This document shows positions 1 to 64,000 of a DNA stretch of 64,000 bases, one piece after another; position 1 is the first letter of the stretch, and each line of letters begins with the position of its first letter. Made by a program: the position numbers and the translations under genes. Location of the stretch: positions 14,006 to 78,005 of the forward strand of contig JAZQIZ010000027.1 in assembly GCA_045541395.1 (NCBI GenBank), in the 5' to 3' direction. The notes under the pieces are model-generated. The model worked only from the letters and a program-made list of their open reading frames with translations. It had not been told where the DNA came from and did no database searches. The DNA comes from Eubacteriales bacterium (GTDB lineage: Bacteria > Bacillota > Clostridia > Oscillospirales > UMGS1783).

Positions 1-1697
1 ATTTCCGCAGATGCCTTGGCGCCTACGCTTGCGGCTATTGCACCCAAAGCATTGGCAACCTGGCAGTTTTCCGGCAAAACAGCCTTTGTACCCAGCAATT
101 CTGCTACGTCTTTTAAGAAAATTCCGGCAGGAGCACCTGCGCCAACCAGAGTATAGCCAACCTTAAAGGAGCTTTTGAAAAGGCTGTTTTTCTCATTTGC
201 TTTATTGAAGCTTTCTAAAACAAAGGATTTCACGTCCTCGTTTATGCCGTTTTTAAGGTAATGAGGGTATTCATTTTCCAAAAGGGCAAAAACAATATTT
301 GAATAAAGCTTTTTCTTAACAAGGGAGTATACTCTTTCACATAGCTTTTCTACTTCCATATTCAAATTAAAGGCAACAAACTTAGCGCCTAAAAGAGCGG
401 CTTCTTTATTAAAACTTTCAAAATCACCTTTAATATGCATAATATCTGTTGGAGTAAGGCCGCAAATCTGAACTACACCGTCTTTTAAAAGGCGGTCTAC
501 CTTAAGGGTATATATCTCCTTGCCTACGGCAAAGGCCGCCTGAGCAAGGCTTAAAGGCTTTTTCTTCAGAGCTTCGCAAAAGGCCTTTTCCTCCTCGGAA
601 TAGCGACTGCTTTTGGATATATCCTTTATAAGCACAAAATGCTCATATAAATACTTTGTATGCTTTCTTACTTCCAGATTGCGAAGGTTTTCCAATATAC
701 AGGGATATTTATGTGCGCCTACGCAAAGGGGTAATATTCTGTACTCCTCAAGAAGCAATTCTTCATTTTTGTAGTGTATGGCGCTATCTCCTCCCAAGCC
801 TACAGTTTTAACGTATAGACCGTTTACGAAGGTTTTCCATTTGCCTATGGAAACCCCGCCTGTGGCAGTGGCCGGCAGACCCTTATTTATAAAGGCTATA
901 TCTGTGGTGGTGCCGCCCATATCAACAATAATGCAGTTTTTTTCATCCACAAGTGATTTGCAACCGATAGTACTGGCCGCAGGGCCGCAAAGAAGGGTTT
1001 CAACCGGATGCAGAGAAGCGAATTCTTCGGTCATCAAGCCGCCGTCACTTCTTACAATTACAACGGATTCGGGGTTGATCCCTCTTAGATTAAGAGCCTC
1101 TTTAACCGAAGCCAAAAACTGAGTAATTATTGGAATAAGCCCTGCATTTAAAAGGGTGCCTGCGCCTCTGCGAAGGCAGTTAAGCTCACTGAACAGCTCG
1201 TGGCCGCAAACAACAGGCATATTATGCTGTTTTAAAAACAGCTCCTTGGCGGTTTTTTCGGTTAGATCTCCATTGATCTTGGAGTTCATTTCAATTATTC
1301 CAACTCCGTCCAGGTCCTCAAATCCAACGGCAATATCCTTTTCAAATTCGGGCCAATTGACCTTCTCCTGAATATACATTTGCTCAGAATCCGGCAGGCC
1401 GAACTTTTTTCCGTAATTATCTACAGTATTTTTATCTACTCCAAAGAAAATAAGCTTTGCTCTGCCGCTTTTATCTTCAACACAGGCGTTGGTTGCAAGG
1501 GTTGTAGAAAGAGAAACTACCTGAGCTTTTTTTACAAGGTCCTGAGGCAGGGCGTCTACCGCCCCTAAAATACCGACCTTAAGATCATATTTGGTTGTAA
1601 GGGATTTGGCGCTGCCTAACACCTTGCGGCTTTCAAAATCATAAACCACCGCGTCGGTATAGGTACCGCCTGTATCTATTCCTATTCCGATCTTCAT
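1..1697 (-). CDS. hydantoinase/oxoprolinase-family (ASKHA-fold) ATPase, C-terminal part cut by window edge
   Basis: Absent from the ORF track because it has no stop in the window. Hand translation of the minus strand from ATG 1697 gives 565 codons with no stop: MKIGIGIDTGGTYTDAVVYDF...IVDMGGTTTDIAF...VANALGAIAAS. Two ASKHA phosphate motifs are present. The start overlaps the upstream stop (ATGA at 1694-1697). Confidence 0.75.
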   Translation of the reverse strand, partial: MKIGIGIDTGGTYTDAVVYDFESRKVLGSAKSLTTKYDLKVGILGAVDALPQDLVKKAQVVSLSTTLATNACVEDKSGRAKLIFFGVDKNTVDNYGKKFGLPDSEQMYIQEKVNWPEFEKDIAVGFEDLDGVGIIEMNSKINGDLTEKTAKELFLKQHNMPVVCGHELFSELNCLRRGAGTLLNAGLIPIITQFLASVKEALNLRGINPESVVIVRSDGGLMTEEFASLHPVETLLCGPAASTIGCKSLVDEKNCIIVDMGGTTTDIAFINKGLPATATGGVSIGKWKTFVNGLYVKTVGLGGDSAIHYKNEELLLEEYRILPLCVGAHKYPCILENLRNLEVRKHTKYLYEHFVLIKDISKSSRYSEEEKAFCEALKKKPLSLAQAAFAVGKEIYTLKVDRLLKDGVVQICGLTPTDIMHIKGDFESFNKEAALLGAKFVAFNLNMEVEKLCERVYSLVKKKLYSNIVFALLENEYPHYLKNGINEDVKSFVLESFNKANEKNSLFKSSFKVGYTLVGAGAPAGIFLKDVAELLGTKAVLPENCQVANALGAIAASVGAKASAE

Positions 1698-2545
1698 TTT
1701 TTAAACCTTTCTGCATAACCGCATTTTCTGCACAGCTCTTCCACTACTTTTCTTTTAGAAAAGCCTTCTTTTATTTTTATGGCTCTTTCTGTATTAATAA
1801 TTTCCTCAAGGGTGTTTTCAAATATATTTCCAAGGCCAATAATTCCGTTGCTGTCCAAACAGCAGGGGGTGACCGTACCGTCACACAATACGGCTATTTG
1901 GTTTCTGAGTCCGTAACAAAAACCCTTTTCGCCGTGATCGGAGGCGCTAAGATCCGGCCATTCAAAGCGCTTGCCCCATTCCAAAAACATATATTCGCCA
2001 AGCTTTTGGCCGTTATAACTTTCTTTCCAAGGCTTAGGAAAATTACACTCCAGAAGTTGCAATATCCTCTCATTCTGGGCATTTTGGCCCTTCAAATCGC
2101 CATTATCCAGATTCCAAAGACGTAATACGCAAATAACCTTGTTTTCTTTACATTCTTTTGCAAATTTCACACAGCCCGAAATGTAATCTTCGGTTTTATT
2201 TTCAAGGCCGCACCCTTCAAGGGAGTGCAAAGAAACGCTTACTTTCCTCACTGCTCCGCTTTTAAATATTACAGGAGCCGCTTTTTCCAAAAGGGTGCCG
2301 TTGGTAGTAATATTCACAGGCATACCTTCGGCTTTTGCAATTTCCAGTATTTCAGAAAGCTGTGAGTGGGAAAGAGGTTCACCCATAACGTGAAGATAAA
2401 ACTCCCTGCCAAAAGGCTTTACCTTTTTTGCAATAAGCTTAAATTCCTCCGCTGTCATTTCTTTTTTAATACGGCTGTGTCCGTGGCAAAAGGAACAGGC
2501 AAGATTACATTTATTTGTTATTTCAATATATATCTTTTTAAACAT
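1694..2545 (-). CDS. radical SAM enzyme with C-terminal SPASM/twitch-like Cys-rich domain
   Basis: 283 aa. CNLACSFC (CxxxCxxC) lies near the N-terminus. The C-terminal Cys cluster is FCYG..VLCDGTVTPCC...CRKCGYA. The start overlaps the upstream stop by 1 nt (TAATG). Confidence 0.8.
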   Translation of the reverse strand: MFKKIYIEITNKCNLACSFCHGHSRIKKEMTAEEFKLIAKKVKPFGREFYLHVMGEPLSHSQLSEILEIAKAEGMPVNITTNGTLLEKAAPVIFKSGAVRKVSVSLHSLEGCGLENKTEDYISGCVKFAKECKENKVICVLRLWNLDNGDLKGQNAQNERILQLLECNFPKPWKESYNGQKLGEYMFLEWGKRFEWPDLSASDHGEKGFCYGLRNQIAVLCDGTVTPCCLDSNGIIGLGNIFENTLEEIINTERAIKIKEGFSKRKVVEELCRKCGYAERFKK

Positions 2546-3414
2546 TATAAAACTCCCGTTAAATCAAATTCGGGTGTATATTCTTCTTTGGCAGAGGAAA
2601 GATCCTGAATATAGCCGTCGGTATACCCAAAAGCCTCAAGATAATCCAACACGGTATCATATTCTTCCTGTGTTATTCTTCTTGAAAGCTCTTTAAAGGG
2701 TGTTTCTATATAGGGGGTATACTGACTCATAAGAGAGAACTTTATTTTTTTACCCTCAAAGGTATTGGCAACCCAGTCTATTACCCGCAGGGAATTATCA
2801 ATAGCCTCAGGCAGAATAAGATGGCGGATAATAAGCCCTTTTTTCATTACCCCGTTTTCTATTTCGTAATCCCCTGCCAAATCGTACATTTTAAGTATGG
2901 CTTTTTTAGCCACCTCAAAGTAATCGGGGGCGGAGGAATATTTGAAAGCTAAAGAGTTATCGCTGTATTTTAAATCGGGCAGAAATATATTTACCTTGCC
3001 TCTTAAACGTTCAAGCTGTTCTTCTTTTTCATAGGCGGAGCTGTTCCATACAACGGGAATGCCCAAAGGCGCCTTTAATGATTCCAATATAGGTTCAATA
3101 AAATGAGTAGGCGTTACAAGGTTTATATTGTGAGCGCCTTTATTCTTAAGCATTTCGAATATCTCTCTCAGCCGCAAAGGAGAAACCTCAATTCCCGCGT
3201 TATTTCGGCTTATTTTATGGTTTTGACAATAAACACAACCAAGATTACAGCCCGAGAAAAACACCGTTCCTGAGCCGTTTTTTGCACTGATACAAGGCTC
3301 TTCCCAAAAGTGAAGAGCCGCTCTTGTTACGCAGGCGTTCAAGGGGCTTGAACAAAGCCCGTATTCTGTTCTTCGATCCACGTTGCAAAAACGAGGGCAT
3401 AAACTACATTCCAT
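2545..3414 (-). CDS. radical SAM protein, PflX/pyruvate-formate-lyase-activase-like (COG1313 type)
   Basis: 289 aa. Contains CNLGCVYCQN (CxxxCxxC) and an N-terminal Cys-rich stretch CSLCPRFCNVDRRTEYGLC. No Shine-Dalgarno sequence lies upstream. Confidence 0.75.
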   Translation of the reverse strand: MECSLCPRFCNVDRRTEYGLCSSPLNACVTRAALHFWEEPCISAKNGSGTVFFSGCNLGCVYCQNHKISRNNAGIEVSPLRLREIFEMLKNKGAHNINLVTPTHFIEPILESLKAPLGIPVVWNSSAYEKEEQLERLRGKVNIFLPDLKYSDNSLAFKYSSAPDYFEVAKKAILKMYDLAGDYEIENGVMKKGLIIRHLILPEAIDNSLRVIDWVANTFEGKKIKFSLMSQYTPYIETPFKELSRRITQEEYDTVLDYLEAFGYTDGYIQDLSSAKEEYTPEFDLTGVL

Positions 3415-3421
3415 AAGTAAT

Positions 3422-3450
3422 ATGATACTATCAAATTACCCTAAATGCAA
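3422..3450 (-). promoter_or_regulatory. candidate sigma-A-type promoter (TTGCAT-17-TATCAT) 7 nt upstream of the ATG at 3414
   Basis: Minus strand reads TTGCAT (3450-3445), a 17-nt spacer, TATCAT (3427-3422), ATTACTT, then ATG. No SD is present, so a leaderless start is possible. Confidence 0.3.
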
Positions 3451-3467
3451 GTTTATGCCCTTTATTT

Positions 3468-4556
3468 TTATTTAAAATATTCTACTGCTTTTGCATATAT
3501 CTCGTCAAGCGCAGTTAAGCTTTGCTCTCCCTCTCCCCCAAAATATACTACAGGGCTTTCCAGTGTGGTGCACCAGGACTCTTCACTACCGTTAAAAACC
3601 TTGCCGCTTATAAGATCGCCTAAGGCCTGCGCACTCTGTTCCCCTAACTGAACCCTAAGCGGATCTACTGCGCCGGCTATAGCGCCGCTTTGCAAAGCTT
3701 CGCTGATATTAGGATAATAGTTTCTTGCAACCACAATAAGATCATCTCTGCCGTTGGCCTCCTTTGCCGCAACCCAGGCTTCGTGCATTGATCCGAAAGC
3801 GCCCACCATATCGGGATATTCCTTTATATACTCTGTCATTTTCTGCGTTGCTTCCTGAACTTCCACCCCCTCAAACCTACCGGAACAAAGCGTATAGGGA
3901 GTATTAAGTTCTTTTATTCTTTCAGTAAAGTAATGACTTGAACCCATAGAGCCACCACTACCACCGACGTCTCCTCCCCAGCCTATGGCGCCTTCTTCTA
4001 TACCGTTTTCTATTAACCTATCTACCAGAAAATCAGCGGCCGCCTTGCCGTATTCTTCGTAGTAGTTCACAAAGCTTTTATCTATGAAATCCTTGGTATC
4101 CTTATATTTATGAGGGAAACAGGCTGTCACTACGTAAATTCCCTGCTTCTTTAATCCCTTCATCATTTCGTAGCAGGAATCGTCACCCACCCACATAAGC
4201 ACACCTGCAACAGAATTTTGGGCTATATCTCTTTCCCAAATGTCCATTATTTCTAGAATTGTATATGAACCGCCGACACTCGGACCGGAAACTATAGGCT
4301 TCATACCCAGTTCTTCTGCTTTGGTGAAAAAGCCGTACTGAACTACTCTGTGTACAGGGTGATCTATTGAACCCATACAGCAGGCTATTGTTTTACCCTG
4401 TGATGGTTCTTCCTGCTCACTGCTCTCGGAAACTTCAGGAACGCTACTTTCGGGAGTTTCAGGTGTGCTGCTTTCAGGAACCTCAGGCCCCTTTGCACAA
4501 CCGAAAAGAGCAAGTAACATTGTTAATGCAAGGGCTAAAGATAAAATCTTTTTCAT
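3468..4556 (-). CDS. lipoprotein, type-I periplasmic-binding-protein fold (sugar-ABC/LacI-like solute-binding protein), paralog 1
   Basis: I trimmed the track ORF (to 4637) to MKKILSLALALTMLLALFGC, which has a signal peptide and lipobox. AGGAG lies 8 nt upstream. Ser/Glu/Pro linker follows, then GKTIACCMGSIDHPVHRVVQYGF..KAEELGM, typical of the N-lobe of sugar-binding proteins. Confidence 0.75.
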   Translation of the reverse strand: MKKILSLALALTMLLALFGCAKGPEVPESSTPETPESSVPEVSESSEQEEPSQGKTIACCMGSIDHPVHRVVQYGFFTKAEELGMKPIVSGPSVGGSYTILEIMDIWERDIAQNSVAGVLMWVGDDSCYEMMKGLKKQGIYVVTACFPHKYKDTKDFIDKSFVNYYEEYGKAAADFLVDRLIENGIEEGAIGWGGDVGGSGGSMGSSHYFTERIKELNTPYTLCSGRFEGVEVQEATQKMTEYIKEYPDMVGAFGSMHEAWVAAKEANGRDDLIVVARNYYPNISEALQSGAIAGAVDPLRVQLGEQSAQALGDLISGKVFNGSEESWCTTLESPVVYFGGEGEQSLTALDEIYAKAVEYFK

Positions 4557-4560
4557 ACTA

Positions 4561-5628
4561 TCACTCCTTAAAATATTCCTGCGCGGCGTTATATATATCG
4601 CGGTAGGTTTGAATATCGTTTTTCCCTTCGCCCTCAAGAGTTGCTAAGGGGGCTTCTATAAATTCAAGCCAGGTATCTTCGCTGCTGTTAAATACTATTC
4701 CGTTTACAAGCTCATTCAAAGCAGTAGCACAAGCGGCACCCTCACCATACCAAGGTGTTGCAACTAATGCATCTATTTTGCCATTTAAAACGGTATTTAT
4801 ATTTGCTTCGGTACAATCCAGGCCTATAACTATAATATCCTCTCGGCCTGTATTGGCTCTTGCTTCAGTCCAAGACAAAGCAGAGTATCCTGTAAGGCCT
4901 ATTGCCGCAACCATATCGGGGTTGCTTTCTATATAGTCAGTTATTTGACTTGTTGCATAAGTAACTTCTCCGCCTTCCATTGCTGAACTCAAAACGGTGA
5001 AATTAGGGGCCTTCTCAGCCATAATTTCAATGAAATTATCCATAGCCACAATACCGGAAGGCACACCGGGCCCGCTAAACGAAATGCCTATGGAACCTTC
5101 GGTAATGCCCGACTCTGTCAGCTTATCCAAAATATAATCGACCATCTCAGCGCTGTATTGTTTTTCTGAATAAGCAATATTCTTATCAATAAAGCTTTTT
5201 GTATGCTCATAGCTATGTATATAATGAGGAACGACAGTGCAAACGCCTTGTTCTTTCAGTGTTTTCATCATTTCATAGCAGGAATCGTCGCCTGCCCAAA
5301 TCATGGCACCAACAGCATTGTTAGAAGCGATATCGCTGTTCCATTTATCTATAAGCTCCTGATATGAACCTTCATCAAGGCCGGATATTATAGGGTTCAT
5401 TCCAAGCTCTTGTGCTTTAGTGCAAAAGCCGTACTGAACTACTCTGTATATAGGATGAGCAAATGAACCCATACAGCAGGCTACGGTTTTACCCTGCGCC
5501 AAATTTTCCGATCCGTTGCTTTCGGAATTTTCGGGTGTACTGCTTTCGGGAGCCTCAGGCTCCTTTGCACAGCCGAAAACTCCTAAGGCAAGAATTAAGC
5601 ATAATATTAAACAGATAATTCTTTTCAT
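4561..5628 (-). CDS. lipoprotein solute-binding protein, paralog 2
   Basis: Start trimmed to ATG 5628 (MKRIICLILCLILALGVFGC, lipobox), with GGAGG 8 nt upstream. Same N-lobe motif as paralog 1. The N-terminal ~120 codons are nearly identical in DNA to paralog 3. Confidence 0.75.
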   Translation of the reverse strand: MKRIICLILCLILALGVFGCAKEPEAPESSTPENSESNGSENLAQGKTVACCMGSFAHPIYRVVQYGFCTKAQELGMNPIISGLDEGSYQELIDKWNSDIASNNAVGAMIWAGDDSCYEMMKTLKEQGVCTVVPHYIHSYEHTKSFIDKNIAYSEKQYSAEMVDYILDKLTESGITEGSIGISFSGPGVPSGIVAMDNFIEIMAEKAPNFTVLSSAMEGGEVTYATSQITDYIESNPDMVAAIGLTGYSALSWTEARANTGREDIIVIGLDCTEANINTVLNGKIDALVATPWYGEGAACATALNELVNGIVFNSSEDTWLEFIEAPLATLEGEGKNDIQTYRDIYNAAQEYFKE

Positions 5629-5632
5629 CACA

Positions 5633-6691
5633 TCATCCTCCAAAATATTTATTTGCAGTTTCCTTCAGCGCAATATATTCTTCCAGCTCCGATAAATCTA
5701 TTATTGACCCATTTAATTTTTCATTCCAGGTTGTTTTATTATTAAATTCCACCCCGTTTATTAACTCATACAGAGCAATTGCGGAACATTGACCACCTTC
5801 AAATATTGGTTCATACAAAACTTTATCAATTTCTTTAGATTTTAAGAGTTCAGAAATAGATTTTCCTTCCCTGACAGAAGATTTATCCTGTGCAATTATC
5901 AACATATCGTTGCTTGTCTGCATTCTCGCATTGACCCAGGCATTGGCGTCGGTATCTCCAAGGGCAACGACCGCTACAACAGGGCAACCAAGCTCTTTCT
6001 TATCATTTATAAAATTAACACATTTTTCGGTATCATCTGCAAGTGTGAGATGAGTTAAAAACATTTCCGCATCATACCCTGCCGCTTTAACTTGATCAAT
6101 TGCATTGTAAATATACCCGTTCATCTCCTGATTGGTGTGATGAGTAATAACTACAGTACCATTCGTTATATTATTTTCCACCAGACTGTCCACAATAAAC
6201 GTGGCTGTATCAACACCAAAATCACAATAATCATAATACGGGTTTTTATCTATGAATTTACAAGTACTTTCATAATTATGCGCAAAATACGGCACAACGG
6301 TATAAATCCCCTTCTCCTTCAATGCTTTCATCATTTCGTAGCAGGAATCGTCGCCTGTCCAAATCATGGCACCAACAGCATTGTTAGAAGCGATATCGCT
6401 GTTCCATTTATCTATAAGCTCCTGCATATTGCCTTCATCAAGACCGGATATTATAGGGTTCATTCCAAGCTCTTGTGCTTTAATACAAAATCCGTACTGA
6501 ACTACTCTGTGTACAGGATGAGTAAATGAACCCATACAGCAGGCTATTGTTTTGCCCTGCGCATAATCTTCGGAATCATTGCTTTCGGGAGTTTCGGGGG
6601 TACTGCTTTCAGGAACCTCAGGCTCCTTTGCACAGCCGAATATTCCTAAGGTAAGAATTAAGCATAATATTAAACAGATAATTCTTTTCAT
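5633..6691 (-). CDS. lipoprotein solute-binding protein, paralog 3 (divergent C-lobe)
   Basis: Start trimmed to ATG 6691 (MKRIICLILCLILTLGIFGC), with GGAG upstream. The N-terminal half resembles paralog 2. The C-terminal half is unrelated by eye. Confidence 0.75.
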   Translation of the reverse strand: MKRIICLILCLILTLGIFGCAKEPEVPESSTPETPESNDSEDYAQGKTIACCMGSFTHPVHRVVQYGFCIKAQELGMNPIISGLDEGNMQELIDKWNSDIASNNAVGAMIWTGDDSCYEMMKALKEKGIYTVVPYFAHNYESTCKFIDKNPYYDYCDFGVDTATFIVDSLVENNITNGTVVITHHTNQEMNGYIYNAIDQVKAAGYDAEMFLTHLTLADDTEKCVNFINDKKELGCPVVAVVALGDTDANAWVNARMQTSNDMLIIAQDKSSVREGKSISELLKSKEIDKVLYEPIFEGGQCSAIALYELINGVEFNNKTTWNEKLNGSIIDLSELEEYIALKETANKYFGG

Positions 6692-6723
6692 TGTCAACAC
6701 TCCTTAATAAGCTTTACAGCTTC

Positions 6724-6752
6724 AGTTTAAATAAATACAACAGGCTTGTCAA
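6724..6752 (-). promoter_or_regulatory. candidate sigma-A promoter of the binding-protein genes (TTGACA-17-TAAACT)
   Basis: Minus strand has TTGACA (6752-6747), a 17-nt spacer and TAAACT (6729-6724), about 30 nt upstream of ATG 6691. Confidence 0.45.
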
Positions 6753-6793
6753 TAAAGAGTTTTCCAAAAATTAAGTTTTTTGTCCTAAATATG

Positions 6794-6831
6794 ACAAAAC
6801 GGTTACAAAACGGTTACAAAACGGTTACAAA
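6794..6831. repeat. perfect 11-bp tandem repeat ACAAAACGGTT x3 plus partial 4th copy
   Basis: Units at 6794-6804, 6805-6815 and 6816-6826, then ACAAA. Each unit carries the 7-mer palindrome AACGGTT. The repeat lies 42-80 bp upstream of the putative -35. Confidence 0.95.
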
Positions 6832-6832
6832 T

Positions 6833-6866
6833 AAAAAAACCAAACTTAAAAAAGTTTGGTTTTTTC
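6833..6866 (-). terminator. rho-independent terminator after the DD-carboxypeptidase gene
   Basis: 11-bp stem AAACCAAACTT/AAGTTTGGTTT (6837-6862) with a 4-nt loop. A-run and T-run flank it on both sides. Confidence 0.8.
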
Positions 6867-6867
6867 T

Positions 6868-8022
6868 TTAAAATAGCAAGGATTTCATAAGTTGCTTAAA
6901 ATTAAAGCCGAAGGTAACTCTTTCAACGTTTTCCTTGGCGGTAAGATCAAAGGTTGCAACGTTTTGTGAAGCAACAAAGAATTTCACACAGCCTAATTTT
7001 TGCCCTTTGTTTACGGGTGCAACGAGGCTTTCCTCCAATTCAATTTCATAAGTTACCTGACCTTTTTGCGCTTTATTTATAAGCAGGGTGGTTTCACCCT
7101 GTTTCATTTCGGGGGTGGCGTAATTTGTTTTGCCTTTTAATACTGCTACGTTCTCAAAGCTTTCTATTTCAGGCAGGGTAACTGTGGCATAATTGGCAAA
7201 GCCATAGTTTAAGAGAGCTTTGGCCTGTTCGTTGCGGTCGCTTACGCTTTGGGCGCCTAAGACTATGGCAATAAGATGCATGCCGTCTCTTTTGGCGGTG
7301 GCGCAGACGCAATATTTTGCTTTATCGGTGGAGCCTGTTTTAAGGCCGGTAGTACCGCTGTAAAAGCGCACCAGCTTATTTGTATTGGTGAGGCCGAATT
7401 CGCCGTTGCGGATGGTATCAGTCCAGATGGTGGTATATTCAAATATTTTCTCATGCTTCATTAATTCTCTTGCCATAACGGATATATCCTTAGCGGTAGA
7501 GATGTTTTCGGTACCCATATCGTCAAGGCCCGTAGCATTCTGAAACACGGTATCCTTCAGCCCTAATTCCTTTGCCTTTTTATTCATAAGCTGAGCGAAA
7601 GCTTCTTCACTTCCTGCAATATGCTCGGCAAGGGCAACCGCCGCATCATTGCCCGAGGCAACGGCTATACATTTTAAAAGCTCATCAACGGTTATTTCTT
7701 CGTTTTGAGAAAGATACACCCTTGAGCCGGGCTGAGAAGAGGCGTTTTCCGAGCAGGTTACAATATCGCCTAAAGATATTTGCCCGTTTTCAATAGCCTC
7801 AAAGCCTAAGATCAGAGTCATAATTTTGCTTATGGACGCAGGAGAGGTTTTTTCATTTTCGTTCTGCGCATAAAGCACCTTGCCTGTTTTCTCCTCTAAA
7901 AGCAGACAGGAGCGGGCGCTAAGGTTAAGATCTACCATGGCGGAGGCTTCAACCGAGTCATCGGCCAGGATAGGGGTAATAAAAATAATCACGGATAAAA
8001 ATACTGCAAGAAAACGTTTCAC
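6868..8022 (-). CDS. serine-type D-alanyl-D-alanine carboxypeptidase (PBP5/DacB-like)
   Basis: 384 aa with a signal peptide. SxxK (SISK), SGN (ASGNDAA) and KTG (LKTGST) motifs are present. GTG start with AGGGGAG upstream. Confidence 0.85.
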   Translation of the reverse strand: MKRFLAVFLSVIIFITPILADDSVEASAMVDLNLSARSCLLLEEKTGKVLYAQNENEKTSPASISKIMTLILGFEAIENGQISLGDIVTCSENASSQPGSRVYLSQNEEITVDELLKCIAVASGNDAAVALAEHIAGSEEAFAQLMNKKAKELGLKDTVFQNATGLDDMGTENISTAKDISVMARELMKHEKIFEYTTIWTDTIRNGEFGLTNTNKLVRFYSGTTGLKTGSTDKAKYCVCATAKRDGMHLIAIVLGAQSVSDRNEQAKALLNYGFANYATVTLPEIESFENVAVLKGKTNYATPEMKQGETTLLINKAQKGQVTYEIELEESLVAPVNKGQKLGCVKFFVASQNVATFDLTAKENVERVTFGFNFKQLMKSLLF

Positions 8023-8078
8023 AGGGCGCTCCCCTTTCTATATTACTACCATAATATATGAGAACGCCCTGTGAAAAA

Positions 8079-9320
8079 TTACTCAAAATAGCCTTTATAA
8101 AATTCTTCTTTTTCGGGGGCACCAACCACCGAAATACTTATATTATCATAATTCAGAATACTGTTAGCGAAACTGTAGATATCAGATAAGGTTACGCTTT
8201 CAATTCTTGAGATTATATCATCCTCGCTTAAAATACCCGTATTGAATATTTCTTTGCGGGCCAGAAACTTCATTTTAGAAGAGGTACTTTCCATATCCAT
8301 AACAACGGCACTTTTAAGCTGCTGTTTTGCGCGAACCAATTCCTCTTCGGTTATGCCGTTTTTCTTAATATCATCCAGTTCTTTTCGAATGATCTCAAGG
8401 CATTTATCCTGAGATTTAGGGTTAAGAGCGGTATAGATACTGTAAAGTCCTGCATCACTGTAAGAGGAAAACTGAGCGGAGACGGAGTATGCAAGGCCCG
8501 ATCTTTCCCTTATTTTCTGAAACAGACGGGAGGACATACCGCCGCCTAAGACTGAAGTAAAAAGAGACTGATGATACTTGCGCTTATCGAACATATCTAT
8601 ACCCTTAAAGCCGATGCACATATGATTCTGCTCTATAGACTTTTCGGTTAAAATAATACTGTTATGATACTGAGTATCCTTGGCGGTCTTAACCTTATTC
8701 CCTTCAGGAGCATTGGAAAACAGCTCCTCGCACTTTGAAAGAAAGTCGCTTTCGTTTATATTTCCGCATGCGGCAACAAAAATATTACTGCCTGTATACG
8801 CCTTCAGAAGCTCTTTTCTGAGATTTTCAGGGTTAATTGCATTGACAGTTTCGGGCGTGCCTAAGATCTCCTTGCCTAAGGGTGAGGTTCGCCATACGTT
8901 TTCCGTAAGACGGCCTAAGGAAAGGTCATCCGGGCTATCTTCATACATTGCAATTTCTTCTAAAATGACCTTACGCTCATTTTCAGTTTCTTCCTCGTTA
9001 TAGGCAGGGTTTAAAACCATATCTGCCAGAATGGTAAGGCCTTTATTAAGGTGCTCCGAAAGCATTCTGCCGTAATAGCAGGTTATTTCCTTGGCGGTAA
9101 AGGCGTTTATATCACCGCCCATACTGTCAAACTCCTGAGCAATAAGGTCGGTTGAGCGGGTCTTAGTACCTTTGAAGGCCATATGTTCCATATAATGGGC
9201 CATACCGGATATACTGTCACCAACACTTCCGCCCAAAACCCATATGCCAACGGAAACGCTTTTAACATAATTTAATTTTTCCCACAGAACGGTAACACCA
9301 TTGCTTAGTATTTTCTTCAT
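8079..9320 (-). CDS. M16-family (insulinase/pitrilysin-like) zinc peptidase
   Basis: 413 aa with the HxxEH motif (HYMEHMAFKGT). Its position downstream of pnp matches other Firmicutes (ymxG/mlpA-like). Confidence 0.85.
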   Translation of the reverse strand: MKKILSNGVTVLWEKLNYVKSVSVGIWVLGGSVGDSISGMAHYMEHMAFKGTKTRSTDLIAQEFDSMGGDINAFTAKEITCYYGRMLSEHLNKGLTILADMVLNPAYNEEETENERKVILEEIAMYEDSPDDLSLGRLTENVWRTSPLGKEILGTPETVNAINPENLRKELLKAYTGSNIFVAACGNINESDFLSKCEELFSNAPEGNKVKTAKDTQYHNSIILTEKSIEQNHMCIGFKGIDMFDKRKYHQSLFTSVLGGGMSSRLFQKIRERSGLAYSVSAQFSSYSDAGLYSIYTALNPKSQDKCLEIIRKELDDIKKNGITEEELVRAKQQLKSAVVMDMESTSSKMKFLARKEIFNTGILSEDDIISRIESVTLSDIYSFANSILNYDNISISVVGAPEKEEFYKGYFE

Positions 9321-9330
9321 AAATTACTCC

Positions 9331-9360
9331 AAAAAAATGGGGTATCTTAAAGATACCCCA
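9331..9360 (-). terminator. rho-independent terminator/attenuator after pnp
   Basis: 10-bp stem TGGGGTATCT/AGATACCCCA (9338-9360) with a 3-nt loop. On the minus strand it is followed by a 7-U run (9331-9337). Confidence 0.7.
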
Positions 9361-9368
9361 ATAATATT

Positions 9369-11492
9369 TTACTGCTGTTCTTCTGCTGCTTTCTTTTCTG
9401 CTTCGCGTTCTAAGAGTACAGCCTTTCTGGACAGATTGATTCTGCCCTGATCGTCAATTTCAACAACCTTAACCCAGATCTCATCGCCTACGGTTACGCA
9501 ATCTTCAACGGTAGGAACTCTCTTGGTATCAAGCTGAGAGATATGAACAAGACCTTCTCTGCCGGGAGCAAACTCAACAAATGCGCCGAACTTCATAAGT
9601 CTTGTAACGGTGCCCTTATAATTGGAGCCGATCTCAGGGTCCTCAACAATAGCCTTAATGGTAGCCATTGCGGTTTTGCCGCCTTCTGCATCGTAGGTAG
9701 CAATAAAGAGTCTGCCGTCATCTTCAATATCGATCTTGGTGTTGGTTTCGGCCTGGATCTTCTGAATTACACAGCCGCCCTTACCGATAACGTCTCTGAT
9801 CTTATCGGGGTTAATGTTCATCATAAGCATCTTAGGAGCATAAGCGGAAAGCTCTTCTCTGGGCTTATCGATAGCCTTTAAAATAACCTCGTCAATGATT
9901 TTGAAACGTGCCTTTTCGGTTTTATCAAGAGCATCGGCAATGATCTCGGGAGTAAGACCGTCTATCTTAAGGTCCATCTGAATGGCGGTAATACCGGCCT
10001 TGGTACCTGCAACCTTAAAGTCCATATCACCGAAGAAGTCTTCAATACCCTGAATGTCAACCATAGTTACCCATCTGTCTTCATCGGTAACAAGACCGCA
10101 GGAGATACCTGCTACGGGAGCCTTAATGGGAACACCTGCATCCATAAGAGCGAGGGTGGAACCGCATACGGAGCCCTGAGAGGTAGAACCGTTGGAAGTA
10201 AGAACTTCGGAAACAAGGCGGATAGCATAAGGGAATTCTTCCTCGCTGGGGATAACGGGAAGGAGGGCTCTTTCAGCAAGAGCGCCATGGCCTATTTCTC
10301 TTCTGCCTGCGCCTCTGGAAGGCTTCGCTTCGCCTACGGAGTAACCGGGCATATTGTAATGGTGCATATATCTCTTGTTTTCTTCTTCGTCAATACCGTC
10401 AAGGATCTGAGCGTCGCCGATCATACCTAAGGTTGCGATAGTCATAACCTGAGTCTTACCTCTTGCGAACATACCGGAACCGTGAACTCGGGGAAGAAGG
10501 GAAACTTCTGCGTGCAGGGAGCGCATATCGTTCAGGGTACGGCCGTCTACACGCTTGCCTTCGTTTATGATCTGATGACGAACGATCTGCTTCTGTAATT
10601 TATAGAGGCATTCGCCCAGCATCTTGGTATCCTCATACTTTTCTGCAAAGTATTCGTAAACTTCATCGGAAACAGCCTTAATAGACTTATCTCTTGTGAT
10701 CTTATCTGCAGTGTTGATAGCAGCGGTTATCTTTTCCTTAGCAAAAGCTTCAACGTCCTCATACATATCATGATCTACAGACATATCGGTATAGCTGAAC
10801 TTAGGCTTGCCAACTTCGGCAACAATAGAATTAATGAATTCTACCATTTCGCGGCAAACCTCATAGCCCTTCATAATACCGTCATACATTTCCTTGTTGG
10901 TAACTTCCTTAGCACCTGCTTCGATCATTACAACCTTTTTTGCGGAACCTACAACGGTAGTAGCCATACGGCTCTTTTCGCGCTGTTCCAGGGTGGGGTT
11001 AATAATGTATTCGCCGTCAATAAGGCCAACGGAAACACCTGCAACAGGGCCGTTCCAGGGAATATCGGAAATTGCAATGGCAATAGAAGCGCCCAGCATA
11101 CCTGCGATCTCAGGAGAGTTATCCTGTTCAACAGAAAGAACGGTAATGCTGATAGCAACGTCATTTCTCATATCCTTGGGGAATAAGGGACGTAAAGGAC
11201 GGTCAATAACACGGGAAGCTAAAATAGCCTTCTCGGAAGGTCTGCCCTCTCTCTTTAAGAAGCCGCCGGGGATCTTACCTACAGCGTAAAGCTTTTCTTC
11301 AAAGTCTACGGAAAGGGGGAAGAAATCTATACCCTCTCTGGGAGCGGCAGAAGCGGTGGCGGTAGCTAAAATAACGGTATCGCCGTATCTTACGATACAA
11401 GCACCGTTTGCAAGCTCAGCCATTTTGCCGGTTTCAACTACTAAAGGACGGCCGGCGAAGGTTGTTTTGAAAACTCTGAAATTTTCGTACAT
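9369..11492 (-). CDS. pnp: polyribonucleotide nucleotidyltransferase (PNPase)
   Basis: 707 aa with two RNase PH-like halves. Contains FFGDMDFKVAGT and C-terminal KH and S1 regions. Synteny with rpsO. Confidence 0.97.
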   Translation of the reverse strand: MYENFRVFKTTFAGRPLVVETGKMAELANGACIVRYGDTVILATATASAAPREGIDFFPLSVDFEEKLYAVGKIPGGFLKREGRPSEKAILASRVIDRPLRPLFPKDMRNDVAISITVLSVEQDNSPEIAGMLGASIAIAISDIPWNGPVAGVSVGLIDGEYIINPTLEQREKSRMATTVVGSAKKVVMIEAGAKEVTNKEMYDGIMKGYEVCREMVEFINSIVAEVGKPKFSYTDMSVDHDMYEDVEAFAKEKITAAINTADKITRDKSIKAVSDEVYEYFAEKYEDTKMLGECLYKLQKQIVRHQIINEGKRVDGRTLNDMRSLHAEVSLLPRVHGSGMFARGKTQVMTIATLGMIGDAQILDGIDEEENKRYMHHYNMPGYSVGEAKPSRGAGRREIGHGALAERALLPVIPSEEEFPYAIRLVSEVLTSNGSTSQGSVCGSTLALMDAGVPIKAPVAGISCGLVTDEDRWVTMVDIQGIEDFFGDMDFKVAGTKAGITAIQMDLKIDGLTPEIIADALDKTEKARFKIIDEVILKAIDKPREELSAYAPKMLMMNINPDKIRDVIGKGGCVIQKIQAETNTKIDIEDDGRLFIATYDAEGGKTAMATIKAIVEDPEIGSNYKGTVTRLMKFGAFVEFAPGREGLVHISQLDTKRVPTVEDCVTVGDEIWVKVVEIDDQGRINLSRKAVLLEREAEKKAAEEQQ

Positions 11493-11513
11493 CTTTATTT
11501 CTCCTTTTCTTTA

Positions 11514-11600
11514 CGGAGAACGCCGAATGTTTAGCAGTTATGACAAGGGCCTAAGCCTTAAGCCCCTCTCATAACCGGTAAACATTTCTAGGCTTCTCCG
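11514..11600 (-). promoter_or_regulatory. long imperfect stem-loop in the pnp 5' leader
   Basis: Paired segments are CGGAGAA/TTCTCCG, AATGTTTA/TAAACATT, GTTATGA/TCATAAC and GGGC/GCCC around a CTTAAG centre. That is roughly 30 bp of pairing over 87 nt, ending 22 nt before the pnp ATG. Confidence 0.5.
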
Positions 11601-11610
11601 CAATAATTTT

Positions 11611-11641
11611 TAAAAATTGGGGGCGTTTATTAAAACGCCCC
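11611..11641 (-). terminator. rho-independent terminator after rpsO
   Basis: 9-bp stem GGGGCGTTT/AAACGCCCC (11620-11641). On the minus strand it is followed by CAATTTTT. Confidence 0.75.
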
Positions 11642-11649
11642 ATAATTTC

Positions 11650-11916
11650 TTACTTTCTGATACCAAGTTCAGCAATGATAGCACGGTATCTTTCGATATC
11701 TACCTTAATGAGATAGTTGAGAAGGTTTCTTCTCTTACCAACCATCTGCAGAAGGCCGCGACGGGAATGATGGTCATTCTTGTTGCTCTTAAGATGTTCA
11801 GTAAGAGTGTTGATTCTTTCGGTAAGAATAGCAATCTGTACTTCGGGAGAACCTGTATCGGTATCATGTCTCTTATGAGCGGCAATTATGGCCTGCTTAG
11901 CGTCTTTCTCCAGCAT
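11650..11916 (-). CDS. rpsO: 30S ribosomal protein S15
   Basis: 88 aa. Contains [35 protein letters not shown]. Confidence 0.97.
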
Positions 11917-12063
11917 TGTTTGTTCCTCCTTTTTAGTATTTCACGGCCAAGCACAGCAGGGGGAAACAGGAATTCCTGAAAACCAGGCATACTCCACCCA
12001 ACCGAGCATAGCGTGCGCCTTTACGGACTTAGCTATTATACCACAACTGTTTTTAGTTGTAAA
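11917..12063 (-). promoter_or_regulatory. rpsO promoter (TTTACA-17-TGgTATAAT) and ~110-nt structured leader
   Basis: The -35 TTTACA lies at 12063-12058 and the extended -10 TGGTATAAT at 12043-12035. The leader contains CCTGGTTTTCAGG and the CAGGAATTCCTG palindrome. SD AAAGGAGG precedes the ATG. Confidence 0.5.
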
Positions 12064-12982
12064 TAGTTTTTTCAAAGAATTTAATAGCTTTTTCTCTGTC
12101 TGCCAGAACCGTACTTTTCAGTTCCTCAATGGAGGCAAATTTCTTCTCTTTTCTTAACATTTTAATAAATTCCACCTTTACAGTTTTTCCGTAAAGATCC
12201 TCATCTATACCTAAAACGTTGGTTTCAACGTTACAGCTAAGGGTATTTTCCACAGTTGGCCTTACACCAACGTTTGTAACACCACCGAGAATTTTGCCGT
12301 TTAAGGTGACCTGAGTAATATAAACTCCCCTTTGCGGAACAACACCGTATTGGTCGATAGCCTGATTGATGGTAGGAAAACCAAGCTGACGGCCTAAGTG
12401 TTTACCTTGAAGTACCTTGCCTGTAATAAAAAAGGGGCGCCCCAATAAGGACTTAGCCTTTTCCATTTGCCCTGAAGCAACAAAACCTCTTATGAGGGTT
12501 GAGCTTATAACCATTTCATCTTTAATTACAGGCTCAACACAAACAAAACCCAAATTGTTTTCCTTACAAAGCTTTTCCAGAAGAGCGGCGTTACCCTTGG
12601 CGTGTTTACCGAAACGGTAATGGAAGCCGCACACCAGAAGCTTTGCGTTGTAATTAGTTATAAGAAGATTTAAAAATTCTTCCGGTGAAAGGTTACGGGT
12701 ATTTGGAAAGCTTATATAAAAAACCTTTTCAAGGCCCATAGACTCAAGTATTTGGGCTTTCTCCTCATTATTTGTAATACGGGGAGAAACGCAGCTTCCT
12801 GCAAGATAGTTTTCAGGATCGGTCTCAAAAATAACCGCCGCAGGTGTAAGCCCTGAAGCCTTTGCGGCCACCGCCTGCTTTATAAGCTCGGCATGGCCTA
12901 AATGCACCCCGTCAAAATTGCCTAAGGCTATAGCCAGAGGTTTATCGGGGCTGTATTTATCATTTGGATAATATACCTCCAT
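12053..12982 (-). CDS. ribF: bifunctional riboflavin kinase / FMN adenylyltransferase
   Basis: 309 aa. Contains GNFDGVHLGH, and the C-terminal kinase half has GFPTIN. Synteny with truB. Confidence 0.93.
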   Translation of the reverse strand: MEVYYPNDKYSPDKPLAIALGNFDGVHLGHAELIKQAVAAKASGLTPAAVIFETDPENYLAGSCVSPRITNNEEKAQILESMGLEKVFYISFPNTRNLSPEEFLNLLITNYNAKLLVCGFHYRFGKHAKGNAALLEKLCKENNLGFVCVEPVIKDEMVISSTLIRGFVASGQMEKAKSLLGRPFFITGKVLQGKHLGRQLGFPTINQAIDQYGVVPQRGVYITQVTLNGKILGGVTNVGVRPTVENTLSCNVETNVLGIDEDLYGKTVKVEFIKMLRKEKKFASIEELKSTVLADREKAIKFFEKTIYN

Positions 12983-12985
12983 AGC

Positions 12986-13864
12986 TTACTCCTTTATGTT
13001 TACCCAAACCGCCTTTAAAGCGCCGTTTTTTCCTGCTCCTAAGCCTAAGAACTCTTTCTTCTTATTATAAACGCTAAAAAGTTCATTACCAACTTTACAG
13101 GAAAGCCTTTCTTTATTAATTACTCCGCCGTTGCAAAAGTAATTTACACCGGAGTCTTCTATTTCCACTTTACCTAAATGGGAAAATAATTCTTCCGGCC
13201 CAATAACAAGGCTTTGAGGGTTGCTGTTATTTTCAAGCTCATTAAGGCTTACGCAAAGGGATAAGGGTATACCCGCATCCATAGTACGCTCAAGGGCGGT
13301 CATTGTGGCAAGGCAGGAACATTCCTTTGCAATATCTTCGCAAAGGGTACGAATATAGGTTCCGCCTCCGCAAGCTACCTTTATTTTTGCTTCATTGCCT
13401 TCAAAGCTTAAAAGCTCTATACTGTCTATTCTTACCTTACGGGGGGCTGTTTCAACCTGAATGTTTTTTCGGGCATATTCATAAAGAGGAACTCCGTTTT
13501 TCTTTAATGCTGAATACATAGGGGGCTTTTGCATTATTTCCCCGCTAAATAGGCCTATGGCACTATTTATTTCCTCTAAAGAAGGAACCTTTGCTTTTTC
13601 TTCAAGAACAGCACCGGTTATATCGCCTGTATCGGTGCAAAAACCGAACCTGAAGGTAGCAATATACTCCTTTTTATCCGGCAGAAACTGAATAAGCTTA
13701 CAGGCGCGTCCCAGCATTACAGGCAAAACGCCGGTTGCCAAAGGGTCTAAAGTACCGGTATGTCCCGCTTGCTTCGTACCTAAAATACGGGATACCTTGC
13801 CTGTAACGTAACGGGAAGTAGGGCCTTGCTCTTTATTAACGGCAATAAGTCCTGTAATACCCAT
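12986..13864 (-). CDS. truB: tRNA pseudouridine(55) synthase
   Basis: 292 aa with GHTGTLDPLATGVLPV (catalytic Asp motif). Confidence 0.93.
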   Translation of the reverse strand: MGITGLIAVNKEQGPTSRYVTGKVSRILGTKQAGHTGTLDPLATGVLPVMLGRACKLIQFLPDKKEYIATFRFGFCTDTGDITGAVLEEKAKVPSLEEINSAIGLFSGEIMQKPPMYSALKKNGVPLYEYARKNIQVETAPRKVRIDSIELLSFEGNEAKIKVACGGGTYIRTLCEDIAKECSCLATMTALERTMDAGIPLSLCVSLNELENNSNPQSLVIGPEELFSHLGKVEIEDSGVNYFCNGGVINKERLSCKVGNELFSVYNKKKEFLGLGAGKNGALKAVWVNIKE

Positions 13865-14839
13865 TTATGCCTCCTCTAAAGCCGCATACTCTGCGTTTAT
13901 TTCGGCAAGGATTTTTTCAATCAGCTCATCAACGTTACCCTCTAAGGTACAGCCTGCTGCTCTTACGTGACCGCCGCCGCCCAAACGCTGACATACCTCA
14001 GACATATTGACCGAACCGTCGGAACGGGCGGATATTTTATAAACGTTAGGCTTTATTTCCCTCATTGTAATACCAACGTCCACACCCTCTATTTTTCTGG
14101 GCAGGGTCGCAATACCGTCGGTATCGTCGGTATCGGCGCCGGTTTCGTTCATCATATCAAGAGAAATAACCATAACCGCAATTGTTTTTCTTCTGAAAAA
14201 GCGAACACTTTTTATTGCGCGACTTTCAAGATCAAACTGTTCCCAGGACTTTTTTACGAACAGATGCTCGTTTAAGTAAGGGAGGTTTGCGCCCATTTCC
14301 ACAAGCTTTGCAGCTTTTTTCAGGGTAGTCGCGGTTGTGCTGTTATGCATAAAGCAGGCGGTATCGGTTGAAACCGCTGTATACAGCGCATTGGCAATTT
14401 CACTGCTCAAATCGGTTTTCATTGCAAGAATAATATCCAGCATGATTTCGCCGGTAGCGGCTGCCTTTGCATCTACAACGTTGTATTTACCGAAGCAGGG
14501 ATTGGAGGGATGGTGGTCTATATTAAGATCCACCCTTTCGGCATACTTCATAAGAGGTTCGCCGAAAAGCTTGGTTGCGCCAACGTCCACAGAAACTATG
14601 AAATCGGGCTCAAACTGAGGCCTAAGAATACTCTTACCGCCCGAAAGGAAGCAATACTTAGGTGTTATTTTATCGGCATTTACCACACAAACTCTTTTAC
14701 CTAAGGTAGAAAGAGCATGGTAAAGGGCAAAACAACTGCCTAAAGTATCGCCGTCAGGGTTGGCATGGCCGATTATCATAATTCTGTTTTGTTCAAGGAG
14801 TAATCTGGCTGCGGCAGATTTACTGATCTTCTTGCTCAT
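13865..14839 (-). CDS. nrnA: DHH/DHHA1 phosphoesterase (NrnA-type oligoribonuclease / pAp phosphatase)
   Basis: 324 aa with GHANPDGDTLGS, a DHH motif (NIDHHPSN) and C-terminal GGGGH. A 20-nt overlap with the rbfA 3' end. Confidence 0.8.
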   Translation of the reverse strand: MSKKISKSAAARLLLEQNRIMIIGHANPDGDTLGSCFALYHALSTLGKRVCVVNADKITPKYCFLSGGKSILRPQFEPDFIVSVDVGATKLFGEPLMKYAERVDLNIDHHPSNPCFGKYNVVDAKAAATGEIMLDIILAMKTDLSSEIANALYTAVSTDTACFMHNSTTATTLKKAAKLVEMGANLPYLNEHLFVKKSWEQFDLESRAIKSVRFFRRKTIAVMVISLDMMNETGADTDDTDGIATLPRKIEGVDVGITMREIKPNVYKISARSDGSVNMSEVCQRLGGGGHVRAAGCTLEGNVDELIEKILAEINAEYAALEEA

Positions 14840-15188
14840 CCTGCTCCTCCTTACTTATCTGCTTTAATATGTTATTGATTTTTGTGCCGTATTCAATGGA
14901 ATCATCAAGCTCAAAAATAAGCTGAGGAGTATTCCTTAGATCCAGCTTTTTTGCAAGCTCTCTGCGGCAATAGCCTGCCGCGGTTTTTAATGCCTTTATG
15001 CAATCCTTCTTAGCCTGATCTTCGCCTAAAACCGAAATATACACCTTTGCAAATTTAAGATCTTCGGTTACTCTGACGGACATAACGCTTGTCATTAAAG
15101 GAATACGGGGATCCTTTAAAGTACGGATTATCTGAGCCAGCTCCTTCTGGGCATCGGCATTTATTCTGTTAAGTCTATGACCTGCCAT
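14820..15188 (-). CDS. rbfA: ribosome-binding factor A
   Basis: 122 aa. Called from its position after infB and its overall sequence pattern. Confidence 0.9.
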   Translation of the reverse strand: MAGHRLNRINADAQKELAQIIRTLKDPRIPLMTSVMSVRVTEDLKFAKVYISVLGEDQAKKDCIKALKTAAGYCRRELAKKLDLRNTPQLIFELDDSIEYGTKINNILKQISKEEQDEQEDQ

Positions 15189-15203
15189 TTAAAACACTCA
15201 CCT

Positions 15204-17657
15204 TTATTCGGGTTTTACTTCGTCCATTACAAAGCCTTCAATAACGTCATTTTCTTTAATGTCGTTATACTTTTCAATGGACATACCGCATTCGTAGCCT
15301 TCGCTTACTTCCTTAACGTCATCCTTAAATCTCTTAAGAGAAGCAAGGTTGCCTTCAAAAATAACAATATTATCTCTTAAAAGACGAACGCTGCAGCCGC
15401 GCTGGATCTTACCGTCGGTTACGTAGCAGCCGGCAATAGAACCAACGCCGGAAACTTTAATTACCTGACGGATCTGAGCATGGCCTGTAATTCTTTCCTG
15501 GATCTTGGGAGCAAGCATACCCTTCATAGCAGCTTCAACCTCTTCTATGCAATCGTAAATAATTCTGTAGGTCTTTATCTGGATCTTATTACGGTTAGCG
15601 GAATCGGTAGCAGCATTATCGGGGCGAACGTTAAAGCCAACAACAAGCGCATTGGAAGCGGCAGCAAGCATAATATCGGATTCGTTTATACCGCCTACAC
15701 CCATATGAATAACGTTGACCTTAACTTCCTCATTGGAAAGCTTTTCAAGGGACTGCTTAACGGCCTCGGCACTGCCGCGAACGTCAGCCTTAACAATAAT
15801 ATTAAGATCTTTTGCGGTTCCTTCCTGAATACGGGAGAACAGATCCTCCAGGGAAACTGCATTGGCAGCCTTAAACTGTTCTTCCTTCTCGTTGAACTTT
15901 CTTTGTTCAACAAGCTCTCTTGCCATTCTTTCGTCCTCTACTGCGTGGAAAATATCACCCGCATCGGGAACTTCAGAGAGGCCTACTATTTCAACAGGAT
16001 CGGAAGGACCTGCTGTTTTAACAACTCTGCCCTTATCGTCGGTCATAACTCTTACACGGCCAACACAAGTACCTGCAATAATTGTATCACCGTGATGGAG
16101 AGTACCGTTCTGAACAAGAACTGTAGCAACGGGGCCTCTGCCCTTATCCAGCTTAGCTTCTATAACAATACCCTTAGCGGCTCTTTCGGGGTTAGCCTTA
16201 AGCTCTTTCATTTCCGCAACAAGAAGCACGGACTCAAGAAGGGTATCAAGACCTTCGCGCTTTATTGCAGAAACGGGAACGCAAATAACGTCGCCGCCCC
16301 ATTCTTCGGGAATAAGCTCGTATTCGGTAAGCTGCTGCTTGATTCTGTCAGGATTTGCAGTAGGCTTATCCATTTTATTGATAGCAACAACGATTTCAAT
16401 ACCTGCAGCCTTTGCATGGTTTATAGCCTCAATGGTCTGGGGCATAATACCGTCGTCAGCCGCAACTACCAGAATAGCAACGTCGGTTGCCTGAGCGCCG
16501 CGCATACGCATAGCGGTAAATGCTTCATGACCCGGGGTATCAAGGAAGGTAATATCCTGACCTTTCAGGTTAACCTTGTAAGCGCCTATATGCTGAGTAA
16601 TGCCGCCTGCTTCACCGGAAACAACGTTGGAATGACGCAGAGCGTCAAGCAGGGATGTCTTACCGTGGTCAACATGGCCCATAACAACAACAACGGGGTT
16701 ACGGGGAACGAGGTTTTCATCGGTATCTTCGCTTTCGTCAATAAGCTGTTCTTCTATGGTAACAACAACTTCCTGTGTAACCTTTGCGCCAAACTCTTCA
16801 GCAACAAGAGCAGCCGCATCGTAATCGATTACCTGGTTGGCAGTTGCCATAACACCAAGGTTCATAAGCTTTTTAATTACTTCGGCATTGGTTGCATGAA
16901 GCTTTGCAGCAAGGTCGTTAACCGCAATATTTTCAGGCAGAATAACAGAAATCTGAGGGCGCTTTGCTCTTTCGGCTTCTAAGCGCTTGATCTTTTCTGC
17001 TTCTGTTTCCTTTCTGCTTCTCTGGAACTTACCGCCGCCTTTCTTTAATTTCTGGAACTGACGGCCAAGATCCTTTGCTCTTTCCGGAGCAAGATCTTCA
17101 AGCTTCTGATCGTACTTGGAAAGGTCAACGTTTACACCCTTGGTGTCAACAATGCGCTTTTCAACAATGCCTCTTTCCTGGCGCTGACTACCGTCCTTCT
17201 TCTTGGCAGAGAAGGGCTTAGGATCGCTTACCTTATGCTCTGCAGGCTTATTAGCCTTGGGAGCTTCCTTCGGCTGAGGTTTATTGGACTTAGGCTGAGC
17301 CTTGGGGGCTTCCTTAGGCTGAGGCTTGGGCGCTTCCTTAGGTGAATCCTTTTTAGGCGCATCCTTCTTGGGTGCTTCCTTCTTTGGAGCCTCCTTCTTA
17401 GGCGCTTCTTTTTTCTCTTCCTTTACAGGCTGAGCGGTTTTGGGAGAATTAAGTATTTCGGCATACTTATCAAAGTTCTCCTGTGCCTTATTTTTTGCAT
17501 AGTAAGCAAAAAGCATATTAAGGTCATCATCAGTAAGAGCGGCCATATGGTTTTTAGGCTTTTCGCCGTACTTTTCCATTACTTCCATTACGGCAGTAGA
17601 CTGCTCTCCTATATCTTTACCGAATTCGTAAATTTTATATTTTAAAACTGTACTCAT
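15204..17657 (-). CDS. infB: translation initiation factor IF-2
   Basis: 817 aa. G-domain motifs [13 protein letters not shown] and NKMD are present. The N-terminal region is a low-complexity PKKEA repeat. Confidence 0.97.
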
Positions 17658-17971
17658 ATATCTGCCTCCTCATGTGCGGCCTTATTTTTAAGTAGGTTCA
17701 AAAGACCGTCATTTCCTACCGAGAAAATAGCCATAGGTTTTACCCCTGCGGCATATCCCAGTTGTTCTTTAGTATATTTTAAAGAGATAATGCTTATATC
17801 GTTTCCAAGAGAATTTATAACCTCTTTTTTTGACCTTTCGGATATATCCACGGCAATAAACACCGTATTGATCTTCCCTGCAGATACTGCGCTGAAGGTC
17901 TCATCTCTGCCTCTTACAAGAGCGCCGGCCTTTTTGCAAAGGCCCAGGGCTGACAAAAAAGGGCTATTCAA
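17654..17971 (-). CDS. ylxQ: L7Ae-family RNA-binding protein (YlxQ-like)
   Basis: 105 aa in the conserved position between ylxR and infB. Confidence 0.8.
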
Positions 17972-18233
17972 GGCTTAACAACTCACTTTCCAATGCATTA
18001 TACATCTCTTCGGAAATCGTTACTTCCAAAGAACGTTCTATGCGCTTTTGCTTACGCGCCTTTTTAAGACATTCGGCACTTTTGCAAATGTATGCGCCTC
18101 TGCCGGGCTTTTTACCCTGCAGGTCTATGCTTATTTCCCCTTGCGGACTTCTTACCACCCTTACAAGCTCAGCCTTAGGCTTAGACTCATTACAGCCGGT
18201 ACACATACGCATTGGGATCTTGCGTGTCTTCAT
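17964..18233 (-). CDS. ylxR: YlxR/RnpM-family (DUF448) RNA-binding protein
   Basis: 89 aa with R.C..C.....K.EL.R.V and GRGAY.C. Located downstream of nusA. Confidence 0.85.
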   Translation of the reverse strand: MKTRKIPMRMCTGCNESKPKAELVRVVRSPQGEISIDLQGKKPGRGAYICKSAECLKKARKQKRIERSLEVTISEEMYNALESELLSLE

Positions 18234-18252
18234 AAAAGCACTCTCCCTAAAA

Positions 18253-19326
18253 TTATTTTACGATAGCGCCTGAAAGGGGGCGGATATCAACCTTATAGCC
18301 TGTAAGCTTAGCCGCAAGACGGGCATTCTGACCTTCCTTTCCAATAGCAAGGGAAAGCTGATCGTCGCTTACAATAACTGAACAGGTTTTTTTCTTTTCA
18401 TCTGCGTCTGCGCTGAGAACTACTGCAGGAGATAAAGCGGCAGAAACAAACAGAGCAGGATCGGAATTATATTTAATAATATCTATCTTTTCGCCGTTTA
18501 TCTCATCTATAATAACAGAAATTCTGCTTCTCTTGGGGCCTATGCAAGCGCCTACGGGATCTACGTCGGCATCGTTAGACATAACCGCAATTTTGGTTCT
18601 GGAGCCTGCCTCTCTTGCAACGGACATTACTTCCACAGTACCGTCGGCAATTTCGGGAACCTCCATTTCAAATAAGCGGCGAACGAGGCCGGGGTGCTTT
18701 CTTGAAAGGGTTATTTCATCATAAACCTTACCCTTGGCGTTCTCTTTTTTGGTAACGTCGGCAACGTAAACCTTAAGGGAAGCGCCTTCTCTTATAACCT
18801 CTCTGGGTATCATTTCTCTTACGGGTAAAAGCATTTCGTATCTGCCGATAGAAAGAACTGCGGCTTTATTTCTAAGATCGATTCTCTCTACAACACCGGT
18901 AACGATCTCACCCTGCTTTTCAGTAAACTCCTGAGCAAGAGAGCCGTAAACAGCTTCGTTAATACCCTGAACAATAACGTTTTTACCAACCTTAGCAGCG
19001 ATCCTGCCGAAATTCTTGGTGTCGAGTTCAACCTCGGCAACGTCGCCTACCTTATATCTGCGGCTTATTTTCTTAGCTTCTTCAACGTATATCTGGGTAA
19101 GAGGATCTTCAACTACCTCAACTATATCCTTTCTTACAAAGAAGCGCACCTTCCTTTTAACCTCATCAAATTCGGCATCAATATTTTCAGGCTGCATATC
19201 AAGGTTTTTTTCCTTTTTAACTGCGGCGGTAATTGCTGCCTTAATTTTTTCGAGCACGTATTCCTTCTTAATGCCCTTTTCCTTTTCCAAGAGGGTTATT
19301 GCCTCATAGAATTCGCTGTTATTCAT
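18253..19326 (-). CDS. nusA: transcription termination/antitermination factor NusA
   Basis: Start trimmed from 19359 to ATG 19326 (MNNSEFYEAI), with GGGAGG 10 nt upstream. S1 and tandem KH regions are present. Confidence 0.95.
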   Translation of the reverse strand: MNNSEFYEAITLLEKEKGIKKEYVLEKIKAAITAAVKKEKNLDMQPENIDAEFDEVKRKVRFFVRKDIVEVVEDPLTQIYVEEAKKISRRYKVGDVAEVELDTKNFGRIAAKVGKNVIVQGINEAVYGSLAQEFTEKQGEIVTGVVERIDLRNKAAVLSIGRYEMLLPVREMIPREVIREGASLKVYVADVTKKENAKGKVYDEITLSRKHPGLVRRLFEMEVPEIADGTVEVMSVAREAGSRTKIAVMSNDADVDPVGACIGPKRSRISVIIDEINGEKIDIIKYNSDPALFVSAALSPAVVLSADADEKKKTCSVIVSDDQLSLAIGKEGQNARLAAKLTGYKVDIRPLSGAIVK

Positions 19327-19342
19327 TTTGACTGTTCCTCCC

Positions 19343-19795
19343 TTAAAAATCAAATGCAATTCTGCACATGCTTATGTTTGCTTTTTCAATTTCAATATCA
19401 TTCTGCCCGTCATTCAACACAAGGCTTTGACCGTAGGATATGAGTATTCCCACATGTTCCTTTTTGCCTTCTACGGCCTTAAAGCATTTCACCCTTACTT
19501 TTTCTCCAATGGCCTGTTCGTAATGCCATTCAAGACGGAGCCTTCTTTCAATACCCGGTGAGCATACTTCAAAAACATAATGGTTATCTATAAGGTCAGC
19601 CTCGTCCAATACAGGGTCCATCGCTCTGGAAAACAGAGCACAATCGTCAGAGGAAATACCCTCTTCTTTATCAATATAGATCCTCAGGTAGTTTTCACTG
19701 CCTTCTTTTACATATTCGGTATCATACACGTCAAAGCCCATTTCTTCTGCTACAGGCAAAGAAAGTTCCAATACCGCATCGCTTATCTTAGACAT
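19343..19795 (-). CDS. rimP: ribosome maturation factor RimP
   Basis: Start trimmed to ATG 19795 (MSKISDAV). The track's TTG start lies inside the SD GGAGGA. Located upstream of nusA. Confidence 0.9.
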   Translation of the reverse strand: MSKISDAVLELSLPVAEEMGFDVYDTEYVKEGSENYLRIYIDKEEGISSDDCALFSRAMDPVLDEADLIDNHYVFEVCSPGIERRLRLEWHYEQAIGEKVRVKCFKAVEGKKEHVGILISYGQSLVLNDGQNDIEIEKANISMCRIAFDF

Positions 19796-19815
19796 AATTT
19801 CCTCCAATCAACATT

Positions 19816-19843
19816 GAAGAGCAGGGCTTACGCCCTGCTCTTT
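19816..19843 (-). promoter_or_regulatory. GC-rich hairpin in the rimP-nusA-infB leader (candidate attenuator)
   Basis: AGAGCAGGGC-GTAA-GCCCTGCTCT on the minus strand, a 10-12 bp stem with a GNRA-type loop. It is followed by TTCAATGTT (a poor U-tract) and lies about 20 nt before the SD. Confidence 0.45.
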
Positions 19844-19901
19844 CTTGTGCTGATATTATATTACCACTTATTTTATTAAAAATCAAGTGTTTTGCAAAAA
19901 A

Positions 19902-21725
19902 TTAACCCCAATTAATTTTTAAAGAGTTAAACTGCGCAGCCTCGTTCTGATCAACGTCGTTACCGGAAATATCAAGAGAGGTAAGAGAGGTAACACCCCT
20001 TAATGTCTTAATAGTATTAATATAGTTGTCTGCCGCGTTAAGCTCACTTATATAAGGAAGTTCTGCTACAGGTGAAAGACTGCTTATATTATTATCGGAA
20101 ACGTCAAGGCTTCTTAAAGAGGTGATCCTGCAAATGCTGGATATATCCTCAATACCGCAGCTTCTTGCAGTAAGAGAATTAAGGTTTGTACCGCTAAGAG
20201 GAGAGAAATCCTCAATAGCATTATTGGAGAGATCCAGTGAGCTGACAGACTTAGCGCTTGCGATACCGGTAATATCCGTAAGGGCATTTCCGGAAAGATC
20301 AAGAGTCCTTAAGGAAGTAAGGAAGGAAAGTCCGGAAGCGGATTCTATAGCATTATCCTTGGCAGTAAGGGTATCAAGCTTATTAAGCTTACCTATATCG
20401 CTCAGCCCTGAAATGTTATTTTCAGATACGTCAAGATTTCTTAAGGAGGTTATTTCGCCAATACCACCAAGAGTTTTAATGCCGTTATTTTTAATAACCA
20501 GCTTGGTGATCTTACCATCCTTTAAAGCGGCAAGGCTATCGGCGGAGCCGTTTTCTCCTCCCAGGTCATTATCGTTTAAGGTAAGAGTCATAAGGGAGGT
20601 CATAGGAGCAAGGGCCTCAACTGAAGTTAAAGAACACTCGGAAAGATCGAGGGTCGTCAAAGACACACATCCTGCGATCTGCTTAAGATTATCCTCGCTG
20701 AGCTCAACACGGTTAACGGTTAAGGATTTAAGCTTGGGCACTTGGTTCAGGGGGCTGTAATCGGCGATAGTATCACCGTAAAGCTCAACCTTTGAAAGAT
20801 TCAAAAATTCAGAAAAGTCAGCCAAAGTAGTGATCTTGCCGGAGCTGTTCTCGCTTGAGAAGCTTTCAAGCTCATCGAGATCCTTATAGGTCAGTTCCTC
20901 ATAAATGCCTAACGCATCACGGACAACACTTTCTACAGCCTCATCAACAAATTTATAAATAGCGTTTTCATCTCTTACTCTGAAATCTCCCGCCTGTTCA
21001 TCTGTAAGAATGCCGGTCTCGGAAATGGCAAAGGCACGGATAGAGCATTTATCAGTTATTTCAATAGGAGAAGAGAATACTTTGGAAGTAAGATTAGGTT
21101 CAGAACCGTCGGTCGTATAATAAATAACCGCATTGGAAGAGGATGAAAGTGAAAGGCTGATTTTCTCACCGTAGGTACCGGGCTGAGAGGAAAAACTGAT
21201 TTTTGAAGGTCTGCTGTTTTCCATTTTAAGAAGCACGTAATTATTGGTGCAGCCGGCGAGGAATTCTCTTGCTTCGGACATTTTGCCCTGATAACACAAA
21301 GCTCTTGAAGCAATACCGTAAAACTCGTAAGTTGCAGGGGATTTTTCTATACTTTCAATTGCAAAATCGTAAGCCTCTTCATAAAGACCCAGATTTTCAT
21401 ATGTTTCACAAAGAGCTATTCTTGAGCCAACGTGTTCGGAATCCTTTTCCAAAGCTTTAAGTAAATATTCCTTAGCTTCTTCATAATTCTGCGCCTGAAC
21501 AGCAGCAACTCCCTTTTCGTAAAATTTATCTGCATTGCCGGGCTCATTGCCTGTAATAAACATTACCATACCTATAATAAACCCAATAAGCACAGTAACA
21601 CTGAAGGTCATAAAGAAAAGACGCACACGGCTTTTAAATATTTCCGGGTTCTTTTTTTCCGCCTTTTTAGATTCCTCTATTACAGGTTCTTCGGTTTGAA
21701 TTATTTTATTTTCGTTATTTTCCAT
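19902..21725 (-). CDS. single-pass membrane protein with TPR, Fn3/CHB_HEX_C-like and ~12 leucine-rich repeats
   Basis: 607 aa. A TM helix spans about aa 38-58. TPR-like helices include YEEAKEYLLKALEKD. The segment GTYGEKISLSLSS..VIYYTTDGSEP is present. About 22-aa LxxLxLxxNxI repeats run to the C-terminus. Confidence 0.7.
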   Translation of the reverse strand: MENNENKIIQTEEPVIEESKKAEKKNPEIFKSRVRLFFMTFSVTVLIGFIIGMVMFITGNEPGNADKFYEKGVAAVQAQNYEEAKEYLLKALEKDSEHVGSRIALCETYENLGLYEEAYDFAIESIEKSPATYEFYGIASRALCYQGKMSEAREFLAGCTNNYVLLKMENSRPSKISFSSQPGTYGEKISLSLSSSSNAVIYYTTDGSEPNLTSKVFSSPIEITDKCSIRAFAISETGILTDEQAGDFRVRDENAIYKFVDEAVESVVRDALGIYEELTYKDLDELESFSSENSSGKITTLADFSEFLNLSKVELYGDTIADYSPLNQVPKLKSLTVNRVELSEDNLKQIAGCVSLTTLDLSECSLTSVEALAPMTSLMTLTLNDNDLGGENGSADSLAALKDGKITKLVIKNNGIKTLGGIGEITSLRNLDVSENNISGLSDIGKLNKLDTLTAKDNAIESASGLSFLTSLRTLDLSGNALTDITGIASAKSVSSLDLSNNAIEDFSPLSGTNLNSLTARSCGIEDISSICRITSLRSLDVSDNNISSLSPVAELPYISELNAADNYINTIKTLRGVTSLTSLDISGNDVDQNEAAQFNSLKINWG

Positions 21726-21814
21726 TATAATTCTCCCAATAAATTTTTTCTTATATCATTTTACCACATAGTGCTATGATTTGCAAAGGCTTTTGGCTTT
21801 AATTTATATTTTTT

Positions 21815-21843
21815 TCATATTAGGGACAAGTTGTTCATATATT
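21815..21843 (+). promoter_or_regulatory. candidate sigma-E-type promoter for spoIID (TCATATT ... CATATATT)
   Basis: ATA-16 nt-CATATATT, ending about 20 nt before ATG 21863. Resembles the B. subtilis sigma-E consensus (ATA-16/18-CATACA-T). Confidence 0.4.
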
Positions 21844-21862
21844 TTTTACGAGGTGAAATTTA

Positions 21863-22843
21863 ATGACTTTAAAAAAAATTATTATTATAATGATCCTTAT
21901 TTCCCTATTGCCGCTTTTGCCTCTGCTGATATCATATAAAAGCATAGGTGCTTTGCCTTACCCATCAAAGGTTGCAACAGATAATGATTCCGTTACCCGC
22001 TATGAAAACGTAAAAATTAAGCTGTTACATAACGGACGGATCATTGAAGTGGGACTTTTTGATTATTTATGCTCTGTTGTAAGCGGAGAAATGCCTGCGT
22101 TATACGAACCTGAAGCCTTAAAGGCCCAGGCTGTCGCGGCCTTTTCTTATGCTCTTTACAGGATCGATGCAAACGATTTCCCTGAGCATCAAGGTGCTCA
22201 GCTTTGTACCGATCCTTCACATTGCAAAGCCTATATAGACCAGAAAAGCAGAAAAGAAATCTGGAAGGAAAGCTTTGAGACCTACAATAAAAAAATAGAA
22301 GGAGCAGTAAGCGAGGTTCTGGGAGTTACGGTAATCTATAATGAAAAGCCGGCAAATACGGTATTCCACGCAATAAGCTCCGGACAAACCGAAAATGCTA
22401 AGGATATATGGGGCCAAAACGTGCCTTATCTGATCAGTGTTGACAGCTCCTGCGATCTGAGTGCTACGGAATTTCTTACGTTAACCACCGTAACAAAAGA
22501 TGAATTTTCAAAAAAACTTTCCATTAATGAAAACGAGATAGCTATTAGTAACGTTTCAAAAACCGCAGCGGGCTCGGTAAAAGAAATTAATATCTCAGGG
22601 AAAGCCTTTACCGGTGAAGATATTCGCCTTGCCTTTGGCTTGCGCTCGGCCAATTTTGAAATCGAGATCCTGGAAGAAGAAATTACTTTTCACGTAAAGG
22701 GCTACGGACACGGAGTTGGCATGAGCCAATACGGAGCCAACGAAATGGCTAAAGAGGGCTTTTCCTACCAAGAAATTCTGCAAAAATACTATCCCAATAC
22801 CGAACTTACTCTTATTTCCCCTTCCGTACTTACAGAACAATAA
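21863..22843 (+). CDS. spoIID: stage II sporulation protein D (SpoIID lytic transglycosylase family)
   Basis: 326 aa with an N-terminal TM. Contains ALKAQAVAAFSYALYR, VFHAISSGQTENA and a C-terminal GHGVGMSQYGA. Confidence 0.9.
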   Translation: MTLKKIIIIMILISLLPLLPLLISYKSIGALPYPSKVATDNDSVTRYENVKIKLLHNGRIIEVGLFDYLCSVVSGEMPALYEPEALKAQAVAAFSYALYRIDANDFPEHQGAQLCTDPSHCKAYIDQKSRKEIWKESFETYNKKIEGAVSEVLGVTVIYNEKPANTVFHAISSGQTENAKDIWGQNVPYLISVDSSCDLSATEFLTLTTVTKDEFSKKLSINENEIAISNVSKTAAGSVKEINISGKAFTGEDIRLAFGLRSANFEIEILEEEITFHVKGYGHGVGMSQYGANEMAKEGFSYQEILQKYYPNTELTLISPSVLTEQ

Positions 22844-22883
22844 ATATTTTTGTGTCTGAAATTCAGGTTTATTAAATGCACAC

Positions 22884-22912
22884 TTGCAAATAATCGATTT
22901 TCTTTATATAAT
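22884..22912 (+). promoter_or_regulatory. sigma-A promoter TTGCAA-17-TATAAT
   Basis: TTGCAA at 22884-22889 and TATAAT at 22907-22912, 35 nt upstream of ATG 22948. SD GGAGGA is present. Confidence 0.55.
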
Positions 22913-22947
22913 ATTTATAAATAAAATCTAACGGAGGAAGCGTTCCT

Positions 22948-24060
22948 ATGAAACAGTTTTTTGTAAGACCTGAAATTCACACTTTTAAAACCTGCAAAGA
23001 GTTTGCCGCTGAGTTCAAAATTGGCGAAGGTGACCTTGTATTTACCAACGAATATATACTTCATCCCGGTTTTGATGAGTGTTTAAACGGTGCAGATGTA
23101 TTATTCCAGGAAAGATACGGCAAAGGCGAACCTTCAGATGAGATGGTTGAAGCCATTATGAGGGATCTTACCAAAACCTATAAGCGCATTATTGCCATTG
23201 GCGGCGGCACGGTTATTGATATTGCAAAAATACTTATACTTAAGAAGGTATTCCCTTTAGTGGACCTGTTTGATAAAAAGGTCCGGCCTCAAAAGGAAAG
23301 TCAGCTTATAATTATCCCTACCACCTGCGGTACGGGAAGTGAGGTTACCAACCTTTCAATTCTTGCTCTTGTTTCAAGAAACACTAAAATGGGCCTTGGC
23401 TGCGAGGAAATGTTTGCAGACCATGCTGTGCTTATTCCCGAGCTTTTACAGTCACTCCCCTTTTACGTTTTTGCCACAAGCTCTATTGACGCCCTTATTC
23501 ACGCAGTAGAGTCTTCGGTTTCCCCAAAGGCGACCACCTACTCAAATCTTTTTGCTCATCACGCCATTGAAATAATACTGTCGGGCTACAAACGCCTTGT
23601 TAAGGAAGGTAAAGAAATTCTCCCCGAGCTTTTGGAAGACTTTCTTGTTGCCAGCAATTACGCCGGGATCGCCTTCTCCAATGCAGGTTGCGGCGCAGTT
23701 CACGCCTTGAGCTATCCCATAGGCGGATCCCACCATATTCCCCACGGAGAAGCCAACTACGAGGTATTTACAGGAGTATTAAAAAAGTATATGGAATTAA
23801 AGCAAGGCGGTGCTCTTGAGGTTTTAAACAAGCGGCTTTGCAGAATATTCGATTGTACCGAAGACAGAGTCTACGATGAGCTTGAGAATCTGCTCAACAA
23901 CCTTATACCAAAAAAGCATCTTCAGGAATACGGTATCACCCATGAGGAGCTTAAGGAATTTGCTCATTCGGTAATGCATACCCAGACAAGGCTTTTAAAT
24001 CAGTCATTTACAAAAATGACCCAGGATGACATTCTTGATATATACGAAAAGCTTTATTAA
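22948..24060 (+). CDS. iron-containing (group III) alcohol dehydrogenase
   Basis: 370 aa. Contains GGGTVIDIAK and the metal-binding His cluster HALSYPIGGSHHIPHGEAN. Confidence 0.85.
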   Translation: MKQFFVRPEIHTFKTCKEFAAEFKIGEGDLVFTNEYILHPGFDECLNGADVLFQERYGKGEPSDEMVEAIMRDLTKTYKRIIAIGGGTVIDIAKILILKKVFPLVDLFDKKVRPQKESQLIIIPTTCGTGSEVTNLSILALVSRNTKMGLGCEEMFADHAVLIPELLQSLPFYVFATSSIDALIHAVESSVSPKATTYSNLFAHHAIEIILSGYKRLVKEGKEILPELLEDFLVASNYAGIAFSNAGCGAVHALSYPIGGSHHIPHGEANYEVFTGVLKKYMELKQGGALEVLNKRLCRIFDCTEDRVYDELENLLNNLIPKKHLQEYGITHEELKEFAHSVMHTQTRLLNQSFTKMTQDDILDIYEKLY

Positions 24061-24061
24061 T

Positions 24062-24096
24062 AAAAAAACTGCGGAAACAATTCCGCAGTTTTTTTA
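24062..24096. terminator. bidirectional rho-independent terminator between convergent genes
   Basis: Reads AAAAAACTGCGGAA-ACAA-TTCCGCAGTTTTTTT. Confidence 0.85.
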
Positions 24097-24573
24097 TTCT
24101 GTTTCGTTTGCAATGCTTTCTATTACCGAAACAAGGTTATATGTCTGTTCGTTATTATGCCAGTCGTATTCAATTATTGTATCTTCATATTCAACCGTAA
24201 AGCTGTAATTATCAGTACCGTCAACCACCGCCGAAGGGAATAACTTATTTATAAGATTTTTTAAATGGTTAGGTTTTAGGGGCTCCAAGCTCTCTGCCGC
24301 ACAAATAGATGCAGAGCTTAGTCTTTGCCACTGCTCTTCGCTTAACGGCAGGTTTTCTTTTACTGTAAACTCGCCGCCTTCTTCAGGGAAATAGGCCAGA
24401 TAATATACCTTACCTTTTTCTGCGCTGATAATAAGTTGCCGCCCCCAAACCGATCCGTTTGTACGGCTGAAGCTTACAGAAACGATACGACCCGGATCTT
24501 CTTCATTTTGAGCACAGCCGCAAAACGCAAACAAAACCGTTACCGCTATAATTAAAAAAGCAATCACTTTCAT
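24094..24573 (-). CDS. small lipoprotein of unknown function
   Basis: 159 aa with a signal peptide and lipobox FAFCGC. I recognise no family. Confidence 0.6.
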   Translation of the reverse strand: MKVIAFLIIAVTVLFAFCGCAQNEEDPGRIVSVSFSRTNGSVWGRQLIISAEKGKVYYLAYFPEEGGEFTVKENLPLSEEQWQRLSSASICAAESLEPLKPNHLKNLINKLFPSAVVDGTDNYSFTVEYEDTIIEYDWHNNEQTYNLVSVIESIANETE

Positions 24574-24648
24574 TTTATCACCTCTTTTAAATTATAACTG
24601 AAATACATAAAATGTCCCCACACTTTAAATTAAAAAAGTGTGGGTAAT

Positions 24649-24679
24649 TAAAAAAAGACACATCGAAATGATGTGTCTT
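24649..24679 (-). terminator. rho-independent terminator downstream of tRNA
   Basis: Stem AAGACACATC/GATGTGTCTT (24655-24679). On the minus strand it is followed by a U-run. A second hairpin CCCACACTT/AAGTGTGGG lies at 24617-24643. Confidence 0.75.
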
Positions 24680-24682
24680 CGT

Positions 24683-24759
24683 TGGTGGGCCTTCAGGGAC
24701 TCGAACCCCGGACCAACCGGTTATGAGCCGGTAGCTCTAACCAACTGAGCTAAAGGCCC
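24683..24759 (-). tRNA. tRNA with anticodon CAT (elongator Met, or Ile2 if lysidine-modified), CCA encoded
   Basis: Reverse complement is GGGCCTTTAGCTCAGTTGGTTAGAGCTACCGGCTCATAACCGGTTGGTCCGGGGTTCGAGTCCCTGAAGGCCCACCA. It forms a cloverleaf with a 7-bp acceptor stem. G1-C72 argues against an initiator tRNA. Confidence 0.9.
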
Positions 24760-24785
24760 GTAGCTAAGTTGCTTACAGCTATATT

Positions 24786-24814
24786 ATATTACCACAAGCG
24801 AGCCGATATGTCAA
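24786..24814 (-). promoter_or_regulatory. sigma-A promoter for the tRNA (TTGACA-17-TAATAT, TG-extended)
   Basis: TTGACA at 24814-24809 and TGGTAATAT ending at 24786, about 25 nt upstream of the tRNA 5' end. Confidence 0.6.
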
Positions 24815-24832
24815 GAAAAACTTTGATAGATT

Positions 24833-25471
24833 TTACCTGAAGGATTCGCCGCTTTCGTGAATGAATTCAACCCTTGTATGTCTGGCAAACACGTCTTCAC
24901 CAACAAAATCCTTAAAGGCGTCCATTAAAGTTACGGCGGTAATTGCACCTGAGGTAGTACAGGGCAATACGCTGTTTATTACAAGCTTACCGTCTTTAGC
25001 CCGGAAAGTCAGTTCTTTGGCCTCAGCCTTAAGATCTATTTCCTTTTGTCCACGCTTACTTTTCTTTGTAACCAAAACCTGTTCCTTTGCCCACATTTCT
25101 TTGAATTTTTCTGCATATTTACCGTCTATCTCGGTTTTAAAACGGGCAAAAGCAATTTCCTTTGCTTTAAACACAGGCTCTCCTACGCTTACGATCTCTA
25201 TGCCTGAAGGAAGCTGTTCATTAAGCTTGGCTATAAGCTCGGTATCCGGCATATCCGAAAGAAGCTTTACATCCAAAAATTCTCTCTCACCTGCCATACC
25301 CAAAGGCAAGGGCTGTCCGAACACCATATAGGGATGCGGGTGAAAACCTTCCGTAAACCAAATGGGCAGTTCCTTTGCAAAGATCGCACGGGAGAAGGCC
25401 CTTGTCATATCAAGATGTGAAGTGAAGCAGGATATATCTTCTTTTTTAAATAAAAATCTAACGTTATTCAA
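24833..25471 (-). CDS. radical-SAM-associated protein (DUF2344 / TIGR03936-type)
   Basis: 212 aa with FTSHLDMTRAFSRA and GFHPHP. Directly downstream of, and overlapping, the TIGR03960-type radical SAM gene. Confidence 0.75.
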   Translation of the reverse strand: MNNVRFLFKKEDISCFTSHLDMTRAFSRAIFAKELPIWFTEGFHPHPYMVFGQPLPLGMAGEREFLDVKLLSDMPDTELIAKLNEQLPSGIEIVSVGEPVFKAKEIAFARFKTEIDGKYAEKFKEMWAKEQVLVTKKSKRGQKEIDLKAEAKELTFRAKDGKLVINSVLPCTTSGAITAVTLMDAFKDFVGEDVFARHTRVEFIHESGESFR

Positions 25472-27287
25472 AGCATTTTACCCCCGTTAGCTTGGTTATT
25501 CCGCAGGCAGAACAATTACCCATACAATCGGGTGTTGTTTGGCTTAAGTAGGCTTTTTGGTTCTCTTTTTGCAAAAACCTTTTGCTTACACCCGCGTTTA
25601 TCATATCCCAGGGAAGGATCTCCTCAAGGTCACGTTTGCGGTAAGCATAGGCATCGGCATTTATATTAAGCTCATTAAATGCCTCTTCCCATATTTCGGG
25701 CTTAAAGGTCTCATCCCAGCTATCGAAGCGGCAACCCTTTTGGTAGGCCGAAACAATGGCGGGAGCAATTCTTCTGTCACCTCTTGCCATAATGGCTTCA
25801 AGGCGGCTTACTTCAGGATCGTGCCACTTTAAGGAAATTTTCTTGGTAGTAAGGCTTTCTTTAAGAAGCTTCTGGCGGCGGGCAATCTCCTCTCCGGTTA
25901 TCTGGGCTTCCCATTGGAAAGGAGTAAAGGGCTTAGGAACAAAGGTTGCAAGAGAAATGCTTATTTCCACACCCTTACCTTTTCTTCTTGTTTCAAGATG
26001 GTAATAAAGATTCACAATTTTCTGGGCAAGAGTTGCAATAGCTACAATATCCTCATCGGTCTCGGTAGGAAGACCCATCATAAAATACATTTTTACCGAG
26101 GTATAGCCCTGTTCAAATGCGGCTTTGCAGGTTTTTAAAATATCTTCTTCGGTAATGTTTTTATTTATTGCATCACGAAGGCGCTGAGACCCTGCCTCCG
26201 GCGCAAAGGTAAGACCGCTTTTTCTTATTCCGCCAAGCTTTTCAAGAAGAGTCTTGGGGGTATTGTCTATTCTTAAAGAAGGCAGAGAAAGGCCTATATG
26301 GCGAGGCCTTGTATATTCCGAAAAGCTATCGAACAGCCCCTCAATATCGGGGTAATCACTTGAAGAAAGTGAAAGAAGGGATATTTCATCATAGCCTGTA
26401 CATCTGCACTGCTCTACTGCGTTATTCTTAAGAAGCTCCTTGCTTCTGAATCGGGCAGGGCGGTATATCATACCGGCCTGACAAAAACGGCAGCCTCTTA
26501 TACAGCCCCTGAACAGCTCAATAGCTACACGGTCATGGATAGCCTGAATAGTGGGAACAATGGGCTTTTTAGGAATAAAGCAATTTTCAAAATCGGAAAT
26601 AATATATCTGTCAACCTGTTTTTCGGGGCTTATGGACTTGATTTTATCTCCATCATATTCAACTTCATAAAGAGAAGGAACGTAAACGCTTTTAATGTTG
26701 CTTGCCTTTTTTAAGAATTCTTTTTTAGATATACCCTTTTCCTTGCATTCTTTATACAGATCAAGTATCTGCATCATGCTCTCCTCGCCGTCACCTATGG
26801 AAATAAGGTCAAAAAAGGGTGCAACAGGCTCGCTGTTAACGGCGCAGGGGCCACCTGCTATTATAAGAGGGTATTCCTCACCTCTGTCCTTTGCGTAAAA
26901 AGGGATACCCGCAAGGTCGAGCATTAAAAGAATATTGGTGTAATTAAGCTCAAACTGCAAAGTAAAGCCTATAATATCAAAGGCAGTCAAAGGGTCCTTA
27001 CTTTCAAGGGCAAAAAGAGGGATATTGTTTTCTCTGAGCTGAGCTTCCATATCCTCGGGAGGCGCAAAGCATCTTTCGCACCAGGAATCAGAACGGGAGT
27101 TTATAAGCTCATAAAGAATTTTAAGGCCTAAGTTGCTCATACCCACTTCATACATATCGGGATAACAAAAAGCAAAACGAAGGGATACTTCGTCTTTATT
27201 TTTCATTACCTGATTTTTTTCGCCGCCGATATAACGGCCGGGCTTTTGCACCTTATAAAGAATTCTTTCTATTTTTTCATCAAACAT
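25464..27287 (-). CDS. B12-binding-domain radical SAM protein (TIGR03960-type)
   Basis: 607 aa with RGCIRGCRFCQAG. The N-terminal region is B12-binding-like. Confidence 0.8.
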   Translation of the reverse strand: MFDEKIERILYKVQKPGRYIGGEKNQVMKNKDEVSLRFAFCYPDMYEVGMSNLGLKILYELINSRSDSWCERCFAPPEDMEAQLRENNIPLFALESKDPLTAFDIIGFTLQFELNYTNILLMLDLAGIPFYAKDRGEEYPLIIAGGPCAVNSEPVAPFFDLISIGDGEESMMQILDLYKECKEKGISKKEFLKKASNIKSVYVPSLYEVEYDGDKIKSISPEKQVDRYIISDFENCFIPKKPIVPTIQAIHDRVAIELFRGCIRGCRFCQAGMIYRPARFRSKELLKNNAVEQCRCTGYDEISLLSLSSSDYPDIEGLFDSFSEYTRPRHIGLSLPSLRIDNTPKTLLEKLGGIRKSGLTFAPEAGSQRLRDAINKNITEEDILKTCKAAFEQGYTSVKMYFMMGLPTETDEDIVAIATLAQKIVNLYYHLETRRKGKGVEISISLATFVPKPFTPFQWEAQITGEEIARRQKLLKESLTTKKISLKWHDPEVSRLEAIMARGDRRIAPAIVSAYQKGCRFDSWDETFKPEIWEEAFNELNINADAYAYRKRDLEEILPWDMINAGVSKRFLQKENQKAYLSQTTPDCMGNCSACGITKLTGVKCFE

Positions 27288-27876
27288 TTTCTACTTCCTT
27301 TTTATAAGCAACGGCAAAGCCTGCAGATAAATAAATACCTATAAGCAAAACCGAAATATTATAGCCTGTTTTAATAAGTACAACTGCGCCGAGACACCAA
27401 AACAATAAACTGCAGAACACGCCCGTTATAATAAGCACTTTGTTTCTTACCTTGGGCGCATACATATATAGTATACCACGAAGTATACGGCCCCCGTCAA
27501 GAGGTAGAAGAGGAATTAAATTACCAAAACCCAAAATAAAATTACAAACGGCTGTTTTACTTAAAAAATAGGGCAGTTTTACGGCAAAAGATAAAATATA
27601 CAACACTGAAAACACAAAAATATTTATTATTGGCCCTGCCGCCGCCACTGTTACTTCGTCCTTATAGGATATAGGACGGGTAGGGGTTATCCTCATGCCC
27701 AAAGGGCTGAAATTTAAGTTCTTTATTTTTAAGCCTTTTTTCTTCATTACAATAATATGCGCGTATTCGTGAATAAAAGAGGACAGTATTATTATAAGCA
27801 TATAGGCAGTGCTGTCAATGGCTACAAGAAAGGCAAGGTAGCCTAAAAACAAAGGATTCAGGCTTATTTTTTTCAT
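27280..27876 (-). CDS. M50 site-2 protease family membrane metalloprotease (short, SpoIVFB-like without CBS domain)
   Basis: 198 aa and polytopic. Contains HExxH (HEYAHIIV) and NLIPLLPLDGG. ATGA overlap with the upstream M23 gene. Confidence 0.8.
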   Translation of the reverse strand: MKKISLNPLFLGYLAFLVAIDSTAYMLIIILSSFIHEYAHIIVMKKKGLKIKNLNFSPLGMRITPTRPISYKDEVTVAAAGPIINIFVFSVLYILSFAVKLPYFLSKTAVCNFILGFGNLIPLLPLDGGRILRGILYMYAPKVRNKVLIITGVFCSLLFWCLGAVVLIKTGYNISVLLIGIYLSAGFAVAYKKEVENV

Positions 27877-28622
27877 GACTGCATATCCAGATAATAAAAG
27901 GGGTTTTCAAACTTTCCGTCTTTTTTGACAGCAAAATGCAGGTGGGGGCCGGTTGACCTCCCCGAATTTCCCGAAAGGGCTATCCTGTCTCCTTCACTCA
28001 CAAACTGACCTTCAGATATCAACGGGCACAACAAATGCCCGTAAACGGTTTCAAGACCATCCTGATGTTCAAGAATAACGTAGTTTCCCAAGCGTTCATC
28101 ACAAGAGACCTCCTTTACTCTCCCCTCAAAACATGCAACCACACAAGTACCTATGTTCACACCTATATCCACACCGGTATGGTTTGTTCTCTTGCCGGTG
28201 AACGGATCATCTCTCAGGCCGTAGCCGTCGGTAACGGTGCCGCCGAAAACGGGCAGGACGCCTCCTTCTTTCGCGTCAATGCTCATCCCTACTTGAATCA
28301 TTGGCTCGTTTTCTTTTATTTCTACAGGCGCATCCTTTTCAAATAACGGAGAAAATACCGGCAGTTCCTCCACATATTCGGCGCATTTATCAAACAGACC
28401 TTCAAGCTGAGCCTTGGCATCCACCTCACCTGCGAAGGCCTCCTTGACCGCTGTGTAAATATTTTGTGAAACAAGTTTGGTTACAAGCATCAAGGCCAGT
28501 AACGTAAGGCAGGTAACCGATTGCAAAAACATATACCTACCGAAATTCGACTTTTTTTCGGGCTGTTTTTTATCTGCGGGTTTGCATTCCGATCTGTTTC
28601 TGTAATAATTTCTTTCGTCCAT
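27873..28622 (-). CDS. M23/LytM-family peptidase with N-terminal membrane anchor (SpoIVFA-like position)
   Basis: Start trimmed from GTG 28640 to ATG 28622 (MDERNYY), with GGGAGGA upstream. Contains HTGVDI and GPHLHF motifs. Confidence 0.8.
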   Translation of the reverse strand: MDERNYYRNRSECKPADKKQPEKKSNFGRYMFLQSVTCLTLLALMLVTKLVSQNIYTAVKEAFAGEVDAKAQLEGLFDKCAEYVEELPVFSPLFEKDAPVEIKENEPMIQVGMSIDAKEGGVLPVFGGTVTDGYGLRDDPFTGKRTNHTGVDIGVNIGTCVVACFEGRVKEVSCDERLGNYVILEHQDGLETVYGHLLCPLISEGQFVSEGDRIALSGNSGRSTGPHLHFAVKKDGKFENPFYYLDMQS

Positions 28623-28665
28623 AAAAGATCCTCCCGACACAGTATACTGTGCGGGAGGATCTTTT
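28623..28665 (-). terminator. 21-bp near-perfect hairpin between radA and the M23 gene; its 3' arm contains the M23 SD
   Basis: AAAAGATCCTCCCG-(A)-CACAGTA|TACTGTG-CGGGAGGATCTTTT. It starts 7 nt after the radA stop and ends at the M23 ATG. Confidence 0.6.
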
Positions 28666-28672
28666 ATTACAT

Positions 28673-30037
28673 TTATTTTTTTATAGCAAGGATCCTTAAA
28701 GCCTGAGAAAGATCACTTACGCGGATTACGTTTATATCGGAATTTTCGTATTCTATCTTACATTTATCCGAGACAATAAATACTCTGAAGCCAAGTCTTG
28801 CTCCCTCTTTCAGACGGCGATCAATGTCCGAAACGGGACGGACCTCACCGCAAAGGCCAATTTCACCTACGGCAACAAGATCCTCAGGAATAACAAAATC
28901 CTTCATACCCGAAGCTATAGCCAAAGCAACCGCAAGGTCTGCCGCAGGATCGTCAAGTCTAAGGCCGCCTGCAACGTTGATGTAAGCATCATAATGCCCT
29001 AAATTTATGCCTGCCCTTTTCTCTATTACAGCCAAAAGCAAGCAAAGCTTATTGTAATCCACACCCGAAGCCACTCTTCTGGGTGCTGGGAAATAGGTTG
29101 GGGTTGTAAGAGATTGTATCTCCGCAAGTAAAGGCCTTGTTCCTTCCATTACACATGCGGCGCATACTCCGCTTGTTTGCTCCGGTCTTCCCGACAAAAA
29201 CAGCAGTGAGGGATTATCTACACCCCTCAAGCCGTTACCCGCCATTTCAAAAACACCTATTTCGGAGGTAGGACCGAAACGGTTCTTAACGGTACGCACT
29301 ACCCTATACATATTACGCTTTTCACCTTCAAAGTAAAGAACGGCATCCACCATATGTTCAAGGATCTTCGGGCCCGCAAGAGAGCCTTCTTTATTTACAT
29401 GGCCAACTAAAAACACAGCTATATTGTTCTTTTTTGTGTAACGGACGATTCTCGAAGAACATTCCTTGACCTGAGAAACGCTGCCTGCCGCAGAGGTTAT
29501 ATCAGAGGCACACAGAGTTTGAATGGAGTCTAATATCACAGTTTTAGGCCGGACCTTTTCCATAACGGCAATAATTGCATCCATATCCGTTGCAGACAGC
29601 ACCAGCATTTCAGGATTATCAACCCCTAAACGTCTTGCGCGCATACCGATCTGCTCCTTGGATTCCTCACCTGAAACGTAAAGGATCTTTCCGTTTGCCT
29701 GCAAGGTCTTGCACATTTGCAAAAGCAGGGTAGATTTTCCGATACCGGGATCACCGCCAACCAAAACAGCAGAGCCCGGTACTATACCGCCGCCCAATAC
29801 CCTGTCAAGCTCAGTAATGCCCGTAAGCATTCTGGAATAGCTTATATTTTCTATTTCACTTATTGGAGTTGGAGCCAGATCCTGTACGGCAATAAATCCG
29901 CTCCCTGAAGCGGGAGCAGATACTACTTCTTCCACCATAGTGCTCCATTCCTTACATTCAGGGCATCTGCCCATCCATTTTGGGGAAACGTATCCGCATT
30001 CCGTGCAAACGTATGCTGTTTTCTGTTTTGAAGCCAT
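28673..30037 (-). CDS. radA: DNA repair protein RadA/Sms
   Basis: 454 aa with a Zn ribbon (CTECGY..CPEC), Walker A GDPGIGKST, KNRFG and a Lon-protease-like C-terminus. Confidence 0.95.
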   Translation of the reverse strand: MASKQKTAYVCTECGYVSPKWMGRCPECKEWSTMVEEVVSAPASGSGFIAVQDLAPTPISEIENISYSRMLTGITELDRVLGGGIVPGSAVLVGGDPGIGKSTLLLQMCKTLQANGKILYVSGEESKEQIGMRARRLGVDNPEMLVLSATDMDAIIAVMEKVRPKTVILDSIQTLCASDITSAAGSVSQVKECSSRIVRYTKKNNIAVFLVGHVNKEGSLAGPKILEHMVDAVLYFEGEKRNMYRVVRTVKNRFGPTSEIGVFEMAGNGLRGVDNPSLLFLSGRPEQTSGVCAACVMEGTRPLLAEIQSLTTPTYFPAPRRVASGVDYNKLCLLLAVIEKRAGINLGHYDAYINVAGGLRLDDPAADLAVALAIASGMKDFVIPEDLVAVGEIGLCGEVRPVSDIDRRLKEGARLGFRVFIVSDKCKIEYENSDINVIRVSDLSQALRILAIKK

Positions 30038-30038
30038 T

Positions 30039-30728
30039 TTACTGTTCTCCTAAAAATTCTAAAACGCCGCCATAAATTGCAAACGCCATTCTTTTTTTAT
30101 ATTCATCGTTTTTCAGCAATGCAAGCTCTTCATAATTACTCATAAACCCGCACTCTACAATTATTGCAGGATTTTTTGCCATACTTAATACACAGCTGTT
30201 ATTATTCCCGCCTTGAGTTGCCCTTTGGTTTTGGGGCTGAAGAGAAGAAACTATACTATTTTGTACGAAGTTGGCAAGGTTTCTGCTATGGGGGATATTT
30301 TCGCTGTAAAACACCTGCGTGCCGCAACAGGAAGCATCTTCATACTTATTCTGATGAATGCTTATAACTACACCGTTATTAAAGGAATTCATAAACTCAA
30401 GCCTTTTATTCATATCCTCGGCTTTATTAAAATTATCCCAATTTATATTTACAAGATCGTCTTCCCTTGTCATATAAACGGGAATTCCCGCTATTTCAAA
30501 ATATGCCTTAAGCTGCTTTGCTATTTCCAGATTAATATCCTTTTCCTCAGTACCGTCGTTTGCAACCGCTCCTGAATCCGGGCCGCCGTGCCCGGCATCA
30601 ATTATAACCGAACAATTTTTGTAATTCGAAAAAACCTCTTTTTTTTCTTTCAAACTGCAAACCGTAAAAATCACCGCGGCAATTATAACAACTGCACCCA
30701 GAAGCCGCAAAAAAAGCTTTATTTTCAA
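30039..30728 (-). CDS. cwlD: N-acetylmuramoyl-L-alanine amidase, CwlD-like (Amidase_3)
   Basis: 229 aa with an N-terminal TM. Contains IDAGHGGPDSGA, SIHQN and ECGF. TTG start. Confidence 0.8.
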   Translation of the reverse strand: MKIKLFLRLLGAVVIIAAVIFTVCSLKEKKEVFSNYKNCSVIIDAGHGGPDSGAVANDGTEEKDINLEIAKQLKAYFEIAGIPVYMTREDDLVNINWDNFNKAEDMNKRLEFMNSFNNGVVISIHQNKYEDASCCGTQVFYSENIPHSRNLANFVQNSIVSSLQPQNQRATQGGNNNSCVLSMAKNPAIIVECGFMSNYEELALLKNDEYKKRMAFAIYGGVLEFLGEQ

Positions 30729-30754
30729 TACGCATCACCATTTAAGGTTATGCG

Positions 30755-31768
30755 TTATTTTTTCAACATATTAATAATACTAAGAATAAATATTTCCATT
30801 TCCCTGCGTTTATCCTTTGCAAAGCGTTTTAAGGAATCATCAACATCAGCGCAACGGGCAATTATTTTTCTCAGATCCTCAAGGGATATGCTTTTTAACA
30901 GTTCAAGGTTTTTCCCAACCGCGTATGGGGATATTTTCCCTATTTTTGAGGCTATCTCATTTCGATTCAAGCCCTGCTTATTCAAAAGAGCTATTCTGTA
31001 CAGCCTTGTAAAGCAGGAATAAACCGTTCCCATTATCATTACGTCGGGAACCTTTAAGTAAAGATCGGAAAAAAACTCCATTGCAAGGGCGGCATTACGG
31101 GCTAAAATTGCGTTTGTAAGATCAAACACCCCTGCATCAATGGTTTTTATAACCATCTTATCAATAAGCGCCTCATCAACAGTATCAGAAGCACAAAAGA
31201 GCTTACCTATCTCGCCGGTTAAGTTATACATACTGTTATCCGTTACCGAAAGCAGATATTCCGCCGACTGTTTTGTCATATTGACCCCTTCTGCCTGCGC
31301 GTGGCGTAAAAGCCATTGAGTAAGCTCGGCGGTAGTCCTCAATGGAACGTCTACCCTGAGGGTATTATTTTTTGCATTGTCCAACACGCATTTTACAAAG
31401 TTGTTACCTAAGGGATTTTCAGTACTTTGCTCGTTTATAACGATAACGCACCACTGAGGAAAGCTTTCCTCCAAAGCGCAAAATGCCGCGTTAATATCGG
31501 CTCTTGCCTCATCGCAATCAAAAACAGAAATATAAAGAAGCTTCTTTGGGGCAAAAGCAGGCGCACTGTAACAATAATCCTCGATCTGAAGACCGGTAAT
31601 AGTTGCATCTGCAGAAAGAAAATTAAAGGCGTCATCCTTAGACAGACCCAAGCAGTCTGTAATTTTCCCAATATAAAACTTTTTTAAATAGTCCTCCTTG
31701 CCGGTAAAAACGTAAATACCGGAAACGTTTTTTTCGGCAAGCTGCTTTTTTAATGTTTCAAGGCTCAT
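30755..31768 (-). CDS. holA: DNA polymerase III delta subunit
   Basis: 337 aa in the conserved position downstream of comEC with a 4-nt overlap. Length and sequence pattern fit the delta subunit. Confidence 0.8.
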   Translation of the reverse strand: MSLETLKKQLAEKNVSGIYVFTGKEDYLKKFYIGKITDCLGLSKDDAFNFLSADATITGLQIEDYCYSAPAFAPKKLLYISVFDCDEARADINAAFCALEESFPQWCVIVINEQSTENPLGNNFVKCVLDNAKNNTLRVDVPLRTTAELTQWLLRHAQAEGVNMTKQSAEYLLSVTDNSMYNLTGEIGKLFCASDTVDEALIDKMVIKTIDAGVFDLTNAILARNAALAMEFFSDLYLKVPDVMIMGTVYSCFTRLYRIALLNKQGLNRNEIASKIGKISPYAVGKNLELLKSISLEDLRKIIARCADVDDSLKRFAKDKRREMEIFILSIINMLKK

Positions 31769-33945
31769 AGATTACTTTCATACACCGTATATCTGCTGTT
31801 TTTATTAACAGCAACGGTTATGTCTCCTTTTTGCTCGAATATGCCGTAGCTTTTATTTTTGCTCTCAAAACGGAATTGCGCAAACTGCTTATTAGTATTG
31901 TTATAAATTCCGATATAGGAAGGCGAAACGTTACTTAATTCGTTAATATTTTTAAGGCTGTTTCCTGATATCAATAAAATATCTGACTTAGGAAGATTTT
32001 CGGGAAGGGCCCGGGAAAACTCGGGCAAATACAAAAACCCGAAATCTCCGCAATTGATCCGGCTTACAATGCCTTCCTCGGTGCCGTAAAAAGACAGTGC
32101 CACGTTACCCATAACAAAAGAATTCCCGCCATTTGAAAAGATCAGTTCACAGTCAGGGTCGGTTATCAGATCTATTATATCATATTTTAGTCCGTGAGCA
32201 ACATCGCCTACTATTATCTTTTTTATTTTATAACGTTTCAGGAAATATTTTAAGGCCTCAATACGCTCTTCTGTTGCCCTGGGGATAACGTACAGCTCTA
32301 TTTCCCCTATACCATCCTCATTTACCTTGGGATTTATTTGTTTTATTGCTGAATTTGAAGCGCAATCTATTATTCCCAGACCTTCGCTGTTTTCCACCGT
32401 TATAAACATTTTATCCTCGCCGTAAACATTAACAAAGCTATCGGAAAAATCAGGGCTGAAAGCGCAGGAAAGAGATACTGCAAATAAAACCGTTACACAA
32501 GAAATAACCAAAGGCTTTCTTAATTCCTTCTTCTTTATATAGGATCTTGCAATAAAGAAAATCAAAATGGCGCCGCAGAAAATAAATAAGGGAGCCGCCT
32601 TAAGAGTAACGGTTGCATATTTAAACCCGGAGCAGTAGGTTACCAGGCTGATAAAGCCTTTACAAATATATTTTACAATAAAAATAATGCCATGAGAAAT
32701 ACCGGGAATAAACCAAACGGCGCAGAGCATTAAAGTCAGAACCATTATTAAGCTTACCGCAATATTTACAAAAACACACAGCAAAAAACCAACCAGAGAA
32801 ACCTTTGAGAATATGTAAGCGCTGAGAGGTAAAATAAAGGCGGTTGCGCTTAATGAAACCGCAAAGCATGTTACAAGGTACCTTATTGGCTTAAATTTTA
32901 TTTTATAAACGTACTTGTAAATAAGGGGCATAATAACCAGAATTCCGAAGGTAGCGCTGACAGAAAGAGCAAAACCTATATTGCCTACGGCAAATGGGTT
33001 TCCTATGCATATAACGGTCACCGCAACACCAAGGGAATTTACCGAATCGTTTTTACGGCCCAGTAAGTAAGAAATTATTAAAACTACCCCCATGATCCCT
33101 GCCCGTAATACAGAAAAGGAAAATGCCGCAAGGGTCATTACAAATAAAATCAGAAGGAAGCTGAGCGCGATCCTTATTTTTCTGTTTAGTTCAAACCTAT
33201 CGATAATAAACAGCACAGCTCCCGTAATTATTGACAGATGCAATCCTGAAACCGCCATTATATGAGCAAGGCCGCAATCTCTGAAAGCGTTTACTGTTTG
33301 AGTATCCATATCGGTTTTGTTACCGGTCAATAATGAAAGAGCCAGCCCGCCTTCATTTTCACCGATCCTGCGACATACGCTTTTTACGTAGGCTCTTAAA
33401 TGAGCGCTGACATTAAAGACAGAAGGCTCCTGCTTACCTACAACCGAAAACTCTTCTTGCGCATAGCCTATCAAATAGGCGCCTTCCGAGTAGCCTCTTG
33501 CAAAGAAGGATCTATCCGCTTTGGACTTCAAGGTGAGACTGCCTTCTATAATATCCTGTTCGTTATATTCTTTTTCGGAGTAATCATAAAAGTCAACCTT
33601 ACCGTTGATATTAACGTTACTGACCGAATAGTTTGCAGAATTAATTTTTAAAAGATAGCTGTTTTCATTATATTTTCGTTCAACAGTAGCGTTTACTTTC
33701 AGTGTAAGGCCGTCTAAAGCGCCGTCATGCTCAGGCCCCAAAAACATAAATAAGGTACAGGAAAGGGCTGCGGCAAACAAAAAGCCGAAAACAAAAACCA
33801 ATTGTTTCTTTTTGAAAGCAAAACCTAAAATAAAGGCAACAAGAAAACACCCTGCGGCAATTGCGCAGGCTATACTGCCTGTACTTTGTAAAATTATCAG
33901 CAGGGGCACAACAAGTGCCGCTGAAACGACCGCGCCTCTTTTCAT
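31765..33945 (-). CDS. comEC: ComEC/Rec2 DNA internalization channel protein
   Basis: 726 aa with a polytopic Competence-domain core (GLAHIMAVSGLHL). I did not see a clear HxHxDH motif in the C-terminal region. Confidence 0.85.
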   Translation of the reverse strand: MKRGAVVSAALVVPLLIILQSTGSIACAIAAGCFLVAFILGFAFKKKQLVFVFGFLFAAALSCTLFMFLGPEHDGALDGLTLKVNATVERKYNENSYLLKINSANYSVSNVNINGKVDFYDYSEKEYNEQDIIEGSLTLKSKADRSFFARGYSEGAYLIGYAQEEFSVVGKQEPSVFNVSAHLRAYVKSVCRRIGENEGGLALSLLTGNKTDMDTQTVNAFRDCGLAHIMAVSGLHLSIITGAVLFIIDRFELNRKIRIALSFLLILFVMTLAAFSFSVLRAGIMGVVLIISYLLGRKNDSVNSLGVAVTVICIGNPFAVGNIGFALSVSATFGILVIMPLIYKYVYKIKFKPIRYLVTCFAVSLSATAFILPLSAYIFSKVSLVGFLLCVFVNIAVSLIMVLTLMLCAVWFIPGISHGIIFIVKYICKGFISLVTYCSGFKYATVTLKAAPLFIFCGAILIFFIARSYIKKKELRKPLVISCVTVLFAVSLSCAFSPDFSDSFVNVYGEDKMFITVENSEGLGIIDCASNSAIKQINPKVNEDGIGEIELYVIPRATEERIEALKYFLKRYKIKKIIVGDVAHGLKYDIIDLITDPDCELIFSNGGNSFVMGNVALSFYGTEEGIVSRINCGDFGFLYLPEFSRALPENLPKSDILLISGNSLKNINELSNVSPSYIGIYNNTNKQFAQFRFESKNKSYGIFEQKGDITVAVNKNSRYTVYESNL

Positions 33946-34062
33946 AAAAACCTACTCTGTATAGTATTTTGTTTTATTTTAGCAGATTATTGTATAATTT
34001 TAAAGTATTTTAGTGCAAAAACGAAAATTATGCTATATAATTATAAAAAAGGAGGCGTTTAT

Positions 34063-35019
34063 ATGAGAATACTTAAGAAAACAGCCATGACCTTCCCTAT
34101 CCTTATCAGTCTTGCCGTAACAGGGCTGTTTATTGCCCTGCTTTCCTATTCCCATTTATTCTTGCAGTATATTCCTTGGGGGTTGGAGGGCAGTGAATTC
34201 AGGTATCAGCTTTTAGGCGAAACAGTTACCTCCCTGTTTGCGATAATTATTATTTTACTTTTCGGATTAAAATACGTACTCAAAAGAAAAGGCACAGGCT
34301 TTTTTAAGGGGCTTATTCCCTGCCTATACGTTCTTGCTACTCTTATATACTCAGGAATACTTCAGATATCAAACAGTTTGTTTTCCGGCCACGAGCTCGC
34401 CGGAATCGAGGACATTTTAGTTTTTATAGCCACCATGGTGCTTATAGGAATAACCGAGGAATTTATTTTCCGAGGCTTTATTGCCGAAATAATATTCCAA
34501 AAATATGCTTATAATTATTCGGGCATATGGTTTTCGGTAATTGTTTCAGGAATTATTTTCGGCTTTATGCATATGTCTAACGCGGCGTCTGTTGATAATA
34601 CCGCCTCCGTTTTAATTCAAAGCCTTTCCGCCACGGCCATAGGTATGACCTACTGTGCAATTTTTTATCGCACAAGGAACGTTTGGGTATGTGTATTTTT
34701 ACACTTTTTAAATAACCTTTTTGCCCTTGCCCCCGCAGGCATTTTTAAAGCATCCTCTATTTCCGAATCCCTCGGCTCTTACACCTCCCTAAACCTTATT
34801 GGTATAATCCCTTATATTATAGTAACCGCGGTTTTACTGCGGCCCGAAAAAGCAAACGACCTGTTTATTAAAAAACAGGGCAGAAAATTTAATTTCACTT
34901 ACGTTAATGTGGCTTTAGGTGTTATTCTGTTTTTGGCAGCGGCCGTTACCGCCTTTATGCTTTTGCCCGAAACAATAGAATATTTTAAGGAAATAATACA
35001 GGAATCCATGAATTTTTAG
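34063..35019 (+). CDS. CPBP-family intramembrane glutamic endopeptidase (CAAX protease/Abi)
   Basis: Start trimmed to ATG 34063 (MRILKK), with AAAGGAGG upstream. Motifs EEFIFRG, FGFMH and HFLNN are present. Confidence 0.85.
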   Translation: MRILKKTAMTFPILISLAVTGLFIALLSYSHLFLQYIPWGLEGSEFRYQLLGETVTSLFAIIIILLFGLKYVLKRKGTGFFKGLIPCLYVLATLIYSGILQISNSLFSGHELAGIEDILVFIATMVLIGITEEFIFRGFIAEIIFQKYAYNYSGIWFSVIVSGIIFGFMHMSNAASVDNTASVLIQSLSATAIGMTYCAIFYRTRNVWVCVFLHFLNNLFALAPAGIFKASSISESLGSYTSLNLIGIIPYIIVTAVLLRPEKANDLFIKKQGRKFNFTYVNVALGVILFLAAAVTAFMLLPETIEYFKEIIQESMNF

Positions 35020-35020
35020 A

Positions 35021-35056
35021 AAAAATAAAGCACTTCATTTGAAGTGCTTTATTTTT
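35021..35056. terminator. bidirectional rho-independent terminator
   Basis: Reads AAATAAAGCACTTC-ATTT-GAAGTGCTTTATTT. Confidence 0.85.
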
Positions 35057-35092
35057 GGGACCGACACTCAAAATGGAACCGGCCTAAAATCC

Positions 35093-35287
35093 TTAGATTT
35101 TCTTAATAAATACATTACAATCTTTACAATAATGCATATTTTTAATTTTAGCTACTTCAGACCATTTAATTTTATCTGAAATTCTCACCTTTTTCTTATC
35201 AACTAATGAAACCCATTTTAGGACGAAAGGTGAATTAAAAGGAACATACCCTTCTTCCATTTCTTTTTGACAATAAGGACATTTCAT
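35093..35287 (-). CDS. small zinc-ribbon protein (CxxC...CxxC) of unknown function
   Basis: 64 aa, MKCPYCQKEM...YCKDCNVF. SD GAGGTG is present, with a candidate promoter TTGCGG-17-TATAAT upstream. Confidence 0.6.
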   Translation of the reverse strand: MKCPYCQKEMEEGYVPFNSPFVLKWVSLVDKKKVRISDKIKWSEVAKIKNMHYCKDCNVFIKKI

Positions 35288-35431
35288 ACAATATCACCTC
35301 TTAAATTTATTATAGCATAAAAGCGGAAAAGCCGCAATACTTCTTCACTATTCACTTTTACCTCTTACTTTCCAAAAATCCCGTTACAAGGTTATATTTA
35401 GTGAAAAGTGAAGAGTGAAAAGGTAATAAGT

Positions 35432-35464
35432 AAAAATCCCGTCCACTTGCGTGAACGGGATTTT
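35432..35464. terminator. rho-independent terminator abutting the tRNA-Thr 3' end
   Basis: Reads AAAAATCCCGT-CCACTTGCGTGA-ACGGGATTTTT. Confidence 0.8.
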
Positions 35465-35540
<76 letters not shown>

Positions 35541-35543
35541 ATA

Positions 35544-35619
35544 TGGCAGGGGCAGAAGGACTTGAACCCTCGGCACGCGGTTTTGGAGACCGCTGCTCTA
35601 CCAACTGAGCTATACCCCT
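35544..35619 (-). tRNA. tRNA-Trp (anticodon CCA), CCA encoded
   Basis: Reverse complement is AGGGGTATAGCTCAGTTGGTAGAGCAGCGGTCTCCAAAACCGCGTGCCGAGGGTTCAAGTCCTTCTGCCCCTGCCA. Confidence 0.92.
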
Positions 35620-35649
35620 ATATTCATTTCCTCGCCGAGGTGCTTATGT

Positions 35650-35678
35650 ATTATATCGCAGAGAAGAGAAAATGTCAA
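35650..35678 (-). promoter_or_regulatory. consensus sigma-A promoter for the tRNA-Trp/Thr pair (TTGACA-17-TATAAT)
   Basis: TTGACA at 35678-35673 and TATAAT at 35655-35650. Confidence 0.7.
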
Positions 35679-35698
35679 TACTAAATTTTAAAAATATT

Positions 35699-35730
35699 AA
35701 AAAAGCAGAGCATTTTTATGCTCTGCTTTA
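35699..35730 (-). terminator. rho-independent terminator after the DltD-like gene
   Basis: Reads AAAGCAGAGCAT-TTTT-ATGCTCTGCTTT, with a U-run on the minus strand. Confidence 0.8.
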
Positions 35731-35732
35731 AA

Positions 35733-36755
35733 TTATTTAAGGTTATGTGTTTCGGCATCGAAGGCTTCGTTTGCATCCCATGAAGAATATATATCGCTTG
35801 TGCCACGCTTATCGGTAAAATTATAATTTTCCATAAGATACTTGCCCATAAAATGGGTCATTTTAGTGGCGCCTTTATAATTTAAATGCTGATCGTCGCC
35901 CATATCGGCACCGTAATCTATTCCCACAAGATCCCTATTGGTATTGCAGTTAATAAGAGGTATTCCCTCTTCCTTTGCAATATCCTCTACCGTATTATAA
36001 ACATACTGCTCCACGTTTGAGCAACAGTAAGGAATACTTACAAGAAGAAGTTGGGTATCATTTTCCCTGCAAAGTTCAATAATTTTATAAAACCATTCTT
36101 CTGTTTTGGGATACATCGGCTTACGGTCTACTGAATTGCTAAGATCGGTCGGGCTGAAAAACTGATGCCCTGTATGCTCAACGTAGCCTTTCCAATGTTC
36201 GGGATATCTTTCCCAGTAGCCGGTAAAATCCTGAGTACCAAGCTCGTTGTAACGGGTATGATAAGAGGGGAAGCCCAGCATAAGTTCTAACCGATATTCC
36301 GGAGATGCGCCCACATTAACGGCATTCCACTTGTCCGCAGAAAGCCTAAGGCCCATAAGGTTTTTAACCATACGGCTGTAGTCTGTACCAAGATCATCAT
36401 CCCTTTGAAATTCCTCATCGAAATAGGTTGAGTCTATATCCAATACAATAACCTCAGGATCCTGATATTTAAGGGCTTCTTTAATATAATAGTAGGTACT
36501 CCAAAGAGGTTGTGCGGAACCAGCCATTACATACCCGGGAATACCGTGTTCACGCCAAAGAATAGCGGGATTAATACCCTCAAAGGCGTGTGATGAGCCA
36601 AAAAACATTACGTCACAGCTGTTTTTTGGCAGTTCGTAAAAAATGCTTAAGGGATAAATACCGTCAACATGCTTAAACTTTAAAATATTGCAAACGCCGG
36701 AAAGCGCAAGGGCCAGAACCAGAATAAACGCTATAATTTTTATTGCTTTTTTCAT
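35733..36755 (-). CDS. membrane-anchored DltD/SGNH-like O-acyltransferase partner protein
   Basis: 340 aa with an N-terminal TM. Contains FFGSSHAF (Ser nucleophile-like) and DDQHLN (Asp/His). Located immediately downstream of an MBOAT gene. Confidence 0.6.
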   Translation of the reverse strand: MKKAIKIIAFILVLALALSGVCNILKFKHVDGIYPLSIFYELPKNSCDVMFFGSSHAFEGINPAILWREHGIPGYVMAGSAQPLWSTYYYIKEALKYQDPEVIVLDIDSTYFDEEFQRDDDLGTDYSRMVKNLMGLRLSADKWNAVNVGASPEYRLELMLGFPSYHTRYNELGTQDFTGYWERYPEHWKGYVEHTGHQFFSPTDLSNSVDRKPMYPKTEEWFYKIIELCRENDTQLLLVSIPYCCSNVEQYVYNTVEDIAKEEGIPLINCNTNRDLVGIDYGADMGDDQHLNYKGATKMTHFMGKYLMENYNFTDKRGTSDIYSSWDANEAFDAETHNLK

Positions 36756-36770
36756 TTACACACACCTCCT

Positions 36771-38255
36771 TTAGAATTGGAAATAAATAAAGTCGGAAGC
36801 TACGTAATCGGGGCCGTACATGCCGAATACAAACACCGCAATTATTATGCATATGTAGATCATCCAACGGAACACCAACGGCTGTCCTTCGATTCTTTCA
36901 CGGATATCAAGCTTTTTAGAAAGCAGACTTATAATAAACAACACTGCAATACTTACAAAAAGTATGTTGAACTCGCTGCGGGCCATTAAGGCAAACATAG
37001 TTCTGGTGTTAAACAGAGTACCTAAACTAAAATTGCCAAATATATTTCCAATGACTGCAAAAGCATCTTTTAAAGTATTTGCGCGGAAGAATATCCAGGC
37101 AAAGTTAACAAGGGAGTAGGTTACACCCATCTGCAATAATCTTGTAGAAAAGCGTCCGTCTTCAATATGTAACAGCTTTTTAAAAAACTCTCTTACAGGC
37201 TTTAAAATATCGCCCAATATCTGATACAGGCCGTGAAGAGCGCCCCAGATAATAAAGGTAAAGTTTGCGCCGTGCCACAAGCCGCTGACAATAAACACAA
37301 TAAAGGTATTTAAATACTTTCTAATGGTGCCTTTCCTTGAACCTCCCAAGGGGAAATACAAATAATCCTTGAACCAGGAGGAAAGAGAAATATGCCATCT
37401 GCGCCAGAAGTCCCTTACGGAAACGGCAAAATACGGGGTATTGAAGTTTTTCATAAGGTTAATGTTCAGTATTTGAGCGGCGCCTCTTGCTATATTGGAA
37501 TAACCGCAGAAATCGCAATAAACCTGAATACCGAAAAGCAGGGTTGCTAAAAGCAGCACAGAGCCGGACTGTGATCGTATATTACCGTTATATACCGTAT
37601 TTACAAAAATAGCTATTCTGTCGGCAATAACCATTTTCTGAATAAAGCCGTAGCCCATAAGCAAAAGACCCTTGCGAATATTTTCGCCGTTGGGACTTGT
37701 AGGCTTTTTAAGTTGAGGAAGCAAATTAGAGGAGCGTTCTATAGGCCCTGCCACAAGCTGGGGGAAGAATGAAACGAAAAGAGCGTAATAGAAAAGATTC
37801 TTTTCGGCGGGCAGGTCTTTTCTGTAAACATCCATTGTGTAGCTTAAGGCCTGGAAGGTGTAAAAGGAAATACCTACAGGCAGAAGAATATCAAAGTTCA
37901 AGGTAAATATTTGGGTACCGGCAAGGGCGTTTATGCTTTCAACGGCAAAACCAAAGTATTTAAAGAAGAAAAGAATTGCAAGGTTGATGCCAAATGAAAG
38001 CCCCACCCAGAGTTTTTTCAAATTCTTGCTTTTCCTTTTATTTTCAATACCGTCAGCCTTTTCAATAAGCAGGCCGGAAAGCCAGGTAACCAAGGTTGAA
38101 GTGGCTATGAGAAGTGCATAGGAAGCATTCCAGCACATATAAAAGAAATAGCTGGAAACAAGAAGCCATACCCATCTTACCTTTTTAGGCAATGCAAAGT
38201 ACAACAGAACCACTATCGGCAAAAAGAGCAAAAATTCATAGGAATTAAAATTCAC
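36771..38255 (-). CDS. MBOAT-family membrane O-acyltransferase (AlgI/DltB/PatA-like)
   Basis: 494 aa and polytopic. Contains RRWHISLSSWFKDYLYFPLGG and the conserved His in LWHG. GTG start with AAAGGGGG upstream. Confidence 0.85.
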   Translation of the reverse strand: MNFNSYEFLLFLPIVVLLYFALPKKVRWVWLLVSSYFFYMCWNASYALLIATSTLVTWLSGLLIEKADGIENKRKSKNLKKLWVGLSFGINLAILFFFKYFGFAVESINALAGTQIFTLNFDILLPVGISFYTFQALSYTMDVYRKDLPAEKNLFYYALFVSFFPQLVAGPIERSSNLLPQLKKPTSPNGENIRKGLLLMGYGFIQKMVIADRIAIFVNTVYNGNIRSQSGSVLLLATLLFGIQVYCDFCGYSNIARGAAQILNINLMKNFNTPYFAVSVRDFWRRWHISLSSWFKDYLYFPLGGSRKGTIRKYLNTFIVFIVSGLWHGANFTFIIWGALHGLYQILGDILKPVREFFKKLLHIEDGRFSTRLLQMGVTYSLVNFAWIFFRANTLKDAFAVIGNIFGNFSLGTLFNTRTMFALMARSEFNILFVSIAVLFIISLLSKKLDIRERIEGQPLVFRWMIYICIIIAVFVFGMYGPDYVASDFIYFQF

Positions 38256-38273
38256 AGTTTAGTCCCCCTTTTT

Positions 38274-38304
38274 ATAAAAAAACCGCAGGGAACCCCTGCG
38301 GTTT
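38274..38304 (-). terminator. rho-independent terminator after jag
   Basis: ACCGCAGGG-AAC-CCCTGCGGT, followed by a 7-U run on the minus strand. Confidence 0.85.
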
Positions 38305-38308
38305 AAAA

Positions 38309-39049
38309 TCACTTTTCGTAGCAGATAATAACTTTTCTGAAAGGTTCTTCCCCTACAGAACGTGTTGTAACACCCTTGTAATCCTGCAGAGTTGCATGGA
38401 TAACACGGCGCTCATAAGCCTGCATACATTCCAAAGTCATATTCTTTTTATTTTTAATAACCTTTTCGGCCATTCTGACAGCCAGCTTTTCCAAAGCGGC
38501 AGTGCGTTTAGCACGGTAATTTTCAACGTCAAATTCAATTCTTGCAAACTGACCGTCTTCTTTATTAAGGGCAAGAGACGTAAGATACTGAATAGCATAC
38601 ATAGTATCGCCGCGCTTACCTATAAGAGTGCCCATATTTTTGCCTGTAACGGAAATTTTAATGGTTTTGCCGGAAGAAACAACGTTGATCTTATACTCAT
38701 TGATACCCATAAGCTTAATAAGATTTTCAACAAAATCCTTAGCCTGAGTCTCAATTTCGTTAAGGGGTTTTTGATCCTCTTCCTTTACAGCAACAGCTTT
38801 TTTAGGAGCTTTAGCCTTCTTTTCGGGCTTCTGCTTTTTAAGGGGGGCCTTTATTTCTTCTAAAATATCATCATCTTCGCCAACAGTTGCTTTAATTTTA
38901 GCAAGGGTACTGCCTATACCAAGAAAGCCCCTGAAGGGAGTATCTATAATTTCAATAGAGAGCTCATCTCTGTCAACACCTAAAGCCAAAGCAGCTTCGT
39001 CAATAGCGGCGTCAATAGTTTTGCCCTTTGCTATATATTCTCTTTTCAT
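38309..39049 (-). CDS. jag: Jag/KhpB RNA-binding protein (Jag_N, KH, R3H)
   Basis: 246 aa with a KH region (IGKRGDTMYAIQYL) and an R3H region (ERRVIHATL). Downstream of yidC. Confidence 0.9.
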   Translation of the reverse strand: MKREYIAKGKTIDAAIDEAALALGVDRDELSIEIIDTPFRGFLGIGSTLAKIKATVGEDDDILEEIKAPLKKQKPEKKAKAPKKAVAVKEEDQKPLNEIETQAKDFVENLIKLMGINEYKINVVSSGKTIKISVTGKNMGTLIGKRGDTMYAIQYLTSLALNKEDGQFARIEFDVENYRAKRTAALEKLAVRMAEKVIKNKKNMTLECMQAYERRVIHATLQDYKGVTTRSVGEEPFRKVIICYEK

Positions 39050-39061
39050 TTGGTATACTCC

Positions 39062-40126
39062 TTAATTATCTTCACCGGGAATATCTTCTTTGTCGCCCAT
39101 CTTGTTTTTATTGCTTGCTGCCAGCTTTTCAGCGCGTTTCTCTTCGGCAATGCGCTGCTGAGCCTTCTTGCGCTTGGCCTTGCGGGCTTCCTCTTCGGCC
39201 TTCATTTGCTCAATAAACTTCTGAGGACTGTAGATCTTGTTGATGATAACAGTCTGTAAAAGCATAAGCAGGTTGGAGAATATCCAGTAAAGACCTAAGC
39301 CTGCGGGCATAGACATAGCGATAGTATAGGACATATAAGGAGTTAAGAAGTTCATAAACTTCATAGTTGCCGCATTCTGCTTACTGTTTTCGTCCTGCAT
39401 ATAGGCATTGGGGCCTATCTTCATAGAAATGAGAGCATAGATAAGCGCAGAAAGGCCGGAAAGTATAGGAATTATAACCAGAATGGAGGAGAATGTGGGA
39501 ATAGGAAGGATGCCGCTTAAGAAATACTGAACCTTTTCGGGAACAGCCGCTAAATTAAGGGCATCAATACCTAAGAAATTCAGGTTAAAGTTCTGAATAA
39601 CTTCAAGCTTGTCCGCACTGATAACCTCTGCAAAAGCAGAAGCGTTTTCTTTTATCTGGGTAATTGCGTTGATCTCAAAGTTAGGATCCTTAAGGGTAAC
39701 AGCCTCAAAACCGGGAAGCTTCTGCATTACGCCGAGAACACCTTCCAGAACCTCATCGGAAAGACGGATGATGTACTGCAGGGGATGACGGATAACGTTA
39801 TAAATACCAATAAGAATGGGGAACTGAATAAGCATAGTAGAGCAGCCGGCTGTAGGGCTATAGCCTTCTTCCTGAAGCTTAGCCATTTCGCGCTGCATTC
39901 TTTCGGGCTTATCCTTATATTTTGTCTGTATTTCCTGAATACGGGGTCTGAACCTAAGCTGGGAAAGAGTACCCTTATGCTGTTTGATGCCAAGGGGTAC
40001 CATAAGCAGCTTTGTAATAACAGCTATAAGAATTATAGCCAGACCGTAATCGTTTACTAAATCATAAAGCCATTGAAAAAGATATCCTAAAGGAACATTA
40101 ATTATATCCATTATGCCGTTAAACAT
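39062..40126 (-). CDS. yidC: YidC/Oxa1-family membrane protein insertase
   Basis: 354 aa, polytopic, with a basic C-terminal tail. Synteny yidD-yidC-jag. Confidence 0.9.
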   Translation of the reverse strand: MFNGIMDIINVPLGYLFQWLYDLVNDYGLAIILIAVITKLLMVPLGIKQHKGTLSQLRFRPRIQEIQTKYKDKPERMQREMAKLQEEGYSPTAGCSTMLIQFPILIGIYNVIRHPLQYIIRLSDEVLEGVLGVMQKLPGFEAVTLKDPNFEINAITQIKENASAFAEVISADKLEVIQNFNLNFLGIDALNLAAVPEKVQYFLSGILPIPTFSSILVIIPILSGLSALIYALISMKIGPNAYMQDENSKQNAATMKFMNFLTPYMSYTIAMSMPAGLGLYWIFSNLLMLLQTVIINKIYSPQKFIEQMKAEEEARKAKRKKAQQRIAEEKRAEKLAASNKNKMGDKEDIPGEDN

Positions 40127-40132
40127 AATAAT

Positions 40133-40360
40133 TTACCTCCAACGTTTGTACTCGGGCACAGGGTCATAGCCGCCCTTGGAAAAAGGATTACATCTTAAAA
40201 AACGCCACAGCGCAAGGATACCGCCTTTAAGTACACCGTGAATTTCTATAGCCTGCAAAGCATATTCAGAGCAGGTGGGATAAAATCTGCACATAGGCGG
40301 TTTATTTGGGGATATTCTCTTCTGATAAAACCTGATCAAAGCCATAAAGAGCTTTTTCAT
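40133..40360 (-). CDS. yidD: membrane protein insertion efficiency factor YidD
   Basis: Start trimmed to ATG 40360. Contains CRF.PTCSEYA and a C-terminal G.DPVP. Confidence 0.9.
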
Positions 40361-40406
40361 AATAAGCCTCACAATACAGGTTTTGCCGAAACCTATTACA
40401 GAGTTC

Positions 40407-40757
40407 TCAGCCCTGTACAGTTCCGGCTAATAAAGCGTGTTCCTTGGCTATTTTACAAAAATCCTTGTAAATATCCTGGGTTTTTAAGTAGGGAGTTTTG
40501 CCTCTTGCAACAAGGATAAAATCATATCCTCGGATAAGGCACGGATCAAGCTGGGTAATTGCGGCCCGCATTATTCTTTTTGAACGGTTACGTAAAACCG
40601 CTCCGCCTATTTTCTTGCTTGTGGTAATACCGTAACGGTTTATACCCTTCCGATTTTTAATATAATACAAAGCAAGACAGGGCGTAACGACGGAAGTCCC
40701 TCTTTTATACGCCCTGATAAAGTCTCTGTTCTTATTTAATGCGACAAATAATTGCAT
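40407..40757 (-). CDS. rnpA: ribonuclease P protein component
   Basis: 116 aa. Basic, with a KK.GGAV.RNR.KR motif. Downstream of rpmH. Confidence 0.92.
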
Positions 40758-40786
40758 ACAAGCTCCTTAACGGGCCTTAATACACC

Positions 40787-40921
40787 TTAGTGAGAAAGAC
40801 GTTTTCTGCCTCTTGCTCTTCTGCGAGCCAGTACTTCTCTGCCGGAAGCACTACGCATTCTTGCACGGAAGCCGTGAACCTTACTTCTCTGTCTTTTCTT
40901 GGGCTGATATGTTCTAACCAT
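40787..40921 (-). CDS. rpmH: 50S ribosomal protein L34
   Basis: Start trimmed to ATG 40921 ([22 protein letters not shown]...), 44 aa, with SD GGAGGTG. The track's N-terminal extension overlaps the promoter. Confidence 0.95.
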
Positions 40922-40994
40922 TTTTACACCTCCAATACGGTTTTTGTATAACACCCCTTGTAAGGGGCGAATTTTTAGACAATAATGCCTATAT

Positions 40995-41023
40995 ATTATA
41001 CATAACCGAAACGCTAAAGTCAA
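40995..41023 (-). promoter_or_regulatory. sigma-A promoter of rpmH operon (TTGACT-17-TATAAT)
   Basis: TTGACT at 41023-41018 and TATAAT at 41000-40995. The ~67-nt leader contains the hairpin CCCCTT-AC-AAGGGG. Confidence 0.7.
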
Positions 41024-41093
41024 GCATTTTATTTTTTTTAGTCTATTGCATTTTATTTATTATTAAAGTAAAATATTATAAGAGGTGTATATT

Positions 41094-41858
41094 ATGATAC
41101 TTACGATAGATATTGGCAACACAAACATCTGTGTTGGCGCTTTTGAAAATGAAAAATTAAAGTTCTGCGCCCGTATGAGCACCGACAAGCAAAAGCTTAC
41201 TGATGAATACGCTATTGATCTTAAGGATATTTTTGCTTTATACGAACAGGAGAAGAAGGTTGAAGGCGCAATACTTTCTTCGGTTGTTCCCGCGCTGACT
41301 CCCTGCGTTGCTCAGGCAATAAAAACTGTATTTGGCATAAGACCAGTTATTGTAGGCCCCGGGATAAAAACCGGAATGAATATAAAAATAGATAATCCCG
41401 CCCAGCTCGGCAGTGATATTATTGCAGACGACCTTGCTGCTCATACCCTTTACAAAGGCCCTCTTATGGTATTTGATATGGGTACGGCAACAACCATTTC
41501 GGTGGTTGATAAAAACGGTGCTATTTTAGGCGGCGCCATTATGCCGGGCATTCGCCTTTCACTTAACGCCCTTTCCCAAACAGCGGCTCAGCTGCCGGAG
41601 ATCGGTCTTGAAAACGCGCCGGATGATATTATCGGCACCAATACCATTGATTCCATGAAAGCCGGCGTAATATACGGAAACGCCTCTATGGTTGACGGTA
41701 TGATAGACAGAATGGAAGAGCGTATGGGCGAAACTATTAAAGTTATTGCCACAGGCGGACTTTCCGGCTCAATTATCCCCCACTGCCGCCACAAGATCAT
41801 TCACGATCCCGATTTGCAGTTAAAAGGCTTATACATTTTGTATAAGAAAAATATATAA
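41094..41858 (+). CDS. coaX: type III pantothenate kinase
   Basis: Start trimmed to ATG 41094 (MILTIDIGNTN), with AGAGG 8 nt upstream. ASKHA motifs FDMGTATT and ATGG are present. Confidence 0.9.
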   Translation: MILTIDIGNTNICVGAFENEKLKFCARMSTDKQKLTDEYAIDLKDIFALYEQEKKVEGAILSSVVPALTPCVAQAIKTVFGIRPVIVGPGIKTGMNIKIDNPAQLGSDIIADDLAAHTLYKGPLMVFDMGTATTISVVDKNGAILGGAIMPGIRLSLNALSQTAAQLPEIGLENAPDDIIGTNTIDSMKAGVIYGNASMVDGMIDRMEERMGETIKVIATGGLSGSIIPHCRHKIIHDPDLQLKGLYILYKKNI

Positions 41859-41910
41859 ATTTTATTAAAGCGCTGTATCCTTTACGGAACAGCAGCAGGA
41901 GGTAATCTTT

Positions 41911-42483
41911 ATGGCAAAAACAAACACTAAGAAGGTAGTAGGCTTAGGGCTTATTACGGCAATCGTAGTAGTACTGCAGTTTTTGGGAAGCGCAATCAAG
42001 CTTGGTCCCTTTTCGGTATCATTGGTGCTCATTCCTATTGTTGTAGGCGCCGCACTTTACGGCTATAAGGCAGGCTTATGGCTTGGCTTTACTTTCGGCG
42101 CGGTAGTACTGCTTTCGGGAGATGCGGCCGCTTTTCTTACGGTCGACGTTTTAGGTACCGTTGTAACGGTTCTTTTAAAGGGCTCTATGGCAGGCCTTTT
42201 AGCAGGTCTTACCTATAAACTTCTGGAGAAGAAAAACACCTATCTTGCAGTTGCGGCTGCAGCTATTATTTGCCCCGTTGTAAACACCGGCATTTTCCTT
42301 TTGGGCTGCAGAGTATTCTTTATGGATACTGTTGCAGACTGGGCGGCAGCGGCAGGCTTTGCTAATGCAGGTACTTACATGATAGTTGGTCTTGTTGGAC
42401 TTAACTTTATATTTGAGCTGTTGGCTAATATTATTATTGGGCCGATAGCTGTAAGACTTATTAACCTTGGCAAAAAAGATTAG
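41911..42483 (+). CDS. ECF-transporter S (substrate-capture) component, possibly pantothenate-specific (PanT-like)
   Basis: 190 aa with about 6 TM segments, small and Gly/Ala-rich. The specificity guess rests only on adjacency to coaX. Confidence 0.55.
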   Translation: MAKTNTKKVVGLGLITAIVVVLQFLGSAIKLGPFSVSLVLIPIVVGAALYGYKAGLWLGFTFGAVVLLSGDAAAFLTVDVLGTVVTVLLKGSMAGLLAGLTYKLLEKKNTYLAVAAAAIICPVVNTGIFLLGCRVFFMDTVADWAAAAGFANAGTYMIVGLVGLNFIFELLANIIIGPIAVRLINLGKKD

Positions 42484-42512
42484 CAATAAAACTTCATTTT
42501 GGAGGCAATCTT

Positions 42513-44450
42513 ATGAAAAAGTTCCTATCAGTTCTTTTGGTAGTCATTACTCTGCTGTCAATTATCCCCGGAACTATATTAAGCGTTTCTGCTGCAACAA
42601 TTGACAATGAAGCATTTAACGCTAAGATCACCGAACTTAAAAAAGTTTTCAGGGACGGTGAATATTGGAATGCATATAACTCGGTTAAATACGAAGGTAC
42701 CGGCACAAAAAAATGTCCCTGTACAGGATGCTGCAATAACTGCGCATGCAAATGCGGCCAGTTTTACTATGACGGCAAATGGTATGCAGGACAGTGCTAC
42801 GGCTGGGCACAGAAGATCGGCCATTTAATATTTGGCGGTATTCCCTCTCATGACTGGACTAAGCATTACAATGCAGCCAACCTGAAACCCGGCGACATTG
42901 TTCGAGGCGATTTATCTTCGTATAATAAATATTGGACTAACCACGCTATAATAGTTACTGCCGTTACCGGCAATAAAGTCACCTTTGCGGACTGCAACAG
43001 TTCAGGTGCTTGCCAGGTAAAATGGGGCAGAACCACAACAATTGCCGTAATTAAAGAAGCTGTAGCTGATAAAGGCGCTTTTATTCTCCATGCAAAAAAC
43101 AGCACTACCACAGCATCCGATGCCCCTGTAATTAAGTATTCCACCATTACTGCCGGTGAATATTATTTAAAGAACGTTGGCACCGGAAAATATCTTACGG
43201 TTGACGGCGGCAAAGACGTTAATAAAACAAACGTAAAGGTTGCAGCTAAGGCAGAAACAAAAGCCTTTAAAATGAAAATAACCGCCGCAACTACAGGCTA
43301 TAAAATAAGACCTCTTTGCTGTGCTTCCCGCCTTGTGAATCCTTTTGCAGATATTGTATCAAACGGAGTAAACGTTAATATTTATACAGACTCAAAGGAT
43401 CCCTCGCAGTGGTGGCGCTTTGAAAAGACAGACAAGGGTTATATAATACATAACACCCAAAACCCCGACTGTGTGCTTACTGCCAACAGCAGTAATAACG
43501 TATTGGTTTCAACCAATAAGAAGACTGACAGTCAAATATGGATACTGGAATGTGTAGGCGAACACAATTACAAAACAACCACCACCAAGGCTACAGCAGA
43601 CGCCAACGGTAAAAAGGTAACAGCCTGTACGCTGTGCGGGAAAGTTAAAACCACCACCGTTATTTACAAACCCGAAACCTTTACTCTTTCGGCCACCTCT
43701 TACAAATATAGCGGAAGCGCTAAGAAGCCCACTGTTACAGTTAAGGATTCTCAGGGCAACACTCTTATTAAGGACACCGATTACACTCTTACCTACGCAA
43801 CAGGCAGAGTTAAGCCGGGCAAATATAAGATAACAGTTAATTTTACCGGCAAATACAGCGGTTCCAAGCAATTATTCTTTAATATCAAGCCCCTTGCTCC
43901 CGCTAAAGTAAACGTTGCAAGCCGAAGCACAAGCTACATTAAGCTTTCCTGGCCTGAGGCTGTAGGCGCTACCGGCTACAGAATTTATAAATACGATTCT
44001 GCAACCGGCACCTATAAGACGGTTGCAACAACAACTAACCTTTCTTATACTATCAAGAGCCTTAGCTCTGCAACCAATTATAAATTTGCAATTAAGTCTT
44101 ATACCGAGCTTTCTGACGGCAGCCGTATCTGGAGCGGCAGAAGAGCAATAACAACCTCAAGCCGCCCCATTGCTCCTCTTATCAATTCTGCAGTCTCCTA
44201 CGGCAAAGGTAAAATAACAATTAAATGGAACGACGTTGCAAGAGAAAGCGGCTACAAGATTTATTACAGCACTACCGCAAACGGAACTTACAAGTTACTG
44301 CGCACTCTTAATCCCAACGACGTATCGGAAACCTGCACAGGCCTTACAAGTGGGAAGACCTATTACTTTAAAGTAAGAGCATTCAAGACCGTTAACGGCA
44401 CCAAGATATATAGCTCCTACAGCCCCGCAAAGGCCGCTAAAATTAAGTAA
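42513..44450 (+). CDS. secreted multidomain protein: Cys-rich papain-like (CHAP/NlpC-P60-type) domain, ricin-B lectin, Ig-like, two FN3 domains
   Basis: 645 aa with a signal peptide. GQCYGWAQ (Cys), NHAIIV (His) and DCN are present. QxW motifs are SQWWRF and SQIWIL. The FN3-like repeats have a W..V.GATGYRIY pattern. Confidence 0.65.
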   Translation: MKKFLSVLLVVITLLSIIPGTILSVSAATIDNEAFNAKITELKKVFRDGEYWNAYNSVKYEGTGTKKCPCTGCCNNCACKCGQFYYDGKWYAGQCYGWAQKIGHLIFGGIPSHDWTKHYNAANLKPGDIVRGDLSSYNKYWTNHAIIVTAVTGNKVTFADCNSSGACQVKWGRTTTIAVIKEAVADKGAFILHAKNSTTTASDAPVIKYSTITAGEYYLKNVGTGKYLTVDGGKDVNKTNVKVAAKAETKAFKMKITAATTGYKIRPLCCASRLVNPFADIVSNGVNVNIYTDSKDPSQWWRFEKTDKGYIIHNTQNPDCVLTANSSNNVLVSTNKKTDSQIWILECVGEHNYKTTTTKATADANGKKVTACTLCGKVKTTTVIYKPETFTLSATSYKYSGSAKKPTVTVKDSQGNTLIKDTDYTLTYATGRVKPGKYKITVNFTGKYSGSKQLFFNIKPLAPAKVNVASRSTSYIKLSWPEAVGATGYRIYKYDSATGTYKTVATTTNLSYTIKSLSSATNYKFAIKSYTELSDGSRIWSGRRAITTSSRPIAPLINSAVSYGKGKITIKWNDVARESGYKIYYSTTANGTYKLLRTLNPNDVSETCTGLTSGKTYYFKVRAFKTVNGTKIYSSYSPAKAAKIK

Positions 44451-44455
44451 AATTT

Positions 44456-44489
44456 AAAGCAGACAGATTAGAAATAATCTGTCTGCTTT
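44456..44489. terminator. bidirectional rho-independent terminator (14-bp stem)
   Basis: Reads AAAGCAGACAGATT-AGAAAT-AATCTGTCTGCTTT. Confidence 0.85.
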
Positions 44490-44508
44490 CTCATTCAAGA
44501 GATTTATT

Positions 44509-44691
44509 TTACTTCATATTCTGTTCGTACTTTTCGACCATCTTCTTAACCATCTGGCCACCGACGGAACCCGCCTGCTTTGAAGTAAGATTACCGTTAT
44601 AACCCTGCTGAAGGTTTACGCCTACTTCATTGGCACATTCCATTTTGAACTGCTTGAGAGCATCTTTATTTGCCTTGCTGTTCTTGCTCAT
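44509..44691 (-). CDS. alpha/beta-type small acid-soluble spore protein
   Basis: Start trimmed to ATG 44691, with SD GGAGGTG. 60 aa: MSKNSKANKDALKQFKMECANEVGV...LTSKQAGSVGGQMVKKMVE. Confidence 0.9.
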   Translation of the reverse strand: MSKNSKANKDALKQFKMECANEVGVNLQQGYNGNLTSKQAGSVGGQMVKKMVEKYEQNMK

Positions 44692-44745
44692 TTTTTTCAC
44701 CTCCGTTATCCCGTGATTTGAATTTGCGTTGTTGGGATACGAAAG

Positions 44746-44774
44746 TATTTTTACCTTAAACGAAGAAAACATAC
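44746..44774 (-). promoter_or_regulatory. weak candidate forespore (sigma-G/F-type) promoter for the SASP gene
   Basis: GTATG-17-AAAAATA on the minus strand. Only a partial match to GHATR-17/18-CATxHTA. Confidence 0.25.
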
Positions 44775-44794
44775 CTTGTTTTTATATGTAATTA

Positions 44795-44836
44795 AAGGAA
44801 AACGGCATTTAAGCTTAAAGCCTAAATGCCGTTTTT
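44795..44836 (-). terminator. rho-independent terminator after the cohesin gene
   Basis: 13-bp stem AAAACGGCATTTA/TAAATGCCGTTTT with an 11-nt loop and a U-rich tail on the minus strand. Confidence 0.75.
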
Positions 44837-44841
44837 GTTAT

Positions 44842-45513
44842 TCAGTTATGCTTCTTTTTGTAAATCAAAAATGCGCTTAATGCACTTACCAAAAGAACCA
44901 GGATCACAGGAAGAAGAATCATATTATCGCCTGTAAAAATATTTTCTTCCTTCTCGCTTTCAGGTTTATCCTCTTCTTCGGGATCGGGCTCAGGAACTAC
45001 CGTTTCGTCGGATAAGGTTATAGGCTCAATTTTAACCGCAAGATCATTTGCAACAGACTCAAAGGCCTGACCTTCGGGAGCATCCAAAGAAAGAGATTCA
45101 ACGGTAAAATCAAACTTAGGATCAGCTTCCTTTAAAACCTTAAACTCAACGGTGTAAATAACACCTTTTTTAAGGTCAACGCCTTCTGTGGCGGTACCAC
45201 CGTAATTGGCATAGCCTTCGGTGTTATTGCCTGCACAGAGCATTGTGAAGCCTTCAAATACCTCTTTGCCTTCAATATTATAGTTTCCGTTTTCCTTAAC
45301 TATTTCAAGAACCTCAGGGTCAAACTTTAAGGAGAAGGAACCGTTTATTGCATTTTCAATTTCGGTTTCAAGGCAAATATCAACCAAAACGGTTTCGCCT
45401 TCTTTTGCGTCAAAGCCTTTAACAACAATATCAGCATCGGCAGCGCAAACGCCCACAGCCAAGGAGAATGCCATTACAAGAATTAAAACTATAGAAATTA
45501 TACGTTTTTTCAT
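44842..45513 (-). CDS. single-cohesin-domain surface protein with C-terminal sorting-signal-like anchor
   Basis: 223 aa with a signal peptide. A ~140-aa cohesin-like beta-sandwich (VVKGFDAKEGETVLVDICLE..NGSFSLKFDPEVLEI) is followed by a Pro/Glu linker, NIFTG, a hydrophobic helix and KKKHN. SD GGAGGA lies 13 nt after the upstream stop. Confidence 0.7.
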   Translation of the reverse strand: MKKRIISIVLILVMAFSLAVGVCAADADIVVKGFDAKEGETVLVDICLETEIENAINGSFSLKFDPEVLEIVKENGNYNIEGKEVFEGFTMLCAGNNTEGYANYGGTATEGVDLKKGVIYTVEFKVLKEADPKFDFTVESLSLDAPEGQAFESVANDLAVKIEPITLSDETVVPEPDPEEEDKPESEKEENIFTGDNMILLPVILVLLVSALSAFLIYKKKHN

Positions 45514-45526
45514 TTTTCCATCCTCC

Positions 45527-48500
45527 TTATATTAAGCCTTCGGATCTGAGCCAATCAAGAAGCTCGTTTGCATAAACCTCATTATCTTCCACACGGGGAT
45601 GACCGGGATGAGAAAGTGTTCTTTCCATATGGAAGTATACGTTAAGATCACCGTCCTCATTTCTAACGGTATTAACCGCCTCTTCTATAAGATCAGAGGG
45701 GCTGGTAATTATAATGCCGTAGGTACATACAATAGGAGCGTTGGGATAACGTTCCCTTAAATATCTTAACAATTCAACGTAAGAATCAACAAAGGCTTTC
45801 TTTCTTACGGGGTTTGCACCGATATAGTCGTTATCGTTAGTACCTAAGTTAATTATAATAAGATCGGTACGGGTATTGTCAAGGCCAAGCTCGCCTTCAT
45901 AACCCCAGAACAAGTCGGTATATCTGTAACGTGCGGTTATATTTCTGCCTACCTGAACGTCTCTTCTTACAGGACCCGCAGATTCGTTACAAGCAGCGCC
46001 GGAATTTGCGAATACGGTAAAGTCGGCATCCAGCTTTCTTGCAAGCATAGCATAAGCGGTATTGTAAGAGTTTTCTTCTTTCAGAACATAAGGACCTTCA
46101 TACAGGCCGGGGGTTTCATTATACATACCGGCGGAAATAGAGTCACCTATTATCTGAATACCAATATCCTTTCGGGAATTGGGAGCAAGCAGCTGACCGT
46201 CAACCTTAATGCCGCTGATAAGAGCAGAGGAATATGCGGTCTGATTCTGCTTAAGGATCTTAACGGTATGTTCACCTTCTTCAAGGCCTTCGGCTAAGGT
46301 ATACCATGCCTTGGAGCCTGTAAGGGTGAGTACCTTGGAGGGAGTATCTTCACCGTCAACGAATACCTGAATTAAGGGATAGGTTGAATTATCAAAAATA
46401 GTATTGCCTATAAGCTCAACCTGAGCCTTGGTGCCCTTGAAGTTAAATTCAACACCGGAGCAGCTCCAGTTAAAGTTATAGCCTTTAAGGGTTTCGTTGT
46501 AATAAGTTCTGCCTATGTGACGAACGTTATTCTGTGTTACGGTTATAACGCCCTGCTCGTTGGCTGTAAGTTCTTCCTCGGTAGGATCAACCTCGGGAGC
46601 AAGGGACATCTCGGGAGCGGTAAGCTCCTTGCCCTGCGCTAAAGCTTTAGCTAAAACAGTGGCGTCATCCATTGTAATACCGGCTACACCGTCAAGCTCG
46701 GCTACTGCAAGGCCGCCTTCGGCAACAACGGTGTTTTCTTCTTTAATGAGATAATTAATAAGAAGAATAAGGTCATCGTCATCAACGTCACCGTCGCAAT
46801 CAATATCACCGTATTTGCTTATAAATAAAACATTATAAGAAAAGTCCTTATCAAGATAGGAGCATTCCACCTCATACTCGGTGCCGCCTGTAATATTTGC
46901 AGGGAAGCCGGAGGTTATCATAGAAACCTTAAGAAGCTCAGTTGCAACAGGCTTATCCTCAACGGTATCACCGCCTAAGATTATTGCTATCTCACCGCCG
47001 GAGGTAACGAAATGATCATCACTTAAGCTGTATTCGGTTTTAGGAAGCTTGGAAATTTCAATACTGTCTACAGAATAATAAACTATAGGGAGAACAAATT
47101 CATTGCCTTTGTAGGTACAAATGATTTCCTGTACAGTATCGGGGTTTTCGGTAGAAACATAGTACTTGCCGTTTCCATCCGGATTAAGGTTAATGCCAAC
47201 GGACTTTAAGTTGGGCTCGATAATATAATTATCATCACCGTTTGCCTTTAATTTTAAACCGGTAAGGTCAAGCTCGGTATTCTCGCCGTAATAAAGCTTT
47301 GAGGGCATCTGTTCTACTTCAAGGGAAAGGATCTCGCCGCGGCTATCCACAAGATCGCCGTTAAGAACGCTTACGCCGTAGAAATAGAATTCTTCGTTAT
47401 TACCGATAACATTATCGCCGTTGGTAATGGTAACCTTATGATCTCCTTCGCTGAGGCCGGTTACGGAATACACGGCGTAATCTGCAACAACACCTTCAAC
47501 CACCATTTCCATAGGAACGGGATCAGAGCCGTCAATGCTGATATAAGCAACGTCGTTATTATAAATTATCCAGCCGCCTTTTCCGTCAGACTGAACGTTT
47601 ACCATTGCATAAACCTTGAAGCCGTCACCGTCAACGTTGAAGGTAACTTTATCGCCTCTTGCTACAGCTCTCATATAAGGAGAAAGCTGGCCCCAGTTGC
47701 CTGTATATTCATAATCGGGATGAATAACACCCTTATCGTCTACAGCGCGGATAATGTCGCTCCACTGAGGGGGCTCGAGCATATAGCCACCGCTTGAAAG
47801 CTGAACGCCGTGGAAGAAGAACTGAGCGCCCCACTGGCTTTCTCTGCCGCGGTTTTCTATTGTTACGGTATGTCTGCCTTCTTCAAGGCCCTTTGCTTCG
47901 TAAACGATAGCAGCTGTACCGGGAGTTGCTTCAACCCACATATCGGCCTTTACAAACTCGCCGCCGTCAAGGCTTACGTAAACCTCATCATTGTTCCAGG
48001 ACTGGCCGTTCTGAACGTTAACACAAGCAATCAGACGAACGCCTGTACCGTAAAAAGCAAAGTCACATACGCCGCCTGCTGCGCCGGAATGCATATATTT
48101 TGTAATACCGTCACCAAAGATATTCCATGCAACGCCGGTAAATGCAAAGGCAGTGGAGGGAACGTCATTTTTATCAACTGCAACAATTTCCTCATCCCAG
48201 CTTACAACAGGCTGTACGGAGCCGTTTTCAACACTTACGCTGTTCAGATAGAAACTGTTTGAAATAGCGGGAGCGCTATACTGGCCGCAGGTTATAACCG
48301 CAGTATGGTCACCTGCAGTAAGGCCCGTAATTTCAAATACGTCCTGATGCGCAATGGTGTGGGTCTCGGCTACCATATTAAGAGGCATTGCCTCTCCACC
48401 GTCGATGCTTATCTTCACGTCATTATTAACACAAGAGTCAAGAACACCGTCACCGGTAACGTCCTGTGTATTAACGAATGCGTTTACTTTAAGGCCTGTA

Positions 48501-49213
48501 CCGTTAAACTTAAAGGAAACTTTTTCACCGTTAAGCCAGCATTCATAGGAATTGCCTGTCCATACGTCGGAAGGATTAAGCACTCTCCAGTTAACAGAAA
48601 AGTCAAACTTTTCGGTATCGGGATTTTGGGAGGAATTAAGTACCTTGTATACGGACCAATTTGAGGTATGCCCCATCTTGCCGTTAAGAATACTTACACT
48701 GTTTAAATAAAAGCTGTTTGAAATGGCGGGAGCGCTGTACTGGCCGCAGGTTATAACCGCAGTATGGTCACCTGCAGTAAGGCCCGTAATTTCAAATACG
48801 TCCTGATGAGCAATGGTGGTGGTCTCGGCTACCATATTAAGAGGTAACGCTTCACCGCCGTCTATGCTTATCTTTACGTCATTATTAACACAAGAGTCAA
48901 GAACACCGTCACCGGTAACGTCCTGTGTATTAACGAATGCGTTTACTTTAAGGCCTGTACCGTTAAACTTAAAGGATACTTTTTCGCCGTTAAGCCAGCA
49001 TTCATAGGAATCACCTGTCCAAACATCTGAAGGATTAAGAACGCGCCAGAGGCTTGACCAAGTAAAATTCTCGGTATCGGGGGCCTTGGTGGCAGTATCG
49101 GCAATAACCTTATACTCTGTCCACTGATCAGCCGCCATAACCGGCATTATACCCAGCATAAGTATTGCAACCAAAGTTAGTGCAAGTACTCTGAGGGCGG
49201 AACGTTTTTTCAT
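45527..49213 (-). CDS. secreted dockerin-containing carbohydrate esterase (CE2-like jelly-roll + SGNH/GDSL hydrolase) with four N-terminal beta-sandwich modules and Ig-like domains
   Basis: 1228 aa with a signal peptide. The SGNH blocks are IIGDSISAG, an NSG-containing Gly block, INLGTNDN and a C-terminal HP. A CE2_N-like segment (HIGRTYY..NFNWSCSGVEFNFKGT) is present. Confidence 0.75.
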   Translation of the reverse strand: MKKRSALRVLALTLVAILMLGIMPVMAADQWTEYKVIADTATKAPDTENFTWSSLWRVLNPSDVWTGDSYECWLNGEKVSFKFNGTGLKVNAFVNTQDVTGDGVLDSCVNNDVKISIDGGEALPLNMVAETTTIAHQDVFEITGLTAGDHTAVITCGQYSAPAISNSFYLNSVSILNGKMGHTSNWSVYKVLNSSQNPDTEKFDFSVNWRVLNPSDVWTGNSYECWLNGEKVSFKFNGTGLKVNAFVNTQDVTGDGVLDSCVNNDVKISIDGGEAMPLNMVAETHTIAHQDVFEITGLTAGDHTAVITCGQYSAPAISNSFYLNSVSVENGSVQPVVSWDEEIVAVDKNDVPSTAFAFTGVAWNIFGDGITKYMHSGAAGGVCDFAFYGTGVRLIACVNVQNGQSWNNDEVYVSLDGGEFVKADMWVEATPGTAAIVYEAKGLEEGRHTVTIENRGRESQWGAQFFFHGVQLSSGGYMLEPPQWSDIIRAVDDKGVIHPDYEYTGNWGQLSPYMRAVARGDKVTFNVDGDGFKVYAMVNVQSDGKGGWIIYNNDVAYISIDGSDPVPMEMVVEGVVADYAVYSVTGLSEGDHKVTITNGDNVIGNNEEFYFYGVSVLNGDLVDSRGEILSLEVEQMPSKLYYGENTELDLTGLKLKANGDDNYIIEPNLKSVGINLNPDGNGKYYVSTENPDTVQEIICTYKGNEFVLPIVYYSVDSIEISKLPKTEYSLSDDHFVTSGGEIAIILGGDTVEDKPVATELLKVSMITSGFPANITGGTEYEVECSYLDKDFSYNVLFISKYGDIDCDGDVDDDDLILLINYLIKEENTVVAEGGLAVAELDGVAGITMDDATVLAKALAQGKELTAPEMSLAPEVDPTEEELTANEQGVITVTQNNVRHIGRTYYNETLKGYNFNWSCSGVEFNFKGTKAQVELIGNTIFDNSTYPLIQVFVDGEDTPSKVLTLTGSKAWYTLAEGLEEGEHTVKILKQNQTAYSSALISGIKVDGQLLAPNSRKDIGIQIIGDSISAGMYNETPGLYEGPYVLKEENSYNTAYAMLARKLDADFTVFANSGAACNESAGPVRRDVQVGRNITARYRYTDLFWGYEGELGLDNTRTDLIIINLGTNDNDYIGANPVRKKAFVDSYVELLRYLRERYPNAPIVCTYGIIITSPSDLIEEAVNTVRNEDGDLNVYFHMERTLSHPGHPRVEDNEVYANELLDWLRSEGLI
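46631..46819 (-). other. type-I-like dockerin module inside the esterase
   Basis: The first F-hand is complete: YGDIDCDGDVDDDDLILLINYL. The second is less canonical: ELDGVAGITMDDATVLAKAL. Confidence 0.7.
48233..49048. repeat. in-frame 459-bp tandem duplication (two ~153-aa modules) within the esterase gene
   Basis: The cores at 48233-48589 and 48692-49048 encode 119 aa with only 3 substitutions. Two more diverged copies follow downstream in the protein. Confidence 0.9.
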
Positions 49214-49231
49214 TATACTCTCTCCTTTTTT

Positions 49232-49288
49232 AAATATTCTTTTCTGATTTCATTATATAGCATAATTTTTAAGAAGAAAAGAATATTT
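49232..49288. promoter_or_regulatory. 14-bp perfect inverted repeat bracketing the putative -10 of the esterase promoter
   Basis: AAATATTCTTTTCT (49232-49245) and AGAAAAGAATATTT (49275-49288) are separated by 29 bp. That spacer contains TATAAT (minus strand, 49257-49252). Confidence 0.6.
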
Positions 49289-49289
49289 T

Positions 49290-49305
49290 AGTTTATCGTT
49301 AAACT
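49290..49305. promoter_or_regulatory. LacI-family-type palindromic operator candidate
   Basis: AGTTTATCGTTAAACT has 7 of 8 symmetric pairs around a central CG. It lies between the divergent esterase and LacI-family genes. Confidence 0.45.
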
Positions 49306-49431
49306 TTCTACCTTTTGCACAAAAAATGCCTGATCTGAATTTTTTATTTTAGGTGTTTTTGCATATATGAAAAGGACTTATTTGACAAAGTTATTCGAAA
49401 TATGTTAGTATTAATAGAAGAGGTGGTTTTT

Positions 49432-50493
49432 ATGGAGAAGCTTTTTTCTGTGGAAAGCATAGAATCGGGCAAGGTCACAATTAAAGATATTGCAAAAATA
49501 GCCAACGTTTCGGCAACTGCTGTCAGTAACGCTTTGTCGGGCAAGCCAAATATAAGCGCCAAAATGAGAGAGCTCATTATGCAAACGGCTGAGGAACTTG
49601 GCTACACCCCGAATCTTACAGCCCGTTCTCTTAACAGGAGCAATATCCGCATCGCTCTGATTTTACCGGATAACCCCACTGAGATCTCACAGCAGTACAT
49701 AAATGGGATGAAGAAGGCTATCAAAAGTTATTCAGGCGCTAAGCTTGAATGTGATATTATAACCTATGCCACCACCGACGATCACGCACGTCATGCTCTT
49801 TTGCATATTGCGGAAAATCCTTACGATGGAATTATTATTTCATTTCCCAACATTCATGAATACAAACATAAGGATATTTTTAAAAAGATCAACGAAAAGA
49901 ATATTCCCGTTATTTCTATAGTTGACGCTCTCAGTGAGTTAAATACCTGCGCAAATGTAATGGTTGACGCCAAAACGGGCGGCGCCTTAGCAGCAGATAT
50001 TATAGGAAACTGTATAGGTGAAGAATCCTGCGCTGTATTTACGGCAGTCAACCCCTTGCAGATCGTACATAAAAGCTACATTGAGGGCTTCAAGGAAGAG
50101 CTTAAATTTTACAACACAAAAATAAGCGAGATCTTTTATTCTACCGACGTAAACAACACCGCCTACTCCAGAGCTAAGGACTGTTTTTCTCAGAAAAACC
50201 CGCCTAAAGCCGCATTTGCAACCTGCTATAACGCCTTTGAAATATGCAATGCTTTAAAGGAGCTCGGCCTGGACAGAAGTATTAAGGTAGTTGGAGTGGA
50301 CACCACAGATAAAAACTACACCTGTCTTTCTAACGGAAGCCTTACTGCAACCATATATCAGAGGCAGGATGAGCAAATAAGAAGAGCATTTTTAACGCTT
50401 ATTGATTGTATTCTTACCAATAACGCCGAGCGCAGAGAAAACATTCTTGTTACGCCTAATATTATTACCAAAAGCAGAGCCGGTCATAAATAA
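49432..50493 (+). CDS. LacI-family transcriptional regulator
   Basis: Start trimmed to ATG 49432 (MEKLFSV), with GAGGTG upstream. Contains the HTH TIKDIAKIANVSATAVSNALSG and a periplasmic-binding-protein-like effector domain. Confidence 0.85.
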   Translation: MEKLFSVESIESGKVTIKDIAKIANVSATAVSNALSGKPNISAKMRELIMQTAEELGYTPNLTARSLNRSNIRIALILPDNPTEISQQYINGMKKAIKSYSGAKLECDIITYATTDDHARHALLHIAENPYDGIIISFPNIHEYKHKDIFKKINEKNIPVISIVDALSELNTCANVMVDAKTGGALAADIIGNCIGEESCAVFTAVNPLQIVHKSYIEGFKEELKFYNTKISEIFYSTDVNNTAYSRAKDCFSQKNPPKAAFATCYNAFEICNALKELGLDRSIKVVGVDTTDKNYTCLSNGSLTATIYQRQDEQIRRAFLTLIDCILTNNAERRENILVTPNIITKSRAGHK

Positions 50494-50506
50494 AAAAACA
50501 AGGGAG

Positions 50507-51400
50507 CTAAATGCTTCCTTGTTTTATTTTGTTTTCTGCCATATATTTTGTAAGGTAATTTAATACTCTTTTTTTATCTGCACTCCATAACGGAGATATA
50601 AGCTCTTTTTTATTGCCGTCTCCGGTTATGCGGTGAACCGTAATATTCTTATTAAGCCTTTGAATGCAACCGCAAAGAAGCCTTGTATACTCATCTAAAG
50701 ACAATGCATTATACTTCATTTTCTCCATAGCGGTATTTTTCAGTACGTGGAGAAGCTGCAATTTTACACCGTTTACAGGTAAGGAATTTATATGACCGAC
50801 AGTATTGTAAAGTTCTTTTTCGGTTTCGCCGGGTAAACCTATTATTACGTGGGCAATGACCTGCTGACAAAACGGACTTAGGGCCATTACCGCCTTATCA
50901 AAAACTTCGGTTTTATAGCCTCTGTTTATTAACAACGCGGTGTGATCATTTGATGATTGCAGCCCAAGCTCCACCCATAAAGGCTTTATTTGGCTTACCC
51001 GCTTCAGAATATCCAATACATCCTGCCCAAGGCAGTCAGGGCGGGTGGCAACGCTTATTACCTGAATGTCCTCCCTGTTTGCCGCTTCAAGAAGAGCTTC
51101 TTTTAAAAGGGCAGGGCTTACGTAGGTAGTGGTAAAAGACTGAAAATAGGCAATATAGCCTACGTTGCCTTTGATTTTTTTTGCAACCGATTTCTTCGCA
51201 TTTTCAATTTGCCTGTGGATATCGCTACCCTTTTGGGCGAAATCACCGCTTCCGCTGCCGGAGCAGAAAATACAGCCACCCTTTGATAAGGTACCGTCAC
51301 GGTTAGGGCAGGTATTTGCAAGAGAAAGGCTCAAACGGTAAAGCTTTCTGCCGTAGTTTTCAAGGCAGAAAGCTGTTATATCTTTATAAGGTTTTTCCAT
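50507..51400 (-). CDS. radical SAM protein, TIGR01212/YhcC-type
   Basis: 297 aa with CPNRDGTLSKGGCIFC (Cx10CxxC). Confidence 0.8.
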   Translation of the reverse strand: MEKPYKDITAFCLENYGRKLYRLSLSLANTCPNRDGTLSKGGCIFCSGSGSGDFAQKGSDIHRQIENAKKSVAKKIKGNVGYIAYFQSFTTTYVSPALLKEALLEAANREDIQVISVATRPDCLGQDVLDILKRVSQIKPLWVELGLQSSNDHTALLINRGYKTEVFDKAVMALSPFCQQVIAHVIIGLPGETEKELYNTVGHINSLPVNGVKLQLLHVLKNTAMEKMKYNALSLDEYTRLLCGCIQRLNKNITVHRITGDGNKKELISPLWSADKKRVLNYLTKYMAENKIKQGSI

Positions 51401-51567
51401 TAGTCCACAAGCTCAATATTATCAAGCTGAGCCTTGACCTGACCGCGAATGGCGGCAATGTATTCTTTTCTCAAAGCGGCCTGTTCTTCCTTTTCCTTTT
51501 CCGTAAGGCCTTGAGGAGTGCGGCTTTTTTGAGCAAGTTCGTTTATTCTTTTAATAAGCTCTGTCAT
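51400..51567 (-). CDS. DUF896/UPF0291-family small protein (YnzC-like)
   Basis: Start trimmed to ATG 51567 (MTELIKRINELAQKSRT..LTEKEKEEQAALRKEY). ATGA overlap with the upstream gene and TAATG overlap with the downstream gene. Confidence 0.75.
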   Translation of the reverse strand: MTELIKRINELAQKSRTPQGLTEKEKEEQAALRKEYIAAIRGQVKAQLDNIELVD

Positions 51568-52859
51568 TTTCTGCCCTTCTTTCTTAAGGATCTGAGTATC
51601 TTCACCCTCAAATACTGCAAAAGCAGCATTATAATAAGCGCCACGATGATCGCCCCAATGAAGATCAAAAGGTATTGCCAACCGGAAACAAGCTTTAAGC
51701 CCTGCAATACAGATTTAAAATTACTGTATTCGGCGTCGGCCACAGTCACAACATCGCTTGAGCCGACAAACTTATCTTCACAGTCATAATAATTGATCGT
51801 ACCTACAACGGTACCTGCTTTCAAAGGCGCTATGTACTCACCAATAATATCAATTTCACCTGTAAAACTTTCGGCGGTTGTACCGGTATCACAAACCACG
51901 GTCAGCGGCTCGGATACTGCAATTTCAACCTCATCCCCACCCTTCATATTGGTTACGGGAAGAGTACCGACTACCTGTCCGTTTTCATTTACTTGGCAGA
52001 CGGCGTAAGAATTGAACGCATCCTCCAAAAGCGACCTTGTGTCTGAATAAGTATAAGGTATCTTACCTTCTTCGGGGTAATCACAACCTAATACCACCGC
52101 AATATATTCCAAACCGTTTTTCTCGGCGTATGAAATAAGGCAGCTGCCGGCGTAAACGTCGGTCCCGGTTTTGGAGCCTTTGATGGGCCCGTAATAATAC
52201 TCACTGTCCACATTCATCATACGGTTCGTATGATGATAGGTTGTACTGTAACCCTCAATATCAAGATCGTATTCGGTTGTGGATATCATTTCAAGGAATT
52301 TTTCATCCTCGAGACAATACTTAAAAATAGTTATAAGATCGGAGGCCGAAGAATACTGGCCGATCTCATCAATACCGTGAGGATTAACAAAGCCTGTATT
52401 CTCACATCCAAGCTCTGCTACCAAACGGTTCATTTCCCCTGAAAATGCATCGACTGTGCCCGAAACCGCAACCGCAAGGGCAATGGCCGCATCGTTACCT
52501 GAAGGCAGAAGCAAGCAGTAAAGAAGCTGCTCGTAGGTATAAACCTCGCCTACCGCAAGACCCGCCGTAGAGGAATCAAAGGGCACGAGGCTCAGCATAT
52601 CTTCGGTTATTTCAACCTCCCGGGAAAGATCATCTATTTTCTCAAGCACTACTTTGGCGGTAACTATTTTAGCAACAGATGCTATGGAACATTCCTGTGT
52701 GGAATTCTTATCATACACTATCCTGTCTGCATCGATCGAATAAACAGCAGCTCTTTTTGCGTTGGTTACGGTTTCAAGAGGTGTGTATGCAAAAGCAGGC
52801 AGCTGTGCAAAAAGCACAGCCACCAGCAATATAACTATAATTCTGCTGAATTTTTTCAT
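51564..52859 (-). CDS. serine-type D-alanyl-D-alanine carboxypeptidase with C-terminal membrane anchor
   Basis: 431 aa with SxxK (SVAK), SGN (PSGNDAA), KTG (SKTGT) and a C-terminal TM. Confidence 0.85.
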   Translation of the reverse strand: MKKFSRIIVILLVAVLFAQLPAFAYTPLETVTNAKRAAVYSIDADRIVYDKNSTQECSIASVAKIVTAKVVLEKIDDLSREVEITEDMLSLVPFDSSTAGLAVGEVYTYEQLLYCLLLPSGNDAAIALAVAVSGTVDAFSGEMNRLVAELGCENTGFVNPHGIDEIGQYSSASDLITIFKYCLEDEKFLEMISTTEYDLDIEGYSTTYHHTNRMMNVDSEYYYGPIKGSKTGTDVYAGSCLISYAEKNGLEYIAVVLGCDYPEEGKIPYTYSDTRSLLEDAFNSYAVCQVNENGQVVGTLPVTNMKGGDEVEIAVSEPLTVVCDTGTTAESFTGEIDIIGEYIAPLKAGTVVGTINYYDCEDKFVGSSDVVTVADAEYSNFKSVLQGLKLVSGWQYLLIFIGAIIVALIIMLLLQYLRVKILRSLRKKGRK

Positions 52860-52871
52860 AAAAGTTCCTTT

Positions 52872-53912
52872 TTACTGACCTAAGTTTGTCCAGATATCGT
52901 TATACATAGCGTATATTTCATCGGGAAGGGCAGAATACATCTCGCATTTATCCAAATACTCATCGGAAGGATAAAGAGCGGGATTATTTTTTATTTCATC
53001 GGAAAGCATTTCCTGAGAAAGCATATTGGGGGTAGACGCATAGATCATTTCGGTATTACGCTTACCGCTTTCTGCTTCCAGCATAAAGTTAATATATTCT
53101 GCAGCCTCATCCTGATTCTCGCCTGTTTTGGGAATAACAAAGCTGTCAACGTAATAGTTGGTTCCTTCTTCAGGAAGGGCGAATGCTAGAGCAGGGTTAT
53201 TTTCCATCATAACCATAGCATCACCTGCATAATAGCAGCAAAGGGCAGCGCTGTTGGATTCCATTTTGTTATAGGACTGATCCATAACGTAAGCCTGAAG
53301 AATATCCTTTTGCTTAACGAGCTGATTTTCCGCGCCTAAAATTTCGGTTTCATCTACTGTATTAAGGGAAAAGCCCAGCTTCTTTAAGGCAACGGCCACA
53401 GCGTCACGCTGATTGCCCACCATAAGGATATTACCTGCATAATCCTCATCCCAAAGAATGTCCCAGCTTGTTACGGGCTCTTTTACCATTTCAGTATTAT
53501 AGATTATGCCTAAAACGCCCCAAACGTAAGGTACGCTGTATTTATTCTCAGGGTCAAAGGGAAGATCTTTAAACTTAGGATCAATATTTTCATAGTTGGG
53601 GATAAGAGAAAAATCTATTTCTGCGAGCATATCCTCGTTTATCATTTTCTCTATCATATAGTCGGAAGGTACTACTACATCATACTTGGCGCTGCCGTTT
53701 TTAATGGTTGCGTACAAAGATTCGTTAGTATCAAAATAATCGTAAACCACCTTGATACCCGTCTTGGCGGTAAATTCATCGTTGAGGCTTTCATCAAGGT
53801 ATTCGCCCCAGTTGCAAACGTAAACAACTCTTTGGTCTGCAGAAGAGCCGCAGCCGCTAAAGATCGCGCAGATTAAAAGCGCCGAAAGTAATAATGCAAG
53901 TAATTTTTTCAA
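52872..53912 (-). CDS. potD: spermidine/putrescine ABC transporter substrate-binding lipoprotein
   Basis: 346 aa with lipobox FSGC. PotD-like pattern, last gene of the potABCD order. Confidence 0.85.
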   Translation of the reverse strand: MKKLLALLLSALLICAIFSGCGSSADQRVVYVCNWGEYLDESLNDEFTAKTGIKVVYDYFDTNESLYATIKNGSAKYDVVVPSDYMIEKMINEDMLAEIDFSLIPNYENIDPKFKDLPFDPENKYSVPYVWGVLGIIYNTEMVKEPVTSWDILWDEDYAGNILMVGNQRDAVAVALKKLGFSLNTVDETEILGAENQLVKQKDILQAYVMDQSYNKMESNSAALCCYYAGDAMVMMENNPALAFALPEEGTNYYVDSFVIPKTGENQDEAAEYINFMLEAESGKRNTEMIYASTPNMLSQEMLSDEIKNNPALYPSDEYLDKCEMYSALPDEIYAMYNDIWTNLGQ

Positions 53913-53933
53913 CTCATGTGTCCTCCAAAAATT

Positions 53934-54734
53934 TTATATTCTTTTTTCGGCCCGGGCCGGTTTCTTTACACGGTCCTGCCGTAAATTAACTATAATAAGC
54001 AATACAAGCACCACCACAAAAAGTAAGGTTGAAAGTGCGTTTATTTTGGGGGTAACTTTACGCTTTGTCATAGAATAAATTACAATAGGCAAAGTCTGAA
54101 CGCCTGTACCTTTTGTAAAATAGCTTATAATAAAATCGTCAATAGACATGGTGAATGCCATAATAAGACCTGTTACAACACCCGGCTTAATAGAAGGATA
54201 TACAACCTTTCTTAAGGCGGTGAAGGGCCTTGCGCCAAGGTCAAGCGCCGCTTCGTATTCACTCATATTAAGCTGACGAAGCTTTGGCATTACCGAAAGG
54301 ATAACGTAAGGGATATTAAAGGTGGTATGGGATATTATTAAGGTCAACAGCCCGAACTCCAGGCTAAGCATCTGGAAAACCAGCATAAGGGAAATGGCCG
54401 TAAGGATATCCGGATTAAGGACCGGCAGGTAGGTTATATTCATAATAAGATCCTTGGGCTTGCTCTTCATACAGAATATGCCTACAGCCGCAAGAGTACC
54501 AACAACAGTTGCCAGCGCCGAAGAGATAACACCTACAATAAGGGTATTTTTCAAAGCAATAAGAATGGATGAATCAGAAAAAAGATCCGCATACCATCTT
54601 AAGGAAAAGCCCGAAAAGGCTGTTTGGGAGTTGGCCTCGTTAAAGGAGAAAAATATAAGCACAAGTATAGGTGCATATAAAAACAAGAATACGAAAATAA
54701 GGATAAGCCTTGAGAATAAACCCGTTTTTTTCAT
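53934..54734 (-). CDS. potC: spermidine/putrescine ABC transporter permease
   Basis: 266 aa with 6 TM segments and an EAA-type loop (EAALDLGA). Confidence 0.85.
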   Translation of the reverse strand: MKKTGLFSRLILIFVFLFLYAPILVLIFFSFNEANSQTAFSGFSLRWYADLFSDSSILIALKNTLIVGVISSALATVVGTLAAVGIFCMKSKPKDLIMNITYLPVLNPDILTAISLMLVFQMLSLEFGLLTLIISHTTFNIPYVILSVMPKLRQLNMSEYEAALDLGARPFTALRKVVYPSIKPGVVTGLIMAFTMSIDDFIISYFTKGTGVQTLPIVIYSMTKRKVTPKINALSTLLFVVVLVLLIIVNLRQDRVKKPARAEKRI

Positions 54735-55540
54735 CCTATAAGCCCCTCCTTTGTTTCTTCATCCATATTTCTCATTAAGAACAGAGAAATAAATACGATT
54801 ATCATCATTACTAAGGAGATGGCCGAGCCAACGCCGGGGTTGTAGGTGTTGCCCAAAAACTGCATTTCGATATAGTCACCGATAAGCATAAACATACCGC
54901 CGCCCAGCATTTTAGAAATAATGAAGGTACTTACGGCAGGAACAAACACCATTATTATGCCGCTCATTACACCGGGCATACTTAAAGGCAGTATAACCTT
55001 TCTGAATACGTACATTGGCGGAGCGCCAAGGTCCTCTGCGGCCTGGATAACGTTTCTTTCCATTTTGGATAAAATAGAGTAGATAGGCAGTATCATAAAG
55101 GGCAGGTAATTATATACCATACCTATAAGCACCGCAAAAGGAGTATTTATTATATTCATTGGCGGAAGGCCAATGGCGGTTATCAGCTGATTTAAAATAC
55201 CGTTGGTGTCAATAAGGGTTATAAGGGAATATGTGCGAAGCAGAAAGTTCATCCACATAGGAAGAACCACCAGCATCATAATTATAGACTGACGGCTTCT
55301 TTTTATTCTTGATAAAGCAAGAGCGGCAGGATACCCTAACAGCAGGCAGATCACAGACGCCAGAATTGAAAGCCAGAAGGAGCGTAAGAATATTGTAACA
55401 AGCTCCTCCATTGCGCTGAAATTGCCAAACGTAAAGTTACCGTTTGTATCGGTAAAGGCAAAAATAATAACCAGCACAAGGGGTACTACAATAAACAGCA
55501 CCATCCATACAAGGTAGGGGGCGGCAGTTATTTTTTTCAT
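54731..55540 (-). CDS. potB: spermidine/putrescine ABC transporter permease
   Basis: 269 aa with an EAA-type loop (QAAEDLGA). 4-nt overlaps on both sides. Confidence 0.85.
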
Positions 55541-56613
55541 TCTTCATACGCCTCCGCTACAGGCAGGTCTTCAACCATTTTATGCATAACGTGAATACCG
55601 TCGGGCTCTATCTTCAAGCCGACCTGTGTACCGTGAACAGCCTCTTTTGTGGAGCGGATCTGCCATTTATAGCCGCCGCTGTCCACAATAATTACGTAAT
55701 GCATACCCATAAAGGTAACAGCTTCAACAACGCCTATTATCATACCATCAGCCGGGGAAGTAATTTCTATATCCTCAGGGCGAATAACTACATCCACAGT
55801 TTCATTAACTTCAAAGCCTTTATCTACACATTCGAACTTCTTACCGGAGAATTCAACGCATTTATCCTCCAGCATATGGCCGTCAATAATATTGCTTTCA
55901 CCTATAAAATGAGCTACAAAGGCATTCTGAGGCTCATTATAAATATCCATAGGACTGCCTATCTGCTGAATAACGCCGCGGTTCATTACCACTACCGTAT
56001 CAGACATAGTAAGAGCTTCTTCCTGATCATGGGTTACGTAAATAAATGTAATACCTGTTTGCTTCTGAATCCTCTTAAGTTCGATCTGCAGTTCCTTACG
56101 AAGTTTTAAGTCAAGAGCGCCCAAGGGTTCATCAAGCAAAAGCACCTTAGGGGAATTAACTAAAGCTCTTGCAATGGCAACGCGCTGCTGCTGGCCGCCT
56201 GAAAGGGTATCCACTTCCCTTTTTTCAAAGCCTTCAAGGCCAACCATTCTGAGCATATCGGAAGCCAAAGCATTCATTTGATCCTTAGGCATCTTTTTAA
56301 GGCGCAGGCCGAAGCATACGTTTTCAATAACGTTCAAATGGGGAAACAGAGAATACTTCTGAAATACAGTATTAACGTTACGTTTATAGGGAGGAAGCTC
56401 GGTTATATCCTCGCCCTCAAAAAACACACTGCCCTTATCGGGAGCCGCAAAACCGCCTATAATTCTTAAGGTGGTTGTTTTGCCGCAGCCGGAAGGACCG
56501 AGCAATGTTACAAATTCCTTATCTTTAATGGTAAGGTTAAGATTATTAAGTATTATTTCGTCATCAAAGGAAATGCTTATATCCTCCAGACGAATAATAT
56601 CACCGTTTGGCAT
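55537..56613 (-). CDS. potA: spermidine/putrescine ABC transporter ATP-binding protein
   Basis: 358 aa with Walker [10 protein letters not shown], signature [10 protein letters not shown], Walker B LLLDEP and a TOBE-like C-terminus. Confidence 0.9.
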
Positions 56614-56701
56614 ATTCTTTACCCCCTCAAAAAAAATTGCCTGAGAACCAACACACCTTTTTTAAAAACTGTACCGGCACCCAGACAAATGTTACACATA
56701 A

Positions 56702-56730
56702 AATATAAGAAAAAAAATGCGATTTGTCAA
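56702..56730 (-). promoter_or_regulatory. sigma-A promoter of potABCD (TTGACA-17-TATATT)
   Basis: TTGACA at 56730-56725 and TATATT at 56707-56702. The leader is about 88 nt. Confidence 0.6.
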
Positions 56731-56817
56731 TAAATTTCGCAAAATTTCCGCAAAAGTCTTTAAAATTTTTATAATTTCCCGTTAAATTTGCGTTTTATTT
56801 TAAAATCCTCGGTTTTT

Positions 56818-57747
56818 TTACAGCATATCTTTAAAATAAACCGATTTGGCCTCAAAGACTTTTCCGGCTAAATTTTCAACGGCATTCCCCGAAATATCCT
56901 TTGCAAATTCTATTTTATACGAATACAATGCCTGATATTCAAAGGGGCATTCTTTGTTTTTCTGCCTGTTGCCGTATTTATTATCTCCTACAAGAGGAAG
57001 GCCTGTTGCGGCCAGCTGAGCCCTTATCTGATGAGGGCGGCCGGTAAACAGTTCAATTTCAAGCAGCGAGGTTTTTCCGTTTGTTTTCAAAAGACGGTAG
57101 CCTGTTTTTACAGCGCGGGAGTTTTTTGAAGGGTTGCTTTCCAGGAATACTTTATTGATATTATTGTCCTTTGTTAAATTGGATTCCAAAACCGCCTTTT
57201 CCTTCTGCGGCTTCCCCCAAACAAGGCACAAATAATATTTATTTACCATGCCCTTTCGGATATTTTCGTTCATTTCCCTTAATGCAGCGGCGTTCTTTGC
57301 TCCTATAAGCAGGCCCGCCGTATTTCTGTCAAGACGGTTACACAGCGCCGGAGCAAAAGAAAGCTCTGTTTCGGGAGAGTATTGGCCTGTATTTATAAGA
57401 TAGGCGGTCATTCTCCTGACAAGAGAATCCTCCTCTCCTTCTCCGTGGCATAAAAGCCCCTGAGGCTTATCCATAATAATTATATTTTCGTTTTCAAAAA
57501 CAATATTGATATCGCTGTTTTGCCCAACGGACCTTTCTTCTTTTTCCAAAAGCTCATCATTTATATAAAGCTCCAGCTTATCGCCTAAAGAAAGCAGGGT
57601 GTTCCCCTCACATCTTTTGCCGTTGAGCTTTATTCTTTTTTTGCGAAGATACTTATACATTAAGGAGACGGGCATATTAAAGCTTTTTTGCAAAAACTTA
57701 TCAAGCCTTTGTCCTGCTTCGTTATTACCTACTGTTATGCTCTTCAT
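56818..57747 (-). CDS. RluA-family 23S rRNA/tRNA pseudouridine synthase with N-terminal S4 domain
   Basis: 309 aa. Contains NRLDRNTAGLL (catalytic Asp) and GRPHQIR. Confidence 0.88.
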   Translation of the reverse strand: MKSITVGNNEAGQRLDKFLQKSFNMPVSLMYKYLRKKRIKLNGKRCEGNTLLSLGDKLELYINDELLEKEERSVGQNSDINIVFENENIIIMDKPQGLLCHGEGEEDSLVRRMTAYLINTGQYSPETELSFAPALCNRLDRNTAGLLIGAKNAAALREMNENIRKGMVNKYYLCLVWGKPQKEKAVLESNLTKDNNINKVFLESNPSKNSRAVKTGYRLLKTNGKTSLLEIELFTGRPHQIRAQLAATGLPLVGDNKYGNRQKNKECPFEYQALYSYKIEFAKDISGNAVENLAGKVFEAKSVYFKDML

Positions 57748-57812
57748 TTTTTCGCCTCCTTTTGTATTTATATTTTATAATAAATTATTAACAAAGTAAA
57801 TAGCATTTTTGT

Positions 57813-57841
57813 TTGACAATATATTTAGCCTGTGTTATAAT
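57813..57841 (+). promoter_or_regulatory. consensus sigma-A promoter of the pyr operon (TTGACA-17-TATAAT)
   Basis: TTGACA at 57813-57818 and TATAAT at 57836-57841. Confidence 0.75.
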
Positions 57842-57865
57842 TTTAAAGAAGAGATCTTTAAGCTC

Positions 57866-57965
57866 GATGCGGGACATCGGCAAGGTTGACTATACAGGCG
57901 GCGGGAAAAATGCGCCGTAATTTTCTGTGTATAATTATGTCTTGCCGTAGCTGCAAGACTTTTTT
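57866..57965 (+). promoter_or_regulatory. pyr leader attenuator: two upstream hairpins, antiterminator option, intrinsic terminator
   Basis: The terminator is GTCTTGC-CGTAGCT-GCAAGAC plus TTTTTT (57939-57965). CGGCAAG (57878-57884) can pair with CTTGCCG (57941-57947). Upstream hairpins are GATG-CGGGA-CATC and CGGCG-N9-CGCCG. Confidence 0.6.
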
Positions 57966-57987
57966 GTTTATTTAAAGGAAATTGCCT

Positions 57988-59193
57988 ATGATACTTGAAT
58001 TTATTAACTGTATTAAATACGAAAACGGGGTTTTCAAGGCATTTGAGGGCTCTTTGGAAATTGAAGGCCATGGCAAGAAGGTTTTTGAAAATTGCGCGGT
58101 GATGCCTTCCTTTTGTGACGTGCACGTTCATTTCAGGCAGCCCGGCTTTGAATATAAGGAGACCATTGCCTCCGGCTCAAGAGCTGCAGCAAGAGGCGGT
58201 TATACGGACGTTTGCACCATGCCCAATTTAAACCCTGCCCCTCACAGCCTTGACAATTTAAAAATCCAGCTTGAAGCCATAGAGAAAGATTCGGTTATTA
58301 AAATACACCCCTTCGGCACCATAACCGAAAACCAAAAGGGGCTTACCCTTTCACAAATGGAGGCTATGGCACCTTACGTTTGCGGATTTTCCGATGACGG
58401 TAAAGGTGTGCAGAATTCTGAGATGATGGAGAAGGCTTTAATAAAAGCTAAGAGCCTTAATAAAATCATATCCGCCCACTGCGAAGACGAAAGCCTGCTT
58501 TTTGGCGGGGTTATACATAAAGGCGAATTTGCAAAAGAAAACAATTTGCCCGGAATTTGTTCCGAAAGCGAATGGGGCCCTGTAAAAAGGGATATTGAAA
58601 TTATCAATAAAACAGGCTGTCCTTATCACGTATGCCATATTTCAGCAAAGGAAACGGTTGAAATAATAAGAGAAGCCAAAAGAAACGGCACAAATATTAC
58701 CTGCGAAACCGGCCCCCACTATCTTGTTTTGGAGGATACTCTTCTTAATGACGAAGGCAGATTTAAAATGAACCCTCCAATAAGGGCAAGAGAGGACCGT
58801 ATGGCCTTAATAGAAGGAATAAAGGACGGCACGGTGGATATGATTGCAACCGACCATGCGCCTCACTCTTTGGAGGAAAAAAGCAAAGGGCTTTTAAAGA
58901 GCGCCATGGGCATTGTTGGCCTGGAGACCGCCTTCCCGATATTATACACAAAGCTTTGTAAGGAAAATATTATTTCTCTTGAAAAGCTTGTTGAGCTTAT
59001 GAGTATTAACCCCAGAAAGAGATTTAACATTAAAGATAGCGGTGATATTACCGTATGGGATCTGAACTGTAGATACAGTATTGACCCCAATGAATTCCTT
59101 TCCAAAGGCAAGGCGACTCCCTTTGAAGGTGATGAAGTTTACGGAAAATGCATGCTTACCATATGCAACGGCAAAGCGGCATATATAGATTAA
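57988..59193 (+). CDS. pyrC: dihydroorotase
   Basis: Start trimmed to ATG 57988 (MILEFINC). Contains HVHFRQPG and ATDHAPH. Confidence 0.92.
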
Positions 59194-59207
59194 CGGAGGA
59201 TAAGAAA

Positions 59208-62200
59208 ATGGCAAAGAGAACAGACATTAAAAAGATTCTTATTATTGGTTCCGGTCCTATTGTTATAGGACAGGCGGCTGAATTTGACTATGCGGGCACT
59301 CAGGCCTGCTTAGCTCTTAAGGAAGAGGGCTACGAGGTTGTGCTTTGCAACTCCAACCCTGCCACTATTATGACCGACACTACCATTGCCGATAAGGTTT
59401 ATATGGAGCCCCTTACCCTTGAATACATTGCCAAGGTAATCCGCTATGAAAGACCCGACGCTATTGTTCCCGGCATTGGCGGGCAGACAGGCCTTAACCT
59501 TGCAATGCAGCTTGAAAAGAAGGGCATTTTAAAGGAATGCGGCGTTGAGCTTTTAGGCACCTGCTCTGAAAGTATTGAAAGAGCGGAAGACCGCGAGCTG
59601 TTTAAGGAGCTTTGCCAGAACATAGGCGAGCCCACCATTCCCTCTGAGATCACTTATAACTTAGAAGAAGCAAAAGAAGCCGCAAAAAGAATAGGCTACC
59701 CTGTAGTACTGCGTCCTGCATTTACCTTAGGCGGTACCGGCGGCGGCTTTGCCTATAACGAAGAGGAGCTTATTGAGGTTGGCGTAAATGCATTTAAGCT
59801 TTCCCCTGTTTCTCAGGTACTTATTGAAAAGAGCGTTAAGGGCTACAAGGAAATTGAATTTGAGGTTATGAGAGACAGCTCAGACCACGCCATTACCATT
59901 TGCGGTATGGAGAATATTGACCCTGTTGGCGTTCATACAGGTGACTCTTTGGTTGTAGCGCCTATTATGACTTTGAACGATCATGACCTGAAAATGCTTA
60001 ATGACAGCGCTATAAAGATCATTCGCGAGCTTAAAATTGAAGGCGGCTGTAACGTACAGTTTGCTTTAAACCCCTACTCTTCCGAATATTATCTTATTGA
60101 AGTTAACCCCAGAGTTTCCCGTTCTTCTGCTTTGGCTTCTAAGGCAAGCGGATATCCTATTGCAAGAGTTACTGCAAAAATTGCGGTTGGTATGAATCTT
60201 GAGGACATTGCTATTGCAAACACAACTGCATCTTTTGAGCCCAGGCTTGATTACGTTGTTGCAAAGCTGCCCCGCTTCCCCTTTGATAAATTTGCTTCTG
60301 CCCCCAACGTTCTTGGCACACAGATGAAGGCTACCGGCGAGGTTATGGGTATTGGCTCCAACCTTGAAGAATGCTTATTGAAATCTGTTCGTTCTTTGGA
60401 AATCGGTGCTTGTCATTTCCATCTGCCTAAGTTTGACGGCATGAATGACGTTGAGCTTAAAGATTATCTTAAAGAATTTAAAGATGACAATATTTTTGCG
60501 GTGACCGAGCTTATACGCCGCGGTGTTACGGTTAAAGAGCTTCATGAAATAACCAAGATCACCCCGTTTTTCTTAGAAGCAATTGAGAATATTGTTAATA
60601 TGGAAAATGCACTTAAGGAAAACAAGGGCAACGTTGAAATTCTTAAGGCCGCCAAGAAAATGGGATTTGGCGATAAATACATAGCCAAGCTTTGGGATGC
60701 TTCTGAACTGAATATTTTTGATATAAGAAAAGAAAACGGAATTATACCCGTATTCAAGATGGTTGATACCTGCCATACAGGAGCATATATTCCCTATTTC
60801 TATTCCTCCTATTCGGGAGAAAACGCTTCTAAGCTTACAGACAAGAAGAAGATAGTTGTTTTGGGCGCAGGCCCTATAAGAATAGGCCAGGGTGTTGAGT
60901 TTGACTATTCTACGGTTCACGCGGTATCTACTATCAAGCGCTCCGGTTACGAGGCAATTATAATTAACAATAACCCGGAAACCGTTTCTACCGACTATAC
61001 TACTGCCGATAAATTATATTTTGAGCCTCTTACTCCCGAGGACGTTATGAATATAATTGAATTTGAAAAGCCTGAAGGTGTTATAGCAACCTTAGGCGGT
61101 CAGACTGCCATTAACCTTGCAGAGCCCTTAATGGCCAGAGGCGCAAAGCTTATTGGCACAGACTGTGACGCTATTGAAAGAGCAGAAAACCGCGACAGCT
61201 TTGAAAAGATACTTGAAGAGCTTAATATACCCCAGCCTAAGGGTAAGGCAGTAACCAGGATCGAAGACGGTATTAAGGCTGCTGCAGAAATAGGCTATCC
61301 TGTACTTGTACGCCCCAGCTTTGTTTTAGGCGGCAGAGCAATGCAGATAGTTGCAAACGAAGATCAGCTTCGCCATTACCTTAAAACCGCAGTTGAAATT
61401 GATGAGGACAAGCCTGTACTTGTTGATAAATACATTCAGGGCAAGGAAACAGAGGTTGACGCTATCTGCGACGGAATAGACGTATTTGTTCCCGGTATTA
61501 TGGAGCTTGTAGAAAGAACCGGTGTTCACTCCGGTGACTCCATAAGCGTTTACCCCTCATTCAGCATTTCCGATAAGGTTAAGGGCACAATCTTACAGTA
61601 CGCCAAAAAGCTTGGCTTAGGCCTTGGTATAGTTGGCCTGTACAATATTCAGTTTATAGTTGATAAGGACGAGAACGTTTACATTATTGAGGTTAATCCA
61701 CGTTCCTCCAGAACCGTTCCCTTCCTTTCCAAGGCTACCGGCTACAGCCTTGCTGATATTGCTACAGAGGTTATTATGGGCAAGACCTTAAAGGAACAGG
61801 GCATTTTCGGTATTTACCCCGATGAAAAGAAGCGCTGGTACGTTAAGGTGCCTGTATTCTCCTTTAATAAAATAAGAGGGCTTGACGCATATCTTTCTCC
61901 TGAAATGAAGTCTACCGGTGAGGCTATAGGCTATGACGATAAGCTTAACCGCGCCCTTTATAAGGCATTGCAGGCTTCGGGTATGAACCTTAAAAATTAC
62001 GGCACTGTGTTTGCAACCATTGCAGATAAAGATAAAGAAGAGGCCCTGCCGCTTATACGCCGTTTTTATGAGCTTGGCTTTAATATTCAGGCAACCTCCG
62101 GCACAGCCGCATTCTTAAAGCAGAACGGTATACGCACCCACGTGCTTAAAAAGATTTCCGACGGAAGTGATGAGATTATTGACGCTATTCGCCAGGGACA

Positions 62201-62381
62201 TATTACATATATTATAAATACCCGCGATATCGGCGCTCAGGGACAGGCAAGTGACGGCCACGAAATACGCCGCCACGCAACCGAGAATAACGCTAATATG
62301 TTTACCTCTCTTGATACGGTTAAGGTGCTTCTTGACGTACTTGAGGAAACCACCATTTGCATTTCCACAATAGATGCGTGA
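59208..62381 (+). CDS. carB: carbamoyl-phosphate synthase large subunit
   Basis: Start trimmed to ATG 59208 ([33 protein letters not shown]), with SD GGAGG. Duplicated ATP-grasp halves and an MGS-like C-terminus. Confidence 0.97.
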
Positions 62382-62388
62382 GGTTAAA

Positions 62389-63120
62389 ATGAAACAGGAA
62401 TTTTTAAAAGTAATATCAAATAAAAACATAGCGCCTTTGATATACGAAATGAAATTAGAAGGTGGCTGCGAGGCGATAACCGCTCCGGGGCAGTTTGTAA
62501 ACCTGAAGATAGACGGCTTTTATTTAAGACGACCCATTTCAGTATGTAACTGTGAAGGAAATATCCTAACTCTTATTTATAAGGTTGTAGGCCTTGGTAC
62601 AGAGGCTATGGCCAATATTAAAGAAAGGCAGATAATTGATACCCTTATAGGCCTTGGCAACGGATTTGACACAAAAAAGAGCGGCCAAAACCCTGTTCTT
62701 ATTGGCGGCGGTGTTGGTATACCCCCTATGTATATGCTTTGCAAAAAGCTTATTGAAGAGGAAAAGGCCGTTACGGTCATACTTGGCTTTAACAAAAAAG
62801 AAGAGATCTTTTACAAAGAAGAGTTTGAAGCTTTAGGGGCTACCGTATACGTTACCACGGTTGACGGTTCTTACGGTATACCCGGCTTTGTTACCGATGC
62901 TTTAAAAGGCCTTGTATACAGCTATTTTTACACCTGCGGACCTATGCCTATGTTTAAAGCTATTGAAAAGGAAGCCAAAACTTCCGGCCAATACAGCTTT
63001 GAAGAAAGAATGGGCTGCGGATTCGGCGCATGTATGGGCTGTAGCTGTAAAACAAAATACGGCAACAAGCGAATTTGCAAAGACGGCCCTGTATTAGAGC
63101 GGGAGGAGATAATATGGTAA
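62389..63120 (+). CDS. pyrK: dihydroorotate dehydrogenase B electron-transfer (FAD/2Fe-2S) subunit
   Basis: Start trimmed to ATG 62389 (MKQEFLKV). C-terminal cluster motif is GCGFGACMGCSC...C. Confidence 0.9.
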   Translation: MKQEFLKVISNKNIAPLIYEMKLEGGCEAITAPGQFVNLKIDGFYLRRPISVCNCEGNILTLIYKVVGLGTEAMANIKERQIIDTLIGLGNGFDTKKSGQNPVLIGGGVGIPPMYMLCKKLIEEEKAVTVILGFNKKEEIFYKEEFEALGATVYVTTVDGSYGIPGFVTDALKGLVYSYFYTCGPMPMFKAIEKEAKTSGQYSFEERMGCGFGACMGCSCKTKYGNKRICKDGPVLEREEIIW

Positions 63121-64000
63121 ACACAAAAATTGATCTTTGCGGTATTACAATAGATAACCCTGTTATTCCCGCCAGCGGCACCTTTGGCTTTGGCTATGAG
63201 TTTGCTGATATTTACGATATTAACACTCTTGGTACATTTTCCTTTAAGGGCACTACCTTAGAGCCAAGATTCGGCAACCCTACTCCGAGAATTGCCGAGT
63301 GCGAAATGGGTATGCTTAATTCCGTTGGGCTTCAGAACCCCGGTGTAGATAAAGTAAAGGCAGAAGAGCTGCCTAAGCTTAAGCAGGTATTCAATAAGCC
63401 TGTTATGGCAAACGTAAGCGGTTTTTCCGTTGAGGAATACGTAAGTACGGTAGAAAAGCTTGAAAATGAAGATCAGATAGGCTGGTTTGAAATTAATATT
63501 TCCTGCCCTAACGTTCACGGCGGCGGCCTTGCCTTTGGCACAAGCGCCGAAAATGCGGCTCTTGTAACAAAGGAAGTAAGAAAGGTTACTAAAAAGCCTG
63601 TATTTATAAAGCTTTCCCCCAACGTTACCGACATTGTTTCCATTGCCAAGGCCTGTGAAGATGCAGGGGCTGACGGCATAAGCCTTATAAATACCCTGCT
63701 TGGAATGAGAATAGACTTAAAAACCCGAAAGCCTGTACTTGCAAATAAAGCCGGAGGCTTCTCCGGGCCTGCAATAAAGCCCGTAGCACTGAGAATGGTT
63801 TATCAGGTATACGATGCAGTTAAAATACCCATTATTGGTATGGGTGGAATACAGAGCGCCGAAGACGTTCTGGAGTTTATGATGGCAGGAGCAAGGGCTG
63901 TGCAGGTTGGCGCTGCAAATCTTGTTGATCCTTTTGCCTGCAAGGATATTATTGATAACCTGCCAAAGGCTATGGAAAAATATAATATTAAAGATTTAAA
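63114..64000 (+). CDS. pyrD: dihydroorotate dehydrogenase B catalytic subunit, 3' end cut by window edge
   Basis: Absent from the ORF track because it has no stop in the window. Hand translation gives MVNTKIDLCGITIDNPVIPASGTFGFG...NSVGLQNPG...EINISCPNV. ATGGTAA overlap with the pyrK stop. Confidence 0.9.
   Translation, partial: MVNTKIDLCGITIDNPVIPASGTFGFGYEFADIYDINTLGTFSFKGTTLEPRFGNPTPRIAECEMGMLNSVGLQNPGVDKVKAEELPKLKQVFNKPVMANVSGFSVEEYVSTVEKLENEDQIGWFEINISCPNVHGGGLAFGTSAENAALVTKEVRKVTKKPVFIKLSPNVTDIVSIAKACEDAGADGISLINTLLGMRIDLKTRKPVLANKAGGFSGPAIKPVALRMVYQVYDAVKIPIIGMGGIQSAEDVLEFMMAGARAVQVGAANLVDPFACKDIIDNLPKAMEKYNIKDL

What the first reader, a model, noticed from the sequence alone, without database searches (positions are those of the whole stretch)
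1..3450. Translationally coupled PflX-like rSAM / SPASM rSAM / hydantoinase-like ATPase triad with no visible substrate gene
Three minus-strand genes are joined by overlapping stop and start codons (TAATG at 2543-2547, ATGA at 1694-1697), which implies co-translation and a stoichiometric relationship.
- Gene 1 has CNLGCVYC plus extra N-terminal Cys pairs, like the PflX-type activase homologues.
- Gene 2 has CNLACSFC plus a C-terminal SPASM-like Cys cluster.
- Gene 3 (hand-translated, truncated at the window edge) has the two ASKHA phosphate motifs of hydantoinase/oxoprolinase-type ATPases.

No glycyl-radical enzyme, RiPP precursor-sized ORF or known partner is visible in the window. I cannot name a characterised pathway that combines two radical-SAM enzymes with an ATP-dependent hydantoinase-type enzyme. 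The operon sits 53 nt downstream of three solute-binding lipoprotein genes with no terminator between them. A ligand-capture plus radical-chemistry unit is therefore conceivable.
Basis: partly seen in the sequence, partly recalled or inferred. Interest (0 to 1): 0.65.

Follow-up and report, generated by a model that had tools for sequence, protein, structure and literature searches.

The report
Three unrelated genes packed together
The three overlapping genes (two radical-SAM enzymes and a hydantoinase-like ATPase) are real and correctly typed, but in about 180 other sampled loci each one sits alone among unrelated housekeeping genes, so the trio is most likely a local gene order and not a new pathway.

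Summary
The sequence observation holds. Three intact minus-strand genes are present:
- g1, 3414-2545: a PflA-fold radical SAM with CNLGCVYC and an N-terminal Cys4 motif.
- g2, 2545-1694: a radical SAM with a SPASM/twitch domain, CNLACSFC.
- g3, 1697-<1: full length 650 aa, a HyuA-like ASKHA ATPase.

- The triad was seen directly in only one relative, L005. L005 shares the whole surrounding gene order (pnp, M16 peptidase, PBP5, three binding proteins). A second relative is inferred from matching contig lengths.
- Of 82 distinct g2-anchored loci, 83 distinct g3-anchored loci and 17 of 21 further g1-anchored loci, none has another triad member within 6-8 kb.
- g1 and g2 recur near each other in two further lineages: L169 (overlapping, different flanks) and L175-177 (separated by mutY and tdk).
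- g3 never recurs with g1 or g2.
- Start/stop overlaps are routine here: 12 of 38 co-directional neighbour pairs in the window overlap.
- No curated NCBIfam model reaches its cutoff for any of the three. I found no glycyl-radical enzyme, no room for a precursor ORF between the three genes, and no HyuB.

Verdict: three widespread, uncharacterised Clostridia gene families joined in a lineage-specific operon. Interest is low.

The parts
2545..3414 (-). g1: 289-aa radical-SAM protein of the uncharacterised PflX/COG1313-type family. It has a PflA-like fold, an N-terminal Cys3/6/10/21 motif and the SAM cluster motif C56-x3-C60-x2-C63.
   Evidence: ORF. Pfam PF04055 (44.5 bits) and PF13353. NCBIfam activase models score far below cutoff. 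All seven Cys are invariant in 21 homologues. AlphaFold2 (AF2) model pLDDT 84; best Foldseek hit is PFL-AE 3c8f/3cb8.
1694..2545 (-). g2: 283-aa radical-SAM protein with a short C-terminal SPASM/twitch-type domain.
   Evidence: ORF. PF04055 (63.2 bits) and PF13186 (53.2 bits). Only five conserved C-terminal Cys. The best solved relative by profile is BtrN, E = 1.3e-13.
1..1697 (-). g3: the first 565 of 650 residues of a HyuA-like (hydantoinase A / acetone carboxylase beta type) ASKHA ATPase. It is cut by the window edge.
   Evidence: Translation. Full-length identical protein P0001. PF05378 and PF01968. AF2 model pLDDT 77; top Foldseek hits are 5m45_B, 9h03_A, 5l9w_b and 6yra_A.
3415..3462 (-). 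Conserved intergenic element directly upstream of g1. It carries a promoter-like TTGCAT (3450-3445), a 17-nt spacer and TATCAT (3427-3422), which ends 7 nt before the ATG. There is no Shine-Dalgarno sequence.
   Evidence: 47/48 identical to L005, against 70 % identity over the whole g1-g3 alignment. The best 48-nt windows of the 3.48-kb alignment all lie here. The function is inferred, not shown.

Best explanation
The three ORFs are real genes that belong to three separate, large, functionally uncharacterised protein families common in Clostridia.
- g1 is a PflA-fold radical-SAM enzyme with an extra N-terminal four-Cys site.
- g2 is a compact radical-SAM enzyme with a single-cluster SPASM/twitch domain, of the BtrN type.
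- g3 is a 650-aa HyuA-like ATPase with no HyuB partner.

In this lineage they have been packed head-to-tail into one short operon, inside a block of housekeeping genes (infB ... pnp, M16 peptidase, PBP5). The operon probably has its own promoter just upstream of g1.

The packing is a local, vertically inherited gene order, not a conserved module. In other lineages each gene occurs alone in unrelated contexts, so each most likely does its own job.

Inferred chemistry (not shown):
- g1 and g2 each cleave SAM reductively to a 5'-deoxyadenosyl radical and abstract hydrogen from separate, unknown substrates.
- g3 hydrolyses ATP. Part of its family sits in corrinoid methyltransferase clusters or is fused to DUF2284, which hints at an ATP-dependent accessory role there. 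None of those partners is present in this window.
For: Shown:
- Domains and motifs; folds.
- No curated equivalog reaches its cutoff.
- The triad is present in L005 together with the complete flanking synteny. Protein identity to the window is 97.5 % for PNPase, 79 % for M16, 77 % for PBP5, 82 % for g1, 65 % for g2 and 66 % for g3.
- 0/82 distinct g2-anchored loci (79 species genomes plus 3 metagenome contigs, 46-54 % identity, up to +-8 kb) contain g1 or g3 at E <= 1e-6.
- 0/83 distinct g3-anchored loci (43-63 % identity, up to +-6-10 kb; 56 have more than 1.2 kb upstream) contain g1 or g2.
- g1 homologues in L170-174 and L178-189 stand alone.
- Recurrent neighbours of g2 are dnaX, ybaB and an Amidase_6 protein. 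Neighbours of g1 are an SH3_3 protein and ruvCAB. All are housekeeping genes.
- Overlaps are common in the window, 12/38 pairs.
- GC content of the triad (0.39-0.44) matches its surroundings.
- A conserved promoter-like element lies directly upstream of g1.
Against: - The g1/g2 one-base overlap is kept in L005, although nucleotide identity is only about 70 %.
- g1-g2 are also adjacent, with an 8-nt overlap, in L169, where the flanks differ (tRNA synthetase upstream, NERD protein downstream).
- In L175-177, g2 and g1 lie 1.8 kb apart on the same strand.
- All three functions are unknown, so a shared pathway cannot be excluded by annotation.
- The sampled loci are the best-scoring ones and are dominated by Oscillospiraceae (g2) and termite-gut communities (g3). 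Many metagenome contigs have short flanks.
- I could not test genome-level co-occurrence of the three families.
Confidence: 0.7

Rival explanations
1. g1 and g2 are a functional pair: two radical-SAM enzymes acting on the same substrate or on successive steps. The pairing would hold in a sub-clade of Clostridia, with g3 a passenger gene in the same operon.
For: - g1-g2 are adjacent and overlapping in the window, in L005 and in L169. In L169 the flanks are different, a terminator hairpin and an AAGGAG ribosome-binding site precede g1, and g3 is absent.
- g2 and g1 lie within 1.8 kb on one strand in L175-177.
Against: - 0/82 g2-anchored loci have g1 within 8 kb.
- g1 stands alone in L170-174 and L178-189.
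- In L175-177 the genes between them are mutY and tdk, which are unrelated housekeeping genes.
- L169 is a fairly close relative (70 % and 56 % identity), so the pair may simply have been inherited once.
- With a 16-kb search span in a genome assumed (not measured) to be 2.5-3 Mb, two extra proximal lineages among roughly 100 is not clearly above chance. This is my own rough estimate: expectation about 0.6.
- No g1-g2 fusion appears among the 120 listed hits of either family.
Confidence: 0.15
2. All three proteins, possibly with the three upstream lipoprotein binding proteins, form one stoichiometric ligand-capture plus radical-chemistry plus ATP-dependent unit acting on an unseen substrate.
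For: - Tight coupling of the three genes.
- No minus-strand terminator-like site in the 53-nt gap after the binding-protein genes.
- The same order, including the three binding-protein genes, occurs in L005.
Against: - g3 never co-localises with g1 or g2 outside the synteny block (0/83).
- The g2/g3 overlap is not kept in L005.
- The binding-protein genes are absent next to g1-g2 in L169.
- The binding proteins are only 42-47 % identical between the window and L005, while g1 is 82 % identical. That does not look like co-evolution.
- A conserved promoter-like element lies between the binding-protein genes and g1.
- I saw no ABC permease or ATPase genes next to the binding-protein genes.
Confidence: 0.06
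3. The genes belong to an already characterised maturation or cofactor system, such as glycyl-radical enzyme activation, RiPP maturation, a MoaA or tungsten-cofactor type maturase, or hydantoinase/oxoprolinase HyuAB.
For: - Weak partial matches to activase models (T4HPD activase 33 bits, NrdG2 28 bits), to W_rSAM_matur and MoaA (about 70 bits, N-terminal half only) and to caprolactamase alpha (74 bits).
- The g1 fold is closest to PFL-AE.
Against: - Every one of these scores is 5- to 15-fold below the curated cutoff.
- No glycyl-radical enzyme among the largest ORFs of the window, and none in the five gene-annotated g1 loci.
- The overlaps and the 53-nt gap leave no room for a precursor-sized ORF between the three genes.
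- No HyuB (PF02538) next to g3 in L001, L003, L004 or L005, and none among the recurrent neighbours of 83 g3 loci.
Confidence: 0.03

Closest known systems
Pyruvate formate-lyase activating enzyme (PflA; PDB 3c8f/3cb8) and other glycyl-radical-enzyme activases, compared with g1
   Same: Partial TIM-barrel radical-SAM fold: Foldseek E = 6e-9, TM-score 0.55-0.68. GCNLxCxYCQN-type cluster motif near the N-terminus. Pfam Fer4_12 hit.
   Different: Only 16 % identity. PFLA and PFLE_PFLC models score 21-24 bits against cutoffs of 174-232. There is an extra invariant N-terminal Cys3/6/10/21 motif and a conserved C-terminal SSAKEEYTPxFDLTG tail. No glycyl-radical enzyme was seen among the window's largest ORFs or in the five gene-annotated g1 loci.
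BtrN and other twitch/SPASM radical-SAM enzymes (PDB 4m7s; SkfB 6efn; anSME 4k37), compared with g2
   Same: CxxxCxxC core followed by a C-terminal Cys-rich auxiliary-cluster domain. The profile hit to BtrN has E = 1.3e-13, and the size is similar (283 against about 270 aa).
   Different: The profile match covers mainly the N-terminal 110 residues. Only five conserved C-terminal Cys are present, not the seven of a full SPASM domain. There is no aminoglycoside, RiPP or sulfatase context. The gene stands alone next to dnaX-ybaB in many genomes.
HyuA-type ATPase subunits: acetone carboxylase beta (5m45_B), N-methylhydantoinase (9h03), acetophenone carboxylase (5l9w), caprolactamase alpha (6yra), compared with g3
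   Same: Both Pfam domains and invariant ASKHA phosphate motifs. Full-length fold similarity, E about 1e-18, TM-score about 0.5.
   Different: 14-16 % identity. Only positions 1-153 of the 291-position Hydantoinase_A profile are matched. CapA scores 74 bits against a cutoff of 1000. No HyuB-type partner is nearby. The C-terminal 300 residues are family-specific and strongly conserved.
[quoted passage not shown]
   Same: Same annotation and the same length class as g3 homologues (666-668 aa). In my sample, g3 homologues in L136 and L165/166/168 lie close to MttB-like, corrinoid-protein and RACo-like genes, and L104, L149 and L156 lie close to URO-D-type methyltransferase genes.
   Different: I could not obtain that protein's sequence, so homology to g3 is inferred from length and annotation only. 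No corrinoid, MttB, RACo or DUF2284 gene is present in the 64-kb window.
GlmL/MutL accessory protein of glutamate mutase, compared with g3
   Same: The N-terminal phosphate-1 region matches PF13941 (31 bits, residues 7-57).
   Different: The NCBIfam GlmL model scores 31 bits against a cutoff of 475. The match is limited to about 50 residues.

Membership tests
Glycyl-radical enzyme activating enzymes (PflA/PflC/NrdG; TIGR02493, TIGR02494, TIGR02495), tested for g1 | Score at or above the curated family cutoff | tested here: not met
   21.3 bits against a cutoff of 231.75, 24.1 against 174.35, and 28 against 131.15
Glycyl-radical enzyme activating enzymes, tested for g1 | Radical-SAM CX3CX2C cluster motif and PflA-like fold | tested here: met
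   C56/C60/C63 are invariant. Top Foldseek hit is PFL-AE.
Glycyl-radical enzyme activating enzymes, tested for g1 | A cognate glycyl-radical enzyme encoded nearby | tested here: not met
   No PFL-like or Gly_radical protein among the ten largest other ORFs of the window, and none in the gene tables of L169-L174.
SPASM/twitch radical-SAM enzymes (PF13186), tested for g2 | SPASM domain above the Pfam gathering score, after a radical-SAM core | tested here: met
   PF13186 scores 53.2 bits against 21.5. PF04055 scores 63.2 bits.
SPASM/twitch radical-SAM enzymes, tested for g2 | Full seven-Cys SPASM motif binding two auxiliary clusters | tested here: not met
   Only Cys210, 228, 229, 272 and 275 are invariant, and Cys125 nearly so. 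This fits a single auxiliary cluster (twitch-like). The cluster count itself cannot be tested with these tools.
RiPP maturase systems (SkfB, StsB, PqqE, mycofactocin types), tested for g2 | Curated model cutoff reached, and a precursor peptide gene adjacent | tested here: not met
   The best such models score 37-49 bits against cutoffs of 265-625. The overlaps and the 53-nt gap leave no room for a precursor ORF next to g2. No recurrent small neighbour appears in 82 loci.
Hydantoinase/oxoprolinase A subunit (HyuA; PF05378 + PF01968), tested for g3 | Both Pfam domains above gathering score, with ASKHA ATP-binding motifs | tested here: met
   61.0 and 111.8 bits. The motifs are invariant in 17 homologues. 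The fold matches HyuA-type subunits.
Hydantoinase/oxoprolinase/acetone-carboxylase holoenzymes, tested for g3 | Partner HyuB-type (PF02538) subunit encoded alongside, and a curated equivalog score | tested here: not met
   No PF02538 gene in L001, L003, L004 or L005. No such cluster among the recurrent neighbours. CapA scores 73.8 bits against 1000, and ApcC 33.6 against 1500.
GlmL/MutL mutase accessory protein, tested for g3 | NCBIfam NF040745 cutoff reached | tested here: not met
   31.3 bits against 475, covering residues 6-61 only.
Conserved three-gene module (the proposed triad) | Adjacency kept in relatives beyond shared whole-region synteny | tested here: not met
   0/82 g2-anchored and 0/83 g3-anchored loci. 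The triad was seen directly only in L005, which also shares all the flanking genes. A second genome is inferred from matching contig lengths.

The most novel reading that the evidence does not exclude
In a small clade of Clostridia, the PflX-type radical-SAM enzyme g1 and the twitch-type radical-SAM enzyme g2 work as a two-enzyme radical system on a still unknown metabolite or protein. In the window's lineage the system would have recruited the HyuA-like ATPase g3 as an ATP-dependent helper, for example for substrate activation or for maintenance of a redox cofactor. That role would be analogous to the one hinted at for g3 relatives in corrinoid methyltransferase clusters.
Probability: 0.08. 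Interest if true: 0.6.

Novelty: new member of a known kind. Interest (0 to 1): 0.2.

Why it matters
As a triad it matters little. The evidence says this is a local gene arrangement and not a new pathway, so it should not be promoted as a candidate system.

Three things of residual value remain:
- The weak but repeated g1-g2 proximity gives one testable lead for these orphan families.
- The association of part of the g3 family with DUF2284 and corrinoid methyltransferase genes gives a second testable lead.

Tried and rejected
- **Exact look-ups.** Look-ups of the window's own g2 and of the full-length g3 (P0001), meant to read the DNA left of position 1, found nothing on record. The source contig could not be extended. 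What lies downstream of g3 is known only from L005, where it is a convergent feoB-feoA.
- **Source organism.** The genome scan did not return the source genome (best hit 54 % identity).
- **Literature.** Searches for 'PflX' returned only unrelated uses of the string, mostly pefloxacin. 'COG1313' returned nothing. 'DUF2284' returned two papers that each mention it once; I did not read them. PMC10418091, on mlp methyltransferase clusters, does not mention hydantoinase or radical SAM.
- **Rfam.** Only three tRNAs were found and no riboswitch, so there is no ligand hint for the binding-protein genes or the triad.
- **Scanner promoter hit.** The site at 3508-3479 (TTGACG-18-TAGAAT) is not conserved in L005, so I set it aside in favour of the conserved TTGCAT-17-TATCAT element.
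- **RNA structure.** The conserved 5' block of g1 folds no better than shuffled sequence (z = -1.57).
- **Possible g1 fusion.** P0243, a 493-aa g1 hit, is a tandem or chimeric duplicate of g1-like sequence and not a fusion to another domain.
- **ORF after g3 in L001.** The 171-aa ORF is a weak AAA_33-type kinase-like hit, not DUF2284.
- **Horizontal transfer.** GC content is like that of the neighbours. The high PNPase identity to L005 (97.5 % protein) goes with only about 80 % nucleotide identity, so it reflects constraint and not recent transfer.
- **AFDB fold search.** The library was unavailable.

Full report
**1. What is in the sequence**

On the minus strand of 1-3414 there are three intact, tightly packed ORFs.
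- g1 runs 3414..2545 and has 289 aa.
- g2 runs 2545..1694 and has 283 aa.
- g3 starts at 1697 and runs off the window edge with 565 aa visible. A 100 % identical database protein, P0001, shows that the full length is 650 aa.

The g1 stop and the g2 start share one base (TAATG, 2547-2543). The g3 start overlaps the g2 stop by four bases (ATGA, 1697-1694). The gap to the upstream lipoprotein gene is 53 nt, with no terminator-like site on the minus strand.

**2. Domain identities**

- Radical_SAM plus Fer4_12 for g1.
- Radical_SAM plus SPASM for g2.
- Hydant_A_N plus Hydantoinase_A, with a weak MutL match, for g3.

Against NCBIfam no curated model comes near its cutoff.
- Activase models score 20-33 bits for g1 against cutoffs of 126-425.
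- The tungsten-cofactor maturase and MoaA models score about 70 bits for g2, on the N-terminal half only, against cutoffs of 231-380.
- Caprolactamase alpha scores 74 bits for g3 against a cutoff of 1000.

Family alignments show the following.
- In g1, an N-terminal Cys3/6/10/21 motif, the SAM-cluster Cys56/60/63 and a conserved C-terminal tail are invariant.
- In g2, only five C-terminal Cys are conserved. That fits one auxiliary cluster and not the two of a full SPASM domain.
- In g3, both ASKHA phosphate motifs and a strongly conserved, family-specific C-terminal half are invariant.

Solved-structure comparisons agree with this.
- The g2 profile is closest to BtrN.
- g1 has no sequence-level relative in the PDB. 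Its AlphaFold2 (AF2) model (pLDDT 84) is closest to PFL activating enzyme.
- The g3 model (pLDDT 77) aligns over its full length with HyuA-type subunits of acetone and acetophenone carboxylase, N-methylhydantoinase and caprolactamase, at TM-score about 0.5 and 14-16 % identity.

**3. Is the triad a conserved unit?**

*Where the triad is kept.*
- The relative L005 (GCA_054285345.1) keeps g1-g2-g3. It also keeps the entire surrounding order: rpsO, pnp, M16 peptidase, PBP5-type carboxypeptidase, three Peripla_BP_4 genes, the triad, then a convergent feoB-feoA.
- Protein identity between the window and L005 ranges from 97.5 % (PNPase) through 77-82 % (PBP5, M16, g1) to 65-66 % (g2, g3) and 42-47 % (binding proteins). 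Nucleotide identity is 70-80 %. This is shared ancestry of a whole region.
- In L005 the g2/g3 overlap is replaced by a 3-nt gap.
- A second genome probably carries all three, because hits to each share a 19,154-bp contig length. That is an inference.

*Where it is not kept.*
- A scan of one genome per species returned 80 g2 loci at 46-54 % identity with up to 8 kb on each side. Together with three metagenome loci, none contains a g1 or g3 homologue at E <= 1e-6. That is 0 of 82 distinct places.
- A metagenome scan returned 80 g3 loci at 43-63 % identity. With L001, L003 and L004, none contains g1 or g2. That is 0 of 83 distinct places, of which 56 have more than 1.2 kb upstream.
- g1 homologues at 58-60 % identity lie after an SH3_3 gene next to ruvCAB, or after DUF1846.
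- Twelve more g1 loci from the viral-contig collection also lack g2 and g3.
- Recurrent neighbours of g2 are dnaX, ybaB and an Amidase_6 protein.

**4. What remains of a linkage**

g1 and g2 recur together in two other lineages.
- In L169 (g1 70 %, g2 56 % identity) they are adjacent with an 8-nt overlap. The flanks are different: a tRNA synthetase and a terminator hairpin upstream, a NERD protein downstream. There is no g3.
- In L175-177 the order is g2, mutY, tdk, g1 on one strand.

L169 is a fairly close relative, and the intervening genes in L175-177 are unrelated housekeeping genes. This is weak evidence, but it keeps a g1-g2 pairing alive as a rival reading. g3 was never seen with either gene outside the synteny block.

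**5. How much does the overlap mean?**

With a simple longest-ORF gene model, 12 of 38 co-directional neighbouring pairs in this window overlap. Six of them overlap by 1 or 4 nt. Overlaps are the normal packing style of this genome. They do not by themselves indicate stoichiometric partnership.

**6. Relation to the binding-protein genes**

The three upstream genes are tandem paralogues. Two match Peripla_BP_4; the third has no Pfam hit but is paralogous to the others. All three have lipobox-type signal peptides. I saw no ABC permease or ATPase genes next to them.

Three observations argue against a link to the triad.
- They diverge much faster than the triad between the window and L005.
- They are absent next to g1-g2 in L169.
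- The 48 nt directly upstream of the g1 start (3415-3462) are 47/48 identical to L005, against 70 % identity overall. The best 48-nt windows of the whole 3.48-kb alignment all lie in this element and the first 19 or so codons of g1.

The element contains TTGCAT, a 17-nt spacer and TATCAT, which ends 7 nt before the ATG, with no Shine-Dalgarno sequence. My inference, not shown, is that g1 has its own promoter and may be translated from a leaderless mRNA. The absent ribosome-binding site would also explain why the public gene calls for g1 start at an internal TTG (P0244 with 210 aa, P0248 with 202 aa) and so lose the radical-SAM motif.

**7. Side lead on g3**

Twelve of the 83 g3 loci carry a DUF2284 domain (fused or adjacent) or a component of a corrinoid methyltransferase system. 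The components seen are URO-D-type methyltransferase, B12-binding corrinoid protein, MttB-like methyltransferase and RACo-like activator. Only 1 of the 82 g2 loci has any of these.

[quoted passage not shown] This suggests that part of the family serves corrinoid methyl-transfer systems. No such gene is in this window, and several of the 12 loci are near-duplicates of each other, so this is only a lead.

**8. Conclusion**

The three genes do not form a conserved module and do not belong to any characterised maturation or cofactor system.

The best-supported reading (confidence about 0.7) is that three independent, widespread, uncharacterised Clostridia genes have been packed into one lineage-specific operon within a housekeeping region. 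A functional g1-g2 pair is possible (about 0.15). The full triad, with or without the binding proteins, is unlikely (about 0.06).

The finding is a new member of known kinds and of low interest as a system.

Noticed in passing
window 3358-3462 (-); L005 9084-9190: A block of about 105 nt, made of the 48-nt intergenic region plus the first 19 or so codons of g1, is about 96 % identical to L005, synonymous sites included. The surrounding alignment is 70 % identical. The block holds TTGCAT-17-TATCAT ending 7 nt before the ATG, with no Shine-Dalgarno sequence. This could be a dedicated promoter with a leaderless start, or another element that acts at the nucleotide level.
   Followed up: partly
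window 2545-3414 (-); proteins P0244, P0248: In the protein collection searched, g1 of the source genome and of L005 appears as a 210-aa and a 202-aa protein starting at an internal TTG. These calls lack the conserved N-terminal 79 or more residues with the CX3CX2C motif, and therefore carry no Pfam hit. The full 289-aa ORF is conserved in 20 homologues.
   Followed up: yes
loci L004, L091, L095, L103, L107 (DUF2284); L136, L165, L166, L168 (MttB, B12-binding and RACo genes; L165, L166 and L168 also have URO-D and DUF2284); L104, L149, L156 (URO-D only): Part of the g3 family is fused to or adjacent to DUF2284, or sits inside corrinoid methyltransferase clusters. This matches a 668-aa protein of unknown role that is induced on glycine betaine in strain DCMF (PMC9768040). 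A role as an ATP-dependent accessory factor of corrinoid methyl transfer is possible.
   Followed up: partly
window 3468-6700 (-): Three tandem paralogous lipoprotein solute-binding genes: two match Peripla_BP_4, the third has no Pfam hit. I saw no adjacent ABC permease or ATPase genes. They are only 42-47 % identical to their L005 counterparts, while the neighbouring housekeeping genes are 77-97 % identical. They are fast-evolving orphan binding proteins.
   Followed up: partly
L175-L177 (IMG/VR contigs), e.g. L177 3361-6870: g2, mutY, tdk and g1 lie on one strand, next to a large serine recombinase-like ORF (L177 666-2321). The contigs are filed as viral, but this part looks like host chromosome at a prophage or integrative-element border.
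   Followed up: partly
window 25464-27287 (-): A further radical-SAM gene (607 aa, Radical_SAM_N2 plus Radical_SAM). It overlaps both of its neighbours by 8 nt, which shows again that overlaps are routine in this genome.
   Followed up: no
protein P0243 (493 aa, ENA contig of 6884 bp): A g1-family hit that consists of about 1.7 tandem copies of g1-like sequence. It is probably an assembly chimera or a recent tandem duplication, not a domain fusion.
   Followed up: partly
L001 7094-12004 and L002: In one Clostridia lineage the g3 homologue directly follows the proline-biosynthesis genes proC, proB and proA. This is curious given the oxoprolinase-like annotation, but it was seen in one lineage only.
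   Followed up: no

What the first reader, a model, noticed from the sequence alone, without database searches (positions are those of the whole stretch)
3468..6691. Three tandem orphan lipoprotein binding proteins: shared N-lobe, swapped C-lobes, no transporter genes
Three consecutive genes, separated by 4-5 nt, encode lipobox-bearing proteins of the type-I periplasmic-binding fold. All carry the same N-terminal half: a Ser/Glu/Pro linker, GKT[IV]ACCMGS..HP..RVVQYGF..KA.ELGM, and DDSCYEMMK. After about residue 150 the three sequences diverge strongly; paralog 3 is unalignable by eye with paralog 2 there. No permease or ATPase gene is adjacent. The nearest ABC system, potABCD, is unrelated and about 46 kb away. 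The pattern suggests a family of ligand-capture or sensor lipoproteins with a constant membrane-proximal lobe and variable specificity. It could also be a variable surface lipoprotein family.
Basis: seen in the sequence. Interest (0 to 1): 0.6.

Follow-up and report, generated by a model that had tools for sequence, protein, structure and literature searches.

The report
Tandem orphan sugar-binding lipoproteins, mosaic paralogs
Three back-to-back genes encode membrane-anchored nutrient-capture proteins from a rare family in uncultured gut-type Clostridia; they keep one half nearly constant (partly by copying it between neighbours) while the other half diverges fast, and they most likely feed a shared importer encoded elsewhere in the genome.

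Summary
Window 3468-6691 (minus strand) carries three co-oriented lipoprotein genes separated by 4 nt. All three have the type I periplasmic-binding fold, closest to ribose-type (CUT2) sugar binders. No matching permease or ATPase lies in the 64 kb.

The mosaic is real. P1 and P2 differ at 9% of nucleotides up to codon 123 and at 55% after it. Synonymous sites show the same jump, so this is a gene-conversion or partial-duplication tract, not selection alone.

The C-lobes are not foreign domains. They are old, fast-diverging types of the same fold.

"No transporter" is true only locally. In three related MAGs that carry such arrays, a slowly evolving family member sits in a conserved operon: gdh, SBP, double-NBD ATPase, two BPD_transp_2 permeases.

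Best reading (about 0.55): these are accessory binding proteins docking on one shared CUT2 importer, with a constant N-lobe half-site and a variable C-lobe half-site. This resembles the Borrelia bmp cluster.

The ligand, and the transporter in this particular genome, remain unproven. I rate it a new variant of a known kind, of moderate interest.

The parts
5633..6691 (-). P1: lipoprotein substrate-binding protein, 352 aa, C-lobe type A (the most divergent paralog)
   Evidence: ORF and translation. Pfam Peripla_BP_4 scores only 18 bits, below the 35.1-bit cut-off. AF2 pLDDT is 90.1 with the full PBP-I secondary-structure order. Foldseek top hits are GanP, AraP, CbpA and RbsB over about 300 columns. 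Identical to database protein P0021.
4561..5628 (-). P2: lipoprotein substrate-binding protein, 355 aa, C-lobe type B
   Evidence: Pfam Peripla_BP_4 at 70.5 bits, residues 52-310. AF2 pLDDT 91.8. Foldseek matches CUT2 sugar SBPs at E about 1e-16 and about 15% identity.
3468..4556 (-). P3: lipoprotein substrate-binding protein, 362 aa, C-lobe type C, with a longer Ser/Glu/Pro linker
   Evidence: Pfam Peripla_BP_4 at 44.5 bits, residues 58-319. Identical to P0091. 42% identical to P2 and 39% to P1.
6323..6691 (-). P1 copy of the homogenised tract (codons 1-123: signal peptide, linker and N-lobe through GDDSCYEMMK)
   Evidence: About 91% nucleotide identity to the P2 copy. The tract starts at the ATG, and the breakpoint is at residue 123. 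pS is 0.15-0.23, against 0.6 or more downstream.
5260..5628 (-). P2 copy of the homogenised tract (codons 1-123)
   Evidence: Same evidence as for the P1 copy.
6632..6691 (-). P1 signal peptide with lipobox (…LGIFG-C20). Equivalent stretches are P2 5569-5628 and P3 4497-4556.
   Evidence: Read directly from the sequence and alignment. C20 is invariant in 31 family members. No signal-peptide predictor was available.
6724..6752 (-). Sigma-70-like promoter TTGACA-17-TAAACT, the only good match upstream of the three genes
   Evidence: Consensus scan, 10 of 12 matches. The 4-nt gaps and embedded ribosome-binding sites suggest one operon. This is an inference; no expression data exist.
6794..6831 (.). 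3.5 perfect tandem copies of an 11-nt unit (TTTGTAACCGT on the gene strand), between the dacB terminator and the promoter; a candidate regulator-binding site
   Evidence: TRF reports period 11 and 100% matches. Two degenerate copies lie at the syntenic position in L002. Function untested.
6834..6865 (-). Terminator hairpin of the upstream dacB-like gene, which separates the array from upstream transcription
   Evidence: Perfect 14-nt inverted repeat with a 4-nt loop, followed by a T run on the gene strand.

Best explanation
P1, P2 and P3 are lipid-anchored, extracytoplasmic substrate-binding proteins of a small, unnamed subfamily of ribose-type (CUT2, Peripla_BP_4) sugar binders. They have no translocator of their own. 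They most likely act as accessory receptors that hand ligands to one shared CUT2 ABC importer encoded elsewhere. In relatives that importer is the operon gdh, core SBP, fused double-NBD ATPase and two BPD_transp_2 permeases.

The N-lobe segment (residues about 47-150) is kept nearly constant. It carries the conserved half of the ligand site: His58, His61 and His138 sit at the positions of RbsB Asn13, Phe16 and Asp89. It presumably also carries part of the docking surface. The C-lobe segment holds the other half-site, at the positions of RbsB R141, F164, N190, D215 and Q235. It differs among the three proteins and evolves fast, giving each paralog a different, probably related, sugar-like ligand.

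Two processes together produce the mosaic. One is stronger purifying selection on the N-lobe. The other is recurrent gene conversion between tandem neighbours, with tracts that often end near codon 120-125.

Shown: fold, lipobox, operon layout, mosaic, conversion tract, and linkage of paralogs to the transporter in relatives. Inferred: use of the shared transporter by the orphans, the half-site logic, and the class of ligand.
For: Fold and family:
- Pfam matches.
- A family profile hits RbsB-type structures in the PDB (2ioy, E = 9e-13).
- AF2 plus Foldseek for P2 and P1.

Transporter link:
- Family members at 43-48% identity to P2 lie directly upstream of a 515-518-aa double ABC_tran ATPase and two BPD_transp_2 permeases, in L005, L010, L011 and L012.
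- L011 and L012 come from the same MAGs as the orphan arrays L004/L001 and L002. L005 comes from the same MAG as array L006.
- L002 is syntenic with the window, in the order rpsO, pnp, M16, dacB, array, radical SAM. PNPase is 96.6% identical.

Asymmetry specific to the orphans:
- Core SBP orthologs are evenly conserved (N 0.95-0.98, C 0.89-0.94).
- Orphans compared with the core give N 0.45-0.69 and C 0.22-0.58.
- The N-lobe stays 76-88% identical even where pS is saturated, for example in L003 pairs.

Conversion:
- P1/P2 breakpoint at residue 123, p = 2e-8 at synonymous sites.
- Comparable low-pS tracts occur in L006, L003, L004 and L002.
- N-lobe and C-lobe trees disagree. C-lobe types A, B and C are shared between the window and L002, yet the P1 and P2 N-lobes are sisters.

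Half-site mapping rests on the HMM alignment to T. tengcongensis RBP and the family alignment.

Precedent: the Borrelia bmp tandem lipoprotein SBPs are proposed to use the distant BB0677-0679 ATPase and two permeases (PMC7093131).
Against: - The transporter operon was not found for the window's own genome. Its other contigs could not be fetched (look-ups returned nothing).
- P0005, a fourth paralog on the same 127-kb contig, is only about 60% identical to core SBPs and its context is unknown.
- No co-regulation evidence exists.
- Within MAG CALKPL01, the array N-lobes (L006) are only 45-61% identical to the N-lobe of the transporter-linked L005 protein, and they fall in a different N-lobe clade. 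Homogenisation therefore acts among array members and does not extend to the core SBP.
- Conversion tracts also cover the signal peptide and linker, and in L004 the 3' tail. They may be a neutral by-product of tandem arrangement rather than selected.
- His- and Cys-rich site residues are unusual for sugar binders, so the ligand class is uncertain.
- No coordinates were available to map conservation onto the surface versus the cleft.
Confidence: 0.55

Rival explanations
1. Sensor co-receptors. The orphans bind sugars and signal through a membrane histidine kinase or other transducer, as the lipoproteins AraP and GanP of Geobacillus or XylFII-LytS of Clostridium do, rather than delivering substrate for transport.
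For: AraP (6sw4), GanP (6gq0) and XylFII (5xss, 5xsj) are among the best structural matches of both P1 and P2. The orphans have no adjacent transporter. That these three proteins act as sensors is from my own knowledge of the literature; it was not retrieved here (one search found nothing useful).
Against: Known three-component sensor SBPs are encoded next to their kinase and regulator. No kinase, response regulator or chemoreceptor gene lies next to the array in the window, among the 46 ORFs scanned against Pfam. None lies next to arrays L002, L003 and L004 or singleton L001 in the called-gene tables; only four flanking ORFs of L006 were scanned. The structural matches are equally good to true transport SBPs such as RbsB and CbpA. 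Family members are demonstrably transporter-linked.
Confidence: 0.15
2. Variable surface lipoproteins. The binding fold has been co-opted as an exposed, rapidly diversifying surface protein (adhesin, glycan tether or phage/immune target), with a constant membrane-proximal part and a variable exposed part. Gene conversion and gene fragments supply the variation.
For: Orphans evolve very fast relative to their flanks. Same-type orthologs in the window and L002 are 25-35% identical in the C-lobe, while PNPase is 96.6% and DacB 77% identical. Arrays of 3 to 7 or more copies contain truncated copies, such as the 196-aa and 99-aa ORFs in L006 and L003. Gene order is permuted, A-B-C in the window against C-B-A in L002. 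Conversion tracts recur.
Against: The array has none of the usual switching devices: no invertible promoter repeats and no homopolymer or short-repeat tracts in the genes. All three genes sit behind one promoter and appear co-expressed. The ligand-site positions of the N-lobe are invariant across the family, which is what a working binding site would show. C-lobe types persist across genomes instead of being scrambled.
Confidence: 0.12
3. Decaying duplicates. The orphans are redundant copies of the core SBP under relaxed selection. The mosaic would then simply reflect slower decay of the structurally critical N-terminal core plus neutral gene conversion.
For: The C-lobe and tail are weakly conserved. 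P1 no longer reaches the Pfam threshold. Truncated copies exist in other arrays.
Against: All three ORFs are intact and have ribosome-binding sites. AF2 gives confident, complete folds. Within the conversion tract pN is below pS (0.06 against 0.15). The three C-lobe types have been kept as separate intact lineages since the split of the window and L002 genomes, and also appear in other metagenomic relatives.
Confidence: 0.08

Closest known systems
Ribose-type (CUT2, TC 3.A.1.2) sugar-binding proteins: RbsB, AlsB, C. thermocellum CbpA (Pfam Peripla_BP_4)
   Same: Both have the two-lobe type I fold with the same secondary-structure order. The best sequence and structure matches are to this group. 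Family members are encoded with a fused double-NBD ATPase and BPD_transp_2 permeases. JGI labels two family members 'ribose transport system substrate-binding protein'.
   Different: Identity to any solved structure is only about 15%. The N-lobe site residues are His/His/His plus an invariant Cys, where RbsB has Asn/Phe/Asp. The three window genes are orphan and tandem. The family is tiny: 89 clusters among 5.8 billion proteins, and 5 loci in 3 of 185,579 species genomes.
Borrelia burgdorferi bmp cluster (BmpB/A/C/D, BB0382-BB0385)
   Same: Both are tandem paralogous lipoproteins of the type I binding fold with no adjacent permease. The bmp proteins are proposed to serve a distant ABC system made of one ATPase and two permeases, BB0677-0679 (PMC7093131). 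Paralogs differ in ligand specificity: purine nucleosides for BmpD, thymidine for BmpA (abstracts listed).
   Different: The Bmp proteins belong to the PnrA/TmpC-type nucleoside-receptor family described in PMC7093131, whereas the window proteins match Peripla_BP_4. The paper passages read here did not describe an N-lobe-constant, C-lobe-variable mosaic or conversion tracts. The host is a spirochete with a periplasm.
Lineage-specific expansions of orphan solute-binding proteins (TTT/TctC 'Bug' family in Bordetella and Rhodoplanes)
   Same: Many paralogous binding proteins against few membrane components, and mostly unknown ligands (PMC5994714 and PMC11452294, abstracts).
   Different: A different transporter class (secondary TTT, not ABC) and a different protein family, in proteobacteria. 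From the abstracts read, these are expansions counted across the whole genome rather than tight co-transcribed arrays.
Three-component sugar sensors (AraP-AraST and GanP-GanST of Geobacillus; XylFII-LytS-YesN)
   Same: Lipoprotein or anchored CUT2-like binders without their own transporter, and close structural neighbours.
   Different: Those genes sit beside a kinase and regulator pair. Nothing of the kind lies next to these arrays in the loci with gene calls or Pfam scans.

Membership tests
Pfam Peripla_BP_4 / type I periplasmic-binding fold | Sequence score above the Pfam gathering threshold (35.1 bits) | tested here: met
   P2 scores 70.5 bits and P3 44.5 bits, both full length. P1 alone fails at 18.1 bits, so for P1 this row is not met by sequence.
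Pfam Peripla_BP_4 / type I periplasmic-binding fold | Two alpha/beta lobes joined by crossovers, superimposable on solved members | tested here: met
   AF2 models of P2 (pLDDT 91.8) and P1 (90.1). Foldseek against the PDB gives E of 1e-13 to 1e-16 and target-normalised TM of 0.7-0.86 over about 300 columns to RbsB, AraP, GanP and CbpA. P3 was not modelled.
CUT2 ABC importer substrate-binding component | Encoded with, or shown to serve, a double-NBD ATPase and BPD_transp_2 permease(s) | tested here: not met
   No such genes are in the 64-kb window or beside arrays L002, L003, L004 and L006. The feature is met for paralogous core members in L005, L010, L011 and L012. Functional coupling of the orphans is an inference.
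CUT2 ABC importer substrate-binding component | Binds a sugar or sugar-like ligand in the inter-lobe cleft | not testable with these tools
   Only an alignment-based mapping of RbsB site positions is available. The Asp equivalent to RbsB D215 is kept in P1 and P2 and is Asn in P3.
Bacterial lipoprotein (Lgt/LspA substrate) | N-terminal signal peptide ending in a lipobox with an invariant Cys | tested here: met
   The N-termini read MKR/K, then a hydrophobic stretch, then (L/I/V)FG-C20. C20 is invariant in 31 sequences. This is pattern inspection only; no dedicated predictor was run.
Three-component sensor SBP (AraP/GanP/XylFII type) | Gene adjacent to its partner histidine kinase and response regulator | tested here: not met
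   No HK, RR or MCP domains were found among the 46 window ORFs scanned against Pfam or in the called genes of L001-L004.
Phase- or antigen-variable lipoprotein system | A switching device: invertible promoter, slippage-prone repeat in the gene or promoter, or an expression site with silent cassettes | tested here: not met
   No simple-sequence tract lies in the genes and no inverted repeats bracket the promoter. The only tandem repeat is the 11-nt x 3.5 array upstream of -35. Truncated copies exist in other arrays, but all three window genes are complete and share one promoter.

The most novel reading that the evidence does not exclude
The arrays are a built-in specificity-diversification system. 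A repertoire of receptors shares a constant N-lobe, kept uniform within each genome by gene conversion whose tracts repeatedly end just after the GDDSCYEMMK motif. This keeps every copy compatible with a single membrane partner and with a common ligand moiety bound by the invariant His/His/His/Cys half-site. The C-lobe half-site is free to explore new ligands. That would be a constant-region/variable-region design for nutrient receptors in Gram-positive anaerobes.
Probability: 0.2. Interest if true: 0.65.

Novelty: new variant of a known kind. Interest (0 to 1): 0.42.

Why it matters
Orphan binding proteins are common in genome annotations and rarely explained. This case offers a compact, testable example. 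It has a rare family with a single conserved transporter operon and arrays of 3 to 7 or more fast-evolving accessory receptors. It also has a clear lobe-wise split between what is conserved and what varies.

If the shared-transporter model holds, it shows how uncultured fibrolytic Clostridia could widen their substrate range without duplicating membrane machinery. The window also encodes cohesin and CE2 esterase proteins, which suggests that lifestyle. The model would also give a natural experiment on which SBP lobe carries docking and which carries specificity determinants.

The invariant His/Cys half-site hints at a ligand class that is not typical for ribose-type binders.

Tried and rejected
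- Fetching the window's own genome by exact-protein look-up of P2, P0001, P0005, P0021 and P0042 returned nothing. The presence of the core transporter in this genome therefore stays open. P0042, a permease 83% identical to the one in L012 and sitting on an unindexed 430-kb NCBI contig, is a candidate only.
- I tested whether P1's C-half was imported from another binding-protein family. It was not: exhaustive phmmer found only 6 weak or family hits.
- I looked for a riboswitch or other known RNA upstream of the array and upstream of the core operon in L010, hoping it would reveal the ligand. None was found.
- I looked for the 11-nt repeat motif upstream of other arrays. Only degenerate copies occur in syntenic L002, plus a single inverted 8-mer near L003/L006, which is compatible with chance.
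- The LuxS gene after array L004 suggested AI-2 binding (LsrB/LuxP type). LsrB and LuxP match the family profile far more weakly (E of 1e-5 to 1e-3) than RbsB does (1e-12), and the adjacency occurs at one locus only. I did not pursue it.
- Two literature searches for orphan tandem SBPs and for AraP/GanP returned mostly irrelevant papers.
Full report
**What is there**

On the minus strand the window carries three complete ORFs:
- P1, 5633-6691, 352 aa
- P2, 4561-5628, 355 aa
- P3, 3468-4556, 362 aa

Each stop codon is followed 4 nt later by the next ATG. A GGAGG-type ribosome-binding site lies inside the last codons of the upstream gene.

Upstream of P1 the features run in this order:
- the terminator hairpin of a dacB-like gene (6834-6865)
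- 3.5 perfect copies of an 11-nt unit (6794-6831)
- the only strong sigma-70-like promoter, TTGACA-17-TAAACT (6724-6752)

The three genes therefore look like one operon. The flanking genes are housekeeping: rpsO, pnp, an M16 peptidase and dacB upstream, and two radical-SAM genes downstream.

Each protein starts with a signal peptide ending in (L/I/V)FG-C20, followed by a disordered Ser/Glu/Pro linker (pLDDT below 50 at residues 19-39) and then the folded domain.

**Fold**

P2 and P3 match Pfam Peripla_BP_4 end to end. P1 does not reach threshold. A profile of 31 family members finds ribose-binding proteins as the best solved relatives (2ioy, E = 9e-13).

AlphaFold models are confident: P2 at pLDDT 91.8 and P1 at 90.1. 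Both show the same succession of beta-alpha units. Both match the same CUT2 sugar binders over about 300 columns at about 15% identity, namely GanP, AraP, CbpA, RbsB and Thermotoga glucose-binding protein.

P1's divergent C-half is therefore a homologous lobe and not a foreign domain. An exhaustive phmmer of P1 residues 151-352 against 1.84 billion representatives found only six hits. The significant ones were an ortholog fragment and a family member at 31% identity.

**The mosaic**

Overall identities are 49% for P1/P2, 39% for P1/P3 and 42% for P2/P3. The identity is very uneven along the sequence.

For P1 versus P2:

| Measure | Up to about codon 123 | After codon 123 |
|---|---|---|
| Nucleotide identity | about 91%, starting at the ATG | about 45-50% |
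| Mismatch, either side of the max-chi-square breakpoint (residue 123) | 9.3% | 55% |
| Synonymous differences at codons with identical amino acids | 13/108 | 31/58 (p = 2e-8) |
| dS | 0.1-0.2 (0.56 in the linker, codons 31-60) | saturated |

This is the signature of gene conversion or partial duplication, not of purifying selection alone. P3 shares the N-half at 57-65% identity, with pS of 0.50-0.68 against 0.69-1.22 downstream.

**The family elsewhere**

The family is rare. There are 33 clusters from a single-sequence search and 89 from a profile search of 5.8 billion proteins. There are five loci in three uncultured Clostridia or Eubacteriales MAGs among 185,579 species genomes.

It nearly always occurs in tandem arrays:

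| Locus | Copies |
|---|---|
| L002 (syntenic; PNPase 96.6% identical to the window's) | 3 |
| L004 | 3 |
| L003 | 6, plus a fragment |
| L006 | at least 6 full-length, plus two fragments |
| L007 | 5 within 4.3 kb |

No array has an adjacent permease or ATPase.

The same two-layer pattern recurs in these arrays.
- The N-lobe segment stays 76-88% identical even where synonymous sites are saturated, for example in L003 pairs with pS of 0.62-0.68. This indicates genuine constraint.
- On top of that, patches of low pS mark conversion tracts. Examples are L006_6666/8828 at codons 1-120 (pS 0.04-0.10) and L003_13916/15035/16133 at codons 47-120. Others are the L004 3' tails and the L002 signal-peptide and linker region.
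- Several tracts end at about codon 120-125, just after the invariant GDDSCYEMMK motif.

Neighbour-joining trees of the two segments disagree. By C-lobe, P1, P2 and P3 belong to three old types (A, B, C), each with a counterpart in L002 and in other metagenomic sequences. By N-lobe, P1 and P2 are sisters. Gene order is A-B-C in the window and C-B-A in L002, relative to the same flanking genes.

**The transporter**

In L005 and L010, a family member at 43-48% identity to P2 sits between a glutamate dehydrogenase gene and three transporter genes. These are a 515-aa double ABC_tran ATPase and two BPD_transp_2 permeases.

Searching with the L010 permease recovered the same operon in GCA_054296225.1 (L011) and GCA_054285345.1 (L012). 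These are the very MAGs that carry arrays L004/L001 and L002. L005 is from the same MAG as array L006.

These core SBPs carry the family motifs. They are 85-90% identical among L010, L011 and L012, and they are evenly conserved across lobes (N 0.95-0.98, C 0.89-0.94). Orphans compared with the core give N 0.45-0.69 and C 0.22-0.58.

Orphans of the same C-lobe type in the window and L002 share only 25-35% identity in the C-lobe, although the flanking DacB is 77% identical. The orphans are thus a fast-evolving offshoot of a slowly evolving, transporter-linked SBP.

I could not fetch the rest of the window's genome. Two leads remain:
- A fourth paralog, P0005, lies on the same 127-kb contig outside the window.
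- An orthologous permease, P0042, is 83% identical to L012's and sits on an unindexed NCBI contig. It may or may not belong to this genome.

**Site mapping (inference)**

This mapping uses the HMM alignment to T. tengcongensis RBP.

N-lobe positions:
- RbsB Asn13, Phe16 and Asp89 correspond to His58, His61 (Tyr in P2) and His138.
- Cys52 and Asp114/Asp115 are invariant nearby.

C-lobe positions:
- The positions equivalent to RbsB R141, F164, N190 and Q235 differ among P1, P2 and P3.
- The position equivalent to D215 is Asp, Asp and Asn in P1, P2 and P3.

This fits a constant half-site paired with a variable half-site. The His/Cys character leaves the ligand class open.

**Interpretation**

The best-supported model (about 0.55) is that the orphans are accessory lipoprotein SBPs delivering different, related ligands to the one shared CUT2 importer. 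The documented parallel is the Borrelia bmp cluster. There, four tandem paralogous lipoprotein SBPs are proposed to use the distant BB0677-0679 ATPase and two permeases (PMC7093131). Orphan SBP expansions are also known in the TTT/Bug family (PMC5994714).

Weaknesses of the model:
- It is not shown for this genome.
- There are no co-regulation data.
- In CALKPL01 the array N-lobes are not especially close to the core SBP's N-lobe.
- Conversion tracts also include functionally neutral linker sequence, so homogenisation may be a by-product of tandem arrangement.

Rival explanations:
- Sensor co-receptors like AraP, GanP or XylFII (0.15). They are structurally close, but no adjacent kinase was found anywhere examined.
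- Diversifying surface lipoproteins (0.12). The fast evolution, gene fragments and order permutation fit, but there is no switching device and the site residues are invariant.
- Decaying duplicates (0.08). The ORFs are intact, the predicted folds are confident, and the C-lobe types persist across genomes.

**Verdict**

This is an ordinary class of protein in an uncommon arrangement: a new, rare subfamily and a new variant of the known pattern in which several orphan SBPs serve one transporter. The well-documented N-lobe conversion mosaic is its most interesting feature.

Noticed in passing
window 6794-6831: 3.5 perfect tandem copies of an 11-nt unit (TTTGTAACCGT on the gene strand) lie between the dacB terminator and the array promoter. 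The period is about one helical turn, which suggests a binding site for a repeat-recognising regulator. Two degenerate copies sit at the syntenic spot in L002.
   Followed up: partly
window 44842-45513 and 45527-49213: A cohesin-domain protein lies next to a 1228-aa protein with CE2_N and GDSL esterase domains. This suggests a cellulosome-like, plant-fibre-degrading organism.
   Followed up: no
window 19902-21725 and 42513-44450: Two further probable surface or secreted proteins. One has LRR and CHB_HEX_C domains; the other has ricin-type lectin and fn3 domains.
   Followed up: no
window 49402-50493: A LacI-family regulator, whose effector domain is also Peripla_BP_4, lies about 43 kb from the array. 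No link to the array was tested.
   Followed up: no
L004 13183-13638; L001 7868-9910: In GCA_054296225.1 the three-gene array is followed directly by luxS. A singleton family member follows a GH36 alpha-galactosidase gene. Both are possible hints to ligand class (AI-2-like or galactoside), each seen once only.
   Followed up: partly
L006 9995-10585 and 12674-12973; L003 12359-12949: Truncated family ORFs lie inside arrays: one of 196 aa lacking the N-lobe, and one of 99 aa that is a C-terminal tail only. They look like remnants of unequal crossing-over or decaying copies.
   Followed up: no
window array versus L002 7893-11071: The order of C-lobe types is A-B-C in the window and C-B-A in the syntenic array, with all genes in the same orientation relative to dacB and the radical-SAM genes. 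The array has therefore been re-ordered, not inverted.
   Followed up: partly
window 4561-5628 (P2): P1 and P3 are in the protein collection as P0021 and P0091, both on a 127,349-bp NCBI contig. The exact P2 sequence is not found, although it lies between them. The reason is unknown; it could be a gene-calling or collection gap.
   Followed up: no
P0034 (2901 aa): A very long protein matched P1 residues about 302-325 (the NGVEFN…TW region) in 13 separate stretches at E = 3.6e-8. It is probably a repeat protein sharing a short motif.
   Followed up: no
window 3387-3405 / 3450-3468: A 19-nt inverted repeat (84% complementary, arms 44 nt apart) spans the P3 stop codon and the start of the downstream radical-SAM gene. 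Its role is unknown.
   Followed up: no

What the first reader, a model, noticed from the sequence alone, without database searches (positions are those of the whole stretch)
44842..49213. Self-contained two-gene cohesin-dockerin module: dockerin-bearing CE2/SGNH esterase plus a dedicated single-cohesin anchor
The 1228-aa secreted enzyme carries an internal dockerin (DIDCDGDVDDDDLILLINYL ... ELDGVAGITMDDATVLAKAL). The dockerin lies between Ig-like domains and a C-terminal CE2-type esterase, which has a jelly-roll plus SGNH blocks GDSISAG and NLGTNDN. Thirteen nt after its stop, with its own SD and no terminator, comes a 223-aa protein. That protein consists only of a signal peptide, one cohesin-like domain, a Pro/Glu linker and a cell-anchoring tail. 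Together they form a minimal enzyme-plus-anchor operon rather than a multi-cohesin scaffoldin. The organism would thus tether one specific deacetylase to its own surface through a private cohesin-dockerin pair, under a neighbouring LacI-type regulator. Whether the pair is cognate, and what polysaccharide is deacetylated, are open questions.
Basis: partly seen in the sequence, partly recalled or inferred. Interest (0 to 1): 0.7.

Follow-up and report, generated by a model that had tools for sequence, protein, structure and literature searches.

The report
Esterase with its own cohesin-dockerin anchor
A gut Clostridia-type bacterium encodes a large secreted acetyl-esterase carrying a dockerin plug, and immediately downstream a small cell-surface protein carrying the matching type of cohesin socket; this two-gene unit is real and conserved, but it is a new variant of a known display system, not a new kind of system.

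Summary
On the minus strand there is a 1228-aa secreted CE2/SGNH esterase (45527..49213). After a 13-nt gap containing GGAGG comes a 223-aa protein (44842..45513), followed by a strong terminator. The small protein passes Pfam's cohesin cut-off (35 bits against 24.1). All 50 listed PDB fold matches of its AlphaFold model are cohesins. The dockerin is below the Pfam cut-off in this copy (14.7 to 19 bits against 22.9). However, three of five orthologous segments pass, and a profile of six orthologues hits solved dockerins at E down to 8.5e-11. Its second calcium loop is atypical. The gene pair recurs in six other loci (five distinct), in at least four different neighbourhoods. All five representatives of this cohesin clade, out of 1.84 billion proteins, sit next to such an esterase. 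The anchoring end of the small protein varies (LPXTG-like tail, choline-binding repeats, extra modules), but the cohesin is constant. The most likely function is one-to-one tethering of a hemicellulose deacetylase to the cell surface. Binding, calcium dependence, substrate and exclusivity are untested. Known precedents are ScaE-type anchors, the C. lentocellum ClcC/ClcD operon and CtCel5C-CE2. I rate it a new variant of a known kind, of moderate interest.

The parts
45527..49213 (-). Gene for the 1228-aa secreted multimodular CE2 acetyl-esterase that carries an internal dockerin
   Evidence: ORF. Pfam CE2_N 128 bits and Lipase_GDSL_2 44.7 bits. Best solved relative is the C. thermocellum CtCel5C-CE2 esterase module 2wao, E 1.5e-22. 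Orthologues P0004, P0005 and P0006 are 54-70% identical.
49133..49213 (-). Signal peptide of the esterase (residues 1-27, MKKRSALRVLALTLVAILMLGIMPVMA/AD)
   Evidence: Read directly from the translation: basic N-region, hydrophobic core, A-x-A-type cleavage site. No predictor was run.
47348..49132 (-). Four CE2_N-like jelly-roll modules (residues about 28-182, 183-335, 336-482, 483-622); probably carbohydrate-binding or spacer modules
   Evidence: Pfam CE2_N reports 4 stretches. Isolated modules score 21.3, 23.4 and 13.8 bits, below the 27.9 cut-off. Modules 1 and 2 are a 459-nt tandem duplication, 92% identical over 300 nt. Module number differs among orthologues.
46814..47347 (-). Conserved beta-rich region directly upstream of the dockerin (residues 623-800); possibly two Ig-like 'X' modules
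   Evidence: No Pfam match. Highly conserved among orthologues. In the AlphaFold model only residues about 630-710 are moderately confident (pLDDT 58-84). Fold matches are weak and not significant.
46628..46813 (-). Internal dockerin (residues 801-862). First F-hand D803-D814, DIDCDGDVDDDD, is canonical. Second loop E839-D850, ELDGVAGITMDD, is atypical.
   Evidence: Pfam Dockerin_1 14.7 and 19.0 bits, below the 22.9 cut-off. Orthologous segments score 23.6, 28.7 and 28.1 bits, above it. The single sequence hits the 4uyp_B dockerin at E 7.7e-4 over residues 801-862. A six-orthologue profile matched 29 distinct PDB sequences at E <= 0.1, the top 25 (E <= 2.1e-4) all dockerin modules or dockerin-carrying enzymes, best E 8.5e-11.
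45530..46516 (-). CE2 catalytic unit: CE2 N-terminal jelly roll (residues 900-1011) plus SGNH hydrolase domain (residues 1018-1228). Key residues are Ser1025 (GDSIS), Gly1072, Asn1126 (GTND) and His1205 (GHP).
   Evidence: The alignment to 2wao matches GDSI, SG and NLGTND. His1205-Pro aligns with the His-Pro of Est2A (3u37), the position that is Ala in the variant entry 4dev. All four residues are invariant in four orthologues.
45514..45526 (-). 13-nt intergenic spacer with Shine-Dalgarno GGAGG (45526-45522), 8 nt before the ATG of the anchor gene
   Evidence: Sequence read. No terminator-like site in the gap. Short gaps also occur in relatives: 18 nt in L001, 15 nt in L002 and L003, 28 nt in L005, 16 nt in L007.
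44842..45513 (-). Gene for the 223-aa single-cohesin surface anchor: signal peptide 1-24, cohesin 25-165, Pro/Glu linker 166-190, C-terminal sorting-signal-like tail 191-223
   Evidence: ORF. Pfam Cohesin 35 bits against 24.1. AlphaFold model with core pLDDT 64-84 (mean 60.8) is a beta sandwich plus an N-terminal signal-peptide helix and a C-terminal helix. All 50 listed PDB fold matches are cohesins, best 5nrm_A at E 9e-7.
45019..45441 (-). Cohesin module (residues 25-165)
   Evidence: An exhaustive profile search gave five clade members at 79 bits or more. The next hits checked, P0012-P0016 (56-70 bits), all carry 4-10 cohesin stretches; P0012 has 10 cohesins plus CBM3 plus a dockerin.
44845..44943 (-). 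Cell-envelope retention signal: NIFTGD motif (191-196), about 21 hydrophobic residues, then KKKHN
   Evidence: Tripartite layout read. NCBIfam LPXTG_anchor scores 13.6 bits, below the 15.9 cut-off. Orthologue tails are LPGTGD (L002), NGNTGD (P0002), VPNTSD (L003) and NPIMGD (P0009), each followed by a hydrophobic stretch and K/R. C. difficile SrtB substrates end in (S/P)PXTGD-type signals such as SPKTGDN (PMC4155245).
44799..44835 (-). Intrinsic terminator closing the two-gene operon
   Evidence: 17-bp stem with 6 G-C pairs followed by a T-rich tail. Sequence seen.
49290..49305 (.). Candidate LacI-family operator: imperfect palindrome AGTTTA-ACGA-TAAACT, 77-92 nt upstream of the esterase ATG
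   Evidence: Inverted repeat I8. A similar element, TATTTAACGTTTAACT, lies at the equivalent place in the syntenic locus L001. Inference only; there is no binding evidence.
49402..50493 (+). Divergently transcribed LacI-family regulator (the real start is probably Met11 at 49432)
   Evidence: Pfam LacI 51.3 bits and Peripla_BP_4 94 bits. The L001 orthologue is 353 aa, in the same position and orientation. The regulator is not adjacent in L002, L003 or L005.

Best explanation
The region is a two-gene operon for non-covalent surface display of one enzyme.

Proposed mechanism:
1. Both products are exported by Sec signal peptides.
2. The 223-aa protein is held in the cell envelope by its C-terminal LPXTG-like tail. 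It is either linked to the wall by a sortase or, if not cleaved, remains a membrane anchor. It presents one compact cohesin on a roughly 25-residue Pro/Glu linker.
3. The 1228-aa esterase carries an internal dockerin between a conserved beta-rich region and the C-terminal CE2 module. The dockerin plugs into that cohesin. The asymmetric repeats suggest a single binding orientation.
4. This fixes the CE2 Ser-His deacetylase and its four jelly-roll modules at the cell surface. There it removes O-acetyl groups from a hemicellulose. Glucomannan, xylan or xyloglucan are the plausible substrates.
5. The 13-nt spacer with its own ribosome-binding site gives co-transcription. In this lineage a divergent LacI-type repressor probably controls the promoter.

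Shown here: the gene layout, the domain identities, conservation of the pair, and the variation of the anchoring end.

Inferred: cohesin-dockerin binding, calcium dependence, sortase processing, substrate and regulation.
For: Domain identities.

Operon structure.

The esterase-then-cohesin order is conserved in L001, L002/L004, L003, L005/L006 and L007. Their surrounding genes differ: housekeeping genes plus LacI; GH2, GH31 and aldose epimerase; GH36; AraC plus two GH2 genes.

Co-occurrence is complete in both directions:
- All five 50%-identity representatives of the cohesin clade, among 1.84 billion proteins, lie beside such an esterase.
- All four full-length esterase homologues have the cohesin gene downstream.
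- There is exactly one cohesin and one dockerin per locus across about 143 kb of held sequence.

The partner keeps its cohesin while the anchoring end changes. This fits a role as an anchor or adaptor:
- LPXTG-like tails (window, L002, L003, L005, L007).
- Choline-binding cell-wall repeats in L001 (30 bits).
- An added Big_2 module in L002.
- Added CBM_4_9-like modules in L003, plus a weakly jelly-roll-like stretch.

Experimental precedents exist for both halves: ScaE and Sca2 single-cohesin sortase anchors (PMC5301203, PMC4611034) and the ClcC/ClcD two-gene cohesin-dockerin heterodimer (PMC13487519).
Against: - No binding evidence of any kind.
- The window's dockerin is below the Pfam cut-off.
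- Its second loop has a hydrophobic residue at ligand position 5 and no Gly at position 6. The L006 orthologue is more degenerate still (NVHGYAGITIAD). Calcium binding at site 2 is therefore uncertain.
- The tail motif NIFTG lacks the Leu-Pro of LPXTG and scores below the LPXTG_anchor cut-off.
- No credible sortase gene was seen in the window: the four TLxTC-type pattern matches fell in unrelated or spurious ORFs.
- Only 64 kb of this genome is visible, so other cohesins or dockerins elsewhere cannot be excluded.
- The cohesin model is only moderately confident (mean pLDDT 60.8).
Confidence: 0.6

Rival explanations
1. The small cohesin protein is a general surface hub, like R. flavefaciens ScaE or R. 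bromii Sca2. It would bind several dockerin-bearing proteins encoded elsewhere in the genome. The esterase would be just one client that happens to be encoded next to it, as cttA lies next to scaE.
For: ScaE and Sca2 have the same architecture (signal peptide, one cohesin, sortase-type tail) and bind many dockerins (PMC5301203; PMC4611034). Only 64 kb of this genome could be inspected.
Against: Every known member of this cohesin clade sits beside the esterase, and the reverse holds too. No further dockerin or cohesin occurs in the 64-kb window or in about 79 kb of related loci. The pair moves together between different genomic neighbourhoods. A hub would be expected to occur without this one client in at least some genomes.
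Confidence: 0.22
2. The two modules are not cognate. The esterase docks onto a different cohesin, for example a scaffoldin elsewhere or one from another species. The small protein would bind a different ligand.
For: Adjacency does not prove binding. Cross-species cohesin-dockerin recognition and non-canonical partners have been reported (PMC13487519).
Against: Strict co-inheritance and tight spacing (13-28 nt) across six loci in different contexts would be hard to maintain without a functional link. The single experimentally tested case of an adjacent single-cohesin and single-dockerin operon does form a heterodimer (PMC13487519).
Confidence: 0.1
3. The dockerin-like segment is a degenerate calcium-binding or linker element that no longer binds any cohesin. 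The cohesin-fold protein would have a dockerin-independent role at the surface, for example carbohydrate or wall binding.
For: The window's dockerin scores below the Pfam cut-off, and its second loop lacks a canonical ligand at position 5. Non-cellulosomal cohesin-like modules of unknown partner exist, for example 2jh2 and 2xdh among the fold matches.
Against: The segment is conserved at full length in all orthologues. It has an invariant first F-hand and a well-conserved second helix (TMDDATxL). Three orthologues pass the Pfam cut-off. The profile matches solved functional dockerins at E 8.5e-11, and 4uyp_B over both repeats.
Confidence: 0.07

Closest known systems
Cellulosilyticum lentocellum ClcC/ClcD minimal cellulosome-like operon (PMC13487519, 2026)
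   Same: A two-gene operon with a short gap and separate ribosome-binding sites. One protein has a single cohesin and the other is an enzyme with a single dockerin. The dockerin is predicted to be asymmetric, with a single binding mode. The cohesin is phylogenetically set apart from scaffoldin cohesins. The pair was shown experimentally to form a heterodimer.
   Different: In ClcC/ClcD the cohesin gene comes first. ClcC has CBM3 plus X2 and no cell anchor, so it targets the substrate rather than the cell. The enzyme is a GH5 cellulase with a C-terminal dockerin. Here the enzyme gene comes first, the cohesin protein is a cell-envelope anchor, the enzyme is a CE2 esterase, and the dockerin is internal.
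Ruminococcus flavefaciens ScaE anchoring scaffoldin with CttA/ScaB X-dockerins (PMC5301203); also R. champanellensis ScaE and R. bromii Sca2 (PMC4611034)
   Same: Signal peptide, one cohesin, linker and a C-terminal sortase-type sorting signal. The client gene cttA lies in the same sca gene locus as scaE (ScaC, ScaA, ScaB, ScaE and CttA). A conserved module sits directly upstream of the client's dockerin.
   Different: ScaE and Sca2 are hubs that bind many dockerins within large cellulosome or amylosome systems. ScaE has a true LPXTG motif and a type III cohesin. Here the clade is strictly paired with one enzyme, the motif is degenerate (NIFTGD), and the best fold matches are compact type I cohesins.
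Clostridium thermocellum CtCel5C-CE2 (CelE; PDB 2wao; PMC2661963)
   Same: Closest solved relative of the catalytic part (E 1.5e-22). It has the same local order: dockerin, short linker, CE2 jelly roll, SGNH domain. It uses a Ser-His catalytic pair, and the oxyanion-hole Gly and Asn are conserved.
   Different: CtCel5C-CE2 has an N-terminal GH5 cellulase and joins the multi-enzyme CipA cellulosome. Here four jelly-roll modules plus a beta-rich region replace GH5, and the partner is a dedicated single-cohesin anchor.
Ruminococcus bicirculans single cohesin / single dockerin associated with a GH73 enzyme (as cited in PMC4611034)
   Same: A non-cellulolytic gut Clostridia species with just one cohesin and one dockerin.
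   Different: Different enzyme class (GH73 peptidoglycan hydrolase). I did not inspect its sequence or gene order, so the comparison rests only on the citing paper.

Membership tests
Cohesin (Pfam PF00963) | Score at or above the Pfam gathering cut-off | tested here: met
   35.0 bits against 24.1, residues 29-146. Orthologues score 47.1, 41.4, 29.7 and 23.3 bits.
Cohesin (Pfam PF00963) | Nine-stranded jelly-roll beta-sandwich fold resembling solved cohesins | tested here: met
   The AlphaFold model has 10 strands between residues 29 and 156, with block pLDDT 64-84 over residues 31-150 and only a 4-sequence alignment. Foldseek against the PDB: all 50 listed matches are cohesins, best E 9.1e-7, TM up to 0.64.
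Cohesin (Pfam PF00963) | Binds a dockerin | not testable with these tools
Dockerin type I (Pfam PF00404) | Score at or above the Pfam gathering cut-off | tested here: inconclusive
   Window copy: 14.7 bits (whole protein) and 19.0 bits (isolated, profile positions 1-56 of 57) against 22.9, so not met. Orthologous segments: 23.6, 28.7 and 28.1 bits met; 21.5 and 16.2 bits not met. The orthologue profile against PDB dockerins gives E 8.5e-11.
Dockerin type I (Pfam PF00404) | Two duplicated F-hand calcium loops (ligands at positions 1, 3, 5, 9, 12), each followed by a helix | tested here: inconclusive
   Loop 1, DIDCDGDVDDDD, has all ligand positions. Loop 2, ELDGVAGITMDD, keeps positions 1, 3, 9 and 12, but position 5 is Val (Phe, Met or Tyr in orthologues) and position 6 is not Gly. 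Helices are predicted after both loops, but at low confidence.
Carbohydrate esterase family 2 | N-terminal jelly-roll (CE2_N) fused to an SGNH domain | tested here: met
   CE2_N 128 bits against 27.9, and Lipase_GDSL_2 44.7 bits against 32.9. PDB 2wao E 1.5e-22 and 4xvh E 3.7e-18.
Carbohydrate esterase family 2 | Catalytic Ser-His pair with Gly and Asn oxyanion-hole residues | tested here: met
   Ser1025, Gly1072 and Asn1126 align with the GDS, SG and GTND motifs of 2wao. His1205 aligns with the Est2A His-Pro. All are invariant in orthologues. Roles of the residues are taken from PMC2661963.
Carbohydrate esterase family 2 | Acetyl-esterase activity on acetylated glucomannan or xylan | not testable with these tools
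   NCBIfam AxeC2 equivalog scores only 68 bits against a cut-off of 500, so no specific assignment can be made.
Sortase substrate (LPXTG cell-wall sorting signal) | LPXTG-type pentapeptide | tested here: not met
   The window has NIFTG. NCBIfam LPXTG_anchor scores 13.6 bits against 15.9. The L002 orthologue has a true LPGTG; the others have NGNTG, VPNTS and NPIMG.
Sortase substrate (LPXTG cell-wall sorting signal) | Motif followed by a hydrophobic segment and a basic C-terminal tail, on a protein with an N-terminal signal peptide | tested here: met
   NIFTGDN, then MILLPVILVLLVSALSAFLIY, then KKKHN. It is the only ORF in the window that fits the pattern. The layout is conserved in four orthologues.
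Sortase substrate (LPXTG cell-wall sorting signal) | A sortase encoded in the genome | tested here: inconclusive
   A TLxTC-type pattern search gave four matches in unrelated or spurious ORFs and no credible sortase in the 64-kb window. The rest of the genome is not available.
Minimal one-cohesin / one-dockerin operon (ClcC/ClcD type) | Adjacent, co-oriented genes for a single-cohesin protein and a single-dockerin enzyme | tested here: met
   Conserved in six related loci.
Minimal one-cohesin / one-dockerin operon (ClcC/ClcD type) | These are the only cohesin and dockerin in the genome | not testable with these tools
   Only the 64-kb window and up to 8 kb (up to 6 kb for L004) on either side of the gene in each related locus are held. 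None of them contains another.

The most novel reading that the evidence does not exclude
The pair is a portable, strictly one-to-one 'enzyme plus private anchor' cassette. Its rare cohesin clade and its dockerin, which has a non-canonical second calcium loop, would form a specificity group orthogonal to cellulosomal pairs. The cassette would have moved between gut Clostridia lineages while swapping the anchoring end (LPXTG-like tail, choline-binding repeats, added binding modules). Modules may also have shifted between the two partners.
Probability: 0.3. Interest if true: 0.5.

Novelty: new variant of a known kind. Interest (0 to 1): 0.38.

Why it matters
If the pair is cognate and exclusive, cohesin-dockerin docking would be serving as a dedicated one-enzyme surface tether in non-cellulosomal gut Clostridia. 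That would extend the 'minimal cellulosome' idea from substrate targeting (ClcC/ClcD) to cell anchoring, and from glycoside hydrolases to a deacetylase. The natural swapping of anchoring ends around a constant cohesin is a clear example of modular evolution. The pair could also supply an orthogonal cohesin-dockerin couple for designer display systems. It does not open a new class of mechanism.

Tried and rejected
Attempts that gave nothing:
- A genome-collection scan with the cohesin protein found nothing.
- The same collection scanned with the esterase alignment gave one locus, L004, an uncultured Eubacteriales MAG from Hadza gut.
- Two JGI metagenome scans found nothing.
- Word-indexed protein searches returned only 2 to 6 homologues.
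- The window's own contig could not be retrieved, and cluster look-ups gave no names. The organism is therefore placed only as a spore-forming Clostridia-type Firmicute, based on SASP and SpoIID.
- The model of residues 620-885 was too poor to classify the pre-dockerin region (pLDDT 52).

Ideas considered and rejected:
- A multi-cohesin scaffoldin. There is only one cohesin.
- Other dockerins in the window. There are none; one extra pattern match at 33618, inside the ComEC-like ORF, is a chance hit.
- Lipoprotein anchoring. No lipobox is present, and orthologues have plain A-x-A cleavage sites.
- 'Ig-like' N-terminal domains. They are CE2_N-like jelly rolls.
- LacI control as a conserved feature of the module. 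It is seen only in the window and L001.
- Inferring the substrate from neighbouring genes. The GH2, GH31, GH36 and aldose-epimerase neighbours differ between loci and give no consistent answer.
Full report
**1. What is there**

The minus strand carries two tightly spaced ORFs: 45527..49213 (1228 aa) and 44842..45513 (223 aa). The first ends with TAA at 45529-45527. GGAGG follows at 45526-45522, and the next ATG is at 45513. The gap is therefore 13 nt, with its own ribosome-binding site and no terminator. A 17-bp-stem terminator lies just after the second gene, at 44835..44799. Upstream, a LacI-family gene is transcribed divergently at 49402..50493. The surrounding genes are housekeeping or sporulation genes: YidC, RnpA, PNPase, IF-2, ComEC, CarB, SpoIID and an alpha/beta-type SASP. 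GC content is level at about 0.42. This is a chromosome of a spore-forming Clostridia-type bacterium. The only titled relative is 'uncultured Eubacteriales bacterium', a MAG from Hadza gut (L004).

**2. The enzyme**

Pfam gives CE2_N at 128 bits (cut-off 27.9) and Lipase_GDSL_2 at 44.7 bits for residues 900-1170. The nearest solved structure is the CE2 module of C. thermocellum CtCel5C-CE2 (2wao, E 1.5e-22).

- Ser1025 (GDSIS), Gly1072 and Asn1126 (NLGTND) align with the catalytic Ser and the oxyanion-hole residues of 2wao (residue roles from PMC2661963).
- His1205 aligns with the His-Pro of Est2A. That position is replaced in the variant entry 4dev.
- All four residues are invariant in the orthologues.

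It consists of four roughly 150-residue modules that each weakly match CE2_N. The first two arose by a 459-nt tandem duplication that is still 92% identical. Residues 623-800 are conserved and beta-rich, have no Pfam match and modelled poorly.

**3. The dockerin**

Residues 803-814 (DIDCDGDVDDDD) form a canonical F-hand loop. Residues 839-850 (ELDGVAGITMDD) keep ligand positions 1, 3, 9 and 12. Position 5 is hydrophobic and position 6 is not Gly. All orthologues share this pattern, and it is more degenerate in L006.

The window copy is below the Pfam cut-off, at 14.7 bits in the whole protein and 19.0 bits as an isolated segment, against 22.9. Three lines of evidence still support a dockerin:
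- The isolated segment aligns over the full profile.
- Three of five orthologous segments pass the cut-off (23.6, 28.7 and 28.1 bits).
- A six-sequence profile matched 29 distinct PDB sequences at E <= 0.1, the top 25 (E <= 2.1e-4) all dockerin modules or dockerin-carrying enzymes. The best E is 8.5e-11, and 4uyp_B is covered across both repeats.

I accept it as a dockerin with an atypical, asymmetric second repeat. Whether site 2 binds calcium is open.

**4. The partner**

The 223-aa protein scores 35 bits on Pfam Cohesin against a cut-off of 24.1. AlphaFold with only four sequences gives a beta sandwich, with block pLDDT 64-84 over residues 31-150 (mean 60.8 for the whole protein). A helix at each end corresponds to the signal peptide and the C-terminal hydrophobic segment. 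All 50 listed PDB fold matches are cohesins of types I, II and III, and the best matches are compact type I modules.

The tail reads NIFTGDN, then about 21 hydrophobic residues, then KKKHN. This is the tripartite layout of a cell-wall sorting signal. The pentapeptide, however, is not LPXTG, and the NCBIfam model scores 13.6 bits against 15.9. Orthologue tails read LPGTGD, NGNTGD, VPNTSD and NPIMGD. C. difficile SrtB substrates carry (S/P)PXTGD-type signals such as SPKTGDN (PMC4155245). Envelope retention is therefore well supported. Sortase cleavage of this particular copy is uncertain.

**5. Is the pairing meaningful?**

This was the main test.

- Esterase homologues are rare, with six hits by the word-indexed search. 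Each full-length homologue has a cohesin gene 15-18 nt downstream: L001, L002 and L003.
- Starting instead from the cohesin, P0002 (L007) and P0009 (L005/L006) each lie 16-28 nt downstream of a truncated CE2 esterase with the same dockerin.
- An exhaustive HMMER search with a profile of the cohesin, across 1.84 billion representatives, found five clade members at 79 bits or more. All five are these neighbours. The next hits checked (P0012-P0016, 70 bits or less) each carry 4-10 cohesin stretches.
- Neighbourhoods differ among the loci, so the two genes travel as a unit. The window and L001 have LacI plus housekeeping genes. L002 has GH2, an alpha/beta-hydrolase, GH31 and aldose epimerase. L003 has GH36. 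L005 has AraC and two GH2 genes.
- A tblastn and motif scan over all 143 kb of held sequence finds exactly one cohesin and one dockerin per locus.
- The partner's anchoring end is interchangeable. L001 has choline-binding wall repeats, L002 a Big_2 module plus LPGTG, and L003 about 500 extra residues with CBM_4_9-like modules. L003 also has one stretch weakly resembling the esterase's jelly rolls (E 0.017), and its esterase is the shortest. A constant cohesin with a variable anchor is what an anchor or adaptor for the esterase dockerin would show.

**6. Mechanism, with status of each step**

- Export of both proteins: inferred from signal peptides read by eye.
- Retention of the cohesin protein in the envelope: layout shown, processing inferred.
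- Calcium-dependent docking of the esterase: inferred from domain identity and strict co-inheritance.
- Deacetylation of a hemicellulose at the cell surface: family membership shown, substrate unknown. Characterised CE2 enzymes act on acetylated glucomannan and xylan (PMC2661963).
- Repression by LacI: inferred. A conserved imperfect palindrome at 49290-49305 has a counterpart in L001. The regulator is not part of the unit in more distant relatives.

**7. Comparison with known systems**

- The anchor has the architecture of ScaE and Sca2 (PMC5301203, PMC4611034).
- The dockerin-then-CE2 order is that of CtCel5C-CE2 (PMC2661963).
- A two-gene single-cohesin, single-dockerin operon that forms a heterodimer was described in C. 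lentocellum in 2026 (PMC13487519).
- R. bicirculans is reported to have one cohesin and one dockerin (cited in PMC4611034).

Three things are new here. The combination is a dedicated one-to-one cell-surface tether for a CE2 esterase. The cohesin clade is rare and distinct. The second dockerin repeat is atypical. The unit is scarce in public data: it is absent from the JGI metagenome contigs and present in one of the species-representative genomes.

**8. Verdict**

I rate it a new variant of a known kind, of moderate interest.

Noticed in passing
window 48221-48520 and 48680-48979: A 459-nt tandem duplication, 92% identical over 300 nt, inside the esterase gene. It produces jelly-roll modules 1 and 2. 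The number of such modules differs among orthologues (1048 to 1389 aa).
   Followed up: partly
window 49402-49432: The LacI ORF as listed starts at 49402. A promoter-like site overlaps that start (49382-49411), GAGGTGG precedes the ATG at 49432, and the L001 orthologue is 10 residues shorter. The real start is probably Met11 at 49432.
   Followed up: partly
window 42513-44450 (+): A secreted 645-aa protein with a Cys-rich N-terminal region, ricin-type lectin repeats, a Big_3-like stretch and fibronectin type III domains. It has no cohesin or dockerin, and its function is unknown.
   Followed up: no
window 19902-21725 (-): A 607-aa protein with leucine-rich repeats plus a chitobiase/hexosaminidase C-terminal domain and a TPR stretch. 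This looks like a surface-protein architecture, of the LRR kind that R. bromii attaches through dockerins, but no dockerin is present here.
   Followed up: no
window 35733-38255 (-): An MBOAT-family O-acyltransferase (36771..38255) followed by a 340-aa ORF. This could be a polysaccharide or teichoic-acid O-acylation pair about 7 kb from the esterase. No link to the esterase was established.
   Followed up: no
P0007 and P0008 (NCBI contig of 11.8 kb): Two proteins share about 33% identity with the N-terminal jelly-roll half of the esterase. They carry choline-binding wall repeats in place of the dockerin and esterase. The jelly-roll modules therefore also occur on directly wall-bound proteins.
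   Followed up: partly
L003 5650-7773: The cohesin partner in this locus is 707 aa. It has CBM_4_9-like modules and a stretch weakly similar to the esterase jelly rolls (E 0.017), while the adjacent esterase is the shortest orthologue. Modules may have moved between the two partners.
   Followed up: partly
window 44509-44772 (-): An alpha/beta-type small acid-soluble spore protein gene lies directly downstream of the operon terminator. Together with SpoIID at 21863-22843, it marks the host as a spore former.
   Followed up: no
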